Shown here piece by piece: positions 1 to 64,000 of a stretch of 64,000 nt of DNA. Below the pieces are notes generated by a model. That model was not told the DNA's origin. It was given only the letters and a program-made list of their open reading frames with translations, and did no database searches. The stretch is taken from the IMG/VR virus record IMGVR_UViG_3300045988_098930. One strand, written 5' to 3'. Positions within the stretch are counted from its first letter, which is position 1, and every line of letters begins with the position of its first letter. This DNA is from a virus. A program made the position numbers and the translations under genes.

Positions 1-54
1 GGAATGAGGCCAGATCGCTGGCAAGAAGAAAACAAAAAAGTCTGCATCGTCTAA
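1..54 (+). CDS. 3' end of an upstream ORF (partial, ...GMRPDRWQEENKKVCIV*)
   Basis: Frame 1 is open from the window edge to TAA at 52-54. No start codon lies in the window. Confidence 0.2.
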   Translation, partial: GMRPDRWQEENKKVCIV

Positions 55-55
55 G

Positions 56-1207
56 GTGAAGGTCTCATCTAATGATGTTAAACGGTGCGGCTTATGTCCT
101 GCGGGTGAACAGCTTCACCCTATTGAGGACTTTTATTTAACTACTAACCCTATACACGCAGACGGGCGTATGCCGGTATGTAAAACCTGTATGGCAAAAG
201 CCTTGCTGGGTGACGATTATAGCAAAATTCAGGTACAGCCGTTTGCGGACCTGTTGCAAAAGATTGATGCTCCATGGTTCCCTGAAGTCTTGAACAGTTC
301 GATTGCACAGTATAACAAGGGGTGTCAAGGTAAGACTGTGGCGAATGAGAGCCGTAAGCAGATAATTAGTAACTACTTACGTAATATCAAGGTTCTCAAG
401 CAGTACCGTAATGCCAAGGGCGAGACAATGACATGGCAGGAGTCGCAAGACTTTCTTGCCGCTAAGAATAATAGCGATGAGCCGTTGCAGCTCACGCGCC
501 CTGTTGAGGCGGGATTTGTACCGGTTACAGACCCAGACAAACCGATGTTTGCGCAGGATAAAGACGAACCTGTTACTATTACTGACGACATTATTCATTT
601 ATTCGGTGATGGTTATACTTACGACGAGTACCGACGTATGTTAGCGAAGTACAACCAACTCAAAGAGTCTTACGTTGATTTTACCAGTTTTCACACCGAA
701 GCACTGGTTACTTATGTGCGTTTTAAGGTGCAAGAAGAAATTGCTGTTGCTAAAGGCAATATCGGTGAGGCGCAAAAGTGGTCTAAGATGGCTGCGGATG
801 CCGCAGATAGGGCTAAGATTAACCCCAAACAGATGAGCAAGGCCGACCTTGAGGGTGGCATTAACAGTTTTTCGGAATTAGCTCAGGCTATCGAGCAGGC
901 GGTTGATGTCATACCCATTATGCCGCAGTTTCGGTATAAACCGAATGACGCTACCGATTTTTTGATTTGGTGTTTTGTAAACTATCTGCGTCGGCTTGAA
1001 GACAAGCCGGAGTGCTCTTATGAGGATGTATACCGTTTTTACGATGAACGTAAAAGAGCATATATCGAACAATACGGTGATCCAACAGGTATTTTTGCTG
1101 ATGACCCTACTGAGGTCAATCGTCCGCAAATAGAGCGGTTTATTATTGTGCCAAAAGATTCAATGGCAGATAACGAGTCGAGTGAGGTGGTGCTGGGTGG
1201 CGATTGA
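56..1207 (+). CDS. Hypothetical protein, possible small terminase / DNA-binding zinc-ribbon protein
   Basis: 383-aa ORF (GTG start) directly upstream of and overlapping terL. N-terminal CGLCPAG...CKTCM cysteine pairs. The call is positional only. Confidence 0.35.
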   Translation: MKVSSNDVKRCGLCPAGEQLHPIEDFYLTTNPIHADGRMPVCKTCMAKALLGDDYSKIQVQPFADLLQKIDAPWFPEVLNSSIAQYNKGCQGKTVANESRKQIISNYLRNIKVLKQYRNAKGETMTWQESQDFLAAKNNSDEPLQLTRPVEAGFVPVTDPDKPMFAQDKDEPVTITDDIIHLFGDGYTYDEYRRMLAKYNQLKESYVDFTSFHTEALVTYVRFKVQEEIAVAKGNIGEAQKWSKMAADAADRAKINPKQMSKADLEGGINSFSELAQAIEQAVDVIPIMPQFRYKPNDATDFLIWCFVNYLRRLEDKPECSYEDVYRFYDERKRAYIEQYGDPTGIFADDPTEVNRPQIERFIIVPKDSMADNESSEVVLGGD

Positions 1208-2858
1208 TTATTCGCAAATTCAGTCCAAATTCGGTGACTCTTTAGAGAACTATGTGAATTTTGCCAGTTATTGTCGTTGGTATCCTGATAAGTTTCTTGA
1301 CTTATGTAAAGGTCCTAATAACGGCTTTAAACTCGATATGGATGAACGTGTGCTAATGCGTTCATTGGCAAGGTTTTTTAGCACATACGGCTGTTTGCCG
1401 AGAGGCGCAGCTAAGAGTTTTAGCGCACAGGCTGTGCAATATGTCCTCGCTATTTGGTATCCCGGCATTACTCTCGCTGTTACTGCACAGACGAAAGAAA
1501 ATGCCTGCAAAATTATGAAGGACAAATATTCCGAACTAATACGCGCTTATCCTTTATTGTCTAATGAGATTGCTAAAACAACTTTTACACGTAATGAAGC
1601 AATTATTGTCTTTAAGAATGATTCTCGTATAGATGCTTTAGCCAATTCCCAAACATCTAAGGGGCAACGACGTAAGCGTATCAATGTTGAAGAAGCGGTG
1701 TTAGTAGATAATTTCACTTTTCAAGACGCTATTGAACCCATCGTTGAGGCTCCTCGTTATACGATGGGTAAATTGGGTATTGTTGACCCATGTGAACTGA
1801 ACCAGCAAATTAACTTCCTTTCTACTCCCGGTTGGCGTTCGTCAGATGAGTGGCGGCACTCTGTTACTATGTGCCGTGACATGATTGATCTAAAGGGGTC
1901 GATGGTTATTGGTGCGGACTGGATGTTGCCCTGTTGGTTTGGTCGAGGCTCGTCTAAAACGCAAATACTCGAAAAGCGACGCAATATGTCACCAACGGCT
2001 TTTGCACAAAACTATGGCGGCACATGGACGGGTAGCTCGGACAACGCCCTTATTGACATCAATCATTTTATGGCGTGCCGCAAACTGGATAAGGCTATTA
2101 TGCAAGCCGAAAGTAACACCGATGAATACTATATGGGTGTTGACGTGGCGCGTTCACAAAAGACTAACAACAACCAATCTTCTATTGTGGTGGCTAAGGT
2201 TGACCGAGACCACGGCACTAACCGTGTCAAACACGTTGACATTGTTAATGTAATGAGCGTGCCGAACATATTAAATTTTTCCGCGCAAGCGGCAGTTATT
2301 AAGCGCACAGCGGCGAAATATCACCCCAAGATGGTGATTTGCGATGGTAACGGTCTGGGTTCTGGTTTGATAGATAAATTGCTGGAAAATAATGTAGACC
2401 CCATTACGCAAGAGACATACGAGGCGTGGGATACCATTAACACCACTAACCAATCAGAAGATCGCAATGCTCCCAAGTGTTTATACGATATTAAAGCCCA
2501 AGGTGTGCAATCTCGTATTATTACAGACTTTATCAATATGGTAGATAGTGGAACATTGCGGTTGCTATGTAAGCGTGAGGAAGCCGAACTCTATAATGAG
2601 TGGCAAACTAACAACGACTTTGACATTACACCGTATGTGCAAACTGACCTATTGTTTGATGAGGTTGCTAATCTCAAGCTCAAATATCAGGCAAGTGGCG
2701 CACTATCAGTCGAAAAGGTGGTGCGGCAGCTTGATAAGGATAGATTCTCTGCATTAGTCTATGTTCTCTATTATATAAGTGAATTTGCATCGGCGCTCAC
2801 CGTGAAGAAGTCAATGCCTATCGACTTCTTTGTTTTTCGTGCGCCTAAAATTAAATAA
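1197..2858 (+). CDS. terL: Terminase large subunit
   Basis: ORF track gives 1146..2858. I prefer GTG 1197, preceded by GAGGTGG. Walker-A-like PRGAAKS, acidic nuclease-type segments (VDVARS, ICDGNGLG), and size and position before the portal all fit. Confidence 0.85.
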   Translation: MAIDYSQIQSKFGDSLENYVNFASYCRWYPDKFLDLCKGPNNGFKLDMDERVLMRSLARFFSTYGCLPRGAAKSFSAQAVQYVLAIWYPGITLAVTAQTKENACKIMKDKYSELIRAYPLLSNEIAKTTFTRNEAIIVFKNDSRIDALANSQTSKGQRRKRINVEEAVLVDNFTFQDAIEPIVEAPRYTMGKLGIVDPCELNQQINFLSTPGWRSSDEWRHSVTMCRDMIDLKGSMVIGADWMLPCWFGRGSSKTQILEKRRNMSPTAFAQNYGGTWTGSSDNALIDINHFMACRKLDKAIMQAESNTDEYYMGVDVARSQKTNNNQSSIVVAKVDRDHGTNRVKHVDIVNVMSVPNILNFSAQAAVIKRTAAKYHPKMVICDGNGLGSGLIDKLLENNVDPITQETYEAWDTINTTNQSEDRNAPKCLYDIKAQGVQSRIITDFINMVDSGTLRLLCKREEAELYNEWQTNNDFDITPYVQTDLLFDEVANLKLKYQASGALSVEKVVRQLDKDRFSALVYVLYYISEFASALTVKKSMPIDFFVFRAPKIK

Positions 2859-2870
2859 GGAGGTGTTGAG

Positions 2871-4382
2871 GTGGCCAATAAAGAGAAGGCGGCAACGCTT
2901 GAACACGTAGAGGCTGCTACGCCTCCCATGTCTCTTGCTGCTGAAGCGAGTAAAACCTTCGATGTAGCAGGGCTAAGAACCGAGCGACAGCAAGCGTGGT
3001 TTGCTCAAGTTGCCAAGATTATATATAAAGACCTCAATAACAGTACACGTTCTACTGTTTTCTCTAAGTACACCAAAGACCAAATAGCATCCTACCTACA
3101 AAACCCTGAAGCCAATGAGGAGCAACTGCGTAATGCGGTTGTCATGTTGTATAACCTCAGTTCGCATTTTGTACGCCTTATTCGGTATTTCAGCGAATTG
3201 GTGGATTGTGCTTATATTATTAGTCAAACAGCTTTCGATGAGTCTGACGATGAGCAGGAGACTTTAGAGAAGTACCAGAAGACTGCTGTGTTTCTGGCTG
3301 GGTCCGACCTAAAGACGCAATGCCAAAAAATCTTAACCGTGTGCTTCCGTGAGGACGCTTGTTATTGTACGACATGGATTACTAAAACGGGAATGTCGTT
3401 CCAGATTCTTAATCCACAGTATTGCAAAATAGTGTCACAAAGTCAGAACTGCTTAAATATCGCATTTAATTTTTCGTACTTTGATCAATACAATGATGAG
3501 TTGGAGTTCTACCCTGCTGAGTTCCAGACCAAGTATCAACAATATCAAAAAGACACTACCCAGCGTTGGATAGAACTGGATGCTCCTTATTCGTTCGCTA
3601 TTAAATATCATCAGGATTTGTTATATTGCTTGCCTCCGTTGGGCGGTATTTTGCGTGAGATATATTCACTGGAAGATTATCGCGATTTGAAACTGACGGC
3701 TCAGGAATTGCAGAACTATAAGCTATTGGTGATGGAACTTGGCTTGAATAGTCAGGGCGAATGGAATCTGGACTTTGAGAAGGCTAAAGACTTTTTCTAC
3801 AATTTGGAAGCTGTGTTACCGCCGCAAATAGGCGCAACATTGAGTCCTATGAAGATTACCCCTATCGACTTTGAGCGTAGCGGTACTGCCGAGAGCGATA
3901 AGGTAGCAGAGTGCCAAGACTCTATTTGGGCATCGGCTGGCGTTAGCAGTCTTATCTTTTCCGGGTCGTCCACATCTTCTCGTGCGCTGGAAATCAGCGG
4001 TATGGCAGACGAGTCGATGACATGGAGTTTGGTGCAACAGATTGGCGTAGCTATTAACCGCATTTTACAAAAACAAGCGTTTGCTAAGAGTTTTCGTATA
4101 GTGTTTTTGCCTTGTGGTCGTTACACCCGTGAAGCATATCAAAAGTCGTTGAGTAGCGGTATTCAGTATGGCTTACCTGTTACGCCCTTGCTGGCAACGA
4201 TGGGATTGGAGCCGTTATATGCTCTTGGGTTGAACCATATCGAAGCCAAGGTGCTTGACCTATCCAATAGGTTTGTGCCGCTTCAGAGCGGTAACACCAT
4301 TTCAAAGTCTGAGGGAGGCAGGCCGCAAGCTGAGGGCTGCGACTTGACTGACGAGGGCGCACGCAGTCGTGAGAAGAAGTAG
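2871..4382 (+). CDS. Portal protein
   Basis: 503 aa, GTG start behind an AAGGAGGTG RBS, immediately after terL. Size and position are typical. No search was run. Confidence 0.7.
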   Translation: MANKEKAATLEHVEAATPPMSLAAEASKTFDVAGLRTERQQAWFAQVAKIIYKDLNNSTRSTVFSKYTKDQIASYLQNPEANEEQLRNAVVMLYNLSSHFVRLIRYFSELVDCAYIISQTAFDESDDEQETLEKYQKTAVFLAGSDLKTQCQKILTVCFREDACYCTTWITKTGMSFQILNPQYCKIVSQSQNCLNIAFNFSYFDQYNDELEFYPAEFQTKYQQYQKDTTQRWIELDAPYSFAIKYHQDLLYCLPPLGGILREIYSLEDYRDLKLTAQELQNYKLLVMELGLNSQGEWNLDFEKAKDFFYNLEAVLPPQIGATLSPMKITPIDFERSGTAESDKVAECQDSIWASAGVSSLIFSGSSTSSRALEISGMADESMTWSLVQQIGVAINRILQKQAFAKSFRIVFLPCGRYTREAYQKSLSSGIQYGLPVTPLLATMGLEPLYALGLNHIEAKVLDLSNRFVPLQSGNTISKSEGGRPQAEGCDLTDEGARSREKK

Positions 4383-4390
4383 GTGTAGTA

Positions 4391-4573
4391 ATGGACAAGT
4401 TTATATTAGTGTTTAATGAAAACGCAAAAGAGCGACTGTTAAAAGACGGTTATAAGTTGCTTTCCTCTGTCCCCTCTCCTATGGGTATGGCTTATTACTT
4501 TGAGAATAAGCCCGAAGTAACTAAGGTGTTCGCAGGCCAACAGGTCGTGTTCACAAATATACTCCCCTTTTAA
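4391..4573 (+). CDS. Small hypothetical protein
   Basis: 60-aa ORF packed tightly between the portal and the scaffold-like gene. Confidence 0.4.
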   Translation: MDKFILVFNENAKERLLKDGYKLLSSVPSPMGMAYYFENKPEVTKVFAGQQVVFTNILPF

Positions 4574-4606
4574 GGGGCATTAAGCCCATGAAAGGAGGTG
4601 AGATGG

Positions 4607-6013
4607 ATGGATAACAAGCTATTTACTTGCAGGGCGACTTATAGTGTTGACGATTCTTATGTGTCTGACAAGTTTATAAAGCTCCGCGTGAAGATTTGCC
4701 ATACTGGTCAGAATCTTAATGGCAGTGTGATTGATGTGGATACGCTCAAAGCGGCGTTGCCTACGCTTGCCAACTCTCCCATCTTAGCTCATGTGGTTAA
4801 GCAGGAAGATGGCACTTATGACTTCGCCGGTCACGATATGAAAATAATCCCCGACCCTATGAATGAGGGTGAATATCGTATCGAATATCTGGAAGCGCCG
4901 GTAGGTGTATTTCCCGCTGACAATCTGGAATCGGTTATTGTCGAGGAAGGAGACCGCCATTATTTGTATGCTAACGCTTATGTGTGGCGTGGATACAGCA
5001 ATCTGGCCGGGGACATTATTGCGCAGCGTGAAACAGCAGATGTGTCTATGGAAATTGCCATAGACGCTTATGAGTATAGTGAACAAGATAATTTGTTCTA
5101 TATAACAGCTTTCCAGTTTGCAGGAGTGACTTTGCTGGGTGCAAATAAAACTCCCGCCATGGAAGGTGCAGAAGCTACTACAAAGTTCTCCGTTGAGGAG
5201 AATGATGAAAAACTGGCGAAATTGCTCTTTGCGTTAAGTAAGGAGCTTTGTAATAACCCCCGAAAGGAAGGTGACACTGAGTTGCCCAAGACTAAGAATA
5301 CTGTTCCTGTTAAGGAAATAGAAAAGCAGGAAATACCGGCAGAGGAAATGGAGACTATGAAAACTCAGACTGAGGATGTGGGTGAGGTAACTCCCGCTGA
5401 AGAAATGGCTGAGATCGCTACGTTCTCTGCGTCTTATGAACAGAGGCGTGAGAGTTTACGACAAATTATGCCTTGCCACTGCGATGAGACCTCCGAAATG
5501 TATTGCTATCTGCTTGACTTCGATGACCAGTATGCGTATGTCGAAAAGCATTTCTGGACGATAGACAAGCATGAGCGCACTAACGGACGTTTCGCCTATA
5601 AGTTTGATAAGGCCACGCAGTCTGCTGAACTGACTTCCGATTTTGAGCGGATGATAGTTAAGTGGCTGACTGTGGAGGAGGCCGCCAAGTTAGAGGAGTC
5701 TCGTAATGTATTCACCGAGGTTGAGGAGCTGCGTGCTTATAAGCGTGGCATAGAGACCGAGCAGGTGTTTGCCGAGTTCCCCGATCTGGTTGAGAACGAG
5801 CAGTTTATGGCATTAAAACAGGACAATACCAAGTTCTCCATAGAGGAACTGAAGCGTGAGTGTTATGTCATACGTGGCATGGCTCATGTGCCTGCGGCAC
5901 AGGACGATGGGGAAACTGCTCCCAAAATTTCTGTCAAACATATCGCAGACGAGCCGAAGAATACTCCTTATAATGGCGTCTTCGAGGCTTATGGCATTAC
6001 TAAGAAAAACTAA
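4607..6013 (+). CDS. Putative head scaffolding / prohead-processing protein
   Basis: ORF track 4598..6013. ATG 4607 sits 8 nt after AGGAGG. It has a highly acidic, E-rich central region and lies between portal and capsid genes. Confidence 0.45.
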   Translation: MDNKLFTCRATYSVDDSYVSDKFIKLRVKICHTGQNLNGSVIDVDTLKAALPTLANSPILAHVVKQEDGTYDFAGHDMKIIPDPMNEGEYRIEYLEAPVGVFPADNLESVIVEEGDRHYLYANAYVWRGYSNLAGDIIAQRETADVSMEIAIDAYEYSEQDNLFYITAFQFAGVTLLGANKTPAMEGAEATTKFSVEENDEKLAKLLFALSKELCNNPRKEGDTELPKTKNTVPVKEIEKQEIPAEEMETMKTQTEDVGEVTPAEEMAEIATFSASYEQRRESLRQIMPCHCDETSEMYCYLLDFDDQYAYVEKHFWTIDKHERTNGRFAYKFDKATQSAELTSDFERMIVKWLTVEEAAKLEESRNVFTEVEELRAYKRGIETEQVFAEFPDLVENEQFMALKQDNTKFSIEELKRECYVIRGMAHVPAAQDDGETAPKISVKHIADEPKNTPYNGVFEAYGITKKN

Positions 6014-6030
6014 ATCAGGAGGAAAACATA

Positions 6031-6534
6031 ATGCACGGCATTTGCATAACTGAAAAGCTGTCTGGCACTTGTAATGGTGCTGATCTGGTGTCTGTTCGCT
6101 ATATGGTGGGCAGCACCCCCACTGCCATAGATAACGGTAGTGTAGTAGAGGTGGGCGCATTGGAGGCCAACTCTCGTGAAGTCCGCAAGGCTACTGCCCC
6201 CAAGAAGGATTCTGCCAAGGCTGCTATCGCACTGATAAAATCCCCCGAAGTTATTTATGATGAACATCTTCAGAACGATCTTGGCAACTTTGAGAACGAG
6301 GCTAATGCGGTCTCTCGTGGTTATCTGCTTGAGAAGCCCCATCAGATTTTTGCTGTGACTGGCGAGGTTCTGGATGGCAGTACCGCTCGTATAGTGGGCG
6401 CGGTTGTTGAACTTCAGAACAGCACTAAACTGCTTGCTGCGGCTACCAATACTCAGGGTTCCACTAAGATTGGCGAGATTATAGAGGTGTTCACCAAGAA
6501 GGGTAAGACCTATTACGCCATCGAAACTTGCTAA
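6031..6534 (+). CDS. Hypothetical head protein (decoration or scaffold candidate)
   Basis: 167 aa, strong RBS (CAGGAGGAAAACATAATG), directly upstream of the capsid gene. Confidence 0.5.
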   Translation: MHGICITEKLSGTCNGADLVSVRYMVGSTPTAIDNGSVVEVGALEANSREVRKATAPKKDSAKAAIALIKSPEVIYDEHLQNDLGNFENEANAVSRGYLLEKPHQIFAVTGEVLDGSTARIVGAVVELQNSTKLLAAATNTQGSTKIGEIIEVFTKKGKTYYAIETC

Positions 6535-6557
6535 TCAAACGATAGGAGGATAACATA

Positions 6558-7574
6558 ATGGCTTTCGATATAACCAAAATTAACGATGTCGCTCAGGTTG
6601 CTGCCGACATCACCAATGGTCGTTCCCTTCAGGGCTATTCCACTGAGGACGGCAATAAGCTGGTTTACGATGCTCTTGTAGATGCCAATAATGGCAAGAC
6701 TTATCTCGACCCTCGTGACCTGCGCGACGGTAAGTGCTCTGCTCTGTTCGCTCTTATTGAGACCATCATCAAGAAAACTGTTGTTGAGGGCGTAAAGGGT
6801 GATCCCTTCCTGAGCAAGCTGGTCGAGACCCGTGTAGTTAATGCTGGCGATAAGCCCATATTCCGCATTAAGGACGCTAACTGGTACACTGTGTCTGAGG
6901 TTTCTGGCGGCAATCAGGCTCTCCGTCGTCAGTGTATAACCGGCACTGAGGAAGTGACCATTCCTACTCGTTGGCACGCTGTTAAGGTATATGAGGAGAT
7001 GGAGCGCCTGCTGGCTAACATTGCCAATATGTCTGAGATTATCTCTGATGTCGGCACTTCTTTCCAAGAGGACATCTGGCAGCAGATAGCTGTTATTTGG
7101 CAGGGTCTTACTCAGGAGCAGATCGGTGGTACTGTTTACGACATTACCGGCTCTTGGGATGAGGAAGCTATGCTCAAGCTGATTCAGCACGTTGAGGCTA
7201 AGTCTGGTCAGACTGCCGCCATTTATGGCACTATGCTTGGTCTGTCCAAGATGACCTCTGGCGTTGCCGCTGATTCTGCTAAGGAGGATATGTATAACAT
7301 AGGTTACTACGGCAAGTTCCGTGGCACTAATGCTATCAAGGTTCCTCAGAGGCATAAAATCGGTACTGACGACTTCCTGTTCAATGATAAGGTGCTGACC
7401 GTTCTGGCTGGTCCTGTTAAGCCTGTGAAGCTCGTTATTGAGGGCAATCCCCTTATCAACCTTGGCTCTTTCTTTGATAATCAGGACCTTACTCAAGACT
7501 ATGTATATGGTCAGAAGTATGGCGTGGGCTATGTTGCCGCTGAGGGTGTCATAGGTCGTAACACCCTGTCTTAA
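6558..7574 (+). CDS. Major capsid protein
   Basis: 338 aa, TAGGAGGA RBS, followed by a hairpin terminator, in the canonical position after the scaffold-like genes. Confidence 0.7.
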   Translation: MAFDITKINDVAQVAADITNGRSLQGYSTEDGNKLVYDALVDANNGKTYLDPRDLRDGKCSALFALIETIIKKTVVEGVKGDPFLSKLVETRVVNAGDKPIFRIKDANWYTVSEVSGGNQALRRQCITGTEEVTIPTRWHAVKVYEEMERLLANIANMSEIISDVGTSFQEDIWQQIAVIWQGLTQEQIGGTVYDITGSWDEEAMLKLIQHVEAKSGQTAAIYGTMLGLSKMTSGVAADSAKEDMYNIGYYGKFRGTNAIKVPQRHKIGTDDFLFNDKVLTVLAGPVKPVKLVIEGNPLINLGSFFDNQDLTQDYVYGQKYGVGYVAAEGVIGRNTLS

Positions 7575-7588
7575 TATTGTAATAATGC

Positions 7589-7620
7589 GGGCTACTCCTT
7601 TGTGGGGTAGCCCTTTGTGG
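7589..7620 (+). terminator. Rho-independent terminator after the capsid gene
   Basis: GGGCTACTCC / GGGGTAGCCC stem with one G.U pair and a short loop, followed by TTTGTGG. Confidence 0.6.
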
Positions 7621-7640
7621 AATGAAAGGAGAGATTGTTA

Positions 7641-8258
7641 ATGGCTAATAAAGCCAGCACAACCAAGAGCACGGCCCCGAAAGCGCCCAAGCAGACTAAA
7701 CCGAAGTCTGAGCCGGTTGTTCCGGTGCAGGATACAAGGACGGTACAAGTCGAGGACACAAAATCAGCCATAGTTGAGCCTTCTGCCCAACAGGTGTGGC
7801 GTGCCAGTGATCATTTGACTGAGCGTGTACCTGTGCGTAGTGCTATATATGGCACGTTAATATATGTAGACTCCCTTACGCATCGTAAGTGGGTGTGGAC
7901 GGAGTTTGGTCAGCGCCATGAAATTGCGTTAGAGGTGTTAGAAAACGCCCGTAATACTCAACCGTCTTTCTTTATAGATGGATGGTGGGAGATTGACAGC
8001 GAATATGCGCACAAACAAGAAGTGCTGGATTTTCTTGATGCAGGCAAGTTCTATCAAGCTGAGGTCAGTATTGATAACTTCGACTCTCTGCTCAAAAAGT
8101 CTACTGCTGAAATTAGTGCCGTAACTTCTAAGTTGCCTGTGACGCAAAAGGTGCAGCTTGCTCGTAGGGTGCAAGAGCTTATCAATGAGGGCAAACTGGA
8201 TTCTGTCAAGGCTATTCGTGCGCTGGAAAAGACTCTTGGTGTCGATTTTGAGATGTAG
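7641..8258 (+). CDS. Hypothetical protein with Lys/Pro-rich N-terminus
   Basis: ORF track 7635..8258. ATG 7641 lies behind AAAGGAGAG. N-terminus reads KASTTKSTAPKAPKQTKPKSEP. Confidence 0.5.
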   Translation: MANKASTTKSTAPKAPKQTKPKSEPVVPVQDTRTVQVEDTKSAIVEPSAQQVWRASDHLTERVPVRSAIYGTLIYVDSLTHRKWVWTEFGQRHEIALEVLENARNTQPSFFIDGWWEIDSEYAHKQEVLDFLDAGKFYQAEVSIDNFDSLLKKSTAEISAVTSKLPVTQKVQLARRVQELINEGKLDSVKAIRALEKTLGVDFEM

Positions 8259-8268
8259 GTGACAGGCG

Positions 8269-8703
8269 ATGGCAACATCATACTCAACTGTGTATAATGC
8301 TGCCTTATTCTATTTCCGTGACACCGACCTTTTCTGCCTGATTGAAGCAGAAGCCGAGGCTGTGTTGCACGGCTATATGATGCAGGCAGTAGCGAATTTT
8401 GCTCCATACTGCAAGCATGATTTGCTTGACCGTGATGAGGAATACGGCGAGTTCAAGGCCGATCTGACTGATATTGAGGTGGATATACTCGCCTTGGGTA
8501 TGGCTGTTGGCTGGACTGAGCACCGTGTTCGTTATCAGGACAATTTGCGAGATCGTATGTCGTCTAAGGATTATACCTATCATAGTCGCGGCAATTTGCT
8601 TGCGTCTATGCACGACATTATGAACACGCTTAATCGTAAGTTTCGCAATCGCATGATGGACTATACGTATAATAACGGGGATATCTCCTCTCTGCATATA
8701 TAG
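8269..8703 (+). CDS. Putative head-tail connector protein
   Basis: 144 aa. Position downstream of the capsid gene is the only evidence. Confidence 0.35.
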   Translation: MATSYSTVYNAALFYFRDTDLFCLIEAEAEAVLHGYMMQAVANFAPYCKHDLLDRDEEYGEFKADLTDIEVDILALGMAVGWTEHRVRYQDNLRDRMSSKDYTYHSRGNLLASMHDIMNTLNRKFRNRMMDYTYNNGDISSLHI

Positions 8704-8712
8704 GAGGTGTTT

Positions 8713-9021
8713 ATGTCTCTTACTGTATTTCTCAATGCGTTGACGGGACGCTTATACAAAATATTGCCAATGCGAGAGCATCAACTCGCTGGTGAGGAAG
8801 TTTATTTGGAGTGCTATCTATGCACTTTGTCGTTAGAGTTAGAAGGCGCAGGTTGCACCTTCCCCTGTTTATGCGATGACGCTGACTATATCACTATTCT
8901 TAATACGGTTAATGGTATTGACTGTGAAGATGATGTGCGGCTGATTCGACGCGAGACCTTTAAAATGTTGCATTTGCTGGACAACATCAAATGCAAATAT
9001 GGCGGTGATGATGATGCCTAA
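8713..9021 (+). CDS. Hypothetical head-tail joining protein
   Basis: ORF track 8707..9021. ATG 8713 lies 5 nt after AGGAGG. Confidence 0.4.
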   Translation: MSLTVFLNALTGRLYKILPMREHQLAGEEVYLECYLCTLSLELEGAGCTFPCLCDDADYITILNTVNGIDCEDDVRLIRRETFKMLHLLDNIKCKYGGDDDA

Positions 9022-9736
9022 TACTAATTGGGGTTTGCACAGAAGGTATTACGGCGAACATCATACTGACCGTGATGCGGCTGTGGCAGAAGCAAGAGCA
9101 GATTTTATGTTAGATGCTCCGCTTAATCCGGCGTGGATGATTGCCACTGTGCGTGGCGTGCAGATTGGTATGCTGGTCAAAGCGTCTGATGCGCCGGAGG
9201 AAAAATGGTTCAATGCTCCGTATGATGCCGATATTAAAATAGGCGATATACTGACCCTCAATGGTTATGAATGGCTTTGTACCAAGTTGAGTAACACCGA
9301 TGATGTAACGCTGAAAGGCTTTATTAAGCAATGTAATCTGAATTTGCAGTTTCAGCTTAATGACAGCACGATTCATAGTGCATGGTGCGTATTTGACTCT
9401 GGTGTTTACTCTACTACGTTGCACGGTGGTAAATACGGCGACGTGGGCGCACAGCAGTTTAAGGCGTATCTTCCCTATAACGAGGAGACCCGTTGTTTAC
9501 AGCGTGATAAGCGGCTGGCTACTGAGATATTGTATTATCCTGATGGCTCAAAGCATTTGCGCTGCTATAAGGTGACTGCTAATGACAGTGTGAACGGTGC
9601 GTTCGGTGAGGGTCGATACATTGACCTCAAGTTGATTGAAGACCTTGATTCATCTGCCGACAATGTGGATTTGATGATATGTGATTATATTGCACCCGAC
9701 GCTGATCTTGATAAGCCGGGAGGTGGATGGATTTAA
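8999..9736 (+). CDS. Hypothetical structural protein
   Basis: 245-aa ORF overlapping both neighbours in operon style. Confidence 0.45.
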   Translation: MAVMMMPNTNWGLHRRYYGEHHTDRDAAVAEARADFMLDAPLNPAWMIATVRGVQIGMLVKASDAPEEKWFNAPYDADIKIGDILTLNGYEWLCTKLSNTDDVTLKGFIKQCNLNLQFQLNDSTIHSAWCVFDSGVYSTTLHGGKYGDVGAQQFKAYLPYNEETRCLQRDKRLATEILYYPDGSKHLRCYKVTANDSVNGAFGEGRYIDLKLIEDLDSSADNVDLMICDYIAPDADLDKPGGGWI

Positions 9737-10239
9737 TGCCGAACCTCTCTGAGTATACCGATATTAAAAAAAAGATTATCAATCTCATAGTTCACGACCG
9801 TGAGTGTGTAGACTTAATCTCTAACACAACCGGCAAGACGTTGCCTGCCGCTGATTTGATTCAAACTTCTAAGTCTGTCAATCAGATACACCCGTATGAC
9901 TTTATGCCGGGGTCAACCGAGCAGGCTGAGTGCCATGTGGGTGTCGAAGTATATGACGATAAAATTATCAATAACGCGGTGGCGAGGTACGAGGTTGATA
10001 TTTTGATTTTTGTGCCGACTGTGTTGATGGTAATGGACGGCGGCGTGCGGCGTGACGCTATCGCGGCGGCCATAGATAGGCTGATAAACAATAATCTGTC
10101 ATTGGGCATAGGTGAAGTTAGACGTATTCCAGGGGCTTGCAAAGAGCCGATGGATGGTTATAGGTTGCGTATTCTGCGGTATCGTGTGGGTAATTACAAC
10201 AATCTGGGAGAAACCCTTAATGCCTTTAGATACGATTAA
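9727..10239 (+). CDS. Hypothetical structural protein
   Basis: 170-aa ORF, overlapping starts and stops, in the head-tail region. Confidence 0.45.
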   Translation: MDLMPNLSEYTDIKKKIINLIVHDRECVDLISNTTGKTLPAADLIQTSKSVNQIHPYDFMPGSTEQAECHVGVEVYDDKIINNAVARYEVDILIFVPTVLMVMDGGVRRDAIAAAIDRLINNNLSLGIGEVRRIPGACKEPMDGYRLRILRYRVGNYNNLGETLNAFRYD

Positions 10240-10951
10240 GATGTTTATGGGCGACCCGTATGTGCTGAATGAGCATATTACGATACGCCAGCCCACATTG
10301 CGTGAGATTATTGATTATGGTGAACGCGACTACTTATCTATGGTATCTTTGTTGACTGCGTATCCGTCCGATATGAAATCAGTGCTTTGGGATATGGGCG
10401 TTGACTATACCAAAGTGACAGATTTTGAAGTCTTTGTTGCCTTTTACCGTTTTCTGACTCCCGATAAAACTTCTATTCTATTTGGAGATTTGAACCTGTC
10501 TGCTTTAACTCCTGACACTAATGCTGTTGGCGAGATGTGCTTAGTCGGGCCAGATGGCACGGTGATTGATTGGAATATTCACCGTATGATTTTTGAGTTT
10601 TTGGCAACTTCTCACATGATGCAAAAGCAGAGAGAAAAACCGGGCAATGAGCGCACCAAACAGGTGCTTATTGATTGGGACAGAGAAGATCGTGAGGCCG
10701 CAGCACGTAAGCCGTATCGGTCTCCATTTGTGTCGTTAATCTCTGCCATGGTAAATAGCGCAGGTTTTAAATACGACCATCAAACAGTGCAGCAACTCAC
10801 CATTTACCAGTTTTATGATGCCGTACAGCGTATTCAGCTTATCAATTCTGCTCAATCGCTATTGTCTGGTATGTACAGTAACCCGTTTATGGACAGCACA
10901 AAAATAGACAAAAAGTATCTGAACTGGCTGGGTGAGTTTCCTAAAACATAA
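10220..10951 (+). CDS. Hypothetical structural protein
   Basis: ORF track 10112..10951. The in-frame ATG at 10220 gives the usual short overlap with the upstream stop. Confidence 0.45.
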   Translation: MPLDTIKMFMGDPYVLNEHITIRQPTLREIIDYGERDYLSMVSLLTAYPSDMKSVLWDMGVDYTKVTDFEVFVAFYRFLTPDKTSILFGDLNLSALTPDTNAVGEMCLVGPDGTVIDWNIHRMIFEFLATSHMMQKQREKPGNERTKQVLIDWDREDREAAARKPYRSPFVSLISAMVNSAGFKYDHQTVQQLTIYQFYDAVQRIQLINSAQSLLSGMYSNPFMDSTKIDKKYLNWLGEFPKT

Positions 10952-10966
10952 ATAAAGGAGAATATA

Positions 10967-11791
10967 ATGAACAAGTCGAGTTTCGTTATTGATAAAATTC
11001 GTCGAGTGCTTTTCTTTGACGGTGCAGATGATGCCGTTCTGTTCAATCTAACCCAGATTGAAGATGTAAGCATGAACGCCACTGTCGACAACAATGAAGT
11101 TCTGGACGCTATGCAGAATGTCATTATGACTATCGAAAAGGCTAAGAACATGGAGATTGCCGGTAATGCGTCCTTCTTCGATATGGCTCTGCTTGGCGCT
11201 CAGTGGGGTAGTGGTGTTGAGGATTCTTCTGCCACCGTTAAGTTCGCTGTGCCTTGTTTTGAAACTTATATCTACAAGGCTGATGCGGCAACGCATGAGC
11301 TGAAGCATGAGATAGCCACCGGCAGTCTGGGTACTGGTATAGCCAAGTATGCTTATAAGCTGAATAAGGATGGTTCTATTGCCAAGAAGTATGAGTACGC
11401 TGCTGATACTGCAACTGCGGATAAGTTTAGCATGGCTACTACTGGCAATAAGACTACCTTCACTCCTCCTACTGGCTCTCAGGATGGTGATATGTTCCTT
11501 ATCGCCTACGAATACGAGGCCAATGAGACTAATAAGGCTTCTCGCGTTGTTGACAATGCCGAGGTATCTGCTAAGTCTGGCCGTCTGATGATAGAGTGCC
11601 TGTTCCGTGACATTTGTAACAAGGAAATCATGTATTATGGTTACGTTGTATGCGATAACGCTCAGGTAGATGGTAATGTAGATGTCTCTCTGACTACCGA
11701 TGGTAAGCACCCCTTCACTATTAAGGCGATGCCTGCTTATTGTGCTGAGGAGAAGAACCTGCTTACCTTCGTCATCCCCGATGTAGCGTAA
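10967..11791 (+). CDS. Putative major tail (tube) protein
   Basis: 274 aa, AAAGGAGAA RBS, last abundant-looking structural gene before the tape-measure region. No sheath-sized gene is present. Confidence 0.5.
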   Translation: MNKSSFVIDKIRRVLFFDGADDAVLFNLTQIEDVSMNATVDNNEVLDAMQNVIMTIEKAKNMEIAGNASFFDMALLGAQWGSGVEDSSATVKFAVPCFETYIYKADAATHELKHEIATGSLGTGIAKYAYKLNKDGSIAKKYEYAADTATADKFSMATTGNKTTFTPPTGSQDGDMFLIAYEYEANETNKASRVVDNAEVSAKSGRLMIECLFRDICNKEIMYYGYVVCDNAQVDGNVDVSLTTDGKHPFTIKAMPAYCAEEKNLLTFVIPDVA

Positions 11792-12102
11792 TGCCGAAGC
11801 TGGAATGTCAGTGGTGCGGCACTGCTTATGATGCTTGTGTCGATTCGGTTAAATTGGGTTCTTGGCGTGCTTCTGCTTGTTGCTCTGAGCACTATCAGGC
11901 GAAGATTATTGCGCTGGACCTGCACGCCGGTAATATTACCGTGGATGAGGCGCGGCAAATGTTTGACGCTCTTGGCGTAGACCCCGCGACTGCGGCTGCG
12001 GTTATTGGGCTGGACAAGTGTGTTGCACCGCTATTAAAACAAACTAATGATAAATTAACACCGCAAGCTGTTAGCCGCAAGGAGAAAAAGCGTAGGCGTT
12101 AA
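11791..12102 (+). CDS. Cys-rich hypothetical protein
   Basis: 103 aa, CQWCG...CCSEH motifs, basic C-terminal tail. ATG overlaps the upstream stop (TAATG). Confidence 0.45.
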   Translation: MPKLECQWCGTAYDACVDSVKLGSWRASACCSEHYQAKIIALDLHAGNITVDEARQMFDALGVDPATAAAVIGLDKCVAPLLKQTNDKLTPQAVSRKEKKRRR

Positions 12103-12108
12103 GATGTT

Positions 12109-12141
12109 AGAGCAATGGATTGACCGCCATTGCTCTTTTTC
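12109..12141 (+). terminator. Rho-independent terminator
   Basis: Perfect 10-bp stem AGAGCAATGG / CCATTGCTCT, 8-nt loop, then TTTTT. Confidence 0.75.
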
Positions 12142-12211
12142 GATTATCACTGTAATGACGTGATAATGGAAGAAGGGCAATGGTGCGGCACTTTGAATGT
12201 ATGTTTTTCTT

Positions 12212-12247
12212 ATAGGGAAGTACATTCACTGTGCTTCCCTATTTTTT
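12212..12247 (+). terminator. Rho-independent terminator (ATAGGGAA-stem family)
   Basis: ATAGGGAAGTACA / TGTGCTTCCCTAT stem (one G.U), loop TTCAC, then TTTTTT. Confidence 0.7.
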
Positions 12248-12261
12248 ACTTGCATGAAAGG

Positions 12262-12519
12262 ATGAAACAAATGTTGACGATGCCTGCCTGTGGCGGCATA
12301 CCATACGATGACGCTGACATGGTGTTCTTGGTTAATAGGAATCAGGTGGTAGCGTATCTGGTAAATGACCCCGCTTTGCATTTGTATGATGTATTTCTGG
12401 GGTATGATAACAAACTTATTTATGTGTTCCGTAAGGCTGACACCAAAGAGCTTTTTCGTAAATGGAAAAACCATGAGCTATCTGTGCCGCATATAGCAGG
12501 TGGTGCTTCATGCGATTGA
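12262..12519 (+). CDS. Hypothetical protein
   Basis: ORF track 12130..12519 would run through a strong terminator. The in-frame ATGs at 12262 and 12271 behind AAAGGA are more plausible. Confidence 0.4.
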   Translation: MKQMLTMPACGGIPYDDADMVFLVNRNQVVAYLVNDPALHLYDVFLGYDNKLIYVFRKADTKELFRKWKNHELSVPHIAGGASCD

Positions 12520-12986
12520 TAGCTACCGATCAGGCTTCTAATGTGTCTGGTGTTGCTGTGTTGGATGATGGTGTGCCAATACATTATGAGGCGATTGATC
12601 TTTCTAAGGATAAAGACCCTGACCATCGCACTAAAGAAATGTTTTTGTCTATTGTAGCCCTATTTGAGCAATATAAACCCGATTACATTGCTGTGGAGGG
12701 CGTACAAAAACAGGCCAACGATAAAACTATGATTATGCTGAGTGGTTTACGCGGTATGCTCATTGGCTGGGCATATTGCCATTGCATACCGATAGTAAGT
12801 CCTATGCCGGTGGAGTGGCGCTGTGTGTTGGGTTATGCACAAGGGCCAAAGGTCAAACGAGAACAGCTAAAAGAACAAAGCGTCAATTATGTGCGAGAAC
12901 GGTTTGGTATTGTCGCTACCGAGGATGAATGTGAAGCCATTTGTATTGGTGTGGCAATGTATTCCCAACTCGCAAATACAAAGTAA
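12510..12986 (+). CDS. ruvC: RuvC-like Holliday junction resolvase
   Basis: 158 aa. Acidic residues sit at RuvC-typical positions (IATDQAS near the N-terminus, AVEGVQ, TEDECEAICIG near the C-terminus). Confidence 0.75.
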   Translation: MRLIATDQASNVSGVAVLDDGVPIHYEAIDLSKDKDPDHRTKEMFLSIVALFEQYKPDYIAVEGVQKQANDKTMIMLSGLRGMLIGWAYCHCIPIVSPMPVEWRCVLGYAQGPKVKREQLKEQSVNYVRERFGIVATEDECEAICIGVAMYSQLANTK

Positions 12987-13004
12987 AGGAGTTTTCCTTC
13001 ATTT

Positions 13005-13631
13005 ATGGCAGATAACGAAGTCAAAGTAGCACTCCCCTCCCCTCTGGAAAATTTGCAGCTCCCCGACCCTGCATTGGTAACGTATTATGACAATGCTATC
13101 AATCATCGGTGTTTCTGGATAGATTATGACATAGACGAGACCTTGTTAGAGTTGGCGCGGAATATTATAGCCATCAATCGACAGGACAATGGCGTGCCTG
13201 TTGAGCAACGCAAGCCGATTGTGATTTGGGTATTTTCTTATGGTGGAGACTTGGATAGCACTTTCAGCTTCTTGGATATTTGTGCGCTCAGTCAAACGCC
13301 CATTATAACCATCAATGCTGGTATTTCTATGTCGGCTGGTCTGTTGATTCTGCTGGCGGGGCATAAGAGGTATTGTCTGCCTCGTTCGCAGGCGCTTATA
13401 CATACAGGTAGTTTGTCGGGCTTGTCTGGCACGTATGAGCAGACTGAGGCGTATATGAACACCTATAAAAAGAGTGTAGAGGTTATGCAGGAATTTGTGC
13501 TGAACCGCACTCGCATTGATAAGAAAGAATTTTCTAAGAAAAAAGCAAAAGACTGGTATTTAAATGCCGCAGAGCAGATTGAAAAAGGTGTTGTAGATGA
13601 GATACTGGATGATTTGTCCAAGGTAATGTAG
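13005..13631 (+). CDS. ClpP-family (S14) serine protease-like protein
   Basis: ClpP-like core GGDLDSTFSFLD...INAGISMSAGLLILLAG...ALIHTGS, with Ser and His in canonical contexts. Confidence 0.7.
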   Translation: MADNEVKVALPSPLENLQLPDPALVTYYDNAINHRCFWIDYDIDETLLELARNIIAINRQDNGVPVEQRKPIVIWVFSYGGDLDSTFSFLDICALSQTPIITINAGISMSAGLLILLAGHKRYCLPRSQALIHTGSLSGLSGTYEQTEAYMNTYKKSVEVMQEFVLNRTRIDKKEFSKKKAKDWYLNAAEQIEKGVVDEILDDLSKVM

Positions 13632-13632
13632 T

Positions 13633-14856
13633 ATGGGTGCTTTTTATGACACTTCTGCTTTGCTCATCGCTCAGGAGCAGGCATTTAATAAGCATTTCTT
13701 CATATCCAGTGTGACGGCGGCAGAACTGGAACATATCAAAACCAGTGATAGCAAGTCTGGCGAACTAAAATATCAGGCGCGTAAATTGGTGCGGTTACTT
13801 GACGAACGTAAAGACGAATATACAGTTGTTGTGGATGATACGGCTGTGCGGGCCGAAGTGGACAAACACTTTATGCCGTTGTCCAACGACAATCTGATAT
13901 TAGCCAGTGCGTGTTTAACATCATGTGAGATTGTATATAGCCAAGACTTGTGTATGCGCTTAATAGGCGCACAGGTGTTTGGGCTGAATATGCAGAGCTT
14001 TGAGCGCGTTGAGGATGATGAGGTTTACACAGGTTATAAACAAGTTGTGATGGCTGAATCGGAATATGCGACGTTCTTGAACCAACTGGATGATAATCGC
14101 TTTGGATGTTTGACAAATGAATATTTAATCTGTTATGCGGATATAGACATGGAAGTACGTGAGTGTTTCCGTTGGACGGGCGACGAATTTGTGCCGGTGT
14201 ATAATAAACAACTGCGTTCGGTGTCTATGGGGGACAAGATTAAGCCCAAAGACGAGTTTCAGCGGTGCGCCATTGATAGTCTGATGAACAATACTGTCAC
14301 CTTTATATCTGGTAAGACGGGTTCTGGTAAGACTTTGTTAGCTCTGACTGCTGCTATGCACCTTGTAGACACTTACAAATATGACCGTGTGGTTATAGCG
14401 AGTAATCCTGTGGCGGTGCGTGGCGTGCAGGCATTAGGTTATTTGCCTGGTACTGTCAATGATAAGCTGTTATCGGGCGCATTAGGCAATATTTTGACCT
14501 CTAAGTTTGGTGATCGGATGCAGGTGGAAATGCTGATTCAGCAGGGCAAGATTCGGTTGCTGGATTTGGCGGCGTGCCGTGGTAGTGAGATTAAGGATAA
14601 TGAAATATTGTTTTTGACCGAGTTTGAGAATGTCACGGTTGATATGGCTAAAATCATACTCAGTCGTGTATCGTCTGGCGCAAAGGTGTTTGTGGACGGC
14701 GACTTTATTTCACAAACTGACAGCCATCTGTTTACCGGGGGCAACAACGGCATGAGGCGGTGCATTCAAGCATTTAAGGGCGACCCGCTATTTGGATATG
14801 TAGACCTGCCAAATATTTGGCGTTCTCGTATTGCAGAACTGACCGAAAAGCTATAA
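13633..14856 (+). CDS. phoH: PIN-domain / PhoH-like ATPase fusion (PhoH2/YlaK-like)
   Basis: N-terminal PIN-like acidic pattern plus a C-terminal P-loop (GKTGSGKTLLAL) and PhoH-type downstream motifs. Confidence 0.75.
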   Translation: MGAFYDTSALLIAQEQAFNKHFFISSVTAAELEHIKTSDSKSGELKYQARKLVRLLDERKDEYTVVVDDTAVRAEVDKHFMPLSNDNLILASACLTSCEIVYSQDLCMRLIGAQVFGLNMQSFERVEDDEVYTGYKQVVMAESEYATFLNQLDDNRFGCLTNEYLICYADIDMEVRECFRWTGDEFVPVYNKQLRSVSMGDKIKPKDEFQRCAIDSLMNNTVTFISGKTGSGKTLLALTAAMHLVDTYKYDRVVIASNPVAVRGVQALGYLPGTVNDKLLSGALGNILTSKFGDRMQVEMLIQQGKIRLLDLAACRGSEIKDNEILFLTEFENVTVDMAKIILSRVSSGAKVFVDGDFISQTDSHLFTGGNNGMRRCIQAFKGDPLFGYVDLPNIWRSRIAELTEKL

Positions 14857-14874
14857 TACCCGACATGGACAAGA

Positions 14875-15525
14875 ATGAAAGGATTAAAAATGTCAAAAAA
14901 TATCAACTTTAAGAAGCAAGATGAATGGGTTGCGGCGAAAGTGCCGCAACCTTTTACTTTCGAGTATGAAGGCGAGACGATTGAGGTTAATCCTGTGTTT
15001 TCGCCTGAACAGTGTATGCGCATGGGGGATGAAATTACTGCCATAGTTGTAGGAGCAGATAGGTATTATCCTGAATTGCGCACTTTTGCTCAACGCTTAT
15101 CGGTGGTTAATGCCATTGTAACTAACATCAAGATAGACAGAGACCATATTCTCCGGCATTGGAATTGGCTGATGTATACGGATTTTTATAACAAGTTGTG
15201 GCAAGCGTGCAGTGAAGATGTGCGGGATTTTATACGCAGTCTGTTTGATGCGGCTGAGGAGCAGATTAAACATTTACTGGATATACAACATAAGAGTGCT
15301 GTGGATTTGCTGATGGAGACCCTTTTAGACAAAGCAAATCAGTGGATGGATAAGCAGATTAGTGGTGTCAATGTGGAGTCTGTGCTGCAAGCTGTGCAAG
15401 ACCTCAAAGAATTAAACCAAGAAGATAAGTTAGTACTGAAGATACTGGAATTTAGAGATAGGAACGGTGGTGACAATGAAACCGTTAGAGGAGAGGTTGG
15501 CGGAATACCTCAAGAAGAATCCTAA
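14875..15525 (+). CDS. Hypothetical protein, tail assembly chaperone candidate
   Basis: 216 aa, two genes upstream of the tape-measure gene. Alternative ATG at 14890 behind AAAGGA. Confidence 0.4.
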   Translation: MKGLKMSKNINFKKQDEWVAAKVPQPFTFEYEGETIEVNPVFSPEQCMRMGDEITAIVVGADRYYPELRTFAQRLSVVNAIVTNIKIDRDHILRHWNWLMYTDFYNKLWQACSEDVRDFIRSLFDAAEEQIKHLLDIQHKSAVDLLMETLLDKANQWMDKQISGVNVESVLQAVQDLKELNQEDKLVLKILEFRDRNGGDNETVRGEVGGIPQEES

Positions 15526-15985
15526 GAAGCTGATGGGCCGTGGTGTTGCACCGCAGGTCCTACAACGGGCAGCAGAGCGTTTTGTGAATATGGCAGAATT
15601 GGCAGCTAATAACGCTATACCGACAACCGGTAGTATTACAGCGGAGGCAAGTGCGGTCAAGATAGATGGTACTACTGCTATGTTTACAGTCGATTATGAC
15701 CACGATACTGCTATGCGTGATAGCTTTTTACCAGACCATAAAAATCCGTATTATTCGAGCGGTCAGGCTGATTTGCTATATTTGTTCAACAATGGATGGG
15801 AGTATGACGATGCAAACGCGCCGTATGGAGAGTGGCGTGGTATGCGCGTTCGCGCCGTTTCGGCTCGTGCAGGATCGCATTTTGTGCAAAAGGTGGCCGA
15901 CTTGATGGAGAAGGCTGTGCCGGGATGCACTGTACAAATTAACCCCGCTTACGGAGTGCGTGAACGAGGGGGTGAGCAAGAATGA
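15476..15985 (+). CDS. Hypothetical protein immediately upstream of the tape-measure gene
   Basis: ORF track 15467..15985. ATG 15476 lies behind GGTGGTG. It overlaps the previous ORF by 50 nt in the +1 frame, and its stop overlaps the tape-measure ATG (ATGA). Confidence 0.45.
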   Translation: MKPLEERLAEYLKKNPKKLMGRGVAPQVLQRAAERFVNMAELAANNAIPTTGSITAEASAVKIDGTTAMFTVDYDHDTAMRDSFLPDHKNPYYSSGQADLLYLFNNGWEYDDANAPYGEWRGMRVRAVSARAGSHFVQKVADLMEKAVPGCTVQINPAYGVRERGGEQE

Positions 15986-18900
15986 GCAATTACGACTTTC
16001 AAGTATTTACTCAATTAGTGCCGAGTGGGGCTACTATTTCTGAGCTACGCAAACAGGTACAAGATTATTTCGACAAAAATGCAATCAAGGTCAAATTTAG
16101 TAATTTTGACCTTAGTGGTGCTGCGTCAGGTACAACTACCAAACAAATTAACGCAACCGCCAATGCGTTGCAAGCGATTAAGCTCTCTCTGCAAGAAATC
16201 AATACGGCGCGGAATAAAATAGTTAAAGCTGGTACTGAGAATACCTCTAACCAAATTCAGGCATACAATAAGCAGATTAAAGATAGTGTTGTTTCTCTTA
16301 AAGAACTAATTAACACGTATGCCAAATTGAATGGTGGTAAGAGCGTTGAGTTCCGAGATTTAACCCCGCTGCTGAACCCTACTGATATTCAAGCGGCGAC
16401 TGATGCTTTACGTAGCTTATTGCAAGGCGCAGGCATGAACGGTGCTGCTGTGGAGACAGTGCTGACATCCTTTAAGAAGGGATGCTGGGATGTGTCGGAG
16501 GCAGCGGCTAAAGCGGCTGATGCGGTGCAGAAAATGCACTCAGAAATGGCGGCTAAAGCGTCTGCGGCCACAGCAAAAACCGGGCAATCTGTTTACGCTA
16601 AATACAATGATATATCTGCGCCGGATATTGCCAATTATACGGTGGATACGACCAAATTGGTGCAAAGTTATCAGGCGGTTAAACAGCAAATTACCGACAT
16701 ACAGACCGTACAAAGTTCCGGTGCTAAAGTTTCGCAAGCACAGTGGCAGTTGTTGATTGATGCTGCACAGCAGTATGAAATCGCTCTCAAAAATGTCAAG
16801 GTCGAACAAAAGGATGCTACGGCAACGCAGAAGAAGGCAGATAAAGAACTGGCCGATTTGGATAAGTTGCAGAACAAACTTATCCAGTTGCAAGCTACTT
16901 TTGGCGAAGGATACTTTAACAACCAAAAAACCATTATTCAGCGTTTAGGTTTGTCGTCTGCCGATGTTACGGACGCTACTGATGCTTTAGCTACATTACG
17001 AGCTACTTATGCCCAATTAGAAGTAGCTATAAGCAGCAATAACGCCGCAGACAAGCAGGCGGCAATCACCAATTTACAAACAGCATATCAGGGGTTTGGA
17101 GCTTCATTAAGGAACCTGCAAACTGCCGCTCGTGAGTTAAACAGTTCGCTTAATGCGGGTATCCAGTTCCAGAGGTTAAAATCTCAGGCACAGGCGTATT
17201 TTGACCAATACGCCACGGGTATACAGCGTAATTCACAGCTCACTAAAGAGTGGCGGGAGCTTATTCAGAAAATTGGTAATGCAGACCAGTGGCAAAACAG
17301 TAATCAAGCTGCCGCTGCATTAGATGACCTTAAACGGCGTAGCCAAGCGGCTGGCGTAGAAGTCACTTCACTCAACAAAAAGTTGCGCGATATGTTTGGT
17401 GACACATTATACGGTTTTGCCGTAGCACAGATTACGTCTGTTGCCGCTAACGCCATTCATCAAGTAGTTACCAATGTTGTCGAATTAGACAAAGCAATGA
17501 CCGACCTTCAGATAGCGTCAGGTTTGAATCGCACACAGGTTCGTGGTTTATTGGAAGACTACGGGCAACTGGCGCAGGCGATTGGTGCTACCACCTTGGA
17601 AGTCGCTGAAGCGGCTGATGGTTGGTTGCGTCAGGGTTACTCTATGCAGGAAACGTCAGAACTGATTAAATCCAGTATGATGTTGTCCAAATTGGGTCAG
17701 ATGAACTCTGATGACGCAACTAAGGCGCTTACCAGTTCGCTCAAGGGTTATCAGTTACAAGCCAGTAGCGCTACTGATGTTGTTAGTAAATTAGTGGCGG
17801 TTGATATGGAAGCCGCTGCTTCTGCTGGTGGGCTGGCAACTGCGATGTCACAAACTGCGACTCTGGCTGATCAAACCGGCATATCTATGGATAGGTTGAT
17901 TGGTATTGTCGCAACCTTGATGGATGTATCCCAGCAGAGCGGAGAAAGTGTCGGTGCAGCCGTCAAGTCCATGCTGGCACGACTTGGCAATATAAAAGCA
18001 GGACGGTTAATTGATCCAGAAACCGGCGAAAGTCTCAGTGACGTCGAAACCGTCTTAAATAATATCGGCGTGAAGTTACGTACCAACGCAACAGATTGGC
18101 GAGATTACCAAGACGTTCTGGATGATGTAGCTGCGAAGTGGGGTAGTTTGAACGAGACCCAGCAACGTGCGGTCGCTGTTGCATTGGGTCAAACCCGTCG
18201 TCAGGAGCAGTTTAACATTTTGATGGCGAACTATGACAAGGTTCGTCAATTCACTGAAACAGCAGCTAATGCTACTGGTACTGCTGAACGTAAATACCTC
18301 AACTACATGGATTCTGTCGAAGCCAAGATTAACACCTTAAAGGCTTCATGGGAATCCCTGTCTCAAACTGTACTTAGCTCAGACTTGATTGTTGGCGGCG
18401 TGCAGTTCCTTTCTCAACTGATACAAGGGTTAGATAAGGTTGTCAGTAAGTTGGGTGCAGTCCCCTCGGTATTAGCTGCGATTAGCCTTGTAGTAAGTAA
18501 GCGCGGCAAGGGCCTGTTCGGTCAAGAGGGATTGTTCACTGCATCCTTGAACAAGAACGGTTTATCTGGCAATTTCTTGGCGCAACACGTCCAGCGTAAT
18601 TTCTTAACCAACAAGGATATATCTCTCTTACATCAGTATAATGAAGCTCTGAGTCAGTCCATAGCGGATGGCAACACGTTAGCAGACGCCCATACAAAGC
18701 TCACAGCAGAGTTGACTAAAGGCTCTGCCGCGTTCCAGCAATATGCTGTGCAGTTGGATGGCACAGGCGACAGCGTAGAGAAAGTCACTGCTAAGGGATT
18801 AAAACTTTCAGATGTGCTGTTAAATGTTGGCAATATGGCGTTAAATATGGCGCTTGGTGCGGCAATTTCGATGGCGATTGGTCTTATCATCAAACGGATT

Positions 18901-21900
18901 GATCAGTACATACGCCGCATCGAACTTGCTCAACAGAAAACGCAAGAAGCGATTGGCATCTGGCAGGGCGCAAATGATAAATTAGAAGAACAACGCACTA
19001 AGTTGGGCGACACTTCTGACCGTTTGGAAGAACTCAACAAGCTCAAAGCAGGCGGCAATTGGACTGAGCAGCTTGAAGCAGAGAAGCGAGAGCTGGAACT
19101 GCAAAATGGACAGATACGTGACCAGATAGAGCTTTTAAAGATTAAGGCTGAATTAGATAGGCAAGCCGCCGTACAAGCGCTCAAGGATGAAATTGCGACC
19201 ACACAGGGCGCGACTCAATATGCTTTTGCTTGGAAAGTTGCGTCCTCTGCCGATGCTAAGGGGTATGCGGTGTCTGGACTGGCGGCAGATTCAGGCCAGA
19301 GGCAGTATGTAACTGCCGATCAGAACGAGGCGCTTGCAATCGCTTTGGCTCGTTTGCACGAGATAGAGGCCAGCAAAAAAGAGTCGGGTAAACTGACCAA
19401 ACAAGAACAAGCAGACCTTGAATCCATACGCACAACACTGACTGATGTTGGCCTTCAGTCAAATACGTGGGCTACACAACTTACGACTTTGGGTGAGGTT
19501 GATTTGGCTCGGCCTTACTTGGATGTTGTGTCTGCGGCAAGCGACGCAGTAGAATTAGCCAATCGTATTCAGGCTGATACCACCGTTTTATCTGATACGC
19601 TCAAACAGGCTTTGGATAGTAATGCCAATTTGGCGGCATTAGCTGGTGGGTTGACTAAGACGCAGTTATTGGCCCGTCAAAATTCTGGTGCATATCAAGC
19701 GCTGGCTACTATTGCGGCCCAATACGGTAAGACCGTTGAAGACATTACTCCAATCTTAGAAGACTTGGGGTATTTGCAAAAAGAAGTTGCTGGGTCAACC
19801 GAAGACCTGAAAAACGAACAAGGCCAACTGAATGATATATGGGCAGCGGCGCGTAGTGCTGGTGACGATGCCAGCGACACTGTTAAAAACCTCAAGGTCG
19901 CGATAGGCACGGTGCAGGATTGGCGCAGCACCAAGAACGAAGTGGCGGCAGCTATTGCTACCATCAATCAGCTCACCGGCCTTAATTTAGATGTTGATGC
20001 TGACGGACTTTTAGATACGCTTGACTTTATATCCGCTTATTTGTCTGGTGATATAGAGAAGTTCGAGAAGTATGGTATAGCGGCTATTAAGGCGTTGGGT
20101 GTTAAGCCTGATGCATCTGGTTTGCAAGCCGCATTGCAGGCACTAATCACACAATTTGGGTTGCTTAGTGGTGCGGCGCAGGCAACAGCGGCTACAATAT
20201 TGAGCGCATTTGAAAGCATCGGTGCAATCAAATGGGGTGGATTAACAGATTCGCAACAAGCGATTATGGACGACCCCAACGCTGACCCACGGGCCAAGGC
20301 TTATATCGCCGCACAGCGTAAACGTGTAGTCAATGATGATTGGTTCAAGAGCACTGCTGCCACCAGTAAGCGTTATGGTTCCTCTAAATCTGGTTCATCT
20401 AAGAAAACTACTGACTCTAAACTTGAAGCGTATAAGGCGTATATTAACGAGCTTGATCATCTGCTTGCTATGGAGCAAATCACCGAACAAGAATATTATA
20501 AGCGCAGTTTGGATGCTTTTAATAAATATCTCGGTGATAAAAAGAAATACCAAGACCAGTGGTGGGCGCTTCAGGAAAAGTATTATAAGTGGTGGAAAAA
20601 GCAGGCAGAAGATGCCGCCAGAGACCGCTATGAGGCCGATAAGAAAGCTGCTGAGGACGCTTATAAGGCCGAAAAGGAACGTATTGATAAGCTAAAAGAC
20701 GCCAATGACGATTTGTTGTCCGCTTATCAGGATCGCGTCAACTTCCAGAAAAAACAGCTTAATCGTGCTGGTGATGAACGGTCTTATGACCAAGAAGTGG
20801 CGGCGGCAAATAAGCGCATTGCCGACCTGAAAGCACAAATTGAAGTGCTGTCTTTGGACGATTCAGCCAACGCCAAGGCAAAGCGGCTTGAATTGCAAGA
20901 ACAGCTCGACGACGAGTTGCTTGATTTGGACAACAAAATGTATGACCGTTCGGCAGATGTGCAAAGCGATGCGCTGGATGATAGTCTGGATGAATACTCC
21001 CGCTATATTGGGGCGCAGAATAAGTTGCTGGACGAGCAGTTACGTCGACTGGAAAAACAGCATAATGCTATACTGGACAATCTGCAAAGCACCTTAGATT
21101 CAGCGCTGAATAACATCTCTACCATGTTCCAGCAGATGATGGCTGAGACCGAAAACATGGTGAATCAAATCAACGCCATGCTTGCCAGCATTGATGTATC
21201 TTCTCATGCGGGCATATCGCAGATGCAACAGGCGTTGGTGGACACTGGATACAATATCGGCTCTTACGGCGTACAGAAGAACGGTGTAGATGGCGTTATC
21301 GGCAAAATGACCGTTAAGGGCCTTCAGCAGTTCTTGAATGATAGCATGGGCGCTGGGCTGAAGGTAGATGGCAAGGTGGGCTCTAAGACTTACGCTGCCA
21401 TTCAAAATGCCGTCAATGCAGGCTTGTTGAACGAGTCTTACCTAAAGGCATTTCCGCGCAAATACCATACTGGTGGCGTAGTTGGTCAAGACTTTAACTC
21501 TGAGACCGCTTTTAAGGAGCTGGTCAAAAAGAAGCCTGATGAGGTTGATGCACGTCTACGCAAGGGCGAAGTGGTGCTTACCGAGGATCAGGCAATTAAG
21601 GCTGCGAAGCGGTTGGCGTTCTCATCTTCTGATGCCGAGCGTTTGTTCACTATAATGAGTCAAGGCATAGGTGGGTTGTTTGGTGGCGACGGCGCTTTGA
21701 AGCAGGCAACGAAGCTGGCGCAAACCGTAGCGAATAATACTACTCATGCACCCAGCGTTAGCGTTATCAATAACTTCAACGGCACAACTGATGCTGACAC
21801 TGTGCGGGCCATCGAGCGTTGGTCTGAGACGTTTAAAAAGCAGATTAAAGAGGAAATTTTTAGGGTTCCTATCAATAGCCTTGCACGGACGGGGCGGTTG

Positions 21901-21903
21901 TAA
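15982..21903 (+). CDS. Tail tape measure protein with C-terminal peptidoglycan-binding repeat
   Basis: 1973 aa. TP901-type core-like segment (MTDLQIASGLNRTQ...), long coiled coils, hydrophobic segment, and a PG_binding_1-like motif (LVDTGYNIG...VDGVIGKMTVKGLQQFL...VDGKVGSKTYAAI) near nt 21201-21430. Confidence 0.9.
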   Translation: MSNYDFQVFTQLVPSGATISELRKQVQDYFDKNAIKVKFSNFDLSGAASGTTTKQINATANALQAIKLSLQEINTARNKIVKAGTENTSNQIQAYNKQIKDSVVSLKELINTYAKLNGGKSVEFRDLTPLLNPTDIQAATDALRSLLQGAGMNGAAVETVLTSFKKGCWDVSEAAAKAADAVQKMHSEMAAKASAATAKTGQSVYAKYNDISAPDIANYTVDTTKLVQSYQAVKQQITDIQTVQSSGAKVSQAQWQLLIDAAQQYEIALKNVKVEQKDATATQKKADKELADLDKLQNKLIQLQATFGEGYFNNQKTIIQRLGLSSADVTDATDALATLRATYAQLEVAISSNNAADKQAAITNLQTAYQGFGASLRNLQTAARELNSSLNAGIQFQRLKSQAQAYFDQYATGIQRNSQLTKEWRELIQKIGNADQWQNSNQAAAALDDLKRRSQAAGVEVTSLNKKLRDMFGDTLYGFAVAQITSVAANAIHQVVTNVVELDKAMTDLQIASGLNRTQVRGLLEDYGQLAQAIGATTLEVAEAADGWLRQGYSMQETSELIKSSMMLSKLGQMNSDDATKALTSSLKGYQLQASSATDVVSKLVAVDMEAAASAGGLATAMSQTATLADQTGISMDRLIGIVATLMDVSQQSGESVGAAVKSMLARLGNIKAGRLIDPETGESLSDVETVLNNIGVKLRTNATDWRDYQDVLDDVAAKWGSLNETQQRAVAVALGQTRRQEQFNILMANYDKVRQFTETAANATGTAERKYLNYMDSVEAKINTLKASWESLSQTVLSSDLIVGGVQFLSQLIQGLDKVVSKLGAVPSVLAAISLVVSKRGKGLFGQEGLFTASLNKNGLSGNFLAQHVQRNFLTNKDISLLHQYNEALSQSIADGNTLADAHTKLTAELTKGSAAFQQYAVQLDGTGDSVEKVTAKGLKLSDVLLNVGNMALNMALGAAISMAIGLIIKRIDQYIRRIELAQQKTQEAIGIWQGANDKLEEQRTKLGDTSDRLEELNKLKAGGNWTEQLEAEKRELELQNGQIRDQIELLKIKAELDRQAAVQALKDEIATTQGATQYAFAWKVASSADAKGYAVSGLAADSGQRQYVTADQNEALAIALARLHEIEASKKESGKLTKQEQADLESIRTTLTDVGLQSNTWATQLTTLGEVDLARPYLDVVSAASDAVELANRIQADTTVLSDTLKQALDSNANLAALAGGLTKTQLLARQNSGAYQALATIAAQYGKTVEDITPILEDLGYLQKEVAGSTEDLKNEQGQLNDIWAAARSAGDDASDTVKNLKVAIGTVQDWRSTKNEVAAAIATINQLTGLNLDVDADGLLDTLDFISAYLSGDIEKFEKYGIAAIKALGVKPDASGLQAALQALITQFGLLSGAAQATAATILSAFESIGAIKWGGLTDSQQAIMDDPNADPRAKAYIAAQRKRVVNDDWFKSTAATSKRYGSSKSGSSKKTTDSKLEAYKAYINELDHLLAMEQITEQEYYKRSLDAFNKYLGDKKKYQDQWWALQEKYYKWWKKQAEDAARDRYEADKKAAEDAYKAEKERIDKLKDANDDLLSAYQDRVNFQKKQLNRAGDERSYDQEVAAANKRIADLKAQIEVLSLDDSANAKAKRLELQEQLDDELLDLDNKMYDRSADVQSDALDDSLDEYSRYIGAQNKLLDEQLRRLEKQHNAILDNLQSTLDSALNNISTMFQQMMAETENMVNQINAMLASIDVSSHAGISQMQQALVDTGYNIGSYGVQKNGVDGVIGKMTVKGLQQFLNDSMGAGLKVDGKVGSKTYAAIQNAVNAGLLNESYLKAFPRKYHTGGVVGQDFNSETAFKELVKKKPDEVDARLRKGEVVLTEDQAIKAAKRLAFSSSDAERLFTIMSQGIGGLFGGDGALKQATKLAQTVANNTTHAPSVSVINNFNGTTDADTVRAIERWSETFKKQIKEEIFRVPINSLARTGRL

Positions 21904-22074
21904 ACGAAAACCCATTAACGAACAAATAAGCAAGTGTGACAATCAAAGCGTGAGGAGCCAGTCTGTGAAGTTGCCGCGACGAACGAACTTCTCACGCTCA
22001 TTTCGTTCTACTCCATTTGCAACAATAAGTAACATACGCACAACATATTTATTTTGGACTGGTGGTGATTCTAT

Positions 22075-22857
22075 TTGGCCTATGAAGGGCTGCAATTTAT
22101 ATATGACGGTATCCCCTCTCAGCGTTACGGTCTCATGTTTGCGTTCTTTGATTCTGCCGACTATAAGCACGCCGGAGGTTCAGAGAATAGTCTTACCATA
22201 GATAAGGCGACACGCTCTCAGCGCCACACTCTATTGTCTGTCTCTCCTGATGATCCGTTGGAGTATGATATTGAAGTAGTGGCACTCAAGCCGTTGCAAC
22301 CTTATGAGGTAAACGCCGTACACGCATGGCTGTGTGGGCAATTAGGCTTTAAAAAGTTGGTGATTCAAGCTCCTGAATATGCTGGTATGCACTTCAATTG
22401 TGTATTTAATGAGCCTGATGACTATTACATTAAAGCCGGTACAAACGGATTTAACTTGACAATGACCTGCGATGCCGGTGGCGCATGGAGCGATGCTAAG
22501 ACAGTAACCTTCACGCCTACTGACGGCGGTACTATAACAGTCAACAATCGTTCTGCCAGCTATGATTATCTCTACCCTACTGTTGAATTCACACTTGACG
22601 GCGGCACGGAGTTTTCTATTATCAACACGACCGATAGTGTGACCCGTGAGTTTAAGTTTACGGAATTGGCTGACGGTGAAACAATAACGGTTAATGGGCG
22701 TACTGGCGAGGTTATGTCCTCATTAAGCACAATTCGCATCAACAATTTTAACGCGCATTTTTTGCGGTTGGTACACGGTTTAAACACGTTAAAATGCACC
22801 GGCAAGGTCTCTAACTTAAAACTGACATACGAAAATTTTATACGGATAGGAGGGTAA
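22075..22857 (+). CDS. Distal tail protein (Dit-like)
   Basis: 260 aa, TTG start, first gene after the tape-measure gene. The N-terminus (GLQFIYDGIPSQRYGL) resembles siphovirus tail-family proteins. Confidence 0.6.
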   Translation: MAYEGLQFIYDGIPSQRYGLMFAFFDSADYKHAGGSENSLTIDKATRSQRHTLLSVSPDDPLEYDIEVVALKPLQPYEVNAVHAWLCGQLGFKKLVIQAPEYAGMHFNCVFNEPDDYYIKAGTNGFNLTMTCDAGGAWSDAKTVTFTPTDGGTITVNNRSASYDYLYPTVEFTLDGGTEFSIINTTDSVTREFKFTELADGETITVNGRTGEVMSSLSTIRINNFNAHFLRLVHGLNTLKCTGKVSNLKLTYENFIRIGG

Positions 22858-22861
22858 AAGT

Positions 22862-25795
22862 ATGCTGTTTAGCTTTGATAAGTTTGACCGCTATGAGATA
22901 CCCGTCCTGACCGTGGCGCACCCCGATTTCACTAAAGTGGGGATTATCAAAGACCCTATCGGGTTAAAACTTGACCTGAATTTGGTATCTACCTCTAAAG
23001 CGTCGTTTGAAGCGTATTCAGTAGATGATACTGGCAATGCCACCTTTTATTATGGTGCGTTGACCAAGTATAATCTCGTGCATATTAGCGGCTTCGGTTG
23101 GTTCGTAATCACCAATGTTGATGAAAGTAATGATGGTATTCATAAGAGCAAGTCGGTGGACTGTGAATCTTACGAGTATACGTTAGGGCGCAAAGCGGCG
23201 AACCTAAGTGCAGGCACATATCGTCTGTATGATCCTGCCAACGCCGCCAGCACTGAGACTTTGCTTGGACATTTTCTGGCGAATTGCCCTCGTTGGACGA
23301 TAGGCTATGTGAGCAGTGCGCTGTATAGCCGGTATCGGACCTTTGATATGCCTGATGCGTCTATGTACGGCTTTCTAATGGAAGAAGCGATGGACGCTTA
23401 TGAGTGTGTATTTGTCTTTGACACGGAGAATTTGCAGATCAAGGTCTATGCGCCTGATGATTTGATTAAGGATTCGGGGATTGTATTCCGATACACCTCA
23501 CTTTTAAAGCATATCTCAATATCTGATTCCGCAGACGATGTGGTAACGGAACTGCAAGTGTATGGCGCAGACGATTTTAGTATTGCTACTGTTAATCCGC
23601 TTGGCACTGCCAGTATTTACAAGTATGACTATTTTAAAGATGTCATGCCTGCGGCTATGTGGGTCAAGGTTAAGCAATGGCAGGATGATGTTGCGGCGGC
23701 TATGGGGCGTACTTCCGCTTATGGCAATATACTGACCGCTATAAAAAATGAGAATCTAAAGATACTCGGTTATGAAGCGAATAAGTCTGAAGTGGAACGG
23801 TATCGAGCGGCTGGTGAACAGGTCCGCACTGTTAATACGCCGTATACGATGCAGGCCGTTTCGCAGACTGCTGTGGATAATATACGGGCATGGATAGATA
23901 GCAAAAGCAGCACTGACCTGTTGACAATGGTAACTGCCGCCGATGCTTACCCTCCTATTCCTACGTTTGTGCCTGCCGGTGGCGAGGGTGTTGTACCAAG
24001 CGAGATACAAGCGTATGCTGATACGATAACAGAAGCAGACCGTAATGTGGCACAGGCAACGGTGAATATTTATGCCTGCGAAAAGTGTATCCAGTATTGT
24101 GATAGTCTCATTGAACAGAGCAAGGCGCAAATTGCCGTCCATCAAGAGCAACGTCAGGCTGCATCTGCGGGGTTGGCTTTATCTAACTACCTGACTGCCG
24201 CTGAAATAACTGCTTTAGGTGATTACACTTTGGCTGACGTGTATGAGAACACATACATTGTGCCGTTGGACAACGCGACCTATGAGGACACACAAAATCT
24301 GGCCTTTGAACTGCTGGACGGTGCATTAGAGGTGTTGGACCGTGTATCTCAGCCTGCCTTTGAGTTTAGTGTGGATAGCGTCAACTTGATGTTTGATAAA
24401 GAGCATGAAGCATACATCAATAACATTGAACAAAAGGGTTTAGGTTGTCAAGTCCATATTGAGTTTGAGGACGGCAACTGGTACAATCCGGTGTTGATGG
24501 GTATTGGTGTTGAGTATGACCACCCTGATAAATGTTCACTGGTATTTGGTAGCAATTATCACGCTCGAATGAGCGAGGATTTGTATGCTGAGTGCTTCCA
24601 GAACGCTGCTAAAACGTCCTCTACGGTCAGCAGTGCATTGCATAGCTGGCTCAATCCTATGCAGTCGCAGAGTCTCAGTCCTATGCGTGAATTTATCGAA
24701 GGTACATTGAGTGCGACGGCGAATAAGATTATCAATGCCAGTAATCAGTCTACGGTTATAGACCAGTTTGGTATCTGGGGCCGTAAGGCCACAGAAGACG
24801 GATACAGCCCTAAACAGCTTAAAATTATCAATAACGGTATGTTTATGACTGATGATAATTGGGATACGTGTAAGCTGGCTATTGGCGAGATAGAGATACC
24901 GGGGACGGCTGATACGGCGTATGGGGTGGCGTCCGAATTGCTGGTGGGTAATCTGATATTGGGCGAAGCCATGAAGATTATCAATGCCAATAATACGTTC
25001 ACCATAGACGAAAACGGTATGAATCTAACTACTTCAGACGGATTAAAGAAGATATATATGGACCCGTCTGATGGGTTTAAGATTCAAGGTAGAGCTAATA
25101 CTTCTGCGGAATTTGCGGATAAACTATATCTGGATTCGGAAGGTAATGCTATATTAAAGGACATTACGGCTATTGGTGGTACATTTACAGGAAGCGTATT
25201 GGCTGGTGCTGGTGTAATGGGCGGGTTCTACTCTCAAGACAGTATACATAAAATTCTCGGCAATTTGACCATCGAAGGAGATTTGACCATTAAGGGCAAA
25301 TACCCCGCCTCCCCTGTTACTCCTGCGGGAGCTGGCATTCAATCTGGTAGTAATGGATATATAGTAACCGCCCCTCAAGCGAACCAATTTGGTACGATGT
25401 CTGTTGAAACATTGCGTGTAACTGATGGATCGGGCAATTATTGGAATTTGCTACAAAATGGATCGTGGTCTACTGGCACTGGTGGCGGTGGCACAGGTGG
25501 ATCGGGCAGTGGAGTTACATATAACATTATTCGCTATACGAATCCTAATGCAACCATTTATTTTCATCCTCAAGCTTCACCTACGCCCAGAAATGGCGTT
25601 ATGCAGGTGTATCAATGGTATGTTTATATTGAGATAACAACCAATTCACATGGATCGTGGTATTTGCTTTCGCAAACGTGTACTTATAATAATGGTCGCG
25701 TAACTCCTAATGCCTCTCTATCTAATTTTGGGTGGGTCAACTTAGACCCTACTTTGTCTACCGTAGAAGTGCGAACCAACCAACCGGGAGCGTAA
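22862..25795 (+). CDS. Tail-associated lysin / tail tip protein (Tal-like)
   Basis: 977 aa, follows Dit. Gly-rich linker (GTGGGGTGGSGSG) precedes a C-terminal domain. Confidence 0.65.
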   Translation: MLFSFDKFDRYEIPVLTVAHPDFTKVGIIKDPIGLKLDLNLVSTSKASFEAYSVDDTGNATFYYGALTKYNLVHISGFGWFVITNVDESNDGIHKSKSVDCESYEYTLGRKAANLSAGTYRLYDPANAASTETLLGHFLANCPRWTIGYVSSALYSRYRTFDMPDASMYGFLMEEAMDAYECVFVFDTENLQIKVYAPDDLIKDSGIVFRYTSLLKHISISDSADDVVTELQVYGADDFSIATVNPLGTASIYKYDYFKDVMPAAMWVKVKQWQDDVAAAMGRTSAYGNILTAIKNENLKILGYEANKSEVERYRAAGEQVRTVNTPYTMQAVSQTAVDNIRAWIDSKSSTDLLTMVTAADAYPPIPTFVPAGGEGVVPSEIQAYADTITEADRNVAQATVNIYACEKCIQYCDSLIEQSKAQIAVHQEQRQAASAGLALSNYLTAAEITALGDYTLADVYENTYIVPLDNATYEDTQNLAFELLDGALEVLDRVSQPAFEFSVDSVNLMFDKEHEAYINNIEQKGLGCQVHIEFEDGNWYNPVLMGIGVEYDHPDKCSLVFGSNYHARMSEDLYAECFQNAAKTSSTVSSALHSWLNPMQSQSLSPMREFIEGTLSATANKIINASNQSTVIDQFGIWGRKATEDGYSPKQLKIINNGMFMTDDNWDTCKLAIGEIEIPGTADTAYGVASELLVGNLILGEAMKIINANNTFTIDENGMNLTTSDGLKKIYMDPSDGFKIQGRANTSAEFADKLYLDSEGNAILKDITAIGGTFTGSVLAGAGVMGGFYSQDSIHKILGNLTIEGDLTIKGKYPASPVTPAGAGIQSGSNGYIVTAPQANQFGTMSVETLRVTDGSGNYWNLLQNGSWSTGTGGGGTGGSGSGVTYNIIRYTNPNATIYFHPQASPTPRNGVMQVYQWYVYIEITTNSHGSWYLLSQTCTYNNGRVTPNASLSNFGWVNLDPTLSTVEVRTNQPGA

Positions 25796-25841
25796 TCTGT
25801 GGGTAGATACACAAACACAACAAATACAAAAGGGCTAATAT

Positions 25842-26549
25842 ATGGCAATTTATAATGGTACGATGTCAGTCGATGGCAACGGACCGTACAGCAATACGGC
25901 TGGCGGTTATCAAATTGGAGGCGCTGATATAGGCTCCGCTTGGTGTACAATCACGCTTCCTGATACTTATTCGGCGTATAATGTATGTTCGCTCACTTGC
26001 GCATTGTATTCGAGAACTGCGCCTTCAAACTGGTTATCGACATGGACGTGCGACATTAAGATTACTATAAAAGGCCAAACTGGCACTTGGAAAAATGTCA
26101 CTAAAGATGGTTTTGATAATGGCGGTGGGTCTACAAGTCGGCGTTTTGAAATTGACCTCGATCAAATTGGGTTAGGAACGCTATCTCTCGTTCCCGGTGA
26201 TTATATCAAATTAGAGTTTGTGGGTCACGCAGGCACATTTGTTGACGATAATGGTCGATGTGTGTACTTACGGTCTGCAACTCTTATTTCTAATGATGCG
26301 ATTGAAGCCAACAATTATTTAAAAGTCGCCAGCTCTGGGCGCATATTATACGTTGCAGATAGCTATCAGCCGGTATCGGTTACGTCCAGCACCAGTGGCA
26401 CATATTTTATGAAGTTCGCTGATTATAAGAAGTATTTTGGGTTTGCATGGGGCGCTGGGGAATATGTTCAAGTCACATTGCCTGAATATTATGTCGCAGG
26501 CGTTACATACTACAAGCCCTCTTTAGCACCTTTATTAAAAGCGGATTAA
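25842..26549 (+). CDS. Hypothetical baseplate/fibre-associated protein
   Basis: 235-aa ORF in the distal tail cassette. Confidence 0.45.
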   Translation: MAIYNGTMSVDGNGPYSNTAGGYQIGGADIGSAWCTITLPDTYSAYNVCSLTCALYSRTAPSNWLSTWTCDIKITIKGQTGTWKNVTKDGFDNGGGSTSRRFEIDLDQIGLGTLSLVPGDYIKLEFVGHAGTFVDDNGRCVYLRSATLISNDAIEANNYLKVASSGRILYVADSYQPVSVTSSTSGTYFMKFADYKKYFGFAWGAGEYVQVTLPEYYVAGVTYYKPSLAPLLKAD

Positions 26550-26567
26550 ATGAATGAAAGGATAACT

Positions 26568-26714
26568 ATGACAACTAAATTAGAAAATGCTTATCGGGCA
26601 TTAGAGCAGCTTCAAATCCAAGGTGTAGATAACGCTGTGCTGTTGGGGTTTATAGGAAAAATGCTGCGAGAAGTGCTTGAAGAAATGCATGTTACACCTC
26701 CAAAGGAGGACTAA
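26568..26714 (+). CDS. Small hypothetical protein (48 aa, below the ORF-track cutoff)
   Basis: ATG behind GAAAGGATAAC. Translates to MTTKLENAYRALEQLQIQGVDNAVLLGFIGKMLREVLEEMHVTPPKED and fills an otherwise empty 170-nt gap. Confidence 0.4.
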   Translation: MTTKLENAYRALEQLQIQGVDNAVLLGFIGKMLREVLEEMHVTPPKED

Positions 26715-26717
26715 TGT

Positions 26718-27086
26718 ATGACCAACCTATATACTGTCGCAGAAGAAATGCGAATTATAGCGGGAGACACTAAGGTGCTCCCGTTTAGTGTCGGCAGACA
26801 GGACGGCAATCATGTCGATCTGAGCTTGTCCGGCACGACCATTAAATTCTTTTTGTACCTTTATGACCAACCTGAAGTCAATGTGTTGACTTTGAGTTCC
26901 GGCAACGGTATCTCAGTCAGTACCAGCGATACTTCATGGTTTGATGTCAAACTAACTTCGGAGCAAACAAAGGGTCTCGTGGGGCCATATCAGTATCAGA
27001 TAGAGATAACCACTCCGCTGAATGATATATACCGCCCTGTGACCGGCACTTTGGTGTTTGTGCAGATAAACGAGGGGAATTTATGA
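26718..27086 (+). CDS. Hypothetical tail protein
   Basis: 122-aa ORF behind AAAGGAGGA. Its stop overlaps the next start. Confidence 0.45.
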   Translation: MTNLYTVAEEMRIIAGDTKVLPFSVGRQDGNHVDLSLSGTTIKFFLYLYDQPEVNVLTLSSGNGISVSTSDTSWFDVKLTSEQTKGLVGPYQYQIEITTPLNDIYRPVTGTLVFVQINEGNL

Positions 27087-27502
27087 TAACTAAAGAACAC
27101 GCAACTGAAACCTTACAGATGGAGTTCGGCAAGGGTTCGTATGCCATTCCTGATGTGCATTATTTAGGGTTGTCCACCTCTGCCATATCTGAAGATACCG
27201 GCACGGGGTTTACTGAACCTGCTGATGCCAACTACTCACGCAAGGCGCTGACTAATGTGGCGGCAACATGGACTACCAACTCTGCTGGCGAAGTCGTTAA
27301 TGCGGCTTCCTTGGAGTTCGCTGCTTTTGCCGCTAATGCAAACACTCCTATTACTCACTGGTTTTTATCTTCTTCCGCAACTGGCGGCAAGGCATTGTAT
27401 TATGGTGCGCTGACTACGGCGTATCCTATTATACAAGGTAGTAAAATAGTCGTAGCTGCTGGCGGTCTGCAACTGTGCCGCACTAATCAGGCAACAGTTT
27501 AG
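27083..27502 (+). CDS. Hypothetical tail protein
   Basis: 139-aa ORF, with ATGA overlap to the upstream gene. Confidence 0.45.
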   Translation: MITKEHATETLQMEFGKGSYAIPDVHYLGLSTSAISEDTGTGFTEPADANYSRKALTNVAATWTTNSAGEVVNAASLEFAAFAANANTPITHWFLSSSATGGKALYYGALTTAYPIIQGSKIVVAAGGLQLCRTNQATV

Positions 27503-27515
27503 GCGGTGATGTACC

Positions 27516-28049
27516 GTGCAGCGGATACGGATTCTTTTAGATAGCACATCGCAACGTATAGCTACAAATCTGGATGCTCTGGTTGCTCGTTCTGCTGTCA
27601 CGTTAGATAAGACTGGCAACCGTATTCACATGACTATTGAGCGGTTTTTGGATGTCTCCTACTTGGTGCTACGCCATATAGACTATGCGGCAGACCGTTT
27701 GCTGACTGAACTGTGGCTGTCTGCCAGCGGCACAATGACCGATTATGATGGTAGTCGCCTTTCGCTTAGTGCTCTGAGTGATTTGTTGTTGACACACAAG
27801 GATTACGACGCGGCACGTTTAACAATGTTGTACACTATACAGGGTGTGTTGCGACATACGGATTATGATACTTCGCGACTGCTTATCACTCTGCCGTTGG
27901 GCGCGATCATGTCGCATATTGACTATGACGCTTCTCGTTTGCGTCAAACCAAGCTCATCAAACCTGTGCTGTTAGGTGAATATAGCGAGTTCGCCATAGG
28001 TAACACTTCTATGGCCCTCGCTGATTGGTGTTATGAGGAAATAACATAA
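27516..28049 (+). CDS. Repeat protein with five (H/T)xDYDxxRL units
   Basis: 177 aa. HIDYAADRL, TDYDGSRL, KDYDAARL, HTDYDTSRL and HIDYDASRL recur about every 20 aa. Confidence 0.5.
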   Translation: MQRIRILLDSTSQRIATNLDALVARSAVTLDKTGNRIHMTIERFLDVSYLVLRHIDYAADRLLTELWLSASGTMTDYDGSRLSLSALSDLLLTHKDYDAARLTMLYTIQGVLRHTDYDTSRLLITLPLGAIMSHIDYDASRLRQTKLIKPVLLGEYSEFAIGNTSMALADWCYEEIT

Positions 28050-28060
28050 GGTGGTGAAAA

Positions 28061-28954
28061 ATGAGTTCTACAACTGAATATGCTGGCTTACTGCTTGTAG
28101 ACCCGTTGGGTGCGGATAGCGCCATGTCGGGCAGCTCTTGGGTGGAGTCACAGGCGGGCATAGCGTCCACCAGCAATATGCAAATTATAGATGCCTTGCT
28201 GAAACAGAAGGCTTCTTTTACTGTAAAAACAGCCGACGAATGGAGCGCAGACACCACCACTATTCTTCGTGCAAATGATTTTGGCGTGGTGTCTGACACA
28301 GGTGAAGTGCGGCGTGGCGACGGTATTCACGCATGGGGTGAATTGACTACATTTGACCCCGGTAATGCCAGTGGCAAGGTGGATAAAGTGCTGGGTGCTG
28401 TCGGTCATTTAGTGCAGTTTGCCAATGACGGTGCAATAGCTGATAGCGGCAAAAAGATAGATGATTTTGCCTCTGCAACGCATACGCATGGCAATTTGAC
28501 CAATGATGGTAAACTCGGTTCTGTGGCAGATCAAGTAGCTGTGACTGATACTGGCGGTGCTTTGATCACTAAATCGGCGGCTGAAATGCGGACTTTGCTG
28601 GATGTGCCGCAAAGCGACAGTAAGCAGGATAAGATAACGGTGCAGGGCATTGTGAAGGGTGACGGTGCAGGCGGCGTGTCTGCGGCTCAAAGTGGTGTAG
28701 ATTTCGCATTGCCTGCTACGCTCTATACTGCTACATTGACTGCGGCGGGTTGGAACAATAAATCTCAAACTGTAAGTGTTGCTGGTGTGACCGCTAATAA
28801 TGTGGTGTTGGTGCAGGCGCAAGCCGATTCCAGTCAGGCGTATCGCGTGGCTAAAGTGATGGCTGATGCTACGCAAGTGGCTGGGCAACTGACATTTAGT
28901 TGCACCACTACGCCTACTGTCGATTTGACCGTTATGATTATTGTGTTGGGTTAG
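28061..28954 (+). CDS. Tail fibre protein
   Basis: N-terminal fibre motif (EWSADTTTILRANDFGVVSDTGEVRRGDGIHAWGEL), THTHGNLTNDGKLG motif, and a C-terminal Ig-like module shared with the next gene. Confidence 0.7.
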   Translation: MSSTTEYAGLLLVDPLGADSAMSGSSWVESQAGIASTSNMQIIDALLKQKASFTVKTADEWSADTTTILRANDFGVVSDTGEVRRGDGIHAWGELTTFDPGNASGKVDKVLGAVGHLVQFANDGAIADSGKKIDDFASATHTHGNLTNDGKLGSVADQVAVTDTGGALITKSAAEMRTLLDVPQSDSKQDKITVQGIVKGDGAGGVSAAQSGVDFALPATLYTATLTAAGWNNKSQTVSVAGVTANNVVLVQAQADSSQAYRVAKVMADATQVAGQLTFSCTTTPTVDLTVMIIVLG

Positions 28955-28964
28955 GGGTGATTGT

Positions 28965-29474
28965 ATGGCTATTGTAAATATAGGGGCTGGTAGCGGCTCT
29001 GAATATGGTGTATACGTTGGTACAGTTGCCCCTACTGACCCCAGCACTACTGTGTGGATTGTGCCAGATGACGAACCGACTACGATTGATGATATAGCGG
29101 CACAGGTAGTGATTAAGCCCACGACTAATACTACATTATCAGGCGTGCTTAAAGGCGCAAATGGTAAGATGGCGCAAGCAGTGGCGGGAACAGATTATCA
29201 AACGCCTTTAACTGCGGGTACGGATTACGCACAGCCGAGTATAACTGTAACGGTTACGTTGTCTGCAACGGGTTGGACTGATAATACGCAAACAGTGGCG
29301 GTGACTGGTGTGACTACTACTAATGCTATAATGATCGCTCCTGCTCCCGTATCTTTTTTAGCGTATTGTGATTCTCAGGTACGGGCAACAGCGCAGGCGG
29401 CTAATGCGCTTACATTCGCTTGCGAAGATGCGCCGACTGAGAATTTGACTGTGAATATTTTGATTATGAGGTGA
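28965..29474 (+). CDS. Tail fibre-associated protein with duplicated C-terminal module
   Basis: ORF track 28941..29474. ATG 28965 lies behind AGGGGTGA. The C-terminus (TVTLSATGWTDNTQTVAVTGVTTTN...LTVNILI) parallels the end of 28061..28954. Confidence 0.55.
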   Translation: MAIVNIGAGSGSEYGVYVGTVAPTDPSTTVWIVPDDEPTTIDDIAAQVVIKPTTNTTLSGVLKGANGKMAQAVAGTDYQTPLTAGTDYAQPSITVTVTLSATGWTDNTQTVAVTGVTTTNAIMIAPAPVSFLAYCDSQVRATAQAANALTFACEDAPTENLTVNILIMR

Positions 29475-29481
29475 TTGAACT

Positions 29482-29772
29482 ATGCTTTTTAATGCAAGTG
29501 ATAGTGGGCCGCGCAATGTTTCTTCCCTCCCCGCCAGCGGCGCGGCACTGACGGCAAATACTATATATAATGCATCTTCTCCTGTTGGTACATATGTATT
29601 CACCCCTCCCGCATCCGGCTGGGCGCATGGCACATTTACTACGGGTAGTAGTGTATCGGTGTCATTTAGTGGCACATTCATTGGCGCGGCCCCGGCAATA
29701 GAGGCAAACAAGACCTATGAATTTGATGTATACAATGGCGTGTGGGCAGTACAGGAGGTTGTGAGCGCATGA
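29482..29772 (+). CDS. Hypothetical fibre-cassette protein
   Basis: 96-aa ORF. Its stop overlaps the next ATG. Confidence 0.4.
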   Translation: MLFNASDSGPRNVSSLPASGAALTANTIYNASSPVGTYVFTPPASGWAHGTFTTGSSVSVSFSGTFIGAAPAIEANKTYEFDVYNGVWAVQEVVSA

Positions 29773-30137
29773 TACCTATGCTACGAAGGAGGCTGATGAG
29801 CAACATGGCAAAGGCGAAAAATATAGCAACGGGAACGATAGATGCGGGAAATTCCCATTTGACAACAATATCAATATCTGCTCAAACAGGCTTTAGACCC
29901 GACCATGTTGCGGTGTTTATAGCGTCAGAGAGGGCGGAATCAGCATTACAATTTCATGTTTTGAGTACATACGATGGCAACGTATTATGTTTTGACATGG
30001 ATACATGGTATATGAACGCATCATCCGTTCAGTTTACTGTGAACGACAGCGGGTTCACGATTGCAAACGTTAAGGTCGGCTCGGATAATCAAGTTTACTT
30101 TACCGGCACTTACCGCTATGTAGCATGGCAAGAATAA
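29769..30137 (+). CDS. Hypothetical fibre-cassette protein (MIPMLRRRLM N-terminus)
   Basis: ORF track 29742..30137. ATG 29769 overlaps the upstream TGA. Confidence 0.45.
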   Translation: MIPMLRRRLMSNMAKAKNIATGTIDAGNSHLTTISISAQTGFRPDHVAVFIASERAESALQFHVLSTYDGNVLCFDMDTWYMNASSVQFTVNDSGFTIANVKVGSDNQVYFTGTYRYVAWQE

Positions 30138-30150
30138 AAAGGAGCATACT

Positions 30151-30195
30151 ATGTGTAAAATAATTCTATCGGGGGGGGCAGCCTCCGTAAAATAA
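30151..30195 (+). CDS. 14-codon leader ORF containing a G8 tract
   Basis: ATG lies 7 nt after AAAGGAG. Translates to MCKIILSGGAASVK*. It sits upstream of an RBS-less gene. Confidence 0.3.
   Translation: MCKIILSGGAASVK
30171..30178 (+). repeat. Homopolymeric G8 tract
   Basis: Read directly: tatcGGGGGGGGcagc. Confidence 0.95.
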
Positions 30196-30211
30196 AAAGC
30201 GCCTACGCGCT

Positions 30212-31105
30212 ATGATACCATTGCAGTTTGCCTTACGGCGCAGAATGATGATGGCAGGGGGAGGCTTACTGCCAAGTGGATTTACCCTCCTTGCGTGGAT
30301 AAAAGGCACAGGTACACAGTACATTGATACCGGGTTTGTGGTTAATAAGTCCGATAACTATGTGTTAGAAATAGACGGGTTATTTCCTTCGCAGGCGCAG
30401 GTGTATCAAGGTTGCAATGGCTATATGCAGTTTTTCACCAGTAGTAAATATGGTATAAGTGGCGATAGCTCTGTTGCAGTTGGTAATCGTAATACCGTGC
30501 GCGTAGAGTACGCTAATCAAACTGAAAAACTCTTTGTAGACGGAGCACAAATAGAGAGTAAACTGTGGTCAGCATACAATGGTTCTAATGTAAAACTTGC
30601 ATTATTACGCATGGGCGATGCCAACAACGGGTGGTACAATGGGGCAGCAGCTCAAGGTACGATATACGGTTATAAGGTGTGGAAGAACAATATCCTTGTT
30701 TCGGAATGTGTACCTTGTATACGTAATAGCGATGGTGCTGCCGGAGTGTATGATGTTATCCGAGAACAGTTTATTACTCCTGTCAACGGTGTGTTTTTGA
30801 CTCCTGATGGCGTCACTTATACGGTTACTACGAACTATATACCGGTTGCCGGACTTGTAACAGTAAACGGTTTAGATCTTCCGGTTAGTAACTCAACCAC
30901 AATTTACGCCGTTCCTTCCGGTGTGACAATCATTCTCCGTGCTCGTAGCGAGAGCACAAGCCAACTGGATATAACCGTGGATGACGTGGTTGTAGCAAGC
31001 GCATCACCGTTTCAGAGTGTCAGCTATACGTATGCCGTTACTAAAAACTGCACTGTACACGTATCCAATTCGGCAGCCGGCCAACGCTCATGGATAACAA
31101 CGTAA
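30212..31105 (+). CDS. Putative receptor-binding / fibre-like protein (MIPLQFALRRRMMM N-terminus)
   Basis: 297-aa ORF. No Shine-Dalgarno is visible in the 20 nt before the ATG. Confidence 0.5.
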   Translation: MIPLQFALRRRMMMAGGGLLPSGFTLLAWIKGTGTQYIDTGFVVNKSDNYVLEIDGLFPSQAQVYQGCNGYMQFFTSSKYGISGDSSVAVGNRNTVRVEYANQTEKLFVDGAQIESKLWSAYNGSNVKLALLRMGDANNGWYNGAAAQGTIYGYKVWKNNILVSECVPCIRNSDGAAGVYDVIREQFITPVNGVFLTPDGVTYTVTTNYIPVAGLVTVNGLDLPVSNSTTIYAVPSGVTIILRARSESTSQLDITVDDVVVASASPFQSVSYTYAVTKNCTVHVSNSAAGQRSWITT

Positions 31106-31124
31106 TATGTAAAGGAGCAATACA

Positions 31125-31460
31125 ATGCTAAACACAAACTATGCCAAGCTGGCGGGCGGGTATCCCGAATATTTACGCCTGCCGGTTGAGTTGCAATCGC
31201 CGCTTATAATCAACGGTGTGACGCACCCCGCAGGGGCGCACCTCTCCACCAATGACGATGCGGCAATAAAGGAGATAGGCTATAAGCCCGTGATCCGTTC
31301 CCCCATGCCCTCAAAGGAGGGCTTTTATTATACCGAAGTGTGGGAGGACAGCGGCGAAGCGATAGTCCAGAGCTGGACGGAGCATGAGGCGCAGGCCACC
31401 ACGCAGGACTATATAGACGCGCTTGCGGAGCTGGGGGTGAATGTGAATGACGCGCAGTGA
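31125..31460 (+). CDS. Hypothetical protein in the GC-rich insert
   Basis: 111 aa, AAAGGAGCA RBS. Composition shifts sharply GC-rich just after the start. Confidence 0.5.
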   Translation: MLNTNYAKLAGGYPEYLRLPVELQSPLIINGVTHPAGAHLSTNDDAAIKEIGYKPVIRSPMPSKEGFYYTEVWEDSGEAIVQSWTEHEAQATTQDYIDALAELGVNVNDAQ

Positions 31461-31860
31461 ACTTATGGCGCTGGTAGCCGTGCGTAAAGCGGAAATCGAG
31501 GCGCACGAGACCGACCTTGTAGAGGTGCTGACGGCGGCGCGGGCGGGGCTTACCCCCACCCCCACGCAGGGCGCACCGTGGGACGCTGAAACCCGCTATA
31601 TAGCCGGGGATACCGTTGAGGGATATGTCGCCCTCAAATACAGCCGCAATAAGCCCCCTGCCGAAAACCTCGGCACATATTGGGCGGTGCAGACCGTGAC
31701 CTATCCCGCGTGGGGCGACATCGAGGACGGCACGGTGATTGAGGTAGACACCATAGTGACCTACAACGGCAAAACGTGGCAATGCACCGAGCAGCACATC
31801 AAGTCCACCGTTTACAAGCCCAAGGCCGGCAGTACCAAGTGGACGGAGATCGCAAGTTAG
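31447..31860 (+). CDS. Hypothetical protein with C-terminal CBM5/12-like carbohydrate-binding motif
   Basis: The C-terminus VTYNGKTWQCTEQHIKSTVYKPKAGSTKWTEI matches the aromatic/Gly pattern of chitin-binding type-3 domains. Confidence 0.5.
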   Translation: MTRSELMALVAVRKAEIEAHETDLVEVLTAARAGLTPTPTQGAPWDAETRYIAGDTVEGYVALKYSRNKPPAENLGTYWAVQTVTYPAWGDIEDGTVIEVDTIVTYNGKTWQCTEQHIKSTVYKPKAGSTKWTEIAS

Positions 31861-31872
31861 CGGGGTGATTAT

Positions 31873-32247
31873 GTGTCAATTATGAAAATCAAAGATGCCG
31901 TTACCGGCGACTGGCAAGAAGTAATAGCGCTTCAGGGACCACCCGGAATCTTTACTCGTAATACTTATACGGAAAGCCCAACTACCATAACATTAGCCGA
32001 TGCCAACGAGTATTATCTTACCAATGTTTCTAATATAGAATTTTTGTGGCCGTCCAACCAATATTTTGAGTGTTGGGTCACATTAACCCTATCCAATGAG
32101 GCCGATCATATCATTGCCTTTCCAGAAGATATGCGTCAAATTGGTGATACGCCTCATTGGAATACTCCGGGTGCAACTTTTGAAATCTCCATTAAAGATA
32201 AAATTGCGATATTTAAGAAAGTAGTTGAACCTAACGTTGCAACTTAA
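31873..32247 (+). CDS. Hypothetical fibre-cassette protein
   Basis: 124-aa ORF (GTG 31873 or ATG 31882). Confidence 0.4.
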   Translation: MSIMKIKDAVTGDWQEVIALQGPPGIFTRNTYTESPTTITLADANEYYLTNVSNIEFLWPSNQYFECWVTLTLSNEADHIIAFPEDMRQIGDTPHWNTPGATFEISIKDKIAIFKKVVEPNVAT

Positions 32248-32259
32248 AGGCATTAACTT

Positions 32260-32640
32260 ATGGATAGACGTTTTTTTAAACAACGTAGAATGTTATTGCT
32301 CCCAAGTGTAAATTTAACTATCACATTAACCGGCACATGGGATAATTCTGGAACATTTGGCGAATGTTATGTGAAGATTAACAATGAGATAATTACCGAA
32401 AACGGAGTTTATACCGTTTGGGAAGGTGATATTGTAATTTTGCATACAAAGATAAGCCCCATCATGGGCGGAAGCGAGAATTACGGTATATTTGTGAATA
32501 ACAAGTGCGTGAGGACAGCGGCAAACTGCGTAAATCACGGCCCGGACTATGGATATACCGTCACGCAAAACTGTACGATAAATGGTCAGGGCAATGTACA
32601 CGCAAGGGGCGGCTATGCCAGGATAGACGTCACGACTTAA
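32260..32640 (+). CDS. Hypothetical fibre-cassette protein (MDRRFFKQRRMLLL N-terminus)
   Basis: 126-aa ORF with a basic N-terminal motif like those of 29769 and 30212. Confidence 0.4.
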   Translation: MDRRFFKQRRMLLLPSVNLTITLTGTWDNSGTFGECYVKINNEIITENGVYTVWEGDIVILHTKISPIMGGSENYGIFVNNKCVRTAANCVNHGPDYGYTVTQNCTINGQGNVHARGGYARIDVTT

Positions 32641-32676
32641 TATCAATGTTTTTATGAATGTAAGAAAGGAACTCAA

Positions 32677-33510
32677 ATGAAGAAAATTGTAGCAATAATT
32701 GTAACTCTGATGATGATACTTGCGATGAGCTGTGCGTTTGCTTTCGATTGGAGCAATGTCACTGTGCAGTCTGCGGGTTGCGACAAATACAATGTTGTGC
32801 TGTACAAGCTGGAACGTGTTGAGGGAATCAATGGCGACTTCTTCCGCATAGCAACTAATAGCACCGCTAAGATTGGTGATACCGTATACTTTGGCGGCTA
32901 TGCTGTGGGCGAGAACTCTGTGCAGGCGTTTGCCAATGCGTTTCTAATGGAGGACTATAAGCTGATTGATCTGGCTCGTATAACCGAGGTTACTACTACC
33001 AAGTTCGAGGAGGATGCCGTTGGTGGTATCACTACCCCCATCTTCTCTGCTAAAGTTATCGGCAATGACCCCACCGTTAAGGTTGTGCTGAAGTCCGGCA
33101 ATGATGTAACCGAATGTACCTATAAGGGCCAGCAGATTGTTGCTTCTGCCGACGCTACGCAGGTTAAGTTAGGCGATTTTACTTTTGTCCGCAATCTGGC
33201 TAATGGCATGGTCAGCGAAGTGTATTACGATCAAAACAAACTGGACAAAGCTCTGATGACTGCCGCCGACTATGAGAAGGCAATAGCGGCTCTTAGCGTA
33301 CTGAATATTACCATAACTGATGTTGAGAATCTGACAATTTGCATGAGCAACGATAACATCATTAAGAATTTCGGTAATTATTGCGAAACCACCAAGTCTA
33401 TCTGCTGGGGTGCGAAGTGCAAGGTAGAAATCGCTACTATGGAGATTCCTAAGACTGGTGATATGCCCTTGTGGGTAGAGATACTGAACTTCCTCGGTAT
33501 CGAACTGTAA
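32677..33510 (+). CDS. Secreted protein with N-terminal signal peptide
   Basis: MKKIVAIIVTLMMILAMSCAFAFD signal-like N-terminus, own RBS (AAGAAAGGAAC), and its own terminator downstream. Confidence 0.6.
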   Translation: MKKIVAIIVTLMMILAMSCAFAFDWSNVTVQSAGCDKYNVVLYKLERVEGINGDFFRIATNSTAKIGDTVYFGGYAVGENSVQAFANAFLMEDYKLIDLARITEVTTTKFEEDAVGGITTPIFSAKVIGNDPTVKVVLKSGNDVTECTYKGQQIVASADATQVKLGDFTFVRNLANGMVSEVYYDQNKLDKALMTAADYEKAIAALSVLNITITDVENLTICMSNDNIIKNFGNYCETTKSICWGAKCKVEIATMEIPKTGDMPLWVEILNFLGIEL

Positions 33511-33525
33511 GTTATCGAATAATCA

Positions 33526-33556
33526 GGCGGGTGTCTTATGAGATGCCCGCTTTTTA
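33526..33556 (+). terminator. Rho-independent terminator
   Basis: GCGGGTGTC / GATGCCCGC stem (two G.U pairs), then TTTTTATTTT. Confidence 0.6.
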
Positions 33557-33578
33557 TTTTGCCGCAAAGGAGGTTCCT

Positions 33579-34622
33579 GTGAACGCGAAAGTATACAATC
33601 AAACGATGCGTAATGCGTTTCACGCCAAGGGCTATAAGGGTAAACATATCATTTTTGCCGTTATAGACAGCGGTGTAAATCCTGTGGGCTGGCTCAAGGG
33701 GAAGGTACGGTATTCATCCTTATTCCCCGCCACAGACACAAATGGACATGGCACATTTGTAGCTGGGCAGCTCATTGAATGGTGTCCTGAAGCTGCTGTT
33801 CTGTCCTACAACGTATTGCCTAATGGCACTGGCAAAGTGTCTGACACCAATGCCGCTTTAGCCGACATTCTGAAACGTGTTAAGGCTGACACTTCACACC
33901 AATATATAGTCAATATGTCTTTAGGTGGTGGCGGCAGTGCCGTGAATCCGTCCATTGTGCAACAGGGCAAACTCATCTCCCAGCTTGTTGATGAAAATGT
34001 GCCGGTGTGTGTGTCGGCTGGCAATGATGGCAAGGAAGCGAAGTTGGATGTTTGGCCGAGTTGTTTTCACGACCCTGTGTGTGTCGCCGCTATTAACGAC
34101 AATGGCGCAAAAGCCAATTTCAGTACATGGCACAACGAGATGGATGTTGCCGATGCTGGCGTATCTATTAAGGGATTAAGCTACACTGGTGCGTCTGGCG
34201 TATATATGTCTGGCACTTCTATGTCTGCGCCTAATGCGGCAGGCAAGATCGGTTTGATTATGAGCAAGTATTATACCGACAATGGAGATTGGCCTTCGGA
34301 GCCTGCGGTGTATGACACGCTCAAGAATAACTGCATTGACCTTCACAAAAAGGGCTATGACCCCTATACCGGTTATGGCTTTGTTTATATGGATGGCTCA
34401 GTGGGTGTACAAGCAACATACGGCATTTGCGCCAAGACGACTGGCAATGTGCGACTTCGCCAAGGGGCAAGCACTCTTACCGCTTCTCTGGCGGTTGTGC
34501 CTAAAGGTACACCTATTATTGTTTGCGCCCATAATGCAGGCTGGCACAAATGCACGGCGTTTATCGGTGGCAAATGTGTAGTCGGGTATATGAGTACCAA
34601 ATATGTGAAGGAGGTGAAATAA
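33579..34622 (+). CDS. Subtilisin-like (S8) serine peptidase with C-terminal SH3b-like domain
   Basis: ORF track 33471..34622. GTG 33579 lies 7 nt after AAGGAGG. Asp/His/Ser triad contexts are AVIDSGV, NGHGTFVAG and GTSMSAPNAAG. The C-terminus resembles the SH3b tail of the next gene. Confidence 0.75.
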   Translation: MNAKVYNQTMRNAFHAKGYKGKHIIFAVIDSGVNPVGWLKGKVRYSSLFPATDTNGHGTFVAGQLIEWCPEAAVLSYNVLPNGTGKVSDTNAALADILKRVKADTSHQYIVNMSLGGGGSAVNPSIVQQGKLISQLVDENVPVCVSAGNDGKEAKLDVWPSCFHDPVCVAAINDNGAKANFSTWHNEMDVADAGVSIKGLSYTGASGVYMSGTSMSAPNAAGKIGLIMSKYYTDNGDWPSEPAVYDTLKNNCIDLHKKGYDPYTGYGFVYMDGSVGVQATYGICAKTTGNVRLRQGASTLTASLAVVPKGTPIIVCAHNAGWHKCTAFIGGKCVVGYMSTKYVKEVK

Positions 34623-35438
34623 GTGTACGACGTAACGAAGTTTATAGAATTTGCTTTGAGCCATGCCAAACGTGCGTCTGTGCCGGAAGGGGCTAAACTG
34701 CTTGTACCGCTTAATAAGGTAGGCGTTGCCGGTGAATGGGAATACCTCTTTGGCACTACTGGCATTGTTTGCACTCAGTCGAAACTCGACCAGAAGTGGC
34801 GCACATATTACAAGCCTAATGGTTGGACGCTGGCTAACTATAAGGCAGCTACTAAGAATTGGGTGGCCGAAAAGCGTATTGTGTGTGACTGTCAGGGTTT
34901 GTGTGACTATTTCCTTAAAAATGACACCAACGCTAAAGGCAACTACGCTCGATATTGCACCGCCAAGGGTTCCACTAAGACTATTACACGCAAATACGTT
35001 ATTGGCGAAGCGGTCTTTAAGGGGTCTGCTCCCGGCTCCATTACCCATGTAGGTTGGATATGCGGATTTATGCCTGATGGCGAACCGCTGGTGGTTGAGG
35101 AAAAGGGGCTTAAATATGGCTGTGTAGTTACTCGCCTGTCTCAAACTGCATGGACTTATCGTGGCTTAATGACTAAGAAGTTTAAATACGAGAATGTGCC
35201 GAGTGAATCGGCCACGCCCTCCATGCCTGTTAAGGATACCACTTATCACGGTCAGATTATGGGTAATGTTTATCTCCGTACTGCTCCCAGCGTCACTTCC
35301 TCAAAAGTGATGGTGCTGCGTAAGGGCATGAGGGTTCTGGCTACTCCTTACAATAACGAATGGGCGCAGGTAGCAACGTATGTGAATGGTATATCCCGTA
35401 CTGGCTACGCCTCGATGAAGTATATAAAAGAGTTATGA
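34623..35438 (+). CDS. Endolysin: NlpC/P60-type endopeptidase with C-terminal SH3b domain
   Basis: Cys motif DCQGLCDY, His in ITHVGWI, and a C-terminal GNVYLRTAPS...GYASMKYIKEL SH3b-like segment. Sits next to holin-like genes. Confidence 0.7.
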   Translation: MYDVTKFIEFALSHAKRASVPEGAKLLVPLNKVGVAGEWEYLFGTTGIVCTQSKLDQKWRTYYKPNGWTLANYKAATKNWVAEKRIVCDCQGLCDYFLKNDTNAKGNYARYCTAKGSTKTITRKYVIGEAVFKGSAPGSITHVGWICGFMPDGEPLVVEEKGLKYGCVVTRLSQTAWTYRGLMTKKFKYENVPSESATPSMPVKDTTYHGQIMGNVYLRTAPSVTSSKVMVLRKGMRVLATPYNNEWAQVATYVNGISRTGYASMKYIKEL

Positions 35439-35722
35439 AAATTCCACGACTAAATCAAAGATTTGCTACCAAGTGCCTGATATTTATTGCCATTTTCCTA
35501 TGTGTTTTTACTGTGCTACAATATGCCAGCTTTATGATTACCGGCATGGAACAGACACAACTTATTGAGTCTGTCTTTACGGTGATCGGCTTAGAGTGCG
35601 GCTGTCTGATACTCAAACGTATATGCGATGTGGTATTTAAGAAAAAGAAAACGCAGGATGAAGTGCCTGAATTTGAGGATTTCCCCGATATGAACGATGA
35701 CGGTGAGGATATAGCCGGTTAG
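35435..35722 (+). CDS. Putative holin (two TM segments, acidic C-terminus)
   Basis: ORF track 35360..35722. ATG 35435 overlaps the endolysin stop (ATGA). Two hydrophobic stretches and a charged tail. Confidence 0.55.
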   Translation: MKIPRLNQRFATKCLIFIAIFLCVFTVLQYASFMITGMEQTQLIESVFTVIGLECGCLILKRICDVVFKKKKTQDEVPEFEDFPDMNDDGEDIAG

Positions 35723-35733
35723 AAAGGAATGTT

Positions 35734-36126
35734 ATGAGTATAGATTGGACTACTATTATTGCGACAGCGCTGGAATCGCTAATACCCCTTGTAATGACTG
35801 TGCTGTTTTATCTGGCACTGCGCTGGCTGAAAAGCAGGGGTGCAACCAGCGACCAGATACAGTTAGCTACTGAGGCTTGGAAAATATTCCAGAGCTGTGT
35901 GCTAAGTGTAAATCAAACCTTTGTTGACGTGCTAAAGGAACAGGGCGCGTTCGATGAGCACGCACAGGAGCTTGCCCGTATTAAGTGCAAGGAACAGTTT
36001 GAGCTACTTATTTCTGAGGAAATGAAGCTGGCTATCAATGCGCTGTACGGTTCTCTTGACGCATGGATAGATGCCAACCGTGAGGCAATGGTTTGGCAGG
36101 CAAAGCAGGATAAGAAAACTGCATAA
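35734..36126 (+). CDS. Membrane protein, holin-like (single N-terminal TM)
   Basis: 130 aa, N-terminal hydrophobic helix (IIATALESLIPLVMTVLFYLAL), in the lysis module. Confidence 0.45.
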   Translation: MSIDWTTIIATALESLIPLVMTVLFYLALRWLKSRGATSDQIQLATEAWKIFQSCVLSVNQTFVDVLKEQGAFDEHAQELARIKCKEQFELLISEEMKLAINALYGSLDAWIDANREAMVWQAKQDKKTA

Positions 36127-36141
36127 TGAGAGGAGGTCTGT

Positions 36142-36558
36142 ATGGCCGAACAATTATCCATAGCTATATATAGCGGCATTGGTGTGGCCGCTGTAGTAGC
36201 TATTAAAGAAGTCATTATGTGGTGCTTAAACCGCAAGGCCCACAAAGAAGATGCGGAAGCGCAGTCTGCGAGTGACACTCTGGAAAACAAACTGGACCAA
36301 CTGCAAACAGATGTTACGACACTGACCACTACCATGGTCGCGTTTGGCGAAGCACAGAAACGGCAAGACGCAGGGCTAATAGAGATGTTGTCCTGCAATA
36401 TTGACCACTTATGCGATAAATACATTCTACGCAATGGCGTGCGCGTGTCAGAATTGGCGGCGTTAGAGCGTATGTATGAAGCGTATCATAGGTTAGGTGG
36501 CAACGGATACTTAACTCATCTGATGGAACGTGTGCGGACACTGCCCATAATCTCCTAA
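36142..36558 (+). CDS. Membrane-anchored hypothetical protein
   Basis: 138 aa, N-terminal hydrophobic helix, last plus-strand gene. Confidence 0.45.
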   Translation: MAEQLSIAIYSGIGVAAVVAIKEVIMWCLNRKAHKEDAEAQSASDTLENKLDQLQTDVTTLTTTMVAFGEAQKRQDAGLIEMLSCNIDHLCDKYILRNGVRVSELAALERMYEAYHRLGGNGYLTHLMERVRTLPIIS

Positions 36559-36562
36559 ATAC

Positions 36563-36612
36563 AAATAGGGAACCTACTGGCCCAAAAGGCTGGTAAGTTC
36601 CCTATTTTTTAC
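36563..36612 (+). terminator. Rho-independent terminator (ATAGGGAA-stem family)
   Basis: Long hairpin AAATAGGGAACC...GGTAAGTTCCCTATTT followed by TTTTTT. Confidence 0.7.
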
Positions 36613-36672
36613 TCAATATGCTAAGGTTTATGCACACTAAATAAGCATTAACATAGTAAGCGATGACGTGTC

Positions 36673-36726
36673 AGGTCTGCCAATCTGAGTCGATGGTATC
36701 GACCGTGGTTCTGGTTTGGCAGACTT
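36673..36726. other. Candidate attP core for the serine integrase (nested imperfect palindrome)
   Basis: Arms AGGTCTGCCAATC and GGTTTGGCAGACTT flank the inner palindrome GTCGATGGTATCGAC. The site lies 65 nt from the integrase 3' end in the convergent gap. Confidence 0.3.
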
Positions 36727-36740
36727 AGAGTAAAATTGGC

Positions 36741-36781
36741 CCATATTTTTATCAGTTATAACTCATAAAAATATGGTTTTT
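36741..36781. terminator. Hairpin terminator in the convergent gap (serves the integrase and/or the plus-strand arm)
   Basis: Perfect 11-bp stem CCATATTTTTA / TAAAAATATGG, 14-nt loop, T-run on the plus strand. Confidence 0.6.
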
Positions 36782-36789
36782 CGATGGTC

Positions 36790-38295
36790 TTATAAGTCGT
36801 ATTTCCAAAAGATGCGGATTTCGTCTGTAAATATGCGAACCTCTTTTATCAGCATTGCGGCGACTTCATGGCGCTGTGCAATATCCATATAGGGCCACAT
36901 ATCCAGCGTGTCATACAGTTGTCGGGTGTTTTCGGGTGACGGTCTTTCCAGTATATGTTTTTGCAACGCAACCTCTATTTCATGGCGTTGTGTTTCTAAT
37001 GCAGCGATTTTATCGTTGAGATAACCTATGACCGTTGCAGAGCCTTGAGCGATTGCGTTCACCAAGTTGTCAATCTGTTCATTGATTTTATTGATTTGTA
37101 TTTTGTATTGTTGCTCCTTGATGTCGCACTCGGCAATCTGTTGTGCTTGTAGGTCGGAATGTCTTTGGATGTGTTGCATGATTTGGGTCTCAACCGCTTC
37201 TTCCACTTGTGCAATAGATACACGCGCATTATCATCACAAGTTCCGTAATTGGCATGTCCAGAGCATCGAAACTTTGGTACACCCTTTTTCATTACATCC
37301 GCTTTCATAGCTTTGCCGCAATAGCCGCATTTAATCAAACCAGTCAGCCATGAGTGTTTGCCTTGTCCTCCATTATATACCTGTGTGTTATTACTTAAAC
37401 GGTTCTGACACAACAAGAATGTTTGCGCATCAACTAACCCTTCATGTAATCCGATAGATAATGTGAGGCTTTTTAGCTGGTCGAACTTACGCCGTTTGTG
37501 ATCCCACTGCCCATACGTTACACAACCATTCACGCCTGCAAAGGCTTCAATCGGGTTGGTGATGTTGATGCCTGTTAAGCGATAGTAGTTATATATGTCT
37601 GCATTAGCCTTTACATATACGGGGTTGGACATGATGCGGCTAAGTTTGCAGGAGTCCCATGCTGCACCGCCCGGAGATGGCACACGCCGCTGATTGAGTT
37701 GCCTCGCCAATGCTCCTAATGATGTGCTTGTGTATGCGTATGCGTCAAAGATACCGCGCAATATCTGCGTCGTTTCTGGGTCGCATACCAGTGAACTCAC
37801 AGACTTGCCTTGTAGGGCGACCTTGGTTTTGATAAACCCATAAGGTGCTGTGGAGTCGTATGCTCCGTTTGCCGAGCGCATATAATAATTATCCCTGACA
37901 CGTAACTGTATAGTCTCACGTTCAAGTTGGGCAAAGACCATTATAATGCTCAACATGGCGTTGCCTATTGGGGTAGAGGTGTCAAATTTCTCGCGTGTAG
38001 ACTGGAACTCTACATTGTGTTGTTTGAATACCTCTATCATTTCTGCAAAGTCTAATAGCGACCTACTAAGCCTGTCCAGTTTATAGACCGTTACCTTATT
38101 GATTACGCCGGAATGAATGTCTTTCATCATTTCCTGAAACTGTGGACGATTTGTATTCTTTCCGCTAAATCCTTTGTCAATGTACACTTTTGTGGGTACA
38201 TCTATACCCAATTCTTGTTTACAGAGTTCAATTTGGGTTTCGATAGATAAACTGTCCTTTTTATCTAACGATTGTCTGGCGTATACCGCGTTCAT
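36790..38295 (-). CDS. int: Large serine recombinase (integrase)
   Basis: 501 aa. N-terminal resolvase catalytic domain (AVYARQSLDKKDSLSIETQ), Cys-rich zinc-ribbon segment and coiled coil typical of large serine integrases. Confidence 0.9.
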   Translation of the reverse strand: MNAVYARQSLDKKDSLSIETQIELCKQELGIDVPTKVYIDKGFSGKNTNRPQFQEMMKDIHSGVINKVTVYKLDRLSRSLLDFAEMIEVFKQHNVEFQSTREKFDTSTPIGNAMLSIIMVFAQLERETIQLRVRDNYYMRSANGAYDSTAPYGFIKTKVALQGKSVSSLVCDPETTQILRGIFDAYAYTSTSLGALARQLNQRRVPSPGGAAWDSCKLSRIMSNPVYVKANADIYNYYRLTGINITNPIEAFAGVNGCVTYGQWDHKRRKFDQLKSLTLSIGLHEGLVDAQTFLLCQNRLSNNTQVYNGGQGKHSWLTGLIKCGYCGKAMKADVMKKGVPKFRCSGHANYGTCDDNARVSIAQVEEAVETQIMQHIQRHSDLQAQQIAECDIKEQQYKIQINKINEQIDNLVNAIAQGSATVIGYLNDKIAALETQRHEIEVALQKHILERPSPENTRQLYDTLDMWPYMDIAQRHEVAAMLIKEVRIFTDEIRIFWKYDL

Positions 38296-38304
38296 GTGTC
38301 CCTC

Positions 38305-38454
38305 CTAATTTACACAGTACACGTCATCGCTTGATTTAATTATAACCTGTGCTTGGGATAATTGCAAATCAATTTCAGTTAAAAGCTGATTGGCAATAAT
38401 GGCTAAAGTGCTAAGATCGTCGGTCAGATTGGGGTAGATGTTCTTTATATCCAT
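38305..38454 (-). CDS. Small ORF (49 aa) directly upstream of the integrase
   Basis: ATG lies behind TGAGGTGAGGAAC. Translates to MDIKNIYPNLTDDLSTLAIIANQLLTEIDLQLSQAQVIIKSSDDVYCVN. The integrase RBS lies at its stop. Confidence 0.35.
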   Translation of the reverse strand: MDIKNIYPNLTDDLSTLAIIANQLLTEIDLQLSQAQVIIKSSDDVYCVN

Positions 38455-38485
38455 TTGTTCCTCACCTCATAAAACAATATATGCG

Positions 38486-38524
38486 AATAGGGAAGCTGTG
38501 TATGATAGCTTCCCTATTTTTTTT
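38486..38524 (+). terminator. Terminator-like hairpin (ATAGGGAA-stem family)
   Basis: AATAGGGAAGCT / AGCTTCCCTATT stem, 9-nt loop, T8 on the plus strand. It lies between dut and the integrase operon on the minus strand. Confidence 0.5.
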
Positions 38525-38527
38525 ACT

Positions 38528-38983
38528 CTACTTGCCGCTACTGCCGAACCCGCCTCGGTCAGCATTGCCGAGACTAATGACTGGTTCAAATTTGATTTCG
38601 CCAAACTCGGTCCGCATTGTATAGTTTAATCGGAACTGGCAAATGCGTGTCCCCTTGGGAATGGTAATATCTCTGGTGGCGTAAGCGGGGAACTTCCAGA
38701 TGTCGTTGTCGCCGCAATATGTGTTGTCGATCACGCCCATTGAGTTGGCCTGCAAAACACCATAATTCTTAAAGGTGCTGCTACGAGGTACAATATTAGC
38801 CTCTACCCCATCGGGTAACTGCATGGCAACACCCAGCGAGATGAGGGCGTACTCACCGGCTTGCAGAGTTACTGTTTCGGCTGTATAAAGGTCTATCCAG
38901 TCTGATTTCTTATCCCCGATATACCCCAATTCGGCGGGATAATCCTTAGTATAACGAATATGTATATTAGTTGGTCGTTTCAT
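38528..38983 (-). CDS. dut: dUTPase
   Basis: Trimeric dUTPase motifs: GVIDNTYCGDND and C-terminal RGGFGSSG. Confidence 0.9.
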   Translation of the reverse strand: MKRPTNIHIRYTKDYPAELGYIGDKKSDWIDLYTAETVTLQAGEYALISLGVAMQLPDGVEANIVPRSSTFKNYGVLQANSMGVIDNTYCGDNDIWKFPAYATRDITIPKGTRICQFRLNYTMRTEFGEIKFEPVISLGNADRGGFGSSGK

Positions 38984-39453
38984 TTAGTCTCCTGAAATAA
39001 ATATGTTATGTCTATAAGTTCTGGGCCAAGCGGTGCGTGTTCTACACGATAAAACCGTTGATTAGTTGTAAGACTGTTTAATGCGCCCAAAGATTGCTGG
39101 TAGCTACCCATTTTCAAATAGTCAGTAAGAGGCAATATGTCTGCCATTTCAGACCAATTATCATTGCCTGCATATACACAAGTTTTTAGGTGATAAGTCT
39201 TCGCAATTTGCAACGCTTTACACAGCTCGTCGATATTCTGTGTGCCACCCATAAAGCACACACAGGTGATATAGGGCGCATACTGTTCGACAACATCTAC
39301 CAGTGATGCCAGCAATGGGACCCCTACGTCTTCCCACAGGTGTGGGGAGTGGCAACCCTCGCATTTAAAAGGGCAACCACTCACCTCAAAAGCCAAACTG
39401 ACTTCATCGGGAACCTCTTGAAACACCACCGTATAAGAAGTGTATTTAAGCAT
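38980..39453 (-). CDS. nrdG: Anaerobic ribonucleotide reductase activating protein (radical SAM)
   Basis: CPFKCEGCHSP CxxxCxxC cluster, 157 aa, overlaps the nrdD stop. Confidence 0.85.
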   Translation of the reverse strand: MLKYTSYTVVFQEVPDEVSLAFEVSGCPFKCEGCHSPHLWEDVGVPLLASLVDVVEQYAPYITCVCFMGGTQNIDELCKALQIAKTYHLKTCVYAGNDNWSEMADILPLTDYLKMGSYQQSLGALNSLTTNQRFYRVEHAPLGPELIDITYLFQETK

Positions 39454-41696
39454 TGCCGTAATACCTCTTAGCAGCCTCCTTTTGCCGAGCTTCGCTAAAC
39501 TTTGATACGCGCTTTAGATAGCCTATAATGCGCGTTGCATAATCAATGTCTTCAGACCCGCACTTAGGACATTTTGTTAAAGTGTGTTTATCAATATAAC
39601 CGCACTTATTGCAAATAGTGTTACGAACATTAAAGGTGAAGTAAGAGCAACCTGTTTTGATGGCGTCTTGCATAATAATTTGATACTGCTTCTTGGTCAA
39701 ATGCTCTTGCAGATTCACATGATTAGCGCTGCCGCCATCAAGATACTGTGTGAGCTTGTTGCCGTGCAGGATAAATTTATCTATGAGATTGACACCATCA
39801 TCTTCGGGACGGAAAAAGTAGCTGTTATAACACTCGCGAGGAGAGAACAACCCGTCTGCCTTGTCCCATTTAGCATTTTTAACCCCGAGGTTTTCAGCAG
39901 GCACAAATTCGGTGTTAAACATCAGTTCATCTGTACGAGCTGCTTTATTCGCTTCAAAAATAGGTCTGAGTATCTTTTCGCCATACTCAAAATATTGTTC
40001 ATTGGGCGTAATGTCTATGCCAAGAAACTCTGCGCCCTCAACGAATCCATTGATGCCTATGGTTAAGAATTGTTTTTCTAAAGAGATATAACCTGCATCG
40101 TACACAGGCAGCAATTTGGACTTAAAATTGTCCTTCATAATCTCATTGAACGCTATCAGGTAGTGGTGGCACTCATCTACAATCTGCCGTACTGCATCAG
40201 ATATATCAATGCCGTCACGCACAGCCCACTGCACCAAGCGATTGATGTTGATGGTCATAACCCCCTTGGAGCCGGTTGCAATGCCCCCAGCACCTAACGT
40301 ATAAGAAAATGTGTTGTCTTGCAGCTCGTTCCGTAAACGGCAATTATGGGTGATCATGCCATTGGGCAGCGTAAAATATGGCTCGTCTTGGTTCCTACAT
40401 TCAAAGCAATACACAGAGTCATAATTGTTTGCTACACTGGTGATGTTTTGCACCTTAAAATAGATGCCGTTGTTGATTACTTTATATACGTCTGCCAATG
40501 TGCGCCGGTTTTGTGGCGTATACCAACGAACACACCACAACGGGTAGTTATGATTATATTCTTGTTCTCGGATAATGCATTTTTCATCTGTGCGATCTGA
40601 CACATCAATCACAGTGCTGAGACCCAATGATGTACACAGAGCTTCCAAGTCTTGAACGAGGCGTTCAGACGTAGTATAAATACGGTTGCTATTGCCCCCG
40701 TCTGTTGCATATAGTCCGTCTAATATGCCTTTGCGGAAATCGTAAGATTGCGCGAAAATAGATGGGTTAAGCCCTTTTTCTGCGGCGTACTTACCCACTA
40801 CATACTCCCGAATAAATGTGACCACTTCTTCTCCGCTAATACGTACAGGATATACATTATTGTAAGGTGTGCCTAATGTAAAGTCTCTGTCAATATCGCA
40901 ATCAGATAAAGCCTTACGCATAGCGCCTATACAATTAGTATATTTGGCTTCATTTAAAGAGAAGTCAGTTGAATAATAAATGGCATGATTTTTCGTCTCG
41001 TTTTGGCGAATACTCCCATCTCCCAAATACATACCAATCAGAAACCCTTGTTCGTAAGTAAGATGCAAGTCGCGTTCTTTGACTGCCATTAAAGGTCGAG
41101 TATTACAAAGAATGTAATCATCAGTAGTTAATTCGCTGACTGGCACATCTCCGCGCAAAGTGGGGAAGATATGATTGTCAGTTGCTTCAACAACTTTTTT
41201 GTTGGCTGTCTCTATGCGATACATAGGACGCACAGCCGGTAATGCAATAGTTTTTGCAGACACCCAACTGCCGTTATGGAACACTGTCAGATTTCTCTTA
41301 TCAGCCCACTTGGTATCATGCAATTCTTTAATGGGTATTAAACGTTCGCCGTCACTGGAACGAACAAGCACTTGAGTATCGGGAGCAAAACAACACGACG
41401 CGAGTGAGTCAACACTGCCACTACGATAAGTAAAGAAGCTATGCCCTTCGGCATACATTTCAGCGGCAAAATCTGCCCATTCTTGATCTACATAATTCAC
41501 TCCGTCATCCAGCAGATTCATTGTCTCCACGGGAAAGGTCAAAACTTGTTTAGTACGTTCTTTATTAAACCACTTCATAAAATATTTCTGAAGCCAACTT
41601 ACGCTCTCCCAACATGGAGTTGTACCATCAGGGAACACAAAATCTGTAAATATACCGTGAAAGTAAGGTTCGTCAAAGTAGGCAATATTCCAAAAT
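39446..41696 (-). CDS. nrdD: Anaerobic ribonucleoside-triphosphate reductase, exon 2 (contains an intein)
   Basis: NrdD-like sequence (FWNIAYFDEPYF...) starts right after an in-frame TGA. C-terminal Zn ribbon CNKCG...CPKCG and glycyl-radical motif RIIGYL. Confidence 0.8.
40343..41392 (-). mobile_element. Intein (350 aa) with LAGLIDADG homing endonuclease, inserted in the NrdD SCC|RLR motif
   Basis: Starts CFAPDTQVLV and ends MITHN, followed by +1 Cys. LAGLIDADG motifs are FLIGMYLGDGS and ILDGLYATDGG. The flanks rejoin to SLASCCRLRNE. Confidence 0.8.
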
Positions 41697-42648
41697 CATT
41701 TATATTCTATAAGGTTCGCTACACCTTATACGTTCTCTTATGAACTGCTATACATCACTGTATAGATTAGACCATATCACTATCCCTTAGAAGGATACTC
41801 CCCATTTCCATCACCAATCGCTTGTGATGTACTCGCTTGCGCGATGGTCGTTGAACCTTCCTCCATAGAGGCTTGGCTGCTGATTGTCTGTAACGAACGA
41901 TGTTTAGCCTTATGACAATCCGCGCATAAAGTCACTAAATTATTAGCGTCAAGAAATCTCGCATCGTGGGTAATAATGGTATATAATTGGTTGACATCTT
42001 TTTGCTTGTCTAAATCAGTATGCTCACTTAATATATCTCTTATAATACAAGCCAGCGAGTATATATGATGTACGTGCAAATTGCTGTGCGCTCCACATTG
42101 CTGACAGGTAAAATTATCTCTTTGCCTAATGAGAGGAGATATATTATTTTGGTAGTATTCTCTAACCCTAAGATTTAAAGGCGTAATTCCACCCTTCCAA
42201 TTATGGTGCTGACTACCACATTGCACACCGATTTTAGCTTCAGACGCGCCCCGAACAGGAATATTCATTCTACGTAATGCTCTATCTATAACGTGCGGAG
42301 CACAATTAAGCATCAGTCCAATTTGCTCTTTGGTTTTATGCTCAACAATATACCATTGATACAACATCGAATAATCGGTAAGTTCGGGAGGGCGATCTTT
42401 TTTGTGATATGCAAAATGAGATGCGGCTAAATCACGTCGCGTTATACCCATTTTTTGCAAATGATTAAGTACAGAACGGTGGCTTGTGCCTAAGATACGC
42501 CCTATTTCGGTGCTTGATTTCTTGTGTTCCAAATAAAGTTCTTGTATGCGTATATCGTCTTCTTCTGTTAAACGTCTGCCCATTTTCAGAGTTCCCAGCA
42601 ATTAAAGGAGTTTGCATTATTCATTACTGAATAAGGGCGCATTGTAAT
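41697..42648 (-). mobile_element. Probable group I intron interrupting nrdD
   Basis: Exon 1 ends GCGU, which can pair with intron GCGC (42640-42637) to give a U.G at the splice site. The intron ends in G just before exon 2. It carries an HNH ORF. Confidence 0.6.
41780..42601 (-). CDS. HNH homing endonuclease (intron-encoded)
   Basis: CQQCGAHSNLHVHH...NNLVTLCADCHKAKH HNH motif, N-terminal helix-turn-helix-like repeats. Starts at TTG 42601 or ATG 42583. Confidence 0.8.
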   Translation of the reverse strand: MLGTLKMGRRLTEEDDIRIQELYLEHKKSSTEIGRILGTSHRSVLNHLQKMGITRRDLAASHFAYHKKDRPPELTDYSMLYQWYIVEHKTKEQIGLMLNCAPHVIDRALRRMNIPVRGASEAKIGVQCGSQHHNWKGGITPLNLRVREYYQNNISPLIRQRDNFTCQQCGAHSNLHVHHIYSLACIIRDILSEHTDLDKQKDVNQLYTIITHDARFLDANNLVTLCADCHKAKHRSLQTISSQASMEEGSTTIAQASTSQAIGDGNGEYPSKG

Positions 42649-43286
42649 ACGCTTTGAAAATTCCTTGCCGCTGCGGGTTGATTAAGTGAATAGACCACCT
42701 GCTGAAACGCTGCGTCTATTCTGTCGCAGATTGTCTTTGGTTTGATGCTATGAATCACAATATCATTAGAGTGTTTATAGTAATCTTCACCAAACTCTCG
42801 TCGCAGAAAATAATCCAGATAGGTCAAAAACTCAGGAGTGGAGACTGCTCCAGCAAATTGCGCGGCCACAGCAAACACAAGGTTTACAAAAGAGCCGCAG
42901 AAAGAATCCAAATTTTTAGGCGCTTCGCTTTGCCCGCCCAATGGCACAAGACCATTAAAGAGAAAGGGGTAAAGTGTAATACTGACACAATAGACACTCA
43001 AGTTTGTCTCGTCGTGTTTGTACAACAGATGTGACTCCAATCTGTCGATATATCGCTCTGCCCATTCTTCACCGTACAATTCAGATAGCTTATTCATCAT
43101 TAGCAATCGGTTGGTTCCAATGGCCTCTCTTTTGTATATTTCGCCAGAGAGAGTAGTGATATTTTTACTCTCTACATTGGCATTAGAATCCACCTCACTG
43201 CCGGTTGAAGCATTACTGGCTGTTTTGTACTTATTTATAAAGTCTATATATTTTTGATAGCGATTCTTGTATTCATCTACTGTCAT
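42649..43286 (-). CDS. nrdD: Anaerobic ribonucleoside-triphosphate reductase, exon 1
   Basis: N-terminal NrdD-like region ending ...LNQPAAARNFQSV. The ORF-track tail LQCALIQ* would be intron sequence. Confidence 0.75.
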
Positions 43287-43489
43287 ATTCCTTCCTTTCT
43301 ACTCATCACCCACTTAAAGGCTTCAGCATAAGTCATCGTTACTTGCAGAATCGGTGCAGACATAAACCCCATTCGTTTAATGGCATTCGCGTCAATCACC
43401 TTCTCGTAATTGACATTTTCTGCGGACAATTTATTAGCCAGAACATCGCATTGCGGGCATCCCTCCGTCCCATACATCACAACCTTCAT
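43283..43489 (-). CDS. Glutaredoxin-like protein (NrdH-like)
   Basis: 68 aa, CPQC redox motif near the N-terminus, adjacent to nrdD. Confidence 0.7.
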   Translation of the reverse strand: MKVVMYGTEGCPQCDVLANKLSAENVNYEKVIDANAIKRMGFMSAPILQVTMTYAEAFKWVMSRKEGI

Positions 43490-44055
43490 TATTCAATCTC
43501 CTTCCATACTTCGTTGATATATGTGCGTGCCTCCGCTAATGTATTCACCCGCTTGATTAAATGCACGTCATCGTATTCGGCTCCGCGATTATTCCACGGC
43601 TGGTTCATACAAATGCGGTAAGCGTCATGCCTGACCAAGTTCGCAATACTGTCCTCAATGATGAAATCTCCCTTTACCCATTCTTTGCGGGTGCAACATA
43701 CGATATTGGCCGAATCAATAAACGGGAAGTGATGCTGTAACCAACCAACCCGCAGCTCAAACAGGTCTGGCGCAATGGCTGTGACAATGCGAATTTCATC
43801 ACCGTCATACACCATATCTTGCAGAGTTTGGACAACCCCTTCTGCCGTGTGCAAGCTGCGCCAAAAATATTTGTTCTCCCATATCTGACGTATTACAGCG
43901 GCATCATCAGGTGATAAACTGTCTTCTATGTGATAAGTGGTTAGGCTATTATAGTCTAATGTTTTACCTGTGGATATGGTATAAGCGTCCAGTGTGTCTT
44001 TAATCAGTGTGTTCAGCACACCGTCCACATCTACTATTACTTGCGGTCTGCTCAC
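43489..44055 (-). CDS. HAD-family 5'(3')-deoxyribonucleotidase-like protein
   Basis: N-terminal VDVDGVLN (DxDxV/T) motif, 188 aa. Confidence 0.6.
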   Translation of the reverse strand: MSRPQVIVDVDGVLNTLIKDTLDAYTISTGKTLDYNSLTTYHIEDSLSPDDAAVIRQIWENKYFWRSLHTAEGVVQTLQDMVYDGDEIRIVTAIAPDLFELRVGWLQHHFPFIDSANIVCCTRKEWVKGDFIIEDSIANLVRHDAYRICMNQPWNNRGAEYDDVHLIKRVNTLAEARTYINEVWKEIE

Positions 44056-44582
44056 TCTCTCACCTTCCCTGTTTTTATATATTCGTTAAGTTGCTGATAT
44101 GTAGTCTCAAATACGTCATTGTAAAAGACCACATCTGCTAATTCATCCGCATCGGCAAACATCACATCGTCGTTTGCTATACGCGCTTGAATCATTTCTT
44201 CGGTGTCTCCACGAGCTGCCATGCGCCTCTCAGCGAGGAATTTTATACACTTGAGAAGCACCACCCTTACTTTCTTTTTGCCCTTGTATCGTGCTTTGAA
44301 TGTCCGTATTCCGGCAGGGTCTATAACATAAATGTCACATTGCTCCACCTGCTCGGCAGTAGCAAAATAAAAGTTGCCGTCAAACATAGTTTCTGCAACA
44401 CGATTAGGATATTGGGTTTTTAAATCGTCGATGTCTTGATATGAATCCGACGCTATAAAGATGTGGCCTTGTTCGTTAGGTACTCTTGGCGGTCGTGTCG
44501 TATAGCTGGACAACTGTTTATAGCCTTCACGGTCGCATAAGGCTTGTGCCAGCGTAGTTTTGCCTACACCGCTACGCCCCAT
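44052..44582 (-). CDS. P-loop nucleotide/nucleoside monophosphate kinase (guanylate-kinase-like)
   Basis: GRSGVGKTT Walker A. The P-loop starts at residue 2, and the frame is open upstream (KIYLIM) without a canonical start. Confidence 0.55.
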   Translation of the reverse strand: MGRSGVGKTTLAQALCDREGYKQLSSYTTRPPRVPNEQGHIFIASDSYQDIDDLKTQYPNRVAETMFDGNFYFATAEQVEQCDIYVIDPAGIRTFKARYKGKKKVRVVLLKCIKFLAERRMAARGDTEEMIQARIANDDVMFADADELADVVFYNDVFETTYQQLNEYIKTGKVRE

Positions 44583-44604
44583 AATGAGATAAATCTTCTG
44601 TGCG

Positions 44605-44715
44605 TTAATCCTCCCCCTTCATGCTCCACTGTATAGCGCGAAAGCATAAATATGTCGCACTAAGTATACAAATCCAGCCGGATATAAACGACAACCACTC
44701 AACAATCTGCATCAT
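44605..44715 (-). CDS. Small hydrophobic peptide (36 aa)
   Basis: ATGATG lies behind GGAGGG. Translates to MMQIVEWLSFISGWICILSATYLCFRAIQWSMKGED. Below the ORF-track cutoff. Confidence 0.25.
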   Translation of the reverse strand: MMQIVEWLSFISGWICILSATYLCFRAIQWSMKGED

Positions 44716-44938
44716 TGCCCTCCGTAGTTAAAGCGTTATAGTCCTCTGCGCTGATTTCGATTACATTAGTGACGCGAATTATCGCCTCTTTACTAAGCTC
44801 ATCAAATGTCTCCCGGAACAGCGATATAACGTGTTGCAAGGGGAATAGGGGTGAATACGAGCAGATATACGAAGCATCTGTGCTTTCGTAACCGCTTTTA
44901 GAATCATAGACATAAAACTCAAAATACCAGTACCTCAT
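44699..44938 (-). CDS. Hypothetical protein
   Basis: 79-aa ORF in the tightly packed minus-strand operon. Confidence 0.45.
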   Translation of the reverse strand: MRYWYFEFYVYDSKSGYESTDASYICSYSPLFPLQHVISLFRETFDELSKEAIIRVTNVIEISAEDYNALTTEGNDADC

Positions 44939-44953
44939 TTCCTTTCCTTTCTT

Positions 44954-45241
44954 TTAATCCCAACCTTGACAGCCACAATAATATGTGTCATAAGGCTTAT
45001 CTGGCTGATACTCGAAGAACGGGAGATTCCATGCGCTTGCAGTGCGGTGGTCGTTGCTATAAACGCAGTGCGCTTCCCGTCCTTCCAACCCAGCAGTGTC
45101 GTCATGCAATTTACTTTTTATCTCCCAGCACATACAAATCGGACACACAGGGTCTCCTATTTCATCTATGGCAGAAGATATATGTCCACAGGCCATTAAG
45201 TAATGGGTCATTAACTCTCCTTTCGATGTAGTCCAAACCAT
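44954..45241 (-). CDS. Cys-rich hypothetical protein
   Basis: 95 aa, CPICMC and CGCQGW motifs. Confidence 0.45.
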   Translation of the reverse strand: MVWTTSKGELMTHYLMACGHISSAIDEIGDPVCPICMCWEIKSKLHDDTAGLEGREAHCVYSNDHRTASAWNLPFFEYQPDKPYDTYYCGCQGWD

Positions 45242-45831
45242 GCGTTATATACCGCATATCGCTTCAATATTGATGTGCTGGTGACATCGGGGTTATATGC
45301 CCGCAGGGTCATAAACAATGACCTCTCTCCAAATGGGCACTTGCTCATTTCGGGGCATCCACAACGGTAAATGCAATTCGGCACAAGCACATCTGCCAGT
45401 TCTGGCTCTATCTGATGCAGCGTAGCCTTGAAGTCCTCTGCATATTCACGGGTCTCAGGGCTGGCTTGGTAGCACAGTCTTTTACGCATAGTGTCGATCA
45501 GAGCTTGAGCATTGGCTTCGCCAGTAAAGTCCACCAGTGCGTCTTGCGGCAGTTTAGTGCGGTCAATGCCGGTGCGGTCTGTGCGCTGAGTTTTGACAAA
45601 CTTCTCCCACTTATGCCGAACCCAATGGACTGAAACCCATGAGGGCATTGCCAGCCACTTCCACTTCACAATGAGGTCGCGTATAGGGCTATGCTCTGCA
45701 ATAAGAATGTTGCGCTTAAATTGTTCCGAGGGTTCTTTGCCCAATGGCGACTTGCCCACAGTCGAACGGCAATCGTCAACAACCTCTGCCCAATCGCCTT
45801 TGATCTTTATGATTTCTGTCTTATCTTTCAT
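45211..45831 (-). CDS. ThyX-like (flavin-dependent thymidylate synthase family) protein, divergent
   Basis: AEHSPIRD...VHWVRHKWEKFVKTQRTDR parallels the ThyX GHxS...RHR...SQRY layout, but the SQRY-type motif is altered. Confidence 0.45.
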   Translation of the reverse strand: MKDKTEIIKIKGDWAEVVDDCRSTVGKSPLGKEPSEQFKRNILIAEHSPIRDLIVKWKWLAMPSWVSVHWVRHKWEKFVKTQRTDRTGIDRTKLPQDALVDFTGEANAQALIDTMRKRLCYQASPETREYAEDFKATLHQIEPELADVLVPNCIYRCGCPEMSKCPFGERSLFMTLRAYNPDVTSTSILKRYAVYNAWFGLHRKES

Positions 45832-45979
45832 CGGCCAATTCCTCTAAAACACCCATTGCTTCAGCAAATATAAAACCCATTGCCATGCCGTGAAGGTCGC
45901 CATGTATCCCCATATAACAGCCCACTATACGAGTCAAAGACTTAGCTATGGAAATCCAGAAATGTCCTTTACTGTTCAT
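45821..45979 (-). CDS. Small hypothetical protein (52 aa)
   Basis: Translates to MNSKGHFWISIAKSLTRIVGCYMGIHGDLHGMAMGFIFAEAMGVLEELADER. Overlaps both neighbours in operon style. Confidence 0.35.
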   Translation of the reverse strand: MNSKGHFWISIAKSLTRIVGCYMGIHGDLHGMAMGFIFAEAMGVLEELADER

Positions 45980-46136
45980 TGTTGGTGCGTTTGACCTCTC
46001 TTTCCAGCAATAGTTTGACCGCCTTACATATCCACCAAATTAGGTTGTTCTGCCACATATCGCGGGTGGTTTGGGTATGCATCATACCCTGCTCCATCGC
46101 TTCCGCGCACTCTATCATCTGTTCTCTTTTTGTCAT
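45969..46136 (-). CDS. Small hypothetical protein (55 aa)
   Basis: Translates to MTKREQMIECAEAMEQGMMHTQTTRDMWQNNLIWWICKAVKLLLEREVKRTNNEQ. ATGA overlap with the upstream stop. Confidence 0.35.
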   Translation of the reverse strand: MTKREQMIECAEAMEQGMMHTQTTRDMWQNNLIWWICKAVKLLLEREVKRTNNEQ

Positions 46137-46471
46137 ACTTCAATTACAAAATCGTCCTCGCTGAGTAACACTTTGCGCACTTCGTCCTCGGTGCAAATAT
46201 TTGTGTCTTTAATGATGTCCGCTAATGTGTCTTTTTCGTCTGCGTCAATCGCATTTACCTCTATCTCACCCGTAGTCCAAAAAGACACCACTGCGTATGC
46301 GTCAGCAATGAAATGCACACCAGCCGATGTGACCCAGCCGTAAGTGTTATGCCATAATGTGTTAAGTTGGTCTTTAGGGGCCGCTGAAAATCTAACCATT
46401 ACTTGTCCTCCTATCAGAAAAATTGTGTCTTTGCTTGCAGTTATATAGTGTGTTATAATGAGTGATAGCAC
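46133..46471 (-). CDS. Hypothetical protein
   Basis: 112-aa ORF behind TAGGAGGAC. Confidence 0.5.
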   Translation of the reverse strand: MLSLIITHYITASKDTIFLIGGQVMVRFSAAPKDQLNTLWHNTYGWVTSAGVHFIADAYAVVSFWTTGEIEVNAIDADEKDTLADIIKDTNICTEDEVRKVLLSEDDFVIEV

Positions 46472-46564
46472 TTTGCAGTATGTGCATGATGACTGCCGTA
46501 GTGCAACAAATATCGTTGTTAAGTTACATCGAAGTTGGAGGAAAACACATTGTATTGTGTTGGG

Positions 46565-47101
46565 TTACACCTCATTGCCCCAGCAGTCCCAGTCATCATG
46601 CGACTCACGAGCAAACAGCTCTATGCGCGGGGCGTAACTTACAATTTCTATCATTTCTCGCATTTGTATAGGTTTGCGACTGTGTATTGTTTTCGGCTCG
46701 TAGAATCCTGTCACACCTTGACAACGCTTATCGCCATCTATTTTGTACGGTAGACGCTTCTTTGTGGTAGCAAACAAACAATGCTCTGTTATTCCACGGT
46801 AATATTGACCAAGACCTACTTTGTCCTTCATCCATGTAATTGTGGTGATATATTCAAATCCCCACGCCTTGATACATTCAAACGCTGCCGGTAAATAGTT
46901 GTTGGTAGCCCATAGATACAAATGGCATCCTTCAGGGTCGGCCAGGTCGCCTACGGGCAATGCCATAATCTCCTTTACTGACATCAATGGGTAGTGACGG
47001 TCTGCACCGCGCTTGATTCTGCCACCCCCCTGTTCAGGCCAAGGAGGGTCGATATAAATAGTCCTATATTTGCCTTGCGGAAAATTAACTACTGCTATAA
47101 T
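46565..47101 (-). CDS. MT-A70-family DNA N6-adenine methyltransferase (no canonical start codon upstream of the catalytic motif)
   Basis: ORF track starts at TTG 46987, but the frame is open to 47101 and encodes GKYRTIYIDPPWPEQGGG (DPPW motif) upstream of that TTG. Confidence 0.65.
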   Translation of the reverse strand: MIAVVNFPQGKYRTIYIDPPWPEQGGGRIKRGADRHYPLMSVKEIMALPVGDLADPEGCHLYLWATNNYLPAAFECIKAWGFEYITTITWMKDKVGLGQYYRGITEHCLFATTKKRLPYKIDGDKRCQGVTGFYEPKTIHSRKPIQMREMIEIVSYAPRIELFARESHDDWDCWGNEV

Positions 47102-50100
47102 TCAACACCGCCTTTGATTTGATATGTTGTTATCCACGGTTCTTTTGTGTCCAACAATTTGCACCACTTGCCATCAATCATCTGCGATTTAGGCTGCCAA
47201 GCAAATTGGCCTGTTCGTATAATTGCACCTCGATTAAATGGGTTGGCTTGGTAGGTGTTGGTATATGTTTTGACTACTTGTATCTCGCCGGTATCCAAAC
47301 TGTATAATTTAATTTTCGGTGAATATTTCGTGCTTAAATCCAGCACTAAGTAATGACCTTTAAGCCGTGGATCTTGATAAGTGATATAACCCTGATATTT
47401 AAGCTGTGTGGTTAATATTTGAGAGACTGGCAACGGCGATGTGGCAAGTTGCTGACACACCAAAGAGAACAATTTGTCATGGTCAAGAATCTTATATTTT
47501 TTAGCGGTTTCCTTGCTACATTGTTTCAACAAATCTTCTGCGAAGGGCAGTTTGTCTTTCTTGACCTCTTTAACGCTATAAACATTTTGGTATGCTGTCC
47601 ATACATCCATCAAATATCCACTCTCACCGAACTCAGTAAAAAAGCCCAACGCTATCAATGTTTCAAATTGAGTTTTATTGATCGCTGTATGTTCTCGTTG
47701 TTTGATTACATCTATAAAAGTATCAGCACATATCGACTGCAACCCCGTGGCTACTATATCACCGAAGCCGCTAAGAGTAGTAATGCCCAAATACACGATG
47801 CCATCACGGCACGTTGTATCAGCCTGAATACGCCGCCAGTTGTCAAACGTCAAGGTCAATCCCATACGCTTGGCTTCCGTGATGGCTATGACAATATCTT
47901 TTAACGACCCCTTATAGGAATTGATATATGCCGTCATGCATTCAGCGGGATAATGTACCTTCAGATACATGGTAATATATGCCGTCAAAGCGTAAGCATA
48001 AGCATGGGCTTTATTGAAAGAGTATTTAGCGAAGTCCAGTATGTCAGTCCACAGTTGGTCTACTTGTTCTTGCGACCAGCCACGTTGCATTAAGCCGTTT
48101 TTCATCTCCGGCTCAATTTTAGCCATCAACTGAGGTTTCTTCTTTGCCGTAGCTTTACGCAATTCATCGGGGTTGTTCAACCCCGCCAAACGTCCTATAT
48201 CAATAAGCTGCTCTTGGAACACGATAATGCCGTAGGTGGGTTGAAGGATGGATTGTAAATCTGGATGAATGTATGTGACCTGTTCTTCGCCATGTTTGCG
48301 CCGCACGTAATTAGATATATACTGCATTGCACCGGGGCGATATAACGCATTAGCTACGCCCAAATCATCAATGTTGTCGCACTGCATATCGCGCAAGACG
48401 CCACGCATACCAGTAGACGAAAACTGAAATATCAATTCTGTGTGGCCCTGCTTGAACTCGTTCCACACCGCAGCATCATGGAGGTCAATATTACGAGGCG
48501 AAATATCCTCATACGACTTACCAATCATGTCCAGTACATCCCACATCACATCCACTGTGCGTAGTCCTAAGAAGTCAACCTTAACCAACCCCAAATCGTC
48601 AGCGGTGTGCATATCTCCTTGTAATACCCATGCGTCTGCATTTTCCGAATATTCCAAGGCATTGTAGTAATCGGCTGGTTGTGTACTGATCAAACGCCCA
48701 CAAGGGTGGATGCCGAACGACTTGGGCAAACCTGCAATGTGTTGTGCATAATCCAATAATTCGGGATACTGGTCTTTGTAACAGTCCAATAGCCCTAATT
48801 CAATGACCTCTTTGATGCTTTCGTCACCTATACGCGAGGTCATTTCATTAGTCACCTCAAAGGGGATGCCCAACACTCTGCCAATATCTTTAATTGCACC
48901 CTTAGCCCATAAATACCCAAACTGCCCCAGACAGGCTACATTGCTTTCACCGTACTTGCCGATGATATATTGCATGATATGTTCGCGTTCCAGTTTACCA
49001 AAATCGCTGTCCACATCAGGGATTTTGAGTTCAGCCTTAGTAATAGAACCATTAGCCAGCAAGTCTAATGCTCCTACATCAATAAAACGCTCAAAATATA
49101 AGCCATATTGGATAGGGTCGATGTCTACTATGTTCATTAAATAAGCCAGCAGGGAACCACCTGCGGACCCACGAGCAATACCACGTCGTTTGGCGTGGGA
49201 CAAGTAATCATCCACCAGCAGGTAGTAACCTTCAAACCCCATTTTTTCAACAGCGTTCATCTCATATAACGCACGCTGTTTGTACATTTGTTGCACATCG
49301 GCAGGCAGTTTGTCGAGACCCTTTGCTTTGTAACCATCATTGCATAGCTTTTTCATGTATGCGATTTCGGTTTTATAAGGAGCGGGCACTTTGTTGTGCG
49401 GGATAATAGGCGCAGACAACGGATATTCAGCCGTGCATTTGTCTGCAATTTCCTGTGTGGCAGCAATAGCTTGAGCGTTGTATGCCTGTGTGCTTTCGCA
49501 TATTCGTAATACATCAGCTTCGCTTTGTACGTAGCAGTCTTGATATGTTTCGCCTACATCTCGCTTTTGATTGATCTGGATAAAAATGGTGTGGTACTTT
49601 TGATCTGCCGGAGTCAAATAATGGCAATCGCAAGTGACCACATATTTTATGCCCAATTCATTGGCAATGTCCACCAGTTGAGCATTATAGCGTTGTTGCT
49701 CAGGATTACTATGAGACTGATACTCAATATAATAATCGTCGCCAAACAAGAATTTGTACTTATAGGCTATCTGTTTAGCCTGCAAAAGACTACCTGCTTG
49801 CAGAGCGCGTGTCAACTCCCCTGCCATGCAAGCGGACAGGCAAATTAAACCTTCGTGGTGTTGCGTGAGCAAATCAAAGTCGATACGTGGCTTGCCTTTA
49901 TATTTGTGGCGAGTAGAATCACTGACTATCTTTTGCAGATTCAGCCTGCCGGTTTCATTTTTAGCTAACAGGATAAGGTGATATGCCTGCCCTGTCTCAA
50001 ACCGATTCTCGCAAATATAACATTCACAACCAATAATTAACTTCTTGCCATGCTGCTTTAACATTTTGTACAGTTCACAACAACCATACATATTGCCATG

Positions 50101-50223
50101 ATCAGTGATGGCTACTGTATCCATACCCAATTCATCCAACTTGGTAATTAAATCGTCCAGTTGAATAGTGCTGTCTAATAGGCTGTACTTAGTGTGTAGA
50201 TGCAGATGAACCATATTATTCAC
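47095..50223 (-). CDS. dnaE: DNA polymerase III alpha subunit (DnaE-type)
   Basis: 1042 aa, N-terminal PHP domain (VHLHLHTKYSLLDS), polymerase core motifs, OB-fold-sized C-terminus. Confidence 0.9.
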   Translation of the reverse strand: MNNMVHLHLHTKYSLLDSTIQLDDLITKLDELGMDTVAITDHGNMYGCCELYKMLKQHGKKLIIGCECYICENRFETGQAYHLILLAKNETGRLNLQKIVSDSTRHKYKGKPRIDFDLLTQHHEGLICLSACMAGELTRALQAGSLLQAKQIAYKYKFLFGDDYYIEYQSHSNPEQQRYNAQLVDIANELGIKYVVTCDCHYLTPADQKYHTIFIQINQKRDVGETYQDCYVQSEADVLRICESTQAYNAQAIAATQEIADKCTAEYPLSAPIIPHNKVPAPYKTEIAYMKKLCNDGYKAKGLDKLPADVQQMYKQRALYEMNAVEKMGFEGYYLLVDDYLSHAKRRGIARGSAGGSLLAYLMNIVDIDPIQYGLYFERFIDVGALDLLANGSITKAELKIPDVDSDFGKLEREHIMQYIIGKYGESNVACLGQFGYLWAKGAIKDIGRVLGIPFEVTNEMTSRIGDESIKEVIELGLLDCYKDQYPELLDYAQHIAGLPKSFGIHPCGRLISTQPADYYNALEYSENADAWVLQGDMHTADDLGLVKVDFLGLRTVDVMWDVLDMIGKSYEDISPRNIDLHDAAVWNEFKQGHTELIFQFSSTGMRGVLRDMQCDNIDDLGVANALYRPGAMQYISNYVRRKHGEEQVTYIHPDLQSILQPTYGIIVFQEQLIDIGRLAGLNNPDELRKATAKKKPQLMAKIEPEMKNGLMQRGWSQEQVDQLWTDILDFAKYSFNKAHAYAYALTAYITMYLKVHYPAECMTAYINSYKGSLKDIVIAITEAKRMGLTLTFDNWRRIQADTTCRDGIVYLGITTLSGFGDIVATGLQSICADTFIDVIKQREHTAINKTQFETLIALGFFTEFGESGYLMDVWTAYQNVYSVKEVKKDKLPFAEDLLKQCSKETAKKYKILDHDKLFSLVCQQLATSPLPVSQILTTQLKYQGYITYQDPRLKGHYLVLDLSTKYSPKIKLYSLDTGEIQVVKTYTNTYQANPFNRGAIIRTGQFAWQPKSQMIDGKWCKLLDTKEPWITTYQIKGGVEL

Positions 50224-51013
50224 TCAAGCACTTGTTACAATGGCTACATAATTGCTTACAGAAGAAAGACTTCTGCGGATTTTCGCCCATCTCCCAAGTA
50301 TCAATGTCATCCGGGTCTCTGGCGTCTATCTCCGTAATGATATTGTTGACCCAATCATAAAGTTCCTGTCGGCACGTTGCGGTGTACTCCATCGGCACAA
50401 ACCCCTCGGTGTACTCGGTGTCTATTTTTAATTCATTGCGCGGTTTAAGAGTTTTACCCACTTTGGCGTATTTCATCATATCGTAGCGAATGATGATTTG
50501 ATCGTCTGGGTAATAACGAGATAGTGCTTCCGCATAAATGAACAACTGCATTTTTTTATGCTCAAGGTCAGCGGCAGAAAATTTACTGCTGGTCTTATAG
50601 TCGGTAATGGTGATCGCACCATCTTCCCTGCACCACTTATCAATAAAACCCCAAATCACAGCGCCGCCGATTTCCACTGCAAACACATCTTCAATATGCT
50701 GATTGGCGGCTTGCGATGCTTCGTGGAATTGCAGATAATGCAATACGCAGTTGATATAGGTTTCCTGTGATTTAGGTGTTATCCACGTCAGACCCAGCAT
50801 ATCAGCGTTTTCTACTTCTTCCTTAAATCGCTCAACCGCCTTTTCATTGGTTGTATGGCCTTGGTCTATCGCTTCCGCAAGATCGTGTGCTACGCTGCCA
50901 AGATAGGTGTATACGGATTCGCCACCACGTATACCTTTAATGTATGTCCAATAGTAATTGCGAGGGCAACTTGTAAAGGTGTCTAACTTAGAATATGAAA
51001 ACAACTGTGACAA
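50216..51013 (-). CDS. PD-(D/E)XK nuclease, Cas4/RecB-like with Cys cluster
   Basis: N-terminal Cys (TSCPRNYYW), DYKTS nuclease motif, C-terminal CKQLCSHCNKC. Confidence 0.7.
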   Translation of the reverse strand: MSQLFSYSKLDTFTSCPRNYYWTYIKGIRGGESVYTYLGSVAHDLAEAIDQGHTTNEKAVERFKEEVENADMLGLTWITPKSQETYINCVLHYLQFHEASQAANQHIEDVFAVEIGGAVIWGFIDKWCREDGAITITDYKTSSKFSAADLEHKKMQLFIYAEALSRYYPDDQIIIRYDMMKYAKVGKTLKPRNELKIDTEYTEGFVPMEYTATCRQELYDWVNNIITEIDARDPDDIDTWEMGENPQKSFFCKQLCSHCNKCLSE

Positions 51014-52000
51014 TCAATCACCCCATTCTATTTCAGTTTTGATAATTTGTTCTAAACGCTCTACACCTAAATCAGTAGGTGATGCTTTATCAAGGTCGTG
51101 ATATTTACGCCAATCCCACCAGCCAATCTGTATGTCTAACAGCCGCGTATAACTCATTAGTTTGCGTGCATTAAGCTCTGTGATGGTCCAATCCAGCCCC
51201 ACGTCCGGCAGTAGCACCATGCGCTTTGGCAATAACTCCACCATGAGTTTGCATTGTTTGTCGCTCACACGATTGCCGCCTAAACCAACAAAATTGTAAT
51301 ACCCATAACCCCACGCTTGCATCACCGCCTTTTCGCTCTCACAAATATAAATGGTGTCGTTTACCAGATGCCGATAGTTATGGGCAAAACCATACAAGGT
51401 TTCACTGCATCGACATGGCGTGAGATACAGATACTTCGGCTCGTCATCTGCTATGTCCCAATTAGCACGGCCCTTAACACCCATCAATTCGCCTGAGCTG
51501 CTGTATATTGGTATAATAATGCGTTGAGAGTCAGGGTCGTAGCGAATATCAAACTCGTTTTGGGCTGAAATGGAAATATTGTCATCAAGAAACCGTTTAG
51601 CGAATATTTGTGGATACGGATTCAAAATAGCAGCGTCATATATCTGCGGAGGCGCAGATGAACTGCGTTTACGAGTGAGCTTATCAAACGCCCCCGCAAA
51701 TATACTACTACGTTGGCTAATGCCATAATCATCAATATTCAGTTCTCGCTTGATAAAAGAGATTACAGAGCGGAAATTAGTGTCCTTGGCGCGGATTATA
51801 AAGGAGAATAACTCACCGGAATAAGCATCCGAAAAATCATTGACATATAAATATGGGTTGTTATCTAAGCGTATGCGAATAGATGTTTTGTTGCGATAGT
51901 CATCATGCCCGCATCGTATCTCATTTCCGCGATTCTCGATGTGAGAAAACCCGAAATGTGATAATGTGCGTTCAATAACCGTTGGATGCGTGAGAAGCAT
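51014..52000 (-). CDS. DNA primase (Toprim-type)
   Basis: 328 aa. Toprim-like ICESEKAVM...GLGGN...LLPDVG segments. Lies between the helicase and nuclease genes. Confidence 0.6.
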   Translation of the reverse strand: MLLTHPTVIERTLSHFGFSHIENRGNEIRCGHDDYRNKTSIRIRLDNNPYLYVNDFSDAYSGELFSFIIRAKDTNFRSVISFIKRELNIDDYGISQRSSIFAGAFDKLTRKRSSSAPPQIYDAAILNPYPQIFAKRFLDDNISISAQNEFDIRYDPDSQRIIIPIYSSSGELMGVKGRANWDIADDEPKYLYLTPCRCSETLYGFAHNYRHLVNDTIYICESEKAVMQAWGYGYYNFVGLGGNRVSDKQCKLMVELLPKRMVLLPDVGLDWTITELNARKLMSYTRLLDIQIGWWDWRKYHDLDKASPTDLGVERLEQIIKTEIEWGD

Positions 52001-52039
52001 CTCTCTAACTTCTTGGAGAATGTCACATCACCATCCCCC

Positions 52040-53587
52040 TTATATCGTTCCATGCTTGGGACGGCAGAGACAAGATTCCGAGAAACAACAATACTGGCCT
52101 CGGAATTTGAGCATATACGCAACTCCATCACCAGCAGAATCCTGACCGTTGCGGTTTTTATCCACAAAGAGTACACGCCACACTGCCGTAGGGTCACACT
52201 CAAATTCTTCTTCTACCCACTTACCGTTCTTCTGCACACGACGAAATGGGCGAATATAAACCTTCTTATTATCGGGATCAAGTTCCTCTTGGTACACAGA
52301 ACGCATGAGCATCAAAGTTTCACAAGTTTCTTTGACCTGCTTGCTCATGGACAATGTAGAAGCATCTAACCACAATCGACCCTGCATAGCGATACTAAGC
52401 TGCATAGATGCCAGCATGATAATATTAAACCGTTTTGCCAGTTTATCAAATTCTCGACTATCCTTAATCAGCCGCACCCACTCTTTGTCATCTTTGGTGT
52501 CAGAGAAATCGCACTTCATTGTGTCATATAGTACAGTATCGAACCCGAAACGCAGCACATATTCGCGGATTTTCTTCTTTACAAAAGTCATATCCGCATC
52601 AGGAATGGCGATAAATTTGAGTTTTCCTTTATAGGTTTTATCCCAATAATCCTGCACAACCTTAATCATGCGCTTATCTTCCTCGGAAATGTTGCCGTTC
52701 AACATATCTTTACGAGTAATCTTCATGTAGTGGAACCGCTTGTACAGCAACCACACAATAACTGCCACCTTAAACACTTTGCATTTTTGCTCATTGCTGA
52801 TAATCAAGACTTTGCGGCCCCGATACAGTAAACCCATGATAATTGTAATCCAAATGGAACTCTTGCCGACAGAGCTAAAGCCACCAAGAATGTTGAATGT
52901 GCCGTCCATAAAACCGTTTAGCTGGTTGGAGAGGAACGGCAAGCATCGCACTTCCTCTCCGTTAATGTCGTCATCAAACCTGTCAAATGGCACGCCCGTT
53001 TCTAATCCGGCACAACAGTCTTCAATGAACTGATCGTCAAACTCTATATCTTCCTCCTCAAGAGCCTTAGACGAATAGCCAGTTCCAAATGTACTGAGGC
53101 GAGATTCGTACCACTCCAACACGCCTTCGCTATCCAGTTTTTTAAACAACTCATACGGCACAATCGTTTTGCCGCTGTCAGTAATTGGCGAAATAACATT
53201 GAACCCGTTGTCATAAAGTTTGAGAACGATGTTGGCCTTATATAACGAATCCAATAGTGCATCCCAATTCTTGGCGTTGACCACTTCGACCAGATTGTGC
53301 AGAGTCTCGTAGCCGCCTCGCTCGTTGAATCCGGTTTCCATAGTATCGGTAATGTTGGATAAGACCGATAATTCATCTAAGACTGCAATGCCCTGCGCTC
53401 GTATATGTTTGAGCAATGCAAAATAATATGTGCCATCCTGTGTAATGAAATCATTCACCGTCAAGCCACACTCGTCTAATAAGAGCAAATCTTTGGCAAT
53501 GCAGGCAATTACAGAACCCTCAATGGTCTGTCTGCCTTCCAGCAGTTCTTTAGGGTATTTTTCACATCCGCTGATAAACTTGCCCAT
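52040..53587 (-). CDS. dnaB: Replicative DNA helicase (DnaB-like)
   Basis: 515 aa, Walker A GGFSSVGKSS, DnaB-type C-terminal RecA-fold motifs. Confidence 0.8.
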   Translation of the reverse strand: MGKFISGCEKYPKELLEGRQTIEGSVIACIAKDLLLLDECGLTVNDFITQDGTYYFALLKHIRAQGIAVLDELSVLSNITDTMETGFNERGGYETLHNLVEVVNAKNWDALLDSLYKANIVLKLYDNGFNVISPITDSGKTIVPYELFKKLDSEGVLEWYESRLSTFGTGYSSKALEEEDIEFDDQFIEDCCAGLETGVPFDRFDDDINGEEVRCLPFLSNQLNGFMDGTFNILGGFSSVGKSSIWITIIMGLLYRGRKVLIISNEQKCKVFKVAVIVWLLYKRFHYMKITRKDMLNGNISEEDKRMIKVVQDYWDKTYKGKLKFIAIPDADMTFVKKKIREYVLRFGFDTVLYDTMKCDFSDTKDDKEWVRLIKDSREFDKLAKRFNIIMLASMQLSIAMQGRLWLDASTLSMSKQVKETCETLMLMRSVYQEELDPDNKKVYIRPFRRVQKNGKWVEEEFECDPTAVWRVLFVDKNRNGQDSAGDGVAYMLKFRGQYCCFSESCLCRPKHGTI

Positions 53588-53596
53588 AATGCACTC

Positions 53597-54076
53597 CTAT
53601 TCTATTGTTGCAAAACCTTGACGTTGTTTGGACGCTTGGTAGTGATGGCTGGAAAACTCAAATTCTGTGGCTTTATCAGGTATTACCTTTTGTTTAAGTA
53701 TAAAGCTGGCCATATTGTTCCGTATGATTGCCATAAAGTATCTAATCTGCGCATATTCGGACACAAAATCCTTGGCCATGGATTTGCTCAAGTATGCTTT
53801 ATTTTCTGTAATGTACTGAGACAACAGAGGGTAGTCATATTTAATGGCTACCTCCTGCATTTCTTTGTACAAAATTGAATTAGTAACATTGTATCCAAAG
53901 ACCTCATTAACAAGCTGGTATAATCTATCCTTGTTGTCTGAAACCTTCTTTTTTGCTTGTTGCCAATCAGTAAATTCGGCTAAATTACAGTAATATTGAT
54001 TGACTTTACCAGTAACCACCTTGTAGGCGGTGGCTCGGTCTATTTTAGCTCCGCAGGCTCGGCACTTGACTAACAT
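53597..54076 (-). CDS. Hypothetical protein with N-terminal zinc ribbon
   Basis: 159 aa, CRACGAKI...YYCN motif. Position suggests a replication accessory role. Confidence 0.4.
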   Translation of the reverse strand: MLVKCRACGAKIDRATAYKVVTGKVNQYYCNLAEFTDWQQAKKKVSDNKDRLYQLVNEVFGYNVTNSILYKEMQEVAIKYDYPLLSQYITENKAYLSKSMAKDFVSEYAQIRYFMAIIRNNMASFILKQKVIPDKATEFEFSSHHYQASKQRQGFATIE

Positions 54077-55158
54077 CAGTCAAGCATCCCGTTGATTTCC
54101 TGAAGCACCTCAACTGCTATGTCTTCGCCCAGAGACTCGTGACCATGCTCCTGCAAGGTGTGCTTAATCGCCAGCTTCGTGTCACGAGAAGCCGCCTTAA
54201 AGCGATTGAGTATGTTCTTTTTCAGGACCTCCACATCTATTTCATCGGTCTCCACAGGTTCAGGCGCACCCGACACTTCAATGGGCGTGGGAGCGACTAC
54301 GTGCTCCGACTTAGACTGCTCCATGCCGCGCTCGATAGTGGCGATAAACTTTTTAGCCATATTGGGTTCATCAAACACCAAATACTCTGGCACAGCGCCA
54401 GCGGCAAAACGCCCTCCGGCATCTATCAGATTAGTGCCACGGAAGTACAGCTTGCGGATTGCATCAGTAGCGTGCCGTCTGGTCTTCTTCTGACCGCCGA
54501 TGTCTATTTCTTCTTCTTCCAGTTCGCGGTCAATGATGCCAGTCAGCGTCATGTCAAAAATGTCGCCAAGTATGGCCTCATAGTTTGCCACCAGATTAGA
54601 AGTGAGCTGCATATAACCATCAGTCATATCGCCCTTCTGCTTAATGTTCTTATACTTAGTGTGCGCAATGGCCCACAGCGTAAAACCAGCCTTATCAAGA
54701 TCGCTCATATAATTCTTAACCATGCTGGCAGTTTCTTCAACACCACGATTATAGCCACCGTATGCTGCCTTAATGGAAGTACAGAGCTTGGCGGGTTTTT
54801 CCTCAACATTGTACTTGCGAATAACTTCTGCCTCAAAAATGGGGAACAGTTCATCGCAGGTATCAAAGCCTATAATCTCAATATGATGTTCACTGCCCTT
54901 GGTAGTGATTAGCCACTGCTTGAGTTCCATAAATTCTTTATAGGTATCAACGTGAACACGATTCAAATTGTCCAGCAGTTTATCGCCACGTTCTTTGCCA
55001 ATGGAGATCAGCAGACCATACGAAGGGTCGTTGTATTTTTCCATGATAACGTCGCGGAACAGAGTGGATTTACCAAACTTTTTGATTGTGCGTATATATA
55101 TTGACAGGTCTCTAATATCAGTAGAAATGCTATTGATGTTGGGCTTACAAAACGCCAT
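54076..55158 (-). CDS. AAA/RecA-like ATPase (phage AAA_24 / Sak4-like)
   Basis: Walker A-like KKFGKST near the N-terminus, Walker B-like IIGFDTCDE, 360 aa. Confidence 0.55.
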   Translation of the reverse strand: MAFCKPNINSISTDIRDLSIYIRTIKKFGKSTLFRDVIMEKYNDPSYGLLISIGKERGDKLLDNLNRVHVDTYKEFMELKQWLITTKGSEHHIEIIGFDTCDELFPIFEAEVIRKYNVEEKPAKLCTSIKAAYGGYNRGVEETASMVKNYMSDLDKAGFTLWAIAHTKYKNIKQKGDMTDGYMQLTSNLVANYEAILGDIFDMTLTGIIDRELEEEEIDIGGQKKTRRHATDAIRKLYFRGTNLIDAGGRFAAGAVPEYLVFDEPNMAKKFIATIERGMEQSKSEHVVAPTPIEVSGAPEPVETDEIDVEVLKKNILNRFKAASRDTKLAIKHTLQEHGHESLGEDIAVEVLQEINGMLD

Positions 55159-55169
55159 TTAAATCCTCC

Positions 55170-56375
55170 TTAAATTATAATATCGTCCTCATCGTCGGTA
55201 AACAGTTCATTCGCCAGTGCTTCAGTGTCTACCTTATTCAGAGGAGGCAGTACAAAATCTTCTTCGTGATAGGCAGTCAACCTTGCGCCACTCAGCCAGC
55301 CACGAGCAAAGCCGGTGATAACAAATTCACGTATGCGGTCTCCGTAGACCTGCTTGCCGCGATCACGCACCAGCTCATCCATCGTCACAGCGCCAATCAT
55401 CAGCAGTTCCTTTTCATTGTCACTGAGCATATCTTCCGTTAGTTCCAGTCGCTCGGCCCCGTCTACGCACTCCACCTTAACCGCTAATTCCTTGCAAATG
55501 TTGCCATCGACAGGATTGATGGTGAAATTCTTTTTAAGCAGTTCCGCATAAGCCTTGCTCTTAGCGTCTGTGCCAACCGGCAGAGTCAGCATAATGGGGC
55601 AAGGAATCTTTTGCTTGCGCTGAGAGTCGTAATCAAAAGTATATCCGTTGATGTAATACTTACCCTTTTCCTCCACACTGCCGTCATCAACTGCATTTTG
55701 ACCAAAGTTTAGGGTGATGACCGCCTCGGTGTCGTACTCGGCATCTGCCGCCGCACGCATAATGCGCGTAACTTCATAATGCTGATAGAACTTACCCTCA
55801 TACTCAGTCATCACCAGATTGCCAGACACCCTGCACTTCAGATTTTTTACCGCCTCATTATTCAGCAGTTTATATACAAAAGCGGCAAAGTCCCATTCGG
55901 ATAAGAACTCATGCCGCTTGGCCTTACTCTTTTCCAGTGCCGCTTGAGCAGCTTCCAGACTGTCCACTTTGGCTTCAGCTAAGGTCTCATCGGTTACTTC
56001 GCCGTCCTCTACAATACGCTGAAGCAGTTTACGTTTGCCCATTTCTTCAAGGTCAACAATGAATTTGCGGAAAGGTGCTACTTGGTCGATGTTGCTCTGC
56101 AAAGTGCGGTCTTTCCACGGTATTTCAATCGGTTCACCCTTAACGCGCTTACCTGCGTCATCAACTGTGCCAGGGGCGCATGTTTTAATTGTGCCATGGC
56201 CATCTTCCCAACTACCACCTTTGATTTCACACATGATGCGGTTTGTACCGGCAACGGCGTTGAACTTGAGAGTGCGGTTAATCCAACCGCTATTAAACTT
56301 CTTTTCCTCGTAGGGTTTAAACTTATCGGTCTCTTTACCAAGTGCAATGTTGGCAATAAAGCTAAAAGTGTTCAA
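55170..56375 (-). CDS. Hypothetical protein, possible ssDNA-binding/recombination protein
   Basis: 401 aa with an acidic C-terminal tail (FTDDEDDIII), as seen in SSB-type proteins. In the replication module. Confidence 0.3.
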   Translation of the reverse strand: MNTFSFIANIALGKETDKFKPYEEKKFNSGWINRTLKFNAVAGTNRIMCEIKGGSWEDGHGTIKTCAPGTVDDAGKRVKGEPIEIPWKDRTLQSNIDQVAPFRKFIVDLEEMGKRKLLQRIVEDGEVTDETLAEAKVDSLEAAQAALEKSKAKRHEFLSEWDFAAFVYKLLNNEAVKNLKCRVSGNLVMTEYEGKFYQHYEVTRIMRAAADAEYDTEAVITLNFGQNAVDDGSVEEKGKYYINGYTFDYDSQRKQKIPCPIMLTLPVGTDAKSKAYAELLKKNFTINPVDGNICKELAVKVECVDGAERLELTEDMLSDNEKELLMIGAVTMDELVRDRGKQVYGDRIREFVITGFARGWLSGARLTAYHEEDFVLPPLNKVDTEALANELFTDDEDDIII

Positions 56376-56389
56376 TCAAATACCTCCTG

Positions 56390-56647
56390 TTAAAAAATGA
56401 AAGGGTTTCCGAAAAAGGATATGAGGTCCAACAGACCATCGTTATCATGGTAGTCTTTATTGTATTGGCGACGTAGTTCATACGCCTTCTTATCAGCCTC
56501 CTCTACTTCTGCCCAGCGTTTTGCCCGCTCATCACCCAGCCGTTTACGTTCAGCTTTCTCATTCTTGTCCTTTTCTTCTGCTTTCAGACATTCTTCTTCA
56601 CTGTCAAACATCTGATGCAGGGCCTCCGAGTAGTAATAGTGCTTCAT
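56390..56647 (-). CDS. Hypothetical charged protein
   Basis: ORF track 56390..56704. ATG 56647 behind AAAGGA avoids overlap with the upstream gene. Confidence 0.4.
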   Translation of the reverse strand: MKHYYYSEALHQMFDSEEECLKAEEKDKNEKAERKRLGDERAKRWAEVEEADKKAYELRRQYNKDYHDNDGLLDLISFFGNPFIF

Positions 56648-56679
56648 TTTCCAATCCTTTCTGTATTTATTTGGAATTT

Positions 56680-56988
56680 TTAATTCTCGCAACATACAGC
56701 ACACAATAGTTTGTATAAATCCTCTAATGTGTACAATGGTATTGGAGTGCCGTCATCCCATGTTGCTTGCAACTCGGTATTACGACCCCAATCTTTTTCA
56801 AAAATAAAATATTCAATCCATTTGTCCGTGTCGTGCATGACGCGCATTAGCATATCAACAGCAACATGAGCGCAACCGCCTTGCGACCAATCCCACACCC
56901 AGAGACCGCACGCATTAACGGCATCAAGCCTATCAAACCATGCTTTAATTTCAAGCATGACTTCTTCAAACTCTTTATAAGTTAGCAA
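56680..56988 (-). CDS. Hypothetical protein
   Basis: 102-aa ORF, TTG start behind GAAAGGAAAAG. Confidence 0.4.
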   Translation of the reverse strand: MLTYKEFEEVMLEIKAWFDRLDAVNACGLWVWDWSQGGCAHVAVDMLMRVMHDTDKWIEYFIFEKDWGRNTELQATWDDGTPIPLYTLEDLYKLLCAVCCEN

Positions 56989-57078
56989 TATTCACTTTTC
57001 CTTTCTGGGCAAAAAATATAAATTAGAAGTGCAACGAACAGATACACTATATCATTTTTGGGGATCGTGGATAGGGGT

Positions 57079-57258
57079 CTACCCGATACTCACCACACCG
57101 TTGGTGTCTATGTCGCAGTCAAAAGTAAACATATTGACCTCATACATATCGTCATCTTCATCATACGTCATATCAGAGGGCGCAAGAAACGTCCAGATAG
57201 ATACCGGCGCATCAGCGGGGAATTGGCCGAGAATGGCCATAAGCTCATAAACTTTCAT
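57079..57258 (-). CDS. Hypothetical acidic protein
   Basis: ORF track 57079..57276. ATG 57258 lies behind GGAGG and overlaps the upstream stop (ATGA). Confidence 0.4.
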   Translation of the reverse strand: MKVYELMAILGQFPADAPVSIWTFLAPSDMTYDEDDDMYEVNMFTFDCDIDTNGVVSIG

Positions 57259-57452
57259 TCTACCTCCATTATGCAATCGTCAAGATTGCCTTCAGAATCC
57301 AACCATTTTAACAGCATAGCACATTTGGTGTTCGCCGAACCTTCCGTACACACTAATCTACACGGGCAATATTCGCACATATTAGTACAATCAGTGATGA
57401 ACTCCACCATTTCTTGCTTGTTCAGGGATATAATTTGCTCGTATCTGGTCAT
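57255..57452 (-). CDS. Cys-rich hypothetical protein
   Basis: ORF track 57255..57515. ATG 57452 lies behind AAAGGAGG. Contains a CEYCPCRLVC motif. Confidence 0.45.
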   Translation of the reverse strand: MTRYEQIISLNKQEMVEFITDCTNMCEYCPCRLVCTEGSANTKCAMLLKWLDSEGNLDDCIMEVE

Positions 57453-57472
57453 GTTACCTCCTTTATCGGTGA

Positions 57473-57658
57473 TTATTCGCAAAAAACCATTTGTTTGCAA
57501 CACGGACATCTGCACTGTGCGCTGACCCCATCATGTATATAGACTATTTGTGAACACACCTCATATTCCGATGAATCAGCTTCAAACTCACAGCCGCACG
57601 ATGAACAAATGAACCGCTTAACTTTCTTATCAATTATACCCGCTCTAAGTATTTTCAT
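57473..57658 (-). CDS. Zinc-ribbon hypothetical protein
   Basis: ORF track 57473..57805. ATG 57658 lies behind GGGAGGA. Contains CSSCGC...CRCPCC. Confidence 0.45.
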   Translation of the reverse strand: MKILRAGIIDKKVKRFICSSCGCEFEADSSEYEVCSQIVYIHDGVSAQCRCPCCKQMVFCE

Positions 57659-57932
57659 CAACCAAATCCTCCCAATCAATTTTTTGTCCGCACATATCGC
57701 AATATTGTTGATATTCGTGGTATCCCGGTGTTGTACGAGGAGTGCGAATATAACTTCCACAAACCGGGCAACCACAGTGCATGAAGGGGTCATACATAAA
57801 TACAAGAGGCTTCATTGGAATGGTTCGCATTATAGCTTTAGCGACTGTCGGAACGTCCTCGGCACTAATCGTACATTCCGTTCCTATGATTTCATTACTC
57901 CATAAGCGTTTACACATTTCTTCTTTATTCAT
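57645..57932 (-). CDS. Zinc-ribbon hypothetical protein
   Basis: 95 aa, HCGCPVCG...CDMCG motifs. Confidence 0.45.
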   Translation of the reverse strand: MNKEEMCKRLWSNEIIGTECTISAEDVPTVAKAIMRTIPMKPLVFMYDPFMHCGCPVCGSYIRTPRTTPGYHEYQQYCDMCGQKIDWEDLVDENT

Positions 57933-57973
57933 TTACGCCCTTCGTCAGTTGCCTTTTTAGTGCGACAACCTTC

Positions 57974-58195
57974 TTAAACCTCGCCTACCTCATCATTGAT
58001 CGTTGCCGCAATCGCCATTAGTAACGGAGTACCAACAAGCAGCGTTGTCACCCCCCATACTATATTTTCAGTGAATATACCTACGAATATCGGGCTAAAC
58101 AGTGCTACGATGTATAGCACGATAACGAATATACAAAGGGCTATATCACGAAATTTTTCCGCTACATTTTTCAAAAAGTATTTACACTCTAACAT
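57974..58195 (-). CDS. Small membrane protein (two hydrophobic helices)
   Basis: 73 aa, RBS TAGGGAGAC upstream. Confidence 0.45.
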   Translation of the reverse strand: MLECKYFLKNVAEKFRDIALCIFVIVLYIVALFSPIFVGIFTENIVWGVTTLLVGTPLLMAIAATINDEVGEV

Positions 58196-58209
58196 TTAAT
58201 GTCTCCCTA

Positions 58210-58341
58210 TCATATCGTGTGAGATTTATTGCACACAGATATGGTCTGTTGAACATTCCGATACCCATACTTTTGGTACAATGTGTCTGAGTCCTTTAGT
58301 ATTTGACGCGCCGTTTGCAAATCCTTCTGCAATTCATTCAT
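58210..58341 (-). CDS. Small hypothetical protein (43 aa)
   Basis: ATGA overlap with the upstream stop. Translates to MNELQKDLQTARQILKDSDTLYQKYGYRNVQQTISVCNKSHTI. Confidence 0.3.
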   Translation of the reverse strand: MNELQKDLQTARQILKDSDTLYQKYGYRNVQQTISVCNKSHTI

Positions 58342-58772
58342 TGTTTACCCCACTTCCCTTCTTTAGTCTGCTGTTGAATATCTGGTATTGCCGGGTTATT
58401 TGGTACTCGTGCGCTATACACTTGGTTCTGTTGTTTAGCTACAATCTTCCGTGAGTCTCCTTTAATCTGTGCTAATTTAGATGCCAAAGTGTTTTGCGTC
58501 TGAGTAAAATCATACAACCCTTTTAAAACTTCGTTTTCTTCTTTAGCCTGTCGCCTGCGGATTCTGGCCTCACGTAATGACTTATAACACGCATACCCAT
58601 CACGAGCATTCTTCGGATTGGACAATTCTATGTCATGCAGAATGTCTTGAATTTCATCATTGGCTTCTTTGTATATATCCTCATTCAATCTATACCGTTG
58701 TTGCACATCAGTAAGAATACTGAGAATAGCGTCAATATTACGTTCCGCTAAATTCTCCACAAGGGCCATCAC
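58338..58772 (-). CDS. Hypothetical coiled-coil protein
   Basis: 144-aa ORF, first gene downstream of the tRNAs. Confidence 0.5.
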   Translation of the reverse strand: MMALVENLAERNIDAILSILTDVQQRYRLNEDIYKEANDEIQDILHDIELSNPKNARDGYACYKSLREARIRRRQAKEENEVLKGLYDFTQTQNTLASKLAQIKGDSRKIVAKQQNQVYSARVPNNPAIPDIQQQTKEGKWGKQ

Positions 58773-58793
58773 CTACCTTTCAATTTTCACTAC

Positions 58794-58877
58794 TGGTGCT
58801 CAAGGCGGGATTTGAACCCGCAAGGCTTTTGCCGACAGATTTTAAGTCTGTTGTGTATGCCGTTCCACCACTTGAGC
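58794..58877 (-). tRNA. tRNA-Leu (anticodon UAA), CCA encoded
   Basis: Hand fold: acceptor GCTCAAG/CTTGAGC, anticodon arm ACAGA-CTTAAAA-TCTGT, long variable arm CGGCAAAAGCC, T arm GCGGG-TTCAAAT-CCCGC, then ACCA. Confidence 0.85.
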
Positions 58878-58958
58878 GTGATGCCCGTCTTTCCGAGCTG
58901 TCACAAGTCTGTTCCCTGTTGTCAACTCTATTAAGGGGAGTTCAATGCGGTTGCCCGC

Positions 58959-59034
58959 TGGCTGAGGTGGCAGGATTTGAACCTGCGTGTGTCAGAGTCA
59001 AAGTCTGATGCCTTTACCACTTGGCGACACCTCA
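58959..59034 (-). tRNA. tRNA-Gln (anticodon UUG), CCA encoded
   Basis: Hand fold: acceptor TGAGGTG/CACCTCA, D arm GCC...GGC, anticodon arm TCAGA-CTTTGAC-TCTGA, T arm GCAGG-TTCAAAT-CCTGC, then GCCA. Confidence 0.85.
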
Positions 59035-60158
59035 ATGCAATGGGCGGTTTGCACCGCCCTAAATTGTTGTTTGATATTGCATATACTACGATATGCGTGA
59101 AAGCGGTGAGCATGGCCTGCCCACGAATCAACCGACACCCGAATGTCGTCTAAACTCATTCGACCCGCCGCTAACCATCGAGCGAACTTCTTTAACTTGC
59201 GCCGCATAGTTGTCACTGATAGCGGACTGAGTTTTCGCCACACACCGCCATGTTTGTTTAAAACATACAACCCCTTTAAGAAAGTCACACCGTTACTCAG
59301 TTTGGCAATCTGCGTCTTTTTAGGGTTTAACTTAATTCCCAACTTATCACATTCGGCTTGCAACTGATATAAACACAAAGTTAAATACTGTTTACTTGGA
59401 TGAATCATATACCCATCATCCATATATCGCGCATAATATTTGATGCCCAACTTTTCTTTCACAAAATGGTCGATACGATTAGGGAGTGCTAAGGCACATA
59501 TCTGTGAGACTTGACTGCCCAGCCCTAATCCTTGATCACCAAATTGTTTGATAAAATATTCGGTTTGCCGAAGCACATCTTGATCTGTGATACAACGGCG
59601 TAACTCCTGAAATACCGCCGCATGATTGGCAGAGTCAAAGTATTTAGAAAAGTCAAACGTGAGTACATAACCTTCATTTGTACCATACTTATTATAGTAT
59701 TGATGTAAATGTTTGACAAGGCGTTGCATCGAAAAGTCAATTCCCTTGCCTTTGAGAGATGCCCCGTTATCGTAAATGAAGGTACTACTAAGAAGTGGTA
59801 TCAAAGCATAATCGCACAGACAACGTTGAATTACCCTTTCCGAAATATGAACACTGCGGATATGTCGCGGTTTGCCGCGTTCAATCAAATCAAATTCTAC
59901 AAACCCCTTACTGCGATATGTTCCGTTTAATAGGCGTTGCCTATCGCAGTAGATATTGTCCAGCGCATTAGCCTTATACTCCTGCACGCTGCACTTCCAG
60001 CCTACGCCCTTGCGCGACGCCTTCCATGCTTTGTATAAGTGCTCCATTGAGAAAATCTCATTAAAGTTACCGACAGCCGCATTGCGCTTGGCGCGTTGTG
60101 CTTCTCGGTATTGTTTGCGGCGTTGATACCGCAGTTCATGCCGTTCTTCACTTGTCAT
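58998..60158 (-). CDS. DGR reverse transcriptase
   Basis: Start at MTSEERHELRY (ATG 60158). RT motifs include LGLGSQVSQ and YMDDGYM. The longer ORF-track form (to 60524) only reads through the TR. The last 37 nt overlap tRNA-Gln. Confidence 0.85.
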   Translation of the reverse strand: MTSEERHELRYQRRKQYREAQRAKRNAAVGNFNEIFSMEHLYKAWKASRKGVGWKCSVQEYKANALDNIYCDRQRLLNGTYRSKGFVEFDLIERGKPRHIRSVHISERVIQRCLCDYALIPLLSSTFIYDNGASLKGKGIDFSMQRLVKHLHQYYNKYGTNEGYVLTFDFSKYFDSANHAAVFQELRRCITDQDVLRQTEYFIKQFGDQGLGLGSQVSQICALALPNRIDHFVKEKLGIKYYARYMDDGYMIHPSKQYLTLCLYQLQAECDKLGIKLNPKKTQIAKLSNGVTFLKGLYVLNKHGGVWRKLSPLSVTTMRRKLKKFARWLAAGRMSLDDIRVSVDSWAGHAHRFHAYRSICNIKQQFRAVQTAHCIEVSPSGKGIRL

Positions 60159-60365
60159 AAAAATCCTTCGTATGGCTATAACGTGTTGCAGCCACATAGT
60201 TGCGACCATGAAAACAGAGAGAGCACGTATCATCTGTCCATGCAAGCAGCGTCCGGTCGCTTTCATCAAAGAATCACATTTACCCTTACAGGAAGGTCTT
60301 AGGCTCCTTCTATTTGTTGTACTGAGTTCGCTTCTAAAAGAAGTTAATACGTCGGACATGAAATG

Positions 60366-60493
60366 GAATCCCAGCGCCACGCCATTCGAGTTATTGGCAT
60401 TGTCATTGTTCGCGCTCCCAGATGTGTTAACCATACAGAAGTTGTTGGAGTTATTGACATTCGCGGAGCGTAGCCAAACATTACAAGCGGAGC
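60366..60493 (-). repeat. DGR template repeat (TR)
   Basis: 128 nt matching 61049-61176 at 112 positions. In coding sense it is rich in AAY codons (SANVNNSNNFCMVNTSGSANNDNANNSNG). Confidence 0.85.
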
Positions 60494-60524
60494 AAATGCT
60501 ATACAGCCTAAAACCTAAACACAA

Positions 60525-60947
60525 TTATGAGGAAGTCTTGCCAGCTTTTAGTTTAAGGAAACGCGCTTTGTCGGTTTTCTTAACACCTTGAATCAATTCC
60601 ATTTCCTTGTGGATCATAGCTATCCATGCTTCTTCGGCGTTTAAAGAGATAATGCAATCTTCGTAAGCTAAAGTAATTTCATCATATAGATTTTGCAGGC
60701 ATTGATACGCCTTGTTCAAATAACGGGTGCGCTCATCAAGCTGGGCTTGGTTGTTTACATATACACCATTAGCGGCACGCACATAATTGCAGCAATGCGC
60801 CGCTAATTCGTTGATTCTGGCCCCGCCATAAAATGTGCGACGTTTAGGAAATTTTAACGCCTTAGCACGGCTATACCGCCACAAATCCATGGCAGTATCT
60901 AAAAACTGTACATTACTTTTCTTACGTTTGCTTGCATATACCGACAT
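60525..60947 (-). CDS. avd: Accessory variability determinant (Avd-like)
   Basis: 140-aa basic, helical-looking protein between the VR and TR, the position and size typical of Avd. Confidence 0.65.
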   Translation of the reverse strand: MSVYASKRKKSNVQFLDTAMDLWRYSRAKALKFPKRRTFYGGARINELAAHCCNYVRAANGVYVNNQAQLDERTRYLNKAYQCLQNLYDEITLAYEDCIISLNAEEAWIAMIHKEMELIQGVKKTDKARFLKLKAGKTSS

Positions 60948-61011
60948 TGTTTGTTCCTTTCATATTTTCGCCTGCCGTTGCTTCCCCTAACGGGGAAGTC
61001 AACGGGGGATT

Positions 61012-61030
61012 AAGGCGCTTTGCAAGCGCC
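61012..61030 (-). promoter_or_regulatory. GC-rich hairpin just downstream of the VR (candidate DGR target-recognition hairpin)
   Basis: AGGCGCTT-TGC-AAGCGCCT, 10 nt past the target stop codon. A second hairpin at 60973-61003 (CCGTTGCTTCCCC-TAAC-GGGGAAGTCAACGG) follows. Confidence 0.5.
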
Positions 61031-61039
61031 TATTTCCGA

Positions 61040-61954
61040 TTAAATACAGAAGCCCAGCGCCACGCCATACGAGTTACTGGCAATGTCACGGTTCGCGCTC
61101 CCAGATGCGTTAACCACACAGAAGGAGTAGGAGTTAACGACATACGCGGACCGTAGCCAAACATAACAAGCGGAGCCGTTCTGTGTAAAGATGTTGCTAC
61201 TCCGAGTGTACTTGACACCCTCTTGCGTGCCGGAGTAAGAAGTTACACCCAGAATTTCATACTCAGACCCCGGCCACAGCCTATCTGATGTAGGATTTGC
61301 GCCCTTATTATTTACCTTATTAACAGCCTTAATGCCGTTCGTTGCCTGTAATTCTGCGGGCAACAAAGTGAGATATGAAGGTACAGTCGTAGAACGCATC
61401 CGAGACGCACCCCAGCCACCCTCATTTGTGTTGCTACTATTCATCTGAGCGCTGGCAGAAAAGCACTGCTTCATAAAGAAGGTTGCCGCAGCCTTACCGC
61501 CTGTGCCGCCGCCATCAGTACGAGCATCGGTACGTACACCGCATAATTCAACCGCAACAGTTTCAGAACCAAACGTCACATTCTTGGCCGCTTTAAGTGT
61601 AAACCCATTGAAATTCGTTATCAATTCACCGCTATTACATATAGAAATGATTTGTTCCCACGTCAACGCCGAGAACGGACTATTGGTACTGAATAACTGC
61701 CACACACCCGCCACTCCGATATAGGCGTTGCAATACACCCATGTCGAACCGTTATACTGCATTGTGAGTCCGGGAGTCAGAGTTAAATTTTGTTTACCGG
61801 CCACATTAAGCTGATAGCCGCCACCATCTACTGTATGCACCCACAAATCGCCATTAGCGGGTTCAGCGGGCTTGACATAAGAAAAATAAATCGTTTCAGG
61901 CGTAGTAGCAGTTAATACTACTACCTGACCATCAACGACTGCGCTGGGGAGCAA
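61040..61954 (-). CDS. DGR target protein with C-terminal variable region (C-type-lectin-like ending ...WLRSAYVVNSYSFCVVNASGSANRDIASNSYGVALGFCI)
   Basis: As assembled, the frame has only a TTG start (61954) with no RBS. It is open upstream through a G12 tract and would join ATG 62024 if the tract were 11 nt. Confidence 0.75.
   Translation of the reverse strand: MLPSAVVDGQVVVLTATTPETIYFSYVKPAEPANGDLWVHTVDGGGYQLNVAGKQNLTLTPGLTMQYNGSTWVYCNAYIGVAGVWQLFSTNSPFSALTWEQIISICNSGELITNFNGFTLKAAKNVTFGSETVAVELCGVRTDARTDGGGTGGKAAATFFMKQCFSASAQMNSSNTNEGGWGASRMRSTTVPSYLTLLPAELQATNGIKAVNKVNNKGANPTSDRLWPGSEYEILGVTSYSGTQEGVKYTRSSNIFTQNGSACYVWLRSAYVVNSYSFCVVNASGSANRDIASNSYGVALGFCI
61049..61176 (-). repeat. DGR variable repeat (VR)
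   Basis: Hand alignment to the TR gives 16 mismatches, 15 at TR adenines (coding sense) and one C-to-G. Confidence 0.85.
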
Positions 61955-61970
61955 AGAAGCTATCTGTATA

Positions 61971-62024
61971 TCAAAGGATACCCCCCCCCCCCGATTTTTT
62001 GTTACATACCATATTAAATAACAT
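61971..62024 (-). CDS. 17-codon ORF (MLFNMVCNKKSGGGGIL*) that is probably the true, out-of-frame 5' end of the DGR target gene
   Basis: ATG 62024 lies downstream of AAAGGAGGA. The ORF runs into the G12 tract and terminates at TGA only because of the tract length. Confidence 0.4.
   Translation of the reverse strand: MLFNMVCNKKSGGGGIL
61981..61992 (-). repeat. Homopolymeric G12 tract (C12 on the plus strand)
   Basis: Read directly: ggataCCCCCCCCCCCCgatttttt. Confidence 0.95.
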
Positions 62025-62032
62025 GAAATTTT

Positions 62033-62467
62033 TTAATCCTCCTTTATTTGTTCGAACGACACAGTGACCGGCATACGCCAACCGGTCTGACTGGCGTTTA
62101 ATATGGCCGTTATGAAATTCTTGGCTAACATGTCTTGGACCGCAGGCTGATTAAGCTCCGCTCTAATCATAGCCGAAAAGGCCGCTTGATTATTTTCAAT
62201 CATTGTGGCTATTTCCTTAGACACAGTATCTTTGATAGCATTAGTTGCCAACCACCGCAAATACGGTTGCGCCCGATATGAACTCGAAGAACATGGTTCA
62301 CCTCTTTCATTTACCGAGCTGGCGACAACCGCCCGCACAGCTTTGCGCACTAATTCAGTTTTATCGCCCAACGCATCAGCGATTGCTATGCACACAGCGT
62401 CGCTTACATTCTTTTCTATCAGAGCCTTGTCTATTTCAATGCCCATACTCAGTTTTTCAGTTGCCAT
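62033..62467 (-). CDS. Hypothetical protein
   Basis: 144-aa ORF behind AAAGGAGGTGATGAGGA, directly upstream of the DGR target. Confidence 0.5.
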   Translation of the reverse strand: MATEKLSMGIEIDKALIEKNVSDAVCIAIADALGDKTELVRKAVRAVVASSVNERGEPCSSSSYRAQPYLRWLATNAIKDTVSKEIATMIENNQAAFSAMIRAELNQPAVQDMLAKNFITAILNASQTGWRMPVTVSFEQIKED

Positions 62468-62483
62468 TCCTCATCACCTCCTT

Positions 62484-63230
62484 TTAAAACGAATAATCGT
62501 TTATCCATGACTCTATCCACAAACGCGCATCCTCCTTCTCCATGAAAAAATGAATACCGGTAGAACATTCGTTCCATCTGTTTGTATCATAATCGTCAAC
62601 TTGAAGTGTTTGCCCAATTGTATACATAAAAGCATAATTATATATACTATGGATCGGCACTGCATCGGGAAGCTGTTGACCATTAGACAAGGTGTAAGCA
62701 TCTAATACTATCGCCTTATTGCATCGGCATTTTCGAGTAGTTGCGCTACTTCTGTACGCATCGGCTGGAATTTCAAGTGTGACCAATACGGGGCATATAT
62801 GCAGATCTGGATCATAGCACCATGCCCCCTTGTACCCAATAAAGCTGCCGTTCATGGGACATTGAGGACGATAATAAAGCGTCTTATCATTAACAATCGC
62901 AGTCTCTAAGCCACAGCAAAGAATAAATTTGCAAGTATACAAATTCGCATGGCACAAATTTACTTCTTGCAAATCACAGTGTACAAAGCTAACACACCTC
63001 GCTAATGTACATCCTGTGAACACCGCCTTAGTGAAATTACACGCTACAAAATCACACTTGATAAAAACACAATCAATGAATTGCACATAACGCAAATCTT
63101 GATGGGAGGCGTTTATCTTGTTTATCACACAATTCCGCAATACTAATTGCTGGCCTTGACCGTTCTGCTCTATCCACAACCGATGCTGGCGCACACACTC
63201 TTCAAATTGAGCGACATCTATTACGACCAT
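62484..63230 (-). CDS. Pentapeptide-repeat protein with a C-terminal domain of unknown function
   Basis: ORF track 62484..63260. ATG 63230 lies behind AAGGAGAG. A run of about 20 pentapeptide units (e.g. CVFIKCDFVACNFTKAVFTGCTLARCVSFVHCDLQEVNLCHANLY). Confidence 0.6.
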   Translation of the reverse strand: MVVIDVAQFEECVRQHRLWIEQNGQGQQLVLRNCVINKINASHQDLRYVQFIDCVFIKCDFVACNFTKAVFTGCTLARCVSFVHCDLQEVNLCHANLYTCKFILCCGLETAIVNDKTLYYRPQCPMNGSFIGYKGAWCYDPDLHICPVLVTLEIPADAYRSSATTRKCRCNKAIVLDAYTLSNGQQLPDAVPIHSIYNYAFMYTIGQTLQVDDYDTNRWNECSTGIHFFMEKEDARLWIESWINDYSF

Positions 63231-63241
63231 ATATTCTCTCC

Positions 63242-63922
63242 TTACGCTACTAAAGTACACACCTTATCCTTAACGTGCAAAGCAAGCGGAACGAGTTCGC
63301 CAATCATTTCCTTTATATAATCATTATCACCAGCTTCAGCATTAAGATTTAAGGTTTTAGAATTAAGATAAGTTTCCAATTCGGATTTGGTCGTACACAA
63401 GAACTTTTTAAGCCCACCCATAGTATATGACGGCATAACAGGTTCGGCAAGGGGTGTCGGCTCTTGTTGCGCCAGTTCCCTTTCCAGCCGCTTGTTCTCG
63501 GCTCGAAGATTAGTCAATTCCCGCATTTGCTCAGAAGTCAAAGCATTGTCCTCCAACGCTTCTGTTTGCTCTAACAACTCTTGAATATACCCGTTAGCCT
63601 CATTGATCTTCTGTTGCGAATCCTGCAACTTGCACTTCAGATTATAATTTTCGCTGTTAGCCTTCTGGTAGTTCTCGTAAGCCCGTCTACAATCTTCTTG
63701 TAGTTTATCTATTTTGGCAACCAGTTCAGGATCACCCTTCTGTTTAAGCTCAGTAATACGGTCATCCAGTTCGTTATTCTTCGCCACAATCAAATTAAGC
63801 CTATTGGCAAGCGACGCATTAGTACCTTGCCATTGCTTTTCCTTTTGCTCCATTTCAACTTGCTGTTGCCGTATCTGACACAAATATTTGTCAGTGAGCT
63901 TGGCTGTGATACGCTCCTTCAC
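63242..63922 (-). CDS. Coiled-coil hypothetical protein (5' end may lie beyond the window)
   Basis: 226-aa ORF from GTG 63922. The frame stays open up to the window edge. Confidence 0.45.
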   Translation of the reverse strand: MKERITAKLTDKYLCQIRQQQVEMEQKEKQWQGTNASLANRLNLIVAKNNELDDRITELKQKGDPELVAKIDKLQEDCRRAYENYQKANSENYNLKCKLQDSQQKINEANGYIQELLEQTEALEDNALTSEQMRELTNLRAENKRLERELAQQEPTPLAEPVMPSYTMGGLKKFLCTTKSELETYLNSKTLNLNAEAGDNDYIKEMIGELVPLALHVKDKVCTLVA

Positions 63923-64000
63923 CGGCAGAGCATTATAAAGCTGCTCCTGCTCGTCCTCTGATAGCTTGCCTATGATACGTGAAGCGACGCTGGCAGATAC

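Follow-up and report, generated by a model that had tools for sequence, protein, structure and literature searches.

The window analysed here is a 64,000-nucleotide stretch of viral DNA (IMG/VR record IMGVR_UViG_3300045988_098930). Its minus strand carries nrdD, a gene for an anaerobic ribonucleotide reductase (RNR), together with two inserted elements. An earlier note on this DNA had described the gene as split by an intron that encodes an HNH endonuclease and by an active-site intein with a LAGLIDADG endonuclease, and every feature that it placed is present on the minus strand at the position given. The features of the locus are as follows.

43283..43489, minus strand: 68-aa glutaredoxin/NrdH-like protein (CPQC), directly upstream of nrdD and overlapping its start; Pfam Glutaredoxin match weak, under the cut-off
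42649..43286, minus strand: nrdD exon 1, up to the second base of codon V213 (codons 1-212 complete); open reading frame with a Pfam NRDD match (profile positions 8-158)
41697..42648, minus strand: group I intron, td-like (IA2-type, with P7.1/P7.2 hairpins), 952 nt; Rfam RF00028
41780..42583, minus strand: putative HNH homing endonuclease ORF, 267 aa plus stop; Pfam and PHROG matches
39446..41696, minus strand: nrdD exon 2, from the third base of codon 213 to the stop codon; includes the rest of the N-extein, the intein and the C-extein; Pfam NRDD match
40343..41392, minus strand: intein of the Cys1 nucleophile class, 350 aa; supported by Pfam, PHROG, structure model and homologues
38980..39453, minus strand: nrdG (radical-SAM activase), overlapping the nrdD stop; Pfam Fer4_12 and Radical_SAM matches; context

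The 68-aa glutaredoxin/NrdH-like protein is likely the thiol reductant partner; its gene belongs to the context of the locus and lies outside the mobile elements. When the whole locus was compared by megablast with 50,697 phage records, only an 82-nt segment of a td intron matched, and therefore that collection holds no close sequenced relative. nrdD is probably carried by a temperate phage whose host is an uncultured gut Clostridia bacterium, as suggested by a single flanking protein that is 97% identical to a protein of an uncultured Clostridia MAG. An exact-pattern search of reference genomes with the bacterial attachment flank gave no match.

Exon 1 occupies most of an open reading frame (43286..42624) that reads ...NQPAAARNFQSV and then continues into intron sequence; the exon itself ends in ...AGCGU, with the last U at 42649. 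On the other side of the insert, an in-frame TGA (41698-41696) straddles the 3' splice site and NrdD homology resumes from 41695, with no ribosome-binding site ahead of it. As had been claimed, no start codon is available at this point: the earliest is GTG 41638, 19 codons later, and the NrdD-like FWNIAYFDEPYFHGIFTDFV between the stop and that codon is therefore not translatable alone. Joining 42649 to 41696 creates a 962-aa open reading frame, and subtraction of the 350-aa CFAPD...ITHN segment leaves 612 aa, the length calculated in the earlier note. This product matches the NrdD of T. maritima (4coi; E=2e-63) without a gap at the intron or the intein junction, and tblastn gives single-piece matches to many phage nrdD genes. 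The C-terminal part of exon 2 contains the Zn-site CNKCG...CPKCG and the glycyl-radical motif RIIGYL; these and the catalytic Cys100 and Cys314/315 are all intact. By its sequence, the product is a class III ribonucleotide reductase, the anaerobic class, and belongs to the T. maritima-like SCCR type.

The proposal that the insert is a group I intron was borne out by covariance-model search. RF00028 is matched over its full model (1-253) with 43 bits (E=2.9e-9), despite an ORF insertion of ~700 nt, and an ORF-deleted allele of the same intron (L014) reaches 81.4 bits (E=3e-19). Judged by these two matches, chance is ruled out. Since the large ORF sits in L5, the window copy falls under the gathering cut-off of 50 bits; a scan of the window at that threshold missed the intron, which Rfam detects in E-value mode only or otherwise through the ORF-deleted allele. 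The P1 helix is as previously suggested: exon GCGU (42652-42649) followed by intron AU pairs with AUGCGC (42642..42637), in which GCGC (42640-42637) is the partner of the exon bases and the last exon U contributes to the U·G wobble of the 5' splice site. The final intron base is G41697. Within the minus-strand intron we assigned the following elements.

42642..42637: P1, 3' strand
42634..42617: P2
42611..42605 with 41803..41797: P3
42600..42595 with 41883..41878: P4
42590..42587 with 41890..41887: P5
41877..41855: P6/P6a
41849..41844 with 41775..41770: P7
41844..41833: P7.1
41829..41809: P7.2
41796..41782: P8
41765..41748: P9
41745..41732: P9.1
41730..41708: P9.2
41697: terminal G

The minimum free energy fold of the 338-nt ORF-deleted allele recovered P2, P3, P4, P5, P6a, P7.1, P7.2, P8, P9 and P9.2 (z=-2.9). 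Against the intron reading counts P5, which has only 4 bp and closes a loop of ~700 nt. Same-species intron copies are too alike to inform on covariation, and comparison with the td intron of Pectobacterium phage POP12 revealed just two double changes, both compensatory (C-G to U-A in P7 and U-A to C-G in P9.2). Removal of the intron gives ...NFQSV|FWNIAYFD, as found in intron-less relatives and in the intron-less alleles of the same species.

The intron ORF begins in the P5 loop, crosses the 3' core and has its stop codon (41782..41780) within P8. Its start is most likely ATG 42583, which gives 267 aa, rather than the listed TTG 42601; a strong Shine-Dalgarno sequence is absent. In agreement with the earlier reading, the encoded protein matches HNH families (Pfam PF01844, 27.3 bits with a cut-off of 21.4; PHROG 8446 'HNH endonuclease', E=3e-25), and HTH_38 scores 27.0 bits. 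Two N-terminal helix-turn-helix units are followed by a C-terminal CxxC...HH...N...CxxCH HNH/zinc module; the motif reads CQQC...HVHH...N...CADCHKAKH, in which the metal-binding and catalytic residues are in place. A sequence search of the PDB with this protein returned nothing significant, and no characterised close relative was found, the best phage match having 32% identity.

The second element, a 350-aa intein running from CFAPD to ITHN with two LAGLIDADG motifs, likewise stands as first described, with all splicing blocks present.

From 41392: block A, CFAPD
Within 41188..41165: block B, TDNH
41044..41009: LAGLIDADG motif 1
40729..40694: LAGLIDADG motif 2
40417..40397: block F
40363..40343: block G, NGMITHN
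40342..40340: +1 Cys codon

The splicing residues are C1 (CFAPD), T71-D-N-H74, ...ITHN350 and the +1 Cys, and across 30 homologues their columns vary little or not at all. In an alignment with 29 selected homologues, every one is inserted at C|C...HN|CRL of NrdD. The insertion point lies between Cys314 and Cys315 (SC|CR), and removal restores the conserved SCCR motif, which aligns with 328-SCCR-331 of T. maritima and 288-MGCR-291 of T4. Calling this an active-site intein is fair, since the +1 Cys aligns with Cys290, the radical cysteine of T4 NrdD (PMC4493059). The match to PHROG 25611 (E=2e-78), taken as a sequence criterion, rules out chance. LAGLIDADG_3 scores 29.8 bits (cut-off 22.5); Intein_splicing, at 26.6 bits, stays under its cut-off of 35.8, a shortfall that the large internal domain explains but that still counts, like the Rfam score of the window intron, against the reading. 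Since a sequence search of the PDB gave nothing significant, the fold was addressed by modelling. The AlphaFold model (pLDDT 90.8, pTM 0.90) indicates a HINT fold: among its Foldseek matches are the TliVMA intein (E=1e-14), PI-PfuI (8e-14), PI-TkoII (2e-11) and PI-SceI (8e-10), and the mini-inteins Npu and Ssp DnaB matched too. The endonuclease part of the model resembles I-DmoI (target-normalised TM ~0.7 in Foldseek), and the two motifs, FLIGMYLGDGSI and GILDGLYATDGG, each with an acidic residue, predict a two-motif, monomeric endonuclease.

Contigs of the same phage species contain intron-less, intein-less and ORF-deleted-intron alleles, so that each element is present in some alleles and absent from others at a background identity of ~98%. 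As the alignment suggested in the earlier note would have it, these uninterrupted nrdD genes fix both insertion points to the nucleotide. The two intron-less alleles (L037 and L041) are a single 962-aa open reading frame, identical to the predicted spliced product at 953-957 of 962 residues, with the junction AGCGT|GTTTTGG. Four intein-less alleles (L036, L040, L042 and L046) have an unbroken SLASCCRLRNE, and other phages also lack the intein. The HNH ORF is intact in L017 and L019, with 5-6 amino acid changes; L014, L015 and L018 have a 614-nt internal deletion (window 42551..41939), which is identical in 8 of the 25 same-species loci examined. About one third of the examined alleles thus lack the ORF, and the endonuclease is therefore dispensable and may be decaying. 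The ORF-deleted alleles precisely keep the ribozyme and both reading frames. Exon 2 starts with ATTTTGGAATATTGCC in all 23 intron-containing alleles (the window and 22 contigs) and with GTTTTGGAATATTTCG in both intron-less ones; directly 3' of the intein site, two synonymous positions differ between the intein-less alleles and most intein-containing ones. Exon markers beside each site thus follow element presence, as predicted under co-conversion. A separate candidate signal, raised identity near the sites in IMG/VR relatives, was rejected: a tblastn HSP ran into the intein, and nucleotide identity is uniform at ~98%. Some strains carry an extra second intein and second intron. The insertions at residues 411 and 517 in L011, L021 and L023 had no Rfam match at the gathering threshold; from stop codons, frame shifts and a GIY-YIG ORF in L021, we judge them to be probable introns.

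Anatomy, family membership (from sequence and structure models), insertion points and within-species presence/absence polymorphism are established by these comparisons. We consider it very probable that two selfish elements, independent of each other, reside in the anaerobic RNR gene of this temperate Clostridia phage: a td-like group I intron and a homing intein. From their anatomy we infer RNA splicing, protein splicing and activity of both endonucleases. After transcription, the ribozyme inside codon V213 would fold P1 to P9.2, and an external guanosine would attack 3' of U42649, the exon base of the U·G pair in P1. Once free, exon 1 would in turn attack 3' of the terminal G at 41697, and the ligated mRNA would encode the 962-aa precursor. 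The 267-aa HTH-HTH-HNH endonuclease would cut the intron-less nrdD of co-infecting relatives, and repair would copy the intron in (homing). In the precursor, the intein would excise itself in four steps (acyl shift at Cys1, attack by the +1 Cys, cyclisation of Asn350 and an S-to-N shift), leaving NrdD at 612 aa and setting free a LAGLIDADG endonuclease, which would home into intein-less alleles.

Gene callers give two or three separate ORFs here, and split yet functional RNR genes do occur in phages (PMC3653736). The HNH gene could accordingly separate nrdD into two cistrons, with an active enzyme assembled from the two products, in the style of the mobE-split nrdA of Aeromonas phage Aeh1. We regard such a split gene as extremely improbable. 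The homology of exon 2 begins right after a stop codon, 19 codons ahead of the earliest start and with no ribosome-binding site; the HNH ORF is flanked by a complete group I core; the ribozyme persists precisely in alleles that have lost the ORF; and the intron-less allele consists of a single uninterrupted ORF whose junction is precisely the one predicted. The preference of the earlier note for RNA splicing over two polypeptides is thus favoured by the missing exon 2 start, the complete ribozyme core and the frames kept in ORF-deleted alleles. Nor do we give credence to the idea that nrdD is a decaying pseudogene and the insertions irrelevant debris. Certain phage RNR genes do degenerate (PMC3653736), with nothing specific to suggest it here. 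Exons and intein are open in 23 of 23 full-length same-species copies, in which changes are few and mostly conservative, and no frameshift or stop codon was seen in the exons; the catalytic residues listed above are intact, and nrdG and the redoxin gene have been kept.

It is also conceivable, if unlikely, that both elements still splice while the HNH enzyme, the LAGLIDADG enzyme or both are inactive, in which case there would be no homing and the polymorphism would reflect loss and ordinary recombination. Late in the life cycle of homing endonucleases, inactive, fixed elements are expected. The identical ORF deletion shared by eight of the 25 loci fits such passengers, as does the failure to find a close homologue of the HNH protein whose biochemistry has been characterised. 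On the other hand, both endonuclease ORFs are intact in the window, the HNH metal-binding and catalytic residues and the acidic residue of each LAGLIDADG motif are present, alleles with and without each element coexist in a ~98% identical background, and the exon markers track the elements as under co-conversion. A further view makes the intein a conditional switch in addition to a parasite. Three cysteines (Cys-1, Cys1 and Cys+1) sit at its borders, where this oxygen-sensitive enzyme has its redox-active SCCR motif; disulfides among them might therefore stop splicing under oxidising conditions, and active NrdD would form only in a reduced or anoxic host. We consider this redox switch improbable; if true, regulation would partly account for the wide retention of the intein allele, which is represented by 99 clusters, almost all of them in NrdD.

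Returning to the reading as two spliced, mobile elements, its value is partly one of annotation: callers report nrdD as two or three 'genes' with products of 220 aa, 267 aa and 710-730 aa, and the correct product is the 612-aa enzyme. Its value for population biology is modest, namely an abundant human-gut temperate phage species with several allele states at one locus. The allele set is a natural snapshot of the cycle of homing-endonuclease gain, decay and loss, and offers ready cleavage substrates. The locus leaves the picture of introns, inteins and RNR unchanged: RNR genes that combine an intron with an intein have been described before, and the intein of Clostridium phage c-st was already known to occupy this site.

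Among known systems, the sunY intron of T4 nrdD splits codon Y180, equivalent to Y199 here and 14 codons upstream of V213; a common insertion site was therefore rejected, and the two invasions were independent. The sunY ORF (I-TevII) is annotated GIY-YIG, whereas the ORF here is HNH, and T4 NrdD is a distant enzyme of the MGCR type, 21% identical to that of the window. With the td intron of T4-like phages, here that of POP12, the window intron shares its ribozyme scaffold. From P9 to the terminal G, over the final 82 nt, identity is 87%, the homology ends exactly at the proposed 3' splice site G, and J8/7, P7 and the J5/4 segment AGACAAUC are common to both, whereas P2, P6 and P8 differ in sequence. 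The POP12 copy is ORF-less (~260 nt) and resides in a thymidylate synthase gene. In T4 td, the I-TevI ORF is located in P6, whereas the ORF here is in the P5 loop.

I-TevIII, from the RB3 nrdB intron, resembles the window protein in that both are HNH enzymes of about the same size encoded by introns of phage RNR genes (PMC1865063); no significant sequence match was found between the two. Both have separate catalytic and DNA-binding domains. In I-TevIII, two C-terminal zinc fingers (Cys211-Cys245) bind DNA; N-terminal removal takes away the HNH motif, which therefore lies N-terminally (PMC1865063). In the window protein, the HNH is C-terminal and the helix-turn-helix units are N-terminal.

The NrdD intein of Clostridium phage c-st / D-1873 is also of the LAGLIDADG type and occupies the identical site (...ASC|C...THN|CRL...) in the same NrdD subtype; it is 47% identical to ours over the full length, that is, ~53% diverged. 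The c-st gene order (glutaredoxin, nrdG, nrdD) is as here, and its nrdD has no intron. The intein of Desulfovibrio phage 7757, at the identical site in the same subtype, is 42% identical over the full length, and the second insertion of that gene is at residue 462, as opposed to 213 here. Single RNR genes invaded by group I introns as well as an intein have been described in SPbeta (bnrdE), Lactococcus phage 949 (nrdD) and the Jug phages (nrdD) (PMC3653736; PMC12880540). SPbeta bnrdE belongs to a different RNR class, and the phage 949 intron is non-coding, unlike the one described here; in the Jug phages, splicing is backed by metatranscriptome reads (PMC12880540).

The nrdD locus lies wholly on the minus strand. 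The N-terminal third of NrdD (Pfam NRDD profile positions 8-158) is encoded in an open reading frame (ORF) at 43286..42624, whose NrdD part stops at ...NQPAAARNFQSV with unrelated sequence beyond. NrdD similarity restarts at 41695 (FWNIAYFDEPYF...), immediately past a TGA stop in the same frame (41698-41696); the earliest codon at which translation could start, a GTG at 41638, lies 19 codons downstream of that point. Fusing U42649 with A41696, which joins ...CAAAGCGU to AUUUUGGAAU at the predicted ligated exon junction, yields a 962-aa ORF; 612 aa are left once the 350-aa CFAPD...ITHN segment is taken out. Alignment of the 612-aa product with T. maritima NrdD (PDB 4coi, E=2e-63) was gap-free at both junctions (yslnqpaaarnfqsvfwniayfd over yslnqpi--rttqspytnftyld for the intron, dslasccrlrne over davasccrltss for the intein). 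Single-piece tblastn matches to this product, covering 97-98% of its length, occur in many phage genomes, and IMG/VR relatives without interruptions read QPAAARNFQSVFWN(I/L)AYFD at the intron site and SLASCCRLRNELQ at the intein site. The earlier note had described an nrdD split without a start codon at exon 2 and invaded by an intron and an intein. Its ORFs, junctions and product lengths were re-derived and all its coordinates and lengths are correct, and we judge both its observation and its interpretation to be right, with catalysis as the predicted component.

For the proposed intron (41697-42648), the group I model Rfam RF00028 was matched in its entirety over 42659..41748 at 43 bits (E=2.9e-9), under the curated cut-off of 50 bits, with about 700 nt looped out between the P5 strands. 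Same-phage contigs (about 98.5% nucleotide identity) carry the same intron minus 614 nt of ORF (window 42551..41939), and this ORF-deleted 338-nt intron scored 81.4 bits (E=3e-19). Direct reading of the pairings confirmed the U·G pair and intron-final G that had been proposed: in P1, exon GCGU plus AU pairs with AUGCGC and the cleavage site carries the U·G pair, and the intron ends in G41697. P2 is a hairpin of seven perfect base pairs; also present are P3, P4, a short P5, P6/P6a, P7, P8, P9, P9.1 and P9.2, together with two extra hairpins, P7.1 and P7.2, that are typical of subgroup IA. Most of these helices were recovered in the minimum-free-energy fold of the 338-nt allele (z=-2.9). The last 82 nt of the window intron share 87% identity with the 3' end of the td intron from Pectobacterium phage POP12, which lacks an ORF; the match stops exactly at the last intron base in both, and compensatory double changes between the two fall in P7 (C-G/U-A) and P9.2 (U-A/C-G). 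The 3' core shares 70-80% identity with several hundred phage introns, including loci annotated as Intron_gpI in Staphylococcus phages. Together, the model match, helices and phage-intron matches identify the ribozyme, at the sequence level, as a td-like group I intron.

Inside it lies this reading frame:
42583 (ATG, in the P5 loop) to 41782..41780 (TAG, inside P8), minus strand: HNH ORF, 267 aa

Two helix-turn-helix units lie at the N-terminus of this protein and an HNH module (CQQC...HVHH...N...CADCHKAKH) at its C-terminus; the final ~40 codons of the ORF overlap the ribozyme 3' core. Matches to Pfam HNH (27.3 bits, cut-off 21.4) and PHROG 8446 (E=3e-25) agree with the earlier assignment of an HNH enzyme, which would be active as an endonuclease. 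Its closest phage homologues, in Lak megaphages, are 32% identical; a sequence search of solved structures returned no match.

The 350-aa insert at 41392..40343 has the features of an intein: Cys1, block B TDNH, block F and a terminal ...ITHN followed by Cys, with two LAGLIDADG motifs containing one Asp each. Profile searches placed Pfam LAGLIDADG_3 above its cut-off and Intein_splicing at 26.6, under its cut-off of 35.8, and PHROG 25611 (an NrdD family; its profile of 978 positions covers the insert) matched with E=2e-78. Homologues in a large protein database fell into 99 clusters, nearly all with NRDD domains, and the insertion site was conserved in 29/29 aligned homologues (...S(C/N)C, then C...THN, then CRL). 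An alignment-based AlphaFold model was confident (pLDDT 90.8, pTM 0.90); its top PDB matches were the TliVMA intein, PI-PfuI, PI-TkoII and PI-SceI (E=1e-14 to 1e-9), and its central domain matched I-DmoI. The insertion site, between SC and CR, is equivalent to T. maritima 328-SCCR-331 and T4 288-MGCR-291 (PMC4493059), which puts the intein +1 nucleophile in register with Cys290, the radical cysteine of T4.

The strongest evidence for the intron and intein comes from natural alleles, and their unusually complete set is the main added value of this case. Public assemblies were queried with the exon-1 product and with the 68-aa redoxin encoded upstream, for which the collection lists 1270 blocks; many same-phage contigs came back from metagenome runs of gut and other origin, and one record is labelled human gut. 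The survey covered 25 same-species loci (L-numbers) and the window.

Alleles of nrdD within one phage species
951-952-nt intron with HNH, intein: window, L017, L019, L030, L031, L032, L034, L035, L045
951-952-nt intron with HNH, intein, second intein: L044
338-nt ORF-deleted intron, intein: L014, L015, L018, L029, L033, L038, L039
338-nt ORF-deleted intron, intein, second intron at residue 462: L043
Intron with HNH, no intein (exon-2 ORF 360 aa, contiguous SLASCCRLRNE): L036, L040, L042, L046
No intron, intein present: L037, L041
Truncated, without exon 1 and intron 5' part; intein, second intron at residue 462: L027, L028

The sequences show the anatomy of the locus, the insertion points and the polymorphism directly. 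Both intron-less loci hold one 962-aa ORF that matches the predicted spliced precursor at 953-957 of 962 residues, with AGCGT joined to GTTTTGG at the exon junction; these and the contiguous SLASCCRLRNE alleles agree with the insertion points first proposed. Exon 2 starts with ATTTTGGAATATTGCC in 23/23 intron-containing copies and with GTTTTGGAATATTTCG in 2/2 intron-less ones. Just 3' of the intein site, intein-less copies read TGCCGCTTACGTAAC and most intein-containing copies TGCCGTTTACGGAAC, a few copies being intermediate. This marker pattern fits either co-conversion during homing or target-site variants escaping cleavage.

The best-supported account is textbook splicing of intron, then intein. 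The locus would be transcribed, the intron would remove itself by guanosine-initiated self-splicing, and the 962-aa precursor would be translated and undergo protein splicing, which would yield NrdD of 612 aa and set the LAGLIDADG endonuclease free. Both the HNH and LAGLIDADG enzymes would home into empty alleles during co-infection; we infer the intron and intein catalysis as well as the endonuclease activity. Were nrdD instead a split gene making two polypeptides, exon 2 should be translatable by itself, yet it lacks a start codon; moreover, the ribozyme is intact and is kept even in alleles whose HNH ORF is deleted, and this explanation fails. The reading of nrdD as a pseudogene fails as well, because reading frames and catalytic motifs are all intact throughout the population.

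Beyond the two window insertions, nrdD of this clade is an insertion hot spot.

Further nrdD insertions
L043, about 7975-8251
L027, 7741-8076
L025, 4467-5394
L011, L021 and L023, residue 411
L021, residue 517

Group I-like introns without an ORF (277-336 nt) lie between FVP and AE (residue 462), where Desulfovibrio phage 7757 also has a 927-nt insertion. Insertions at residue 411 are ~1.27 kb, with a GIY-YIG ORF in one (L021), and that at residue 517 is 250 nt. Some strains and relatives carry an additional ~410-aa LAGLIDADG intein (L044 5204-7099, L023 4001-5489) at the site equivalent to the boundary of window codons Y99 and C100 (about 42990), just ahead of the other catalytic cysteine; its context is HDET..PY, then TY...LWVHN, then CVSIT, and its first residue is Thr, not Cys/Ser, unusual for an intein N-terminus. 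Exact starts and ends of many database NrdD fragments coincide with these sites. In two metagenome contigs, L027 and L028 (one record labelled human gut), window homology starts abruptly inside the HNH ORF 3' end (~5697-5721, window 41918). Directly upstream lies a different element with its own NrdD (638 aa), SHMT and dUTPase, ending in its own 504-aa serine recombinase; neither exon 1 nor the 5' half of the intron occurs in the 6 kb upstream. Either a rearrangement or insertion of a second integrative element within the intron could account for this.

Other window features bear on the phage's biology.

Features outside nrdD
43283-43489, minus strand: 68-aa CPQC glutaredoxin/NrdH-like gene
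36790-38295, minus strand: large serine recombinase, 501 aa, ~100 nt from junction 36688
60143-60361, minus strand: Rfam RT-2 RNA (109.6 bits, E=1.5e-24), within the 5' part of the 508-aa ORF
58998-60524, minus strand: 508-aa ORF, remainder matching reverse-transcriptase family PHROG 1423 (E=3e-77)
58794-58877 and 58959-59034, minus strand: tRNA genes for Leu and Gln, directly after the 508-aa ORF

With SCCR at mature residues 313-316, the window NrdD belongs to the T. maritima-like subtype, and the redoxin gene precedes nrdD and overlaps its start; together these suggest that the phage supplies its own thiol reductant and is not formate-reliant. The phage is temperate. At junction 36688 (...CCATCGACT) the window diverges from L014, L027, L031 and L032, which run on into bacterial genes (Indigoidine_A, periplasmic binding protein), and the window therefore has the attP (excised) arrangement. 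The bacterial protein in the flank shares 97% identity with one from an uncultured Clostridia MAG of Hadza gut. The region 58794-60524, where tRNA-Gln overlaps the end of the 508-aa ORF, is a putative reverse-transcriptase and ncRNA module. Upstream of the nucleotide-metabolism block, ~45830-46990 is a strain-variable cassette between an MT-A70-like gene and an 88-aa gene; comparison of the window with L033/L037/L041 and L029/L031/L038 revealed a cytosine DNA methylase, an oppositely oriented AcrVA2-like gene (PF26125), or neither, the last apparently being the window state.

T4 nrdD is also interrupted by a group I intron, that of I-TevII, but its ORF is GIY-YIG and it splits Tyr180, equivalent to Tyr199 here, 14 codons upstream of the window site; the different site and ORF type indicate independent invasions. 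In Clostridium phage c-st, glutaredoxin, nrdG and nrdD are arranged as in the window, and the NrdD intein of that phage, an allele already known (PMC3653736), occupies the same site and is 47% identical to the window intein over full length (Desulfovibrio phage 7757, 42%). Ribonucleotide reductase genes with both intron and intein are already known from other phages, namely SPbeta bnrdE and Lactococcus phage 949 nrdD (PMC3653736), and in Jug phages group I introns and inteins break up nrdD in 95/104 genomes, with splicing backed by RNA-seq (PMC12880540).

Follow-up and report, generated by a model that had tools for sequence, protein, structure and literature searches.

Does the minus-strand cassette near the end of this 64,000-nt stretch of viral DNA (the window) form a complete DGR, which protein does it diversify and is that protein made? 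A reading of the letters alone (the sequence-only reading) had proposed a complete DGR with, on the minus strand, the order target gene, Avd-like gene, template repeat (TR), 207-nt spacer and reverse transcriptase (RT). Both the order and the completeness are upheld here: every defining part that is visible in a sequence is present. The best explanation of the locus as a whole, which we hold with high confidence, is a complete DGR of a temperate siphovirus-type gut phage, arranged target–Avd–TR–RT-2 spacer RNA–RT, in which a poly-G run apparently gates the target.

The repeat pair and its turnover

The TR (60493->60366, minus strand) and the variable repeat (VR; 61176->61049, minus strand), the latter covering the final 42 complete codons of the target, align over 128 nt without gaps and with 16 mismatches, 15 of which fall on TR adenines (7 A>T, 5 A>G and 3 A>C). 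With 33 adenines in the TR, 15 or more of the 16 mismatches would land on A by chance with a probability of 1.1e-9 (hypergeometric test). The sole mismatch elsewhere is a C>G at position 61151, and the likeness of the two repeats ends at both limits of the 128 nt. These values agree base for base with the sequence-only reading, which had counted roughly 33 TR adenines (there are exactly 33), had noted the lone C->G change and had quoted both repeat peptides correctly, that of the TR being AAY-rich. Its count of 15 adenine mismatches also stands; however, the last of them, at 61052, where the TR has GGA and the VR the synonymous GGC, is not a fresh mutation. All 11 copies of this VR that were read carry C here, which makes the position a fixed difference, located immediately beyond the GC-rich 3' end of the repeat.

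The TR holds 13 AAY codons in the VR frame, and 14 of the 15 adenine mismatches lie at codon positions 1 or 2. No adenine substitution in the TR can reach a stop codon, and the potential diversity of the VR that follows from the 13 AAY codons is ~10^17 protein variants (10^17.6 amino-acid variants computed). Throughout the whole window, there is no further TR-like copy and no second VR. In relatives, a second VR is found ~10 kb past the window end.

The same pattern recurs when separate assemblies of the same phage lineage are compared. In eight TR/VR pairs, taken from the window and from seven related assemblies, the TR hardly changes whilst each VR is different, with the differences at TR-adenine columns; 149 of 154 TR/VR mismatches are at TR adenines. 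At the level of assemblies, this bears out in part the restriction of VR variation to adenine sites that had been predicted. Individually, assembly L017 has 17 of its 18 mismatches at adenines, L003 has 23 adenine-site mismatches together with one T>G and one 1-nt insertion, and L004, which carries a distinct DGR, has 10 out of 10. From the differences between assemblies, we infer that the DGR has been recently active, with ongoing retrohoming in this genome.

Towards their 3' ends, TR and VR share an identical adenine-free, GC-rich sequence, GGCGTGGCGCTGGG, which is IMH-like (61053..61066 in the VR, 60370-60383 in the TR copy; minus strand) and had been picked out as an IMH-type anchor. It is common to all TRs and VRs examined and unchanged in each, those of the distinct DGR in L004 included. 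Directly past it comes the fixed TR-A/VR-C difference, and beyond that the two repeats diverge.

Two GC-rich inverted repeats then follow 3' of the VR (60975..61031, minus strand), a candidate hairpin/cruciform of a DGR target site. The first (61031->61013) has an 8-bp stem and begins 17 nt after the VR; the second (61005->60975) has a stem of 13 bp, interrupted by one bulge, and a GTTA loop of 4 nt, and begins 43 nt after the VR. The DNA fold of the region has a z-score of -3.8, and none of 200 shuffles folds as well. A GC-rich hairpin also lies 3' of the second VR in L010 and L018 and 3' of the L004 VR, with different stem sequences. The hairpin or cruciform of a DGR target site is taken to be GC-rich, to carry a GRNA loop of 4 nt and to lie 4-34 bp downstream of the VR; the loops seen here (GCA or TGCAA, GTTA and GCAA) all depart from the published GRNA consensus. 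We rejected the hairpins as terminators, as a terminator scan gave no terminator-like site between target and Avd.

The target gene and its poly-G run

The body of the target gene (61040..61981, minus strand) comprises 313 codons in one frame. Its product combines a beta-rich domain at the N-terminus with a DUF6273 domain at the C-terminus, the latter ending in the VR; residues 167-303 match Pfam PF19789 (DUF6273) with 32.9 bits against a cut-off of 23.5, and the 77 homologues found are annotated PF19789. DUF6273 is a known DGR-target domain (PMC10743442, PMC11792537), described in published work as C-lectin-like. For the AF2 model of the target (pLDDT 87), the BFVD fold matches include many phage DUF6273 proteins. 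Its C-type-lectin matches in the fold search are weak (E = 0.3-3), and both Mtd and TvpA are absent among the 50 PDB matches listed. By sequence, the target gave no usable solved-structure match.

The cassette sits in the replication arm, away from the tail genes, as had been noted from the start, and the same holds in all six longer related contigs that are comparable. The sequence-only reading had found the role of the target not obvious. Synteny narrows it: homologues at 47-48% identity are encoded after TMP-Dit-Tal in L004 and L005, at the end of the tail modules. Because the genes of these relatives stand at the distal end of their tail modules, the target is most likely a tail-associated receptor-binding or adhesion protein.

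The start of the gene and a frameshift within it had been missed. The start had been placed at 61954; homologues place it instead at the ATG at 62024 (conserved start MLFNMVCNKKSGGGG..., 61971..62024, minus strand), and their N-termini read MIFNMV...GGG..VSFNV as one ORF. In the window, the 5' end of the target contains a G12 homopolymer (61981..61992, read 61992->61981 on the minus strand) that puts the ATG at 62024 out of frame, owing to which reading from this codon ends at a TGA after 17 codons; G8, G11 or G14 is in frame. As the conserved start does not lead into the target ORF in this assembly, this copy may not make the full-length protein of 326 aa. Over 13 assemblies, the run is 8, 10, 11, 12, 13 or 14 nt long, with six in frame (in-frame versions of the target are found in L008, L010, L011, L015 and L018) and seven out. 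More distant homologues have the same glycine run in mixed codons, and the homopolymer is therefore derived in this lineage. A hypermutable poly-G run close behind the start codon appears to gate expression of the full-length target.

Could the G12 and the other length differences be sequencing or assembly errors, with the gene intact and no on/off switch? We consider this unlikely. Long G runs are error-prone on all platforms and a one-base difference could be an error in some assemblies; one metagenome is the source of five of the six IMG/VR contigs, and L003, with 20 gap openings in 3.9 kb, is plainly an assembly of low quality. Nonetheless, the lengths span 8 to 14 (7 nt), well past a one-base error, and G12 recurs in four mutually non-identical assemblies, with three SPAdes-style 'NODE' contigs from three records, one of them 92.6% identical to the window. 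Across 5.7 kb, L009 and L011 differ from the window by no indel other than this run. A second poly-G run (G8, 30171-30178) also toggles, between 8 and 9, in the same lineage, and the mixed glycine codons of the distant homologues likewise speak against an error.

A true frameshift might alternatively mean that the DGR is real but its target is decaying or silent here, with loss of frame after codon 14 abolishing expression and the cassette being a relic displaced from the tail module. The location outside the tail module would fit such a relic, as would the break in frame at G12 (by eye, no Shine-Dalgarno-like sequence precedes the next in-frame start, TTG 61954), the seven out-of-frame assemblies and the further small rearrangements just after the run in L012 and L013. 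Set against this, the 251-codon non-VR body of the target is stop-free in every relative, out-of-frame ones included, and dN/dS of the body is 0.05-0.30, with a value of 0.065 for a pair of G12 genomes whose dS is 0.28. The target body is under purifying selection, also in out-of-frame genomes. The VRs change at adenine sites only, none of the 11 ungapped copies has a stop, and the lengths in six assemblies (8, 11 or 14) restore the frame. Taken together, we regard loss of the target as improbable, more so than sequencing error, and prefer a gene that is maintained and gated by its poly-G run.

The second poly-G run sits in a mini-ORF upstream of a lectin-like tail-region gene. Separately, we tried the 297-aa gene at 30212-31105 as a tail-module relic of the target and rejected it, the similarity not being significant (E = 0.013 over 57 residues). 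A mini-ORF before this gene, MCKIILSGGAASVK, resembles target N-termini over a stretch too short to judge.

Reverse transcriptase, spacer RNA and Avd

The RT (386 aa; 58998..60158, minus strand, with its ATG at 60158) matches Pfam RVT_1 (2.9e-16) and PHROG 1423 (2e-77). Its best solved-structure match is 8ub7 (E = 8.5e-20, 74 bits), released as a DGR ribonucleoprotein reverse transcriptase, compared with 2.4e-6 (30 bits) for a group II intron RT and 2e-5 (27 bits) for a retron-type RT. The LGSQVSQ and YMDD motifs reported earlier are both present; LGSQVSQ aligns with IGSLTSQ of 8ub7, the DGR RT signature being [I/V/L]GxxxSQ (PMC7826257), and the residue aligned with bRT Arg74 is conserved. Grouping with retron or group II RTs was one of two outcomes that the sequence-only reading had named as counting against itself; on these scores, the enzyme groups with the DGR RTs, that of Bordetella being the closest. 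We give practically no credence to the remaining alternative, in which the RT is that of a retron or group II intron and the repeats are an ordinary diverged duplication: although the best NCBIfam match is a group II RT/maturase model, its 62.7 bits are far below the cut-off of 300, and the idea is refuted by the RT scores above, by a motif that is not QGxxxSP, by an Rfam scan of 58500-62200 that gave RT-2 and no group II intron or retron RNA family at E <= 1, and by mismatches that are adenine-specific (P = 1e-9).

A 508-aa ORF at 58998-60524 is an artefact as a gene: by chance, the RT frame runs open through the TR and the spacer, and the RT itself begins at 60158. At the other end, a tRNA-Gln (UUG; 58959..59034, minus strand; ARAGORN, and Rfam tRNA at 65.9 bits) overlaps the final 12 codons of the RT ORF. 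This tRNA is a neighbouring gene and not part of the DGR.

The 207-nt spacer between TR and RT is filled by a structured RNA, Rfam RF03077 (RT-2 RNA; 60143..60361, minus strand), with 109.6 bits where the gathering score is 40 (E = 1e-26); the match spans the full model (positions 1-222 of 222). L002, L003 and L004 have the motif in the corresponding position, and in five loci it lies exactly between a verified TR and its RT. Of the RT motifs described by Weinberg et al. 2017, RT-10 alone, which was placed in BPP-1, was tied to a DGR; the others were speculated to act in DGRs. The match here agrees with RT-2 as defined in that work in being full-length and directly upstream of an RT gene, and differs in lying between a verified TR and its RT, the DGR motif of the 2017 paper being RT-10. 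Presumably, the RT-2 RNA corresponds to the spacer of BPP-1, to which RT-Avd binds and from which cDNA synthesis is primed.

The Avd accessory protein (140 aa; 60525..60947, minus strand) is a predicted four-helix bundle that matches PHROG 3206, 'Avd protein of DGR' (2.6e-10). Neither Pfam nor NCBIfam gave a direct match for the protein itself; among 61 aligned members of its family, three match Pfam bAvd and five match 23S_rRNA_IVP. By sequence, there was no usable solved-structure match, and a profile of the 61 relatives gave nothing relevant in the PDB. With the AF2 model (pLDDT 92.7), the top fold matches are 2gsc and 2rld, followed by 8ub7_B and 4dwl (Avd), with TM 0.78-0.89 normalised to target.

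By analogy with Bordetella phage BPP-1, an RNA covering the TR and the RT-2 spacer would be bound by an RT-Avd complex. The pattern of mismatches shows that cDNA is made across the TR with random bases placed opposite adenines. This cDNA would replace the VR at the 3' end of the target, with the 3' boundary probably in GGCGTGGCGCTGGG, and homing may well be aided by the GC-rich hairpins downstream. The variants would then fall in the C-terminal DUF6273 domain, without possible stop codons.

Relation to known systems and biological meaning

The element resembles the BPP-1 DGR (mtd-avd-TR-brt) in several respects: the order of target, Avd, TR, spacer and RT; the [I/V/L]GxxxSQ motif of the RT, the conserved equivalent of bRT Arg74 and the four-helix-bundle Avd; a VR at the 3' end of the target with AAY-rich codons; and an adenine-free GC-rich 3' end in both repeats, followed by inverted repeats. 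It differs in that RT identity is low (74 bits only), the spacer RNA is RT-2 where BPP-1 has RT-10 (Weinberg et al.), the target is a DUF6273 protein that is not Mtd-like and carries a poly-G run, the hairpin loops are off GRNA and the cassette is in the replication arm.

Closer in target domain are known DGRs of gut Firmicutes phages with DUF6273 targets, namely the Faecalibacterium prophages Lelie, CP11, Roos and Pioen and the 'tentaclin' phages nd4 and nd12. Compared with these, the N-terminal domain here is different, the cassette is apart from the tail genes and there is a poly-G run. Temperate gut phages commonly carry DGRs, and targets with DUF6273 have been described before; the element is therefore one more well-documented example. 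Cultured phages include no close relative by sequence: when GenBank phages were searched with the cassette at the nucleotide level in distant mode, the only match was 75 nt long; the target shares 32% identity with FP_Taranis across 43% of its length, and no deposited phage has more than 35% identity to the portal. A genome scan for the host gave one weak match (40% identity over 48 residues, in an Oscillospiraceae MAG). The host is probably a gut Firmicutes.

Hypermutable poly-G tracts in Campylobacter phage genes were reportedly described by Sorensen et al. in 2021 (Cell Rep 35:109214, cited in PMC10877375). Both there and here, a G homopolymer lies in a phage gene for a probable host-recognition protein and its changes in length switch the frame. 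Here, in contrast, the tract is in a DGR target, where on/off switching would stack on adenine mutagenesis, and the variation in length is seen between assemblies. We know of no description of a poly-G switch combined with DGR mutagenesis for DGR targets.

As a tentative proposal, for which we would put the chances slightly short of even, two diversification systems may be stacked on the target: adenine mutagenesis of the binding surface, and a poly-G run after codon 10 that would switch the protein on and off, or else tune its level by slippage, with a second toggling run at 30171-30178. The product would be an adhesin that is dispensable, phase-variable and hypervariable and whose gene lies apart from the tail genes.

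The adenine-restricted turnover of the VR over a near-constant TR is visible in a dozen related assemblies from public data alone. The presence of RT-2 in the TR-RT spacer of verified DGRs gives a concrete proposed function to an orphan RNA family and would provide a second spacer architecture to set beside that of BPP-1. Finally, the frame-switching poly-G run suggests that expression of the hypervariable binding protein may itself be stochastic.

Repeat pair, reverse transcriptase and evidence of activity

We re-aligned the template repeat (TR, 60493->60366) with the variable repeat at the 3′ end of the target gene (VR, 61176->61049), both on the minus strand. The alignment is gapless over 128 nt and contains 16 mismatches, 15 of them at TR adenines (7 A>T, 5 A>G and 3 A>C). 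Adenines account for 33 of the 128 TR bases; by chance, 15 or more of 16 mismatches would fall on them with a probability of 1.1e-9. The likeness breaks off abruptly at either repeat end, and a scan disregarding adenine positions returned no third copy in the window. Translated in the target reading frame, the TR gives SACNVWLRSANVNNSNNFCMVNTSGSANNDNANNSNGVALGF; 13 of its codons are AAY, adenine substitutions cannot lead to a stop codon, and ~10^17.6 protein sequences are accessible. The lone non-adenine mismatch (TR C, VR G at 61151, minus strand) is synonymous (CGC to CGG). It is common to the window and the related contig L002, is not in the other examined copies of this VR, and was either inherited as a polymorphism or introduced by rare misincorporation at a base other than adenine.

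The RT (60158->58998, minus strand, 386 aa) matches Pfam RVT_1 and PHROG 1423 (2e-77). In the comparison with solved structures, 8ub7 ranks first (E = 8.5e-20), ahead of a group II intron RT at 2.4e-6 and a retron-type RT at 2e-5; the 8ub7 entry was released as a DGR ribonucleoprotein reverse transcriptase. LGSQVSQ of the RT aligns with IGSLTSQ of 8ub7, the signature [I/V/L]GxxxSQ motif. The first residue of this motif and Arg74 promote adenine misincorporation (PMC7826257); the RT residue aligned with Arg74 is also Arg. The top NCBIfam match was a group II model, but its score of 62.7 bits, where the cut-off is 300, has no classifying value. The RT frame stays open across the TR and the entire spacer, which yields a spurious 508-aa ORF (58998-60524, minus strand), one that gene callers might annotate as the RT. 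A tRNA-Gln(UUG) gene (58959-59034, minus strand) overlaps the final 12 codons of the RT ORF and is followed by tRNA-Leu(UAA) (58794-58877, minus strand); both likewise lie 3′ of the RT in the related contig L003.

Close relatives were drawn from public assemblies at 92-98% nucleotide identity (L001-L003, L008-L013 and L014-L018). Eight TR/VR pairs from separate assemblies (the window and seven relatives) have 154 mismatches in total, 149 of which are at TR adenines; the VRs are all different and the TRs near-identical. In L017, TR adenines hold 17 of 18 mismatches, while L003, a poor assembly, has 23 A-site mismatches plus one T>G and one 1-nt insertion. A different phage, L004, whose RT is 47% identical, has all 10 of its mismatches at TR adenines. 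The DGR is complete and, on these sequence comparisons, evidently active. A second VR is present in L010 (275-402) and L018 (1372-1499), ~10-11 kb past window position 64000, at the 3′ end of a gene for a shorter DUF6273 protein (234-aa family P0064/P0067/P0073); this VR differs from the TR at 17 positions, all of them adenines in the TR. No second VR was found within 10 kb in L009 or L011-L013.

Spacer RNA, Avd and the repeat boundary

The 207-nt spacer between TR and RT corresponds to a whole-model match (60361->60143, minus strand; 109.6 bits, gathering score 40) to the RT-2 RNA, Rfam RF03077. In the work of Weinberg et al., the motifs RT-1 to RT-19 lie close to RT genes; RT-10 alone is assigned to a DGR (that of BPP-1, between TR and RT), and a DGR function of other RT motifs is raised as speculation (PMC5737381). 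In the window, RT-2 is directly flanked by a verified TR and its RT, and it has the same position in L002, L003 and the distinct DGR of L004. Downstream of the latter are Rfam skipping-rope and DUF3800-I motifs (14645-14723, 20293-20399).

Avd (60947->60525, minus strand, 140 aa) matches PHROG 3206, 'Avd protein of DGR', at 2.6e-10, with no direct Pfam match. An exhaustive search gave 259 relatives; among the 61 aligned, Pfam bAvd was found in 3 and 23S_rRNA_IVP in 5. The AlphaFold model is a four-helix bundle (pLDDT 92.7) whose top fold matches are 2gsc and 2rld, then 8ub7 chain B and 4dwl, the Bordetella phage Avd (target-normalised TM-scores 0.78-0.89). The sequence-only reading had claimed a complete DGR and had described the TR/VR pair correctly to the base; its finding is real and its interpretation right. 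It had also proposed a population test of the VR, and adenine-site variation was found between samples, not within one.

At 61052, a synonymous GGN site, the TR has A and the VR has C (11/11 copies of this VR); the second VR of L010 reads T at the equivalent position. Just before this site lies an adenine-free 14-mer, GGCGTGGCGCTGGG, unchanged in every TR and VR, L004 included. Because the fixed A/C difference falls just past the invariant 14-mer, it supports GGCGTGGCGCTGGG as a putative IMH-like element that bounds cDNA integration on the 3′ side. Downstream of the target stop codon are two stable inverted repeats (61031-61013 and 61005-60975, minus strand). GC-rich hairpins with other stems are found 3′ of the second VR (L010, L018; GCAA loop) and of the L004 VR, and TAATCCCC stands ahead of all of them. 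These inverted repeats fit as candidates for the hairpin/cruciform element of Guo et al., although their loops do not match its GRNA consensus.

Target family and placement of the cassette

Full-length target homologues (47-48% identity) in two more distant relatives, L004 and L005, lie directly 3′ of TMP, Dit, Tal and one further tail gene; in L004, Avd, RT-2 and RT follow. The window tail module has two copies (28610-28951 and 29223-29468) of a domain that in L005 forms the C-terminus of the upstream neighbour. Given this synteny and these domain copies, the target family is most likely tail-associated. In the window, terminase, portal, a 1973-aa ORF at the tape-measure position (15982-21903), Dit and a Tal-like protein belong to the plus arm, and serine integrase, NrdD, DNA polymerase, primase and helicase to the minus arm. 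As the sequence-only reading had remarked, the whole cassette sits in the minus (replication) arm, a placement kept in six related contigs. The entire cassette appears to be the unit that moved.

The large serine integrase (36790-38295) and the anaerobic ribonucleotide reductase NrdD (39446-41638) are both on the minus strand; a temperate phage with an anaerobic host is probable. Of the related contigs, several measure 98-151 kb, compared with 55-83 kb for the others; these longer ones may be prophages together with flanking host DNA. A 258-aa protein encoded two genes upstream of the target (62484-63260, minus strand) has pentapeptide repeats and DUF5758 (1.1e-28), with weak Qnr-like and HalA-like matches. 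Between 58240 and 58241 the window lacks ~575 nt carried by four relatives (L010-L013); the 189-aa gene of L011 is reduced to a 43-aa ORF (58210-58341), and a 56-aa gene is absent.

A variable poly-G run in the target gene

Target homologues are 326-341 aa long and begin MIFNMV...GGG..VSFNV. In the window this N-terminus is split: the ATG at 62024 opens MLFNMVCNKKSGGGGIL, which ends at a stop codon, and the remainder, VSFDIQIASLLPSAVVDG..., is in another frame, the two parted by a G12 run (61992->61981, minus strand). Lengths of G11, G8 or G14 would join the frames. The run is 8 in L010; 10 in L013; 11 in L003, L011, L015 and L018; 12 in the window, L014, L016 and L017; 13 in L009; and 14 in L008 and L012. 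Across the 13 assemblies, the target is in frame in 6 and out of frame in 7. From sequence, the run is most simply interpreted as a hypermutable tract by which target expression is switched or tuned. Slippage on the long run, at transcription or translation, could leave the out-of-frame state leaky. The nearest precedent is the hypermutable poly-G tracts in Campylobacter phage genes that Sorensen et al. reportedly described in 2021 (cited in PMC10877375).

Homopolymer sequencing error may contribute to the length differences. However, L014-L018 (SPAdes-style 'NODE' names, human gut metagenomes), none identical to the window, include both G11 and G12; the run is the sole indel in 5.7 kb between the window and either L009 or L011; and distant homologues encode the glycines in mixed codons, without a homopolymer. 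That the target is a decaying pseudogene is argued against by the 251-codon non-VR body, which has zero stops in any relative and a dN/dS of 0.05-0.30 (0.065 between two G12 genomes at dS 0.28).

Just 3′ of the run (window equivalent 61937-61975), four small deletions have removed 29 nt from L012, and L013 has one additional C 55 nt 3′ of the run; the first 30 target codons look like a hotspot of small rearrangements. The only other G/C run of at least 8 bases in the 64 kb is a G8 (30171-30178) inside a 14-codon mini-ORF, MCKIILSGGAASVK (30151-30195, plus strand). A strong ribosome-binding site serves the mini-ORF, which lies just 5′ of a 297-aa gene (30212-31105) whose product has a weak ConA-like lectin match. 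In four related contigs this run is 9, 8, 8 and 9; with G9 the mini-ORF runs on to a TGA that shares bases with the ATG start of the 297-aa gene (ATGA), an arrangement that might link translation of the two.

Beyond the sequence-only reading, this analysis assigns the spacer to RT-2, supports activity by comparison of assemblies, traces the target to a probable tail-module ancestry, shows that placement in the replication arm is conserved, and describes the variable poly-G run. The DGR is of an already known type, with a DUF6273 target in a gut-phage setting, and the poly-G run is the sole feature that could set it apart.

Follow-up and report, generated by a model that had tools for sequence, protein, structure and literature searches.

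The gene targeted by a diversity-generating retroelement (DGR) in a gut phage probably carries a slipped-strand contingency locus, a run of 12 Gs at codons 11-15 (61981..61992 on the minus strand, C12 on the plus strand) whose length varies among near-identical genomes and would decide whether the target protein is made. The window, that is, the whole stretch of DNA analysed, comprises 64,000 nt of IMG/VR virus record IMGVR_UViG_3300045988_098930. Among phages of the human gut, no targeted hypermutation system is better known than the DGR. A sequence-only reading had proposed that a slipped-strand on/off switch is layered here on DGR hypervariation, and comparison of related assemblies supported this proposal through tract lengths ranging from 8 to 14, the clonal backbones on which these lengths occur, and purifying selection on the gene.

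On the minus strand, the GGAGG of a Shine-Dalgarno-like sequence (AAAGGAGGA, 62037..62045) lies 13 nt from the ATG at 62022..62024. This Shine-Dalgarno-like sequence lies in the terminal codons of the preceding gene (62033..62467, minus strand), the 3' end of which reads GAA CAA ATA AAG GAG GAT TAA, with the TAA at 62035-62033. The minus-strand codons from 62024 are ATG TTA TTT AAT ATG GTA TGT AAC AAA AAA TCG GGG GGG, continuing as GGG GGT ATC CTT TGA to the stop at 61973-61971, and include a second in-frame ATG at 62010-62012. At G12, as at G9 and G15, the frame opened by the ATG at 62024 ends at this TGA (61971..61973, minus strand), and its product is the 17-aa peptide MLFNMVCNKKSGGGGIL. 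The frame bearing the variable region (VR) is open from the TAA at 62035-62033 through the G run, and ATG and GTG are absent from it; its first start, and the sole canonical one as assembled, is a TTG (61952..61954, minus strand) without a Shine-Dalgarno sequence. Starting at this TTG would remove 23 conserved N-terminal residues from the target. The minus-strand sequence and the list of open reading frames thus agreed with the sequence-only reading both in the ATG that enters the G tract behind AAAGGAGGA and stops at the TGA and in the lack of any start other than the TTG in the VR frame.

When tract lengths from G7 to G16 were computed, G8, G11, and G14 were in frame and gave proteins of 326, 327, and 328 aa, while all remaining lengths led to a stop after 16-22 aa. 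It had been claimed that G11 or G14 would fuse the ATG at 62024 to the whole target; translation and the N-termini of homologues confirmed this, and the same holds for G8. Read with G11, the target gene spans 61040..62024 on the minus strand (327 aa) and encodes, in order, a disordered N-terminal peptide with the Gly run, a beta-rich N-domain, and a C-terminal DUF6273 domain with the VR. The N-terminus of the in-frame product is MLFNMVCNKKSGG(G)(G)VSFDIQIASLLPSAVV... The G12 run is the sole homopolymer longer than 8 in the 64 kb window, in which the next C run has 6 and the next G run 8 bases; under an iid model, the expected number of G or C runs of at least 12 in the window is 0.0017. GGG makes up 11.8% of glycine codons (12,776 codons of the phage), and the probability that three consecutive glycines are all encoded by GGG is 0.0016.

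Homologues were collected by searching with the G11-corrected target protein and gave full-length matches. The closest, P0001 (82% identity), has the N-terminus MIFNMVYGAAAGGVSFNV, and those of P0003-7 are MIFNAVIKGGGGSGASLDV; M-[IL]-F-N is common to all of these. The N-termini of P0011 and others are MGIISCFPGGGGGGADINAV, and those of P0020/21 are MGIISMFPSGGGGSAGISLDV. Across all 18 aligned sequences, the glycine that ends the run (G14 of the corrected protein) never varies, and the strand after the Gly run is conserved in the alignment as [AV]S[LF][DN][VI]..LPSAVVDGQ. Since M-[IL]-F-N and then a run of glycines open the homologues (46-82% identity), the ATG at 62024 is the true start. No homopolymer was found at the Gly-run site in the DNA of these homologues at 46-82% identity, where GGT, GGC, and GGA codons are mixed (GGA GCC GCC GCG GGC GGC; GGT GGC GGC GGT; GGC GGT GGA GGT GGC GGC). 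Because the glycine codons of the homologues are mixed, the homopolymer is specific to this phage lineage. The 310-aa homologue P0009, which starts just past the Gly run, was considered as an OFF allele and rejected, as its contig has an N scaffold gap and a longer, different N-terminus.

The DUF6273 domain at the C-terminus of the target (E 7.3e-8) carries the VR. In gut phages, this domain is recognised as a C-type-lectin-like target of DGRs (PMC10743442, PMC11792537). The AlphaFold (AF2) model of the target had a pLDDT of 81.6, with residues 1-15 disordered, and strongly matched gut-phage DUF6273 proteins, some of which are annotated as tail-collar fibre or receptor-binding proteins. When the model was used in a PDB fold search, matches to C-type lectins were weak (E about 1), and the best match was the T. 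ramosa IgA peptidase (E 1.8e-3), the N-terminal domain of which is annotated as DUF6273 (PMC12402451). As modelled, the target resembles the DUF6273 tail-fibre and receptor-binding proteins of gut phages.

The window covers most of the genome of a gut phage, which is about 100 kb long (98-111 kb in related contigs). It consists of a plus-strand structural arm encoding the terminase, portal, and minor tail protein and a minus-strand arm encoding a DNA polymerase, helicase, and NrdD. The portal shares 30-35% identity with those of Bacillus, Lactococcus, and Clostridioides phages; this similarity to Firmicutes phages, which is distant, suggests that the host is probably a Gram-positive gut bacterium. 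Pattern scans of genome contigs for the tract with its flanks found no host or prophage. Early and replication genes surround the DGR cassette, and 32 kb separate it from the tail module. Because of this distance, incorporation of the target into the virion is suggested by its homologues only. In the homologous loci L003, L004, and L006, the target gene is preceded by tail genes, and the L003 gene directly upstream of the target is similar to the window's tail gene 28941..29474 (46% over 90 aa, E 2e-18). In the window, the tail-module slot past 28941..29474 is taken by a different protein that also starts with MLFN. This protein (29482..29772) was rejected as a paralogue of the target, the match being limited to the first four residues. 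Likewise, the 144-aa gene 62033..62467 was dismissed as the counterpart of the tail gene preceding the target homologues, with which it has no similarity; the real counterpart is 28941..29474.

The DGR is complete, in every relative as well as in the window, comprising a template repeat (TR), an RT-2 RNA, a reverse transcriptase (RT), an Avd-like protein, and the VR. On the minus strand, the order is the target gene with the VR at its 3' end (61049..61176), two inverted repeats just downstream of the VR (60975..61030), the Avd-like accessory protein (60525..60947, 140 aa), the TR identified by TR/VR comparison (60366..60493), the RT-2 RNA motif (Rfam RF03077; 60143..60361), and the RT (58998..60158, 386 aa, ATG at 60158). 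The RT was recognised by RVT_1 (E 3.2e-16), and the RNA motif, which is placed between the TR and the RT start, scored 109.6 bits against a gathering score of 40 (E 1.4e-25). The Avd-like protein matched phrog_3206, Avd protein of DGR (E 2.6e-10), and gave no match in Pfam. The inverted repeats (GGCGCTTGCAAAGCGCC at 61030-61014 and CCCCCGTTGACTTCCCC-GTTA-GGGGAAGCAACGG at 61008-60975) are conserved in relatives, and we take their role to be analogous to that of the stem-loop downstream of the BPP-1 VR. The TR and VR of the window differ by 16 mismatches, 15 of which are at TR adenines, and in five relatives, comparison of each TR with its own VR gave 12-23 mismatches, of which 0-1 lay away from adenines. 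In the relatives that could be compared, the VR always differs. The cassette thus combines adenine-specific TR/VR differences, an RT adjoining the TR, an Avd, and VR diversity among otherwise near-identical genomes. A megablast search against a phage collection found no close relatives of the cassette in GenBank phages.

Pattern scans with the exact tract flanks identified 11 further assemblies of the phage from the human gut. In blastn against the window, ten of these were 96.6-98.5% identical, and L016 was 92.4% identical. The tract was G8 in L016 (followed by CATCC and in frame), G10 in L010, G11 in L007, L009, L012, and L014, G12 in the window, L011, and L013, G13 in L017, and G14 in L015 and L018. 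Of the two G14 alleles, that of L015 is in frame; in L018, a 31-nt deletion beside the tract changes the in-frame lengths to 12 or 15, so that G14 is out of frame. The G run is uninterrupted in 12/12 assemblies (window included), half of which (6/12) are in frame and half (6/12) out of frame. L007, a Logan assembly with 18 scattered single-base indels, was treated as noisy, and little weight was given to its G11.

Aligned with the window, L009 (2967 nt compared), L012 (2536 nt), L014 (2862 nt), L015 (2890 nt), and L017 (2393 nt) had no indel other than at the tract. L012, L014, L015, and L017 have identical 790-nt gene bodies (compared over 516 nt for L012) and tracts of G11, G11, G14, and G13, respectively. 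In a second group, the gene bodies of L010, L013, and L018 are 0-4 differences apart, with tracts of G10, G12, and G14 and VRs 10-17 differences apart; L011 (G12) shows 0-1 differences from this group over the upstream 900 nt, the sole comparable stretch. On near-identical backbones, it is thus the G tract and the VR that change.

The gene between the tract and the VR is under constraint. Pairwise dN/dS across these 795 nt was 0.02-0.22, and no in-frame stop was found in the gene body of any relative, the out-of-frame assemblies included; these observations indicate that the target gene is not a pseudogene. Two other homopolymers served as controls. A coding A8 (9766-9773) was A8 in 6/6 relatives, whereas a non-coding T8 forming the tail of a terminator-like hairpin (38517-38524) was T7, T8, T8, T8, T9, and T9. 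Homopolymer length thus seems to change only where changes are tolerated. A scan for promoters and terminators around the target gene gave nothing above the shuffled expectation. The target gene has a homopolymer as long as a contingency locus calls for (G12, against about 7 or more bases) in the 5' part of its ORF, length polymorphism with in-frame and out-of-frame alleles, out-of-frame lengths that truncate early, and an ORF that is otherwise intact and constrained. A constrained gene with a G tract that shifts frame freely is the signature of a contingency gene.

A second G tract was found in the tail module. A G8 (30171-30178, plus strand) lies in a mini-ORF with the Shine-Dalgarno sequence AAAAAGGAG, an ATG at 30151, and the product MCKIILSGGAASVK*, upstream of a 297-aa gene (30212..31105) that has no Shine-Dalgarno sequence and is preceded by a small hairpin. 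In nine assemblies (window included), this tract was G8 in four, G9 in three, and G10 in two. With G9, the TGA of the mini-ORF overlaps the ATG of the 297-aa gene (ATGA), and with G8 or G10, the stop is 17-22 nt upstream. A fusion of the mini-ORF to the 297-aa gene at some tract length was considered and discarded, since all three frames end upstream of the gene or at its ATG. The sequence surrounding the second tract is conserved over about 150 nt, and the downstream gene body is replaced in most relatives (cassette-swapped). Both G tracts are preceded by ...TC and encode S-G-G-G, and neither the window nor any of the retrieved loci of these phages contains a further G or C run of at least 8. 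It is tentatively suggested, as a possibility to which we give less than even weight, that two poly-G contingency tracts gate two host-recognition genes at their 5' ends, one switching the DGR target ON and OFF with the VR sheltered in the OFF state and the other, at 30171, providing phase-variable translational coupling. If this is true, the display of the binding protein (on/off) and its specificity (DGR) would be independent, heritable random variables; the OFF state would shield the VR from selection, and the DGR would explore sequence silently until slippage re-exposes it; and the tract at 30171-30178 would decide whether the leader ORF reaches its stop in the ATGA with which a cassette-swapped tail-fibre gene begins.

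The serious rival to a contingency locus is a tolerated mutational hot spot, in which a GGG-coded Gly run slips, the gene is dispensable enough, and the OFF state brings no benefit. This explanation is rather unlikely. The share of ON alleles (6/12) is not significantly above the one-third expected at random (binomial p about 0.18), and selection for ON is therefore not demonstrated. The relatives are only about 3% divergent (8% for L016), too close for a pure tract to prove selection, so that its purity is weak evidence of selection on the tract; moreover, the non-coding T8 likewise drifts from 7 to 9 in these phages. However, GGG is a rare codon here, the more distant homologues all avoid a homopolymer, and the uninterrupted tract persists in L016 at a dS of 0.30. 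Strong purifying selection on the gene body implies that frameshifts are costly in the long term, yet no synonymous break has arisen in the tract. Another receptor-binding-type gene also carries a variable G tract at its 5' end, and the window and the retrieved loci contain no other G/C run of at least 8, which likewise argues against a hot spot.

The tract lengths might instead reflect homopolymer length errors, the true state of this sample being an in-frame G11 and the variation between assemblies being sequencing or assembly noise. Long G runs are error-prone on every sequencing platform. G11 is the modal length, one base from the G12 of the window; the four SPAdes/Illumina contigs gave G11 or G12 only, lengths 8, 10, 13, and 14 all came from IMG/VR entries, and the coverage of L013 (2.4x) and L014 (4.2x) was low. 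Five such IMG/VR entries share the IMG dataset id 3300045988 and may therefore be only partly independent, although they differ in VRs, SNPs, or both. On the other hand, the lengths 8, 10, 13, and 14 lie 2-3 bases off the mode, and the contigs with extreme lengths are otherwise free of indels over 2.4-2.9 kb. The A8 control was called as exactly 8 in the six contigs checked (L010, L015, L018, and three others), and two contigs of similar coverage, L011 (12.7x) and L012 (12.6x), gave G12 and G11, respectively. Error as the source of the variation is accordingly improbable. The sequence-only reading had named an assembly error as the trivial alternative; this does not hold for the 8-14 range, and it may hold for the single base that separates the window's G12 from the modal G11.

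Programmed recoding, in which stuttering of RNA polymerase or +1/-1 ribosomal frameshifting yields the full-length protein from G12, would mean that control is not exerted through the length of the DNA tract. Long homopolymers cause transcriptional slippage, tRNA-Gly re-pairs perfectly in any frame on a G homopolymer, and some leakiness of the OFF state is likely. Recoding sites are, however, conserved in length, whereas this tract ranges from 8 to 14 among near-identical genomes, in-frame lengths included. The zero-frame product at G12 is a 17-aa peptide with no apparent second function, the stop codon comes after the run and not at it, and no stimulatory structure was seen in the sequence. 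Given a tract of variable length and a zero-frame product of only 17 aa, recoding is highly improbable as the main mechanism. Most improbable of all is a pseudogene, i.e. a DGR target decaying in this lineage with the frameshift as its first lesion. In its favour, the frame is lost in half of the assemblies, one additional C is present at 61937 in L010, and the 31-nt deletion beside the tract occurs in L018. Against it, dN/dS is 0.02-0.2 with in-frame stops absent in every relative, both sub-lineages contain in-frame alleles, and diversification of the VR is active and adenine-specific in all relatives.

Under the preferred reading, a slipped-strand switch on the DGR target, the length of the tract would change by polymerase slippage during the replication of phage DNA, for which the phage encodes its own DNA polymerase, and each burst or stock would consequently mix ON and OFF genomes. 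ON virions would display a DUF6273 (C-type-lectin-like) binding protein docked via its N-terminal M-L-F-N...GGG peptide, and OFF virions would lack it. Docking via this peptide is suggested by the homologous targets that follow tail genes and by the MLFN protein in the equivalent tail slot of the window. The phage would thus vary both whether an accessory binding protein shows, which is reversible and binary, and what that protein binds, which is set combinatorially by the DGR. DGR homing needs no translation of the target, as established in the BPP-1 system, so the VR could go on changing in OFF genomes. RNA-polymerase or ribosome slippage on G10-G14 would probably leave the OFF states leaky.

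The cost of a DGR is rarely considered, in that most variants bind nothing useful or the wrong thing. If the proposed switch is real, a reversible frameshift would let the population hedge between showing and hiding an experimental binding protein, and the range of phage contingency loci, so far shown in T-even coliphages and Campylobacter phages, would grow to take in uncultured gut phages whose hosts are probably Gram-positive. DGR surveys and gene callers are also expected to annotate such targets wrongly, as truncated or as starting at a TTG; in L007, a noisy relative, the target gene was called as three fragments.

Simple-repeat switches and DGRs are each known, and their combination on one target is apparently undescribed in the literature searched. 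The sequence-only reading knew of no described example, and our full-text searches likewise returned no DGR target with a simple-repeat switch. Papers that pair DGRs with phase variation, contingency loci, or slipped-strand events treated them as separate mechanisms only, and the top-ranked matches on poly-G or homopolymers contained no DGR term.

The nearest functional parallel is found in Campylobacter phages, in which hypermutable polyG tracts in receptor-binding-protein genes were reportedly described by Sorensen et al. in 2021 (Cell Rep 35:109214, cited in PMC10877375); changes in tract length are said to generate ON/OFF sub-populations in one stock, as a form of bet-hedging. The two cases are alike in having a G homopolymer within the reading frame of a host-recognition gene of a lytic-type phage, and the likeness is functional. 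They differ in that the present phage is a gut phage with a portal nearest to those of Firmicutes phages and in that the switched gene is also a DGR target; to our knowledge, the polyG Campylobacter phages carry no DGR. In coliphages T2 and T4, contingency loci consist of short homopolymers that undergo reversible frameshifts by polymerase slippage and give heterogeneous progeny (Gomez, Barrick & Waters 2025, PMC12633550). The coliphage repeats are short, with 6 or more bases, occur in genes such as agt and rIIA, and are under-represented in tail-fibre genes (PMC12633550), whereas the run described here has 8-14 Gs and belongs to a receptor-binding-type gene that is coupled to a DGR.

In bacteria, contingency genes of Campylobacter, Neisseria, and Haemophilus carry 5' poly-G tracts (for example, PMC4965091, PMC3786947). 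As in those genes, the opening codons of a surface or interaction gene contain a G run of at least 8, the frame sets ON or OFF, and the tract is polymorphic among clonal isolates with the ORF otherwise intact. Unlike those genes, the locus is on a phage replicon, where switching would occur per burst and not per cell division, and it is joined by a second, retroelement-based diversifier. The cassette itself is the same as in Bordetella phage BPP-1 (Mtd), the Faecalibacterium prophages (PMC11792537), and the tentaclins (PMC10743442), with a target carrying a C-terminal VR, Avd, TR, and RT, and the adenine-specific TR-to-VR differences and the VR-bearing DUF6273 are matched here as well. A homopolymer switch in the target is mentioned in none of the descriptions of these systems, and neither "homopolymer" nor "frameshift" occurs in PMC11792537. 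The present phage is set apart from these DGR systems by the homopolymer switch in its target and by the location of its cassette, which lies in the early and replication arm and not in the tail module.

A second polymorphic G tract was present in the tail module (window 30171-30178, plus strand; G8), inside a mini-ORF region at 30151-30214. The tract-bearing mini-ORF, which comprises 14 codons and has a strong Shine-Dalgarno (SD) sequence, lies upstream of a tail-module gene without an SD sequence (30212..31105, plus strand). Among nine assemblies including the window, the tract length was G8 in four, G9 in three and G10 in two. In the G9 state, the mini-ORF would end on the ATGA start of the tail-module gene, and this arrangement suggests that the gene is subject to phase-variable translational coupling through the mini-ORF G tract. 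The ca. 150 nt surrounding the tract were conserved, with the body of the downstream gene exchanged in most relatives.

Two other homopolymers were compared. A coding A8 (window 9766-9773) was constant in length in six relatives. The T8 following a terminator-like hairpin (TAGGGAAGCT...AGCTTCCCTA; window 38487-38524, plus strand), located where two gene arms converge, measured 7, 8, 8, 8, 9 and 9 nt in six relatives.

Lesions were found beside the main G tract near the start of the DGR target gene in two other assemblies of the same phage. In L018 (10257-10290), G14 is followed by a 31-nt deletion, by which the conserved strand VSFDIQIASLL is lost and the in-frame tract lengths are altered. 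L010 carries an additional C at ca. 1525 (window 61937), 44 nt 3' of its G10. Both lesions adjoin the tract, and the backbone otherwise showed 0-4 differences from L013, a further assembly of this phage.

An RT-2 RNA motif (Rfam RF03077, 109.6 bits) was detected between TR and the reverse transcriptase (RT) start (window 60143-60361, minus strand) and presumably represents a structured spacer of the DGR RNA. Directly 3' of VR, two inverted repeats (window 60975-61030, minus strand) were both kept in relatives; one is GGCGCTTGCAAAGCGCC, and the other comprises a 13-bp stem capped by a GTTA loop. The sole non-adenine mismatch between TR and VR (TR C vs VR G; window 61151, minus strand) was confined to the window, and since all relatives carry C at this position, the G is an ordinary point mutation within VR. 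Directly 3' of RT, tRNA-Leu(TAA) and tRNA-Gln(TTG) are encoded (window 58794-59034, minus strand), the latter overlapping the final codons of the RT ORF. Two genes upstream of the DGR target, a gene at 62484-63260 (minus strand) encodes a pentapeptide-repeat and DUF5758 protein (E 1.1e-28).

A further DGR-target-like gene encoding 234 amino acids was observed in L014 (805-1509), another assembly of this phage, ca. 9 kb past the window end at 64000. Its C-terminus is VR-like (...CTVWLRSASVTDSYFFCVVDTSGSAYYDFANISFGVALGFCV), its DNA matches the window VR/TR at 82%, and no homopolymer was present at its start.

The tail gene at window 28941..29474 (plus strand), whose product terminates in ENLTVNILIMR, is a homologue of the gene that, in other phages, immediately precedes homologues of the DGR target; there, the corresponding endings are NLTVNILIVG (locus L001) and DITVNIVIQEAKV (locus L003). 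The product of the next gene (29482..29772, plus strand) starts with MLFNAS, the first four residues of which are common to the DGR target; this shared MLFN start may be a common docking peptide. The closest solved structure to the predicted target model (m9d7d7871d634) was the IgA peptidase of Thomasclavelia ramosa (PDB 9qa6; E 1.8e-3), the N-terminal domain of which is annotated as DUF6273 (PMC12402451).
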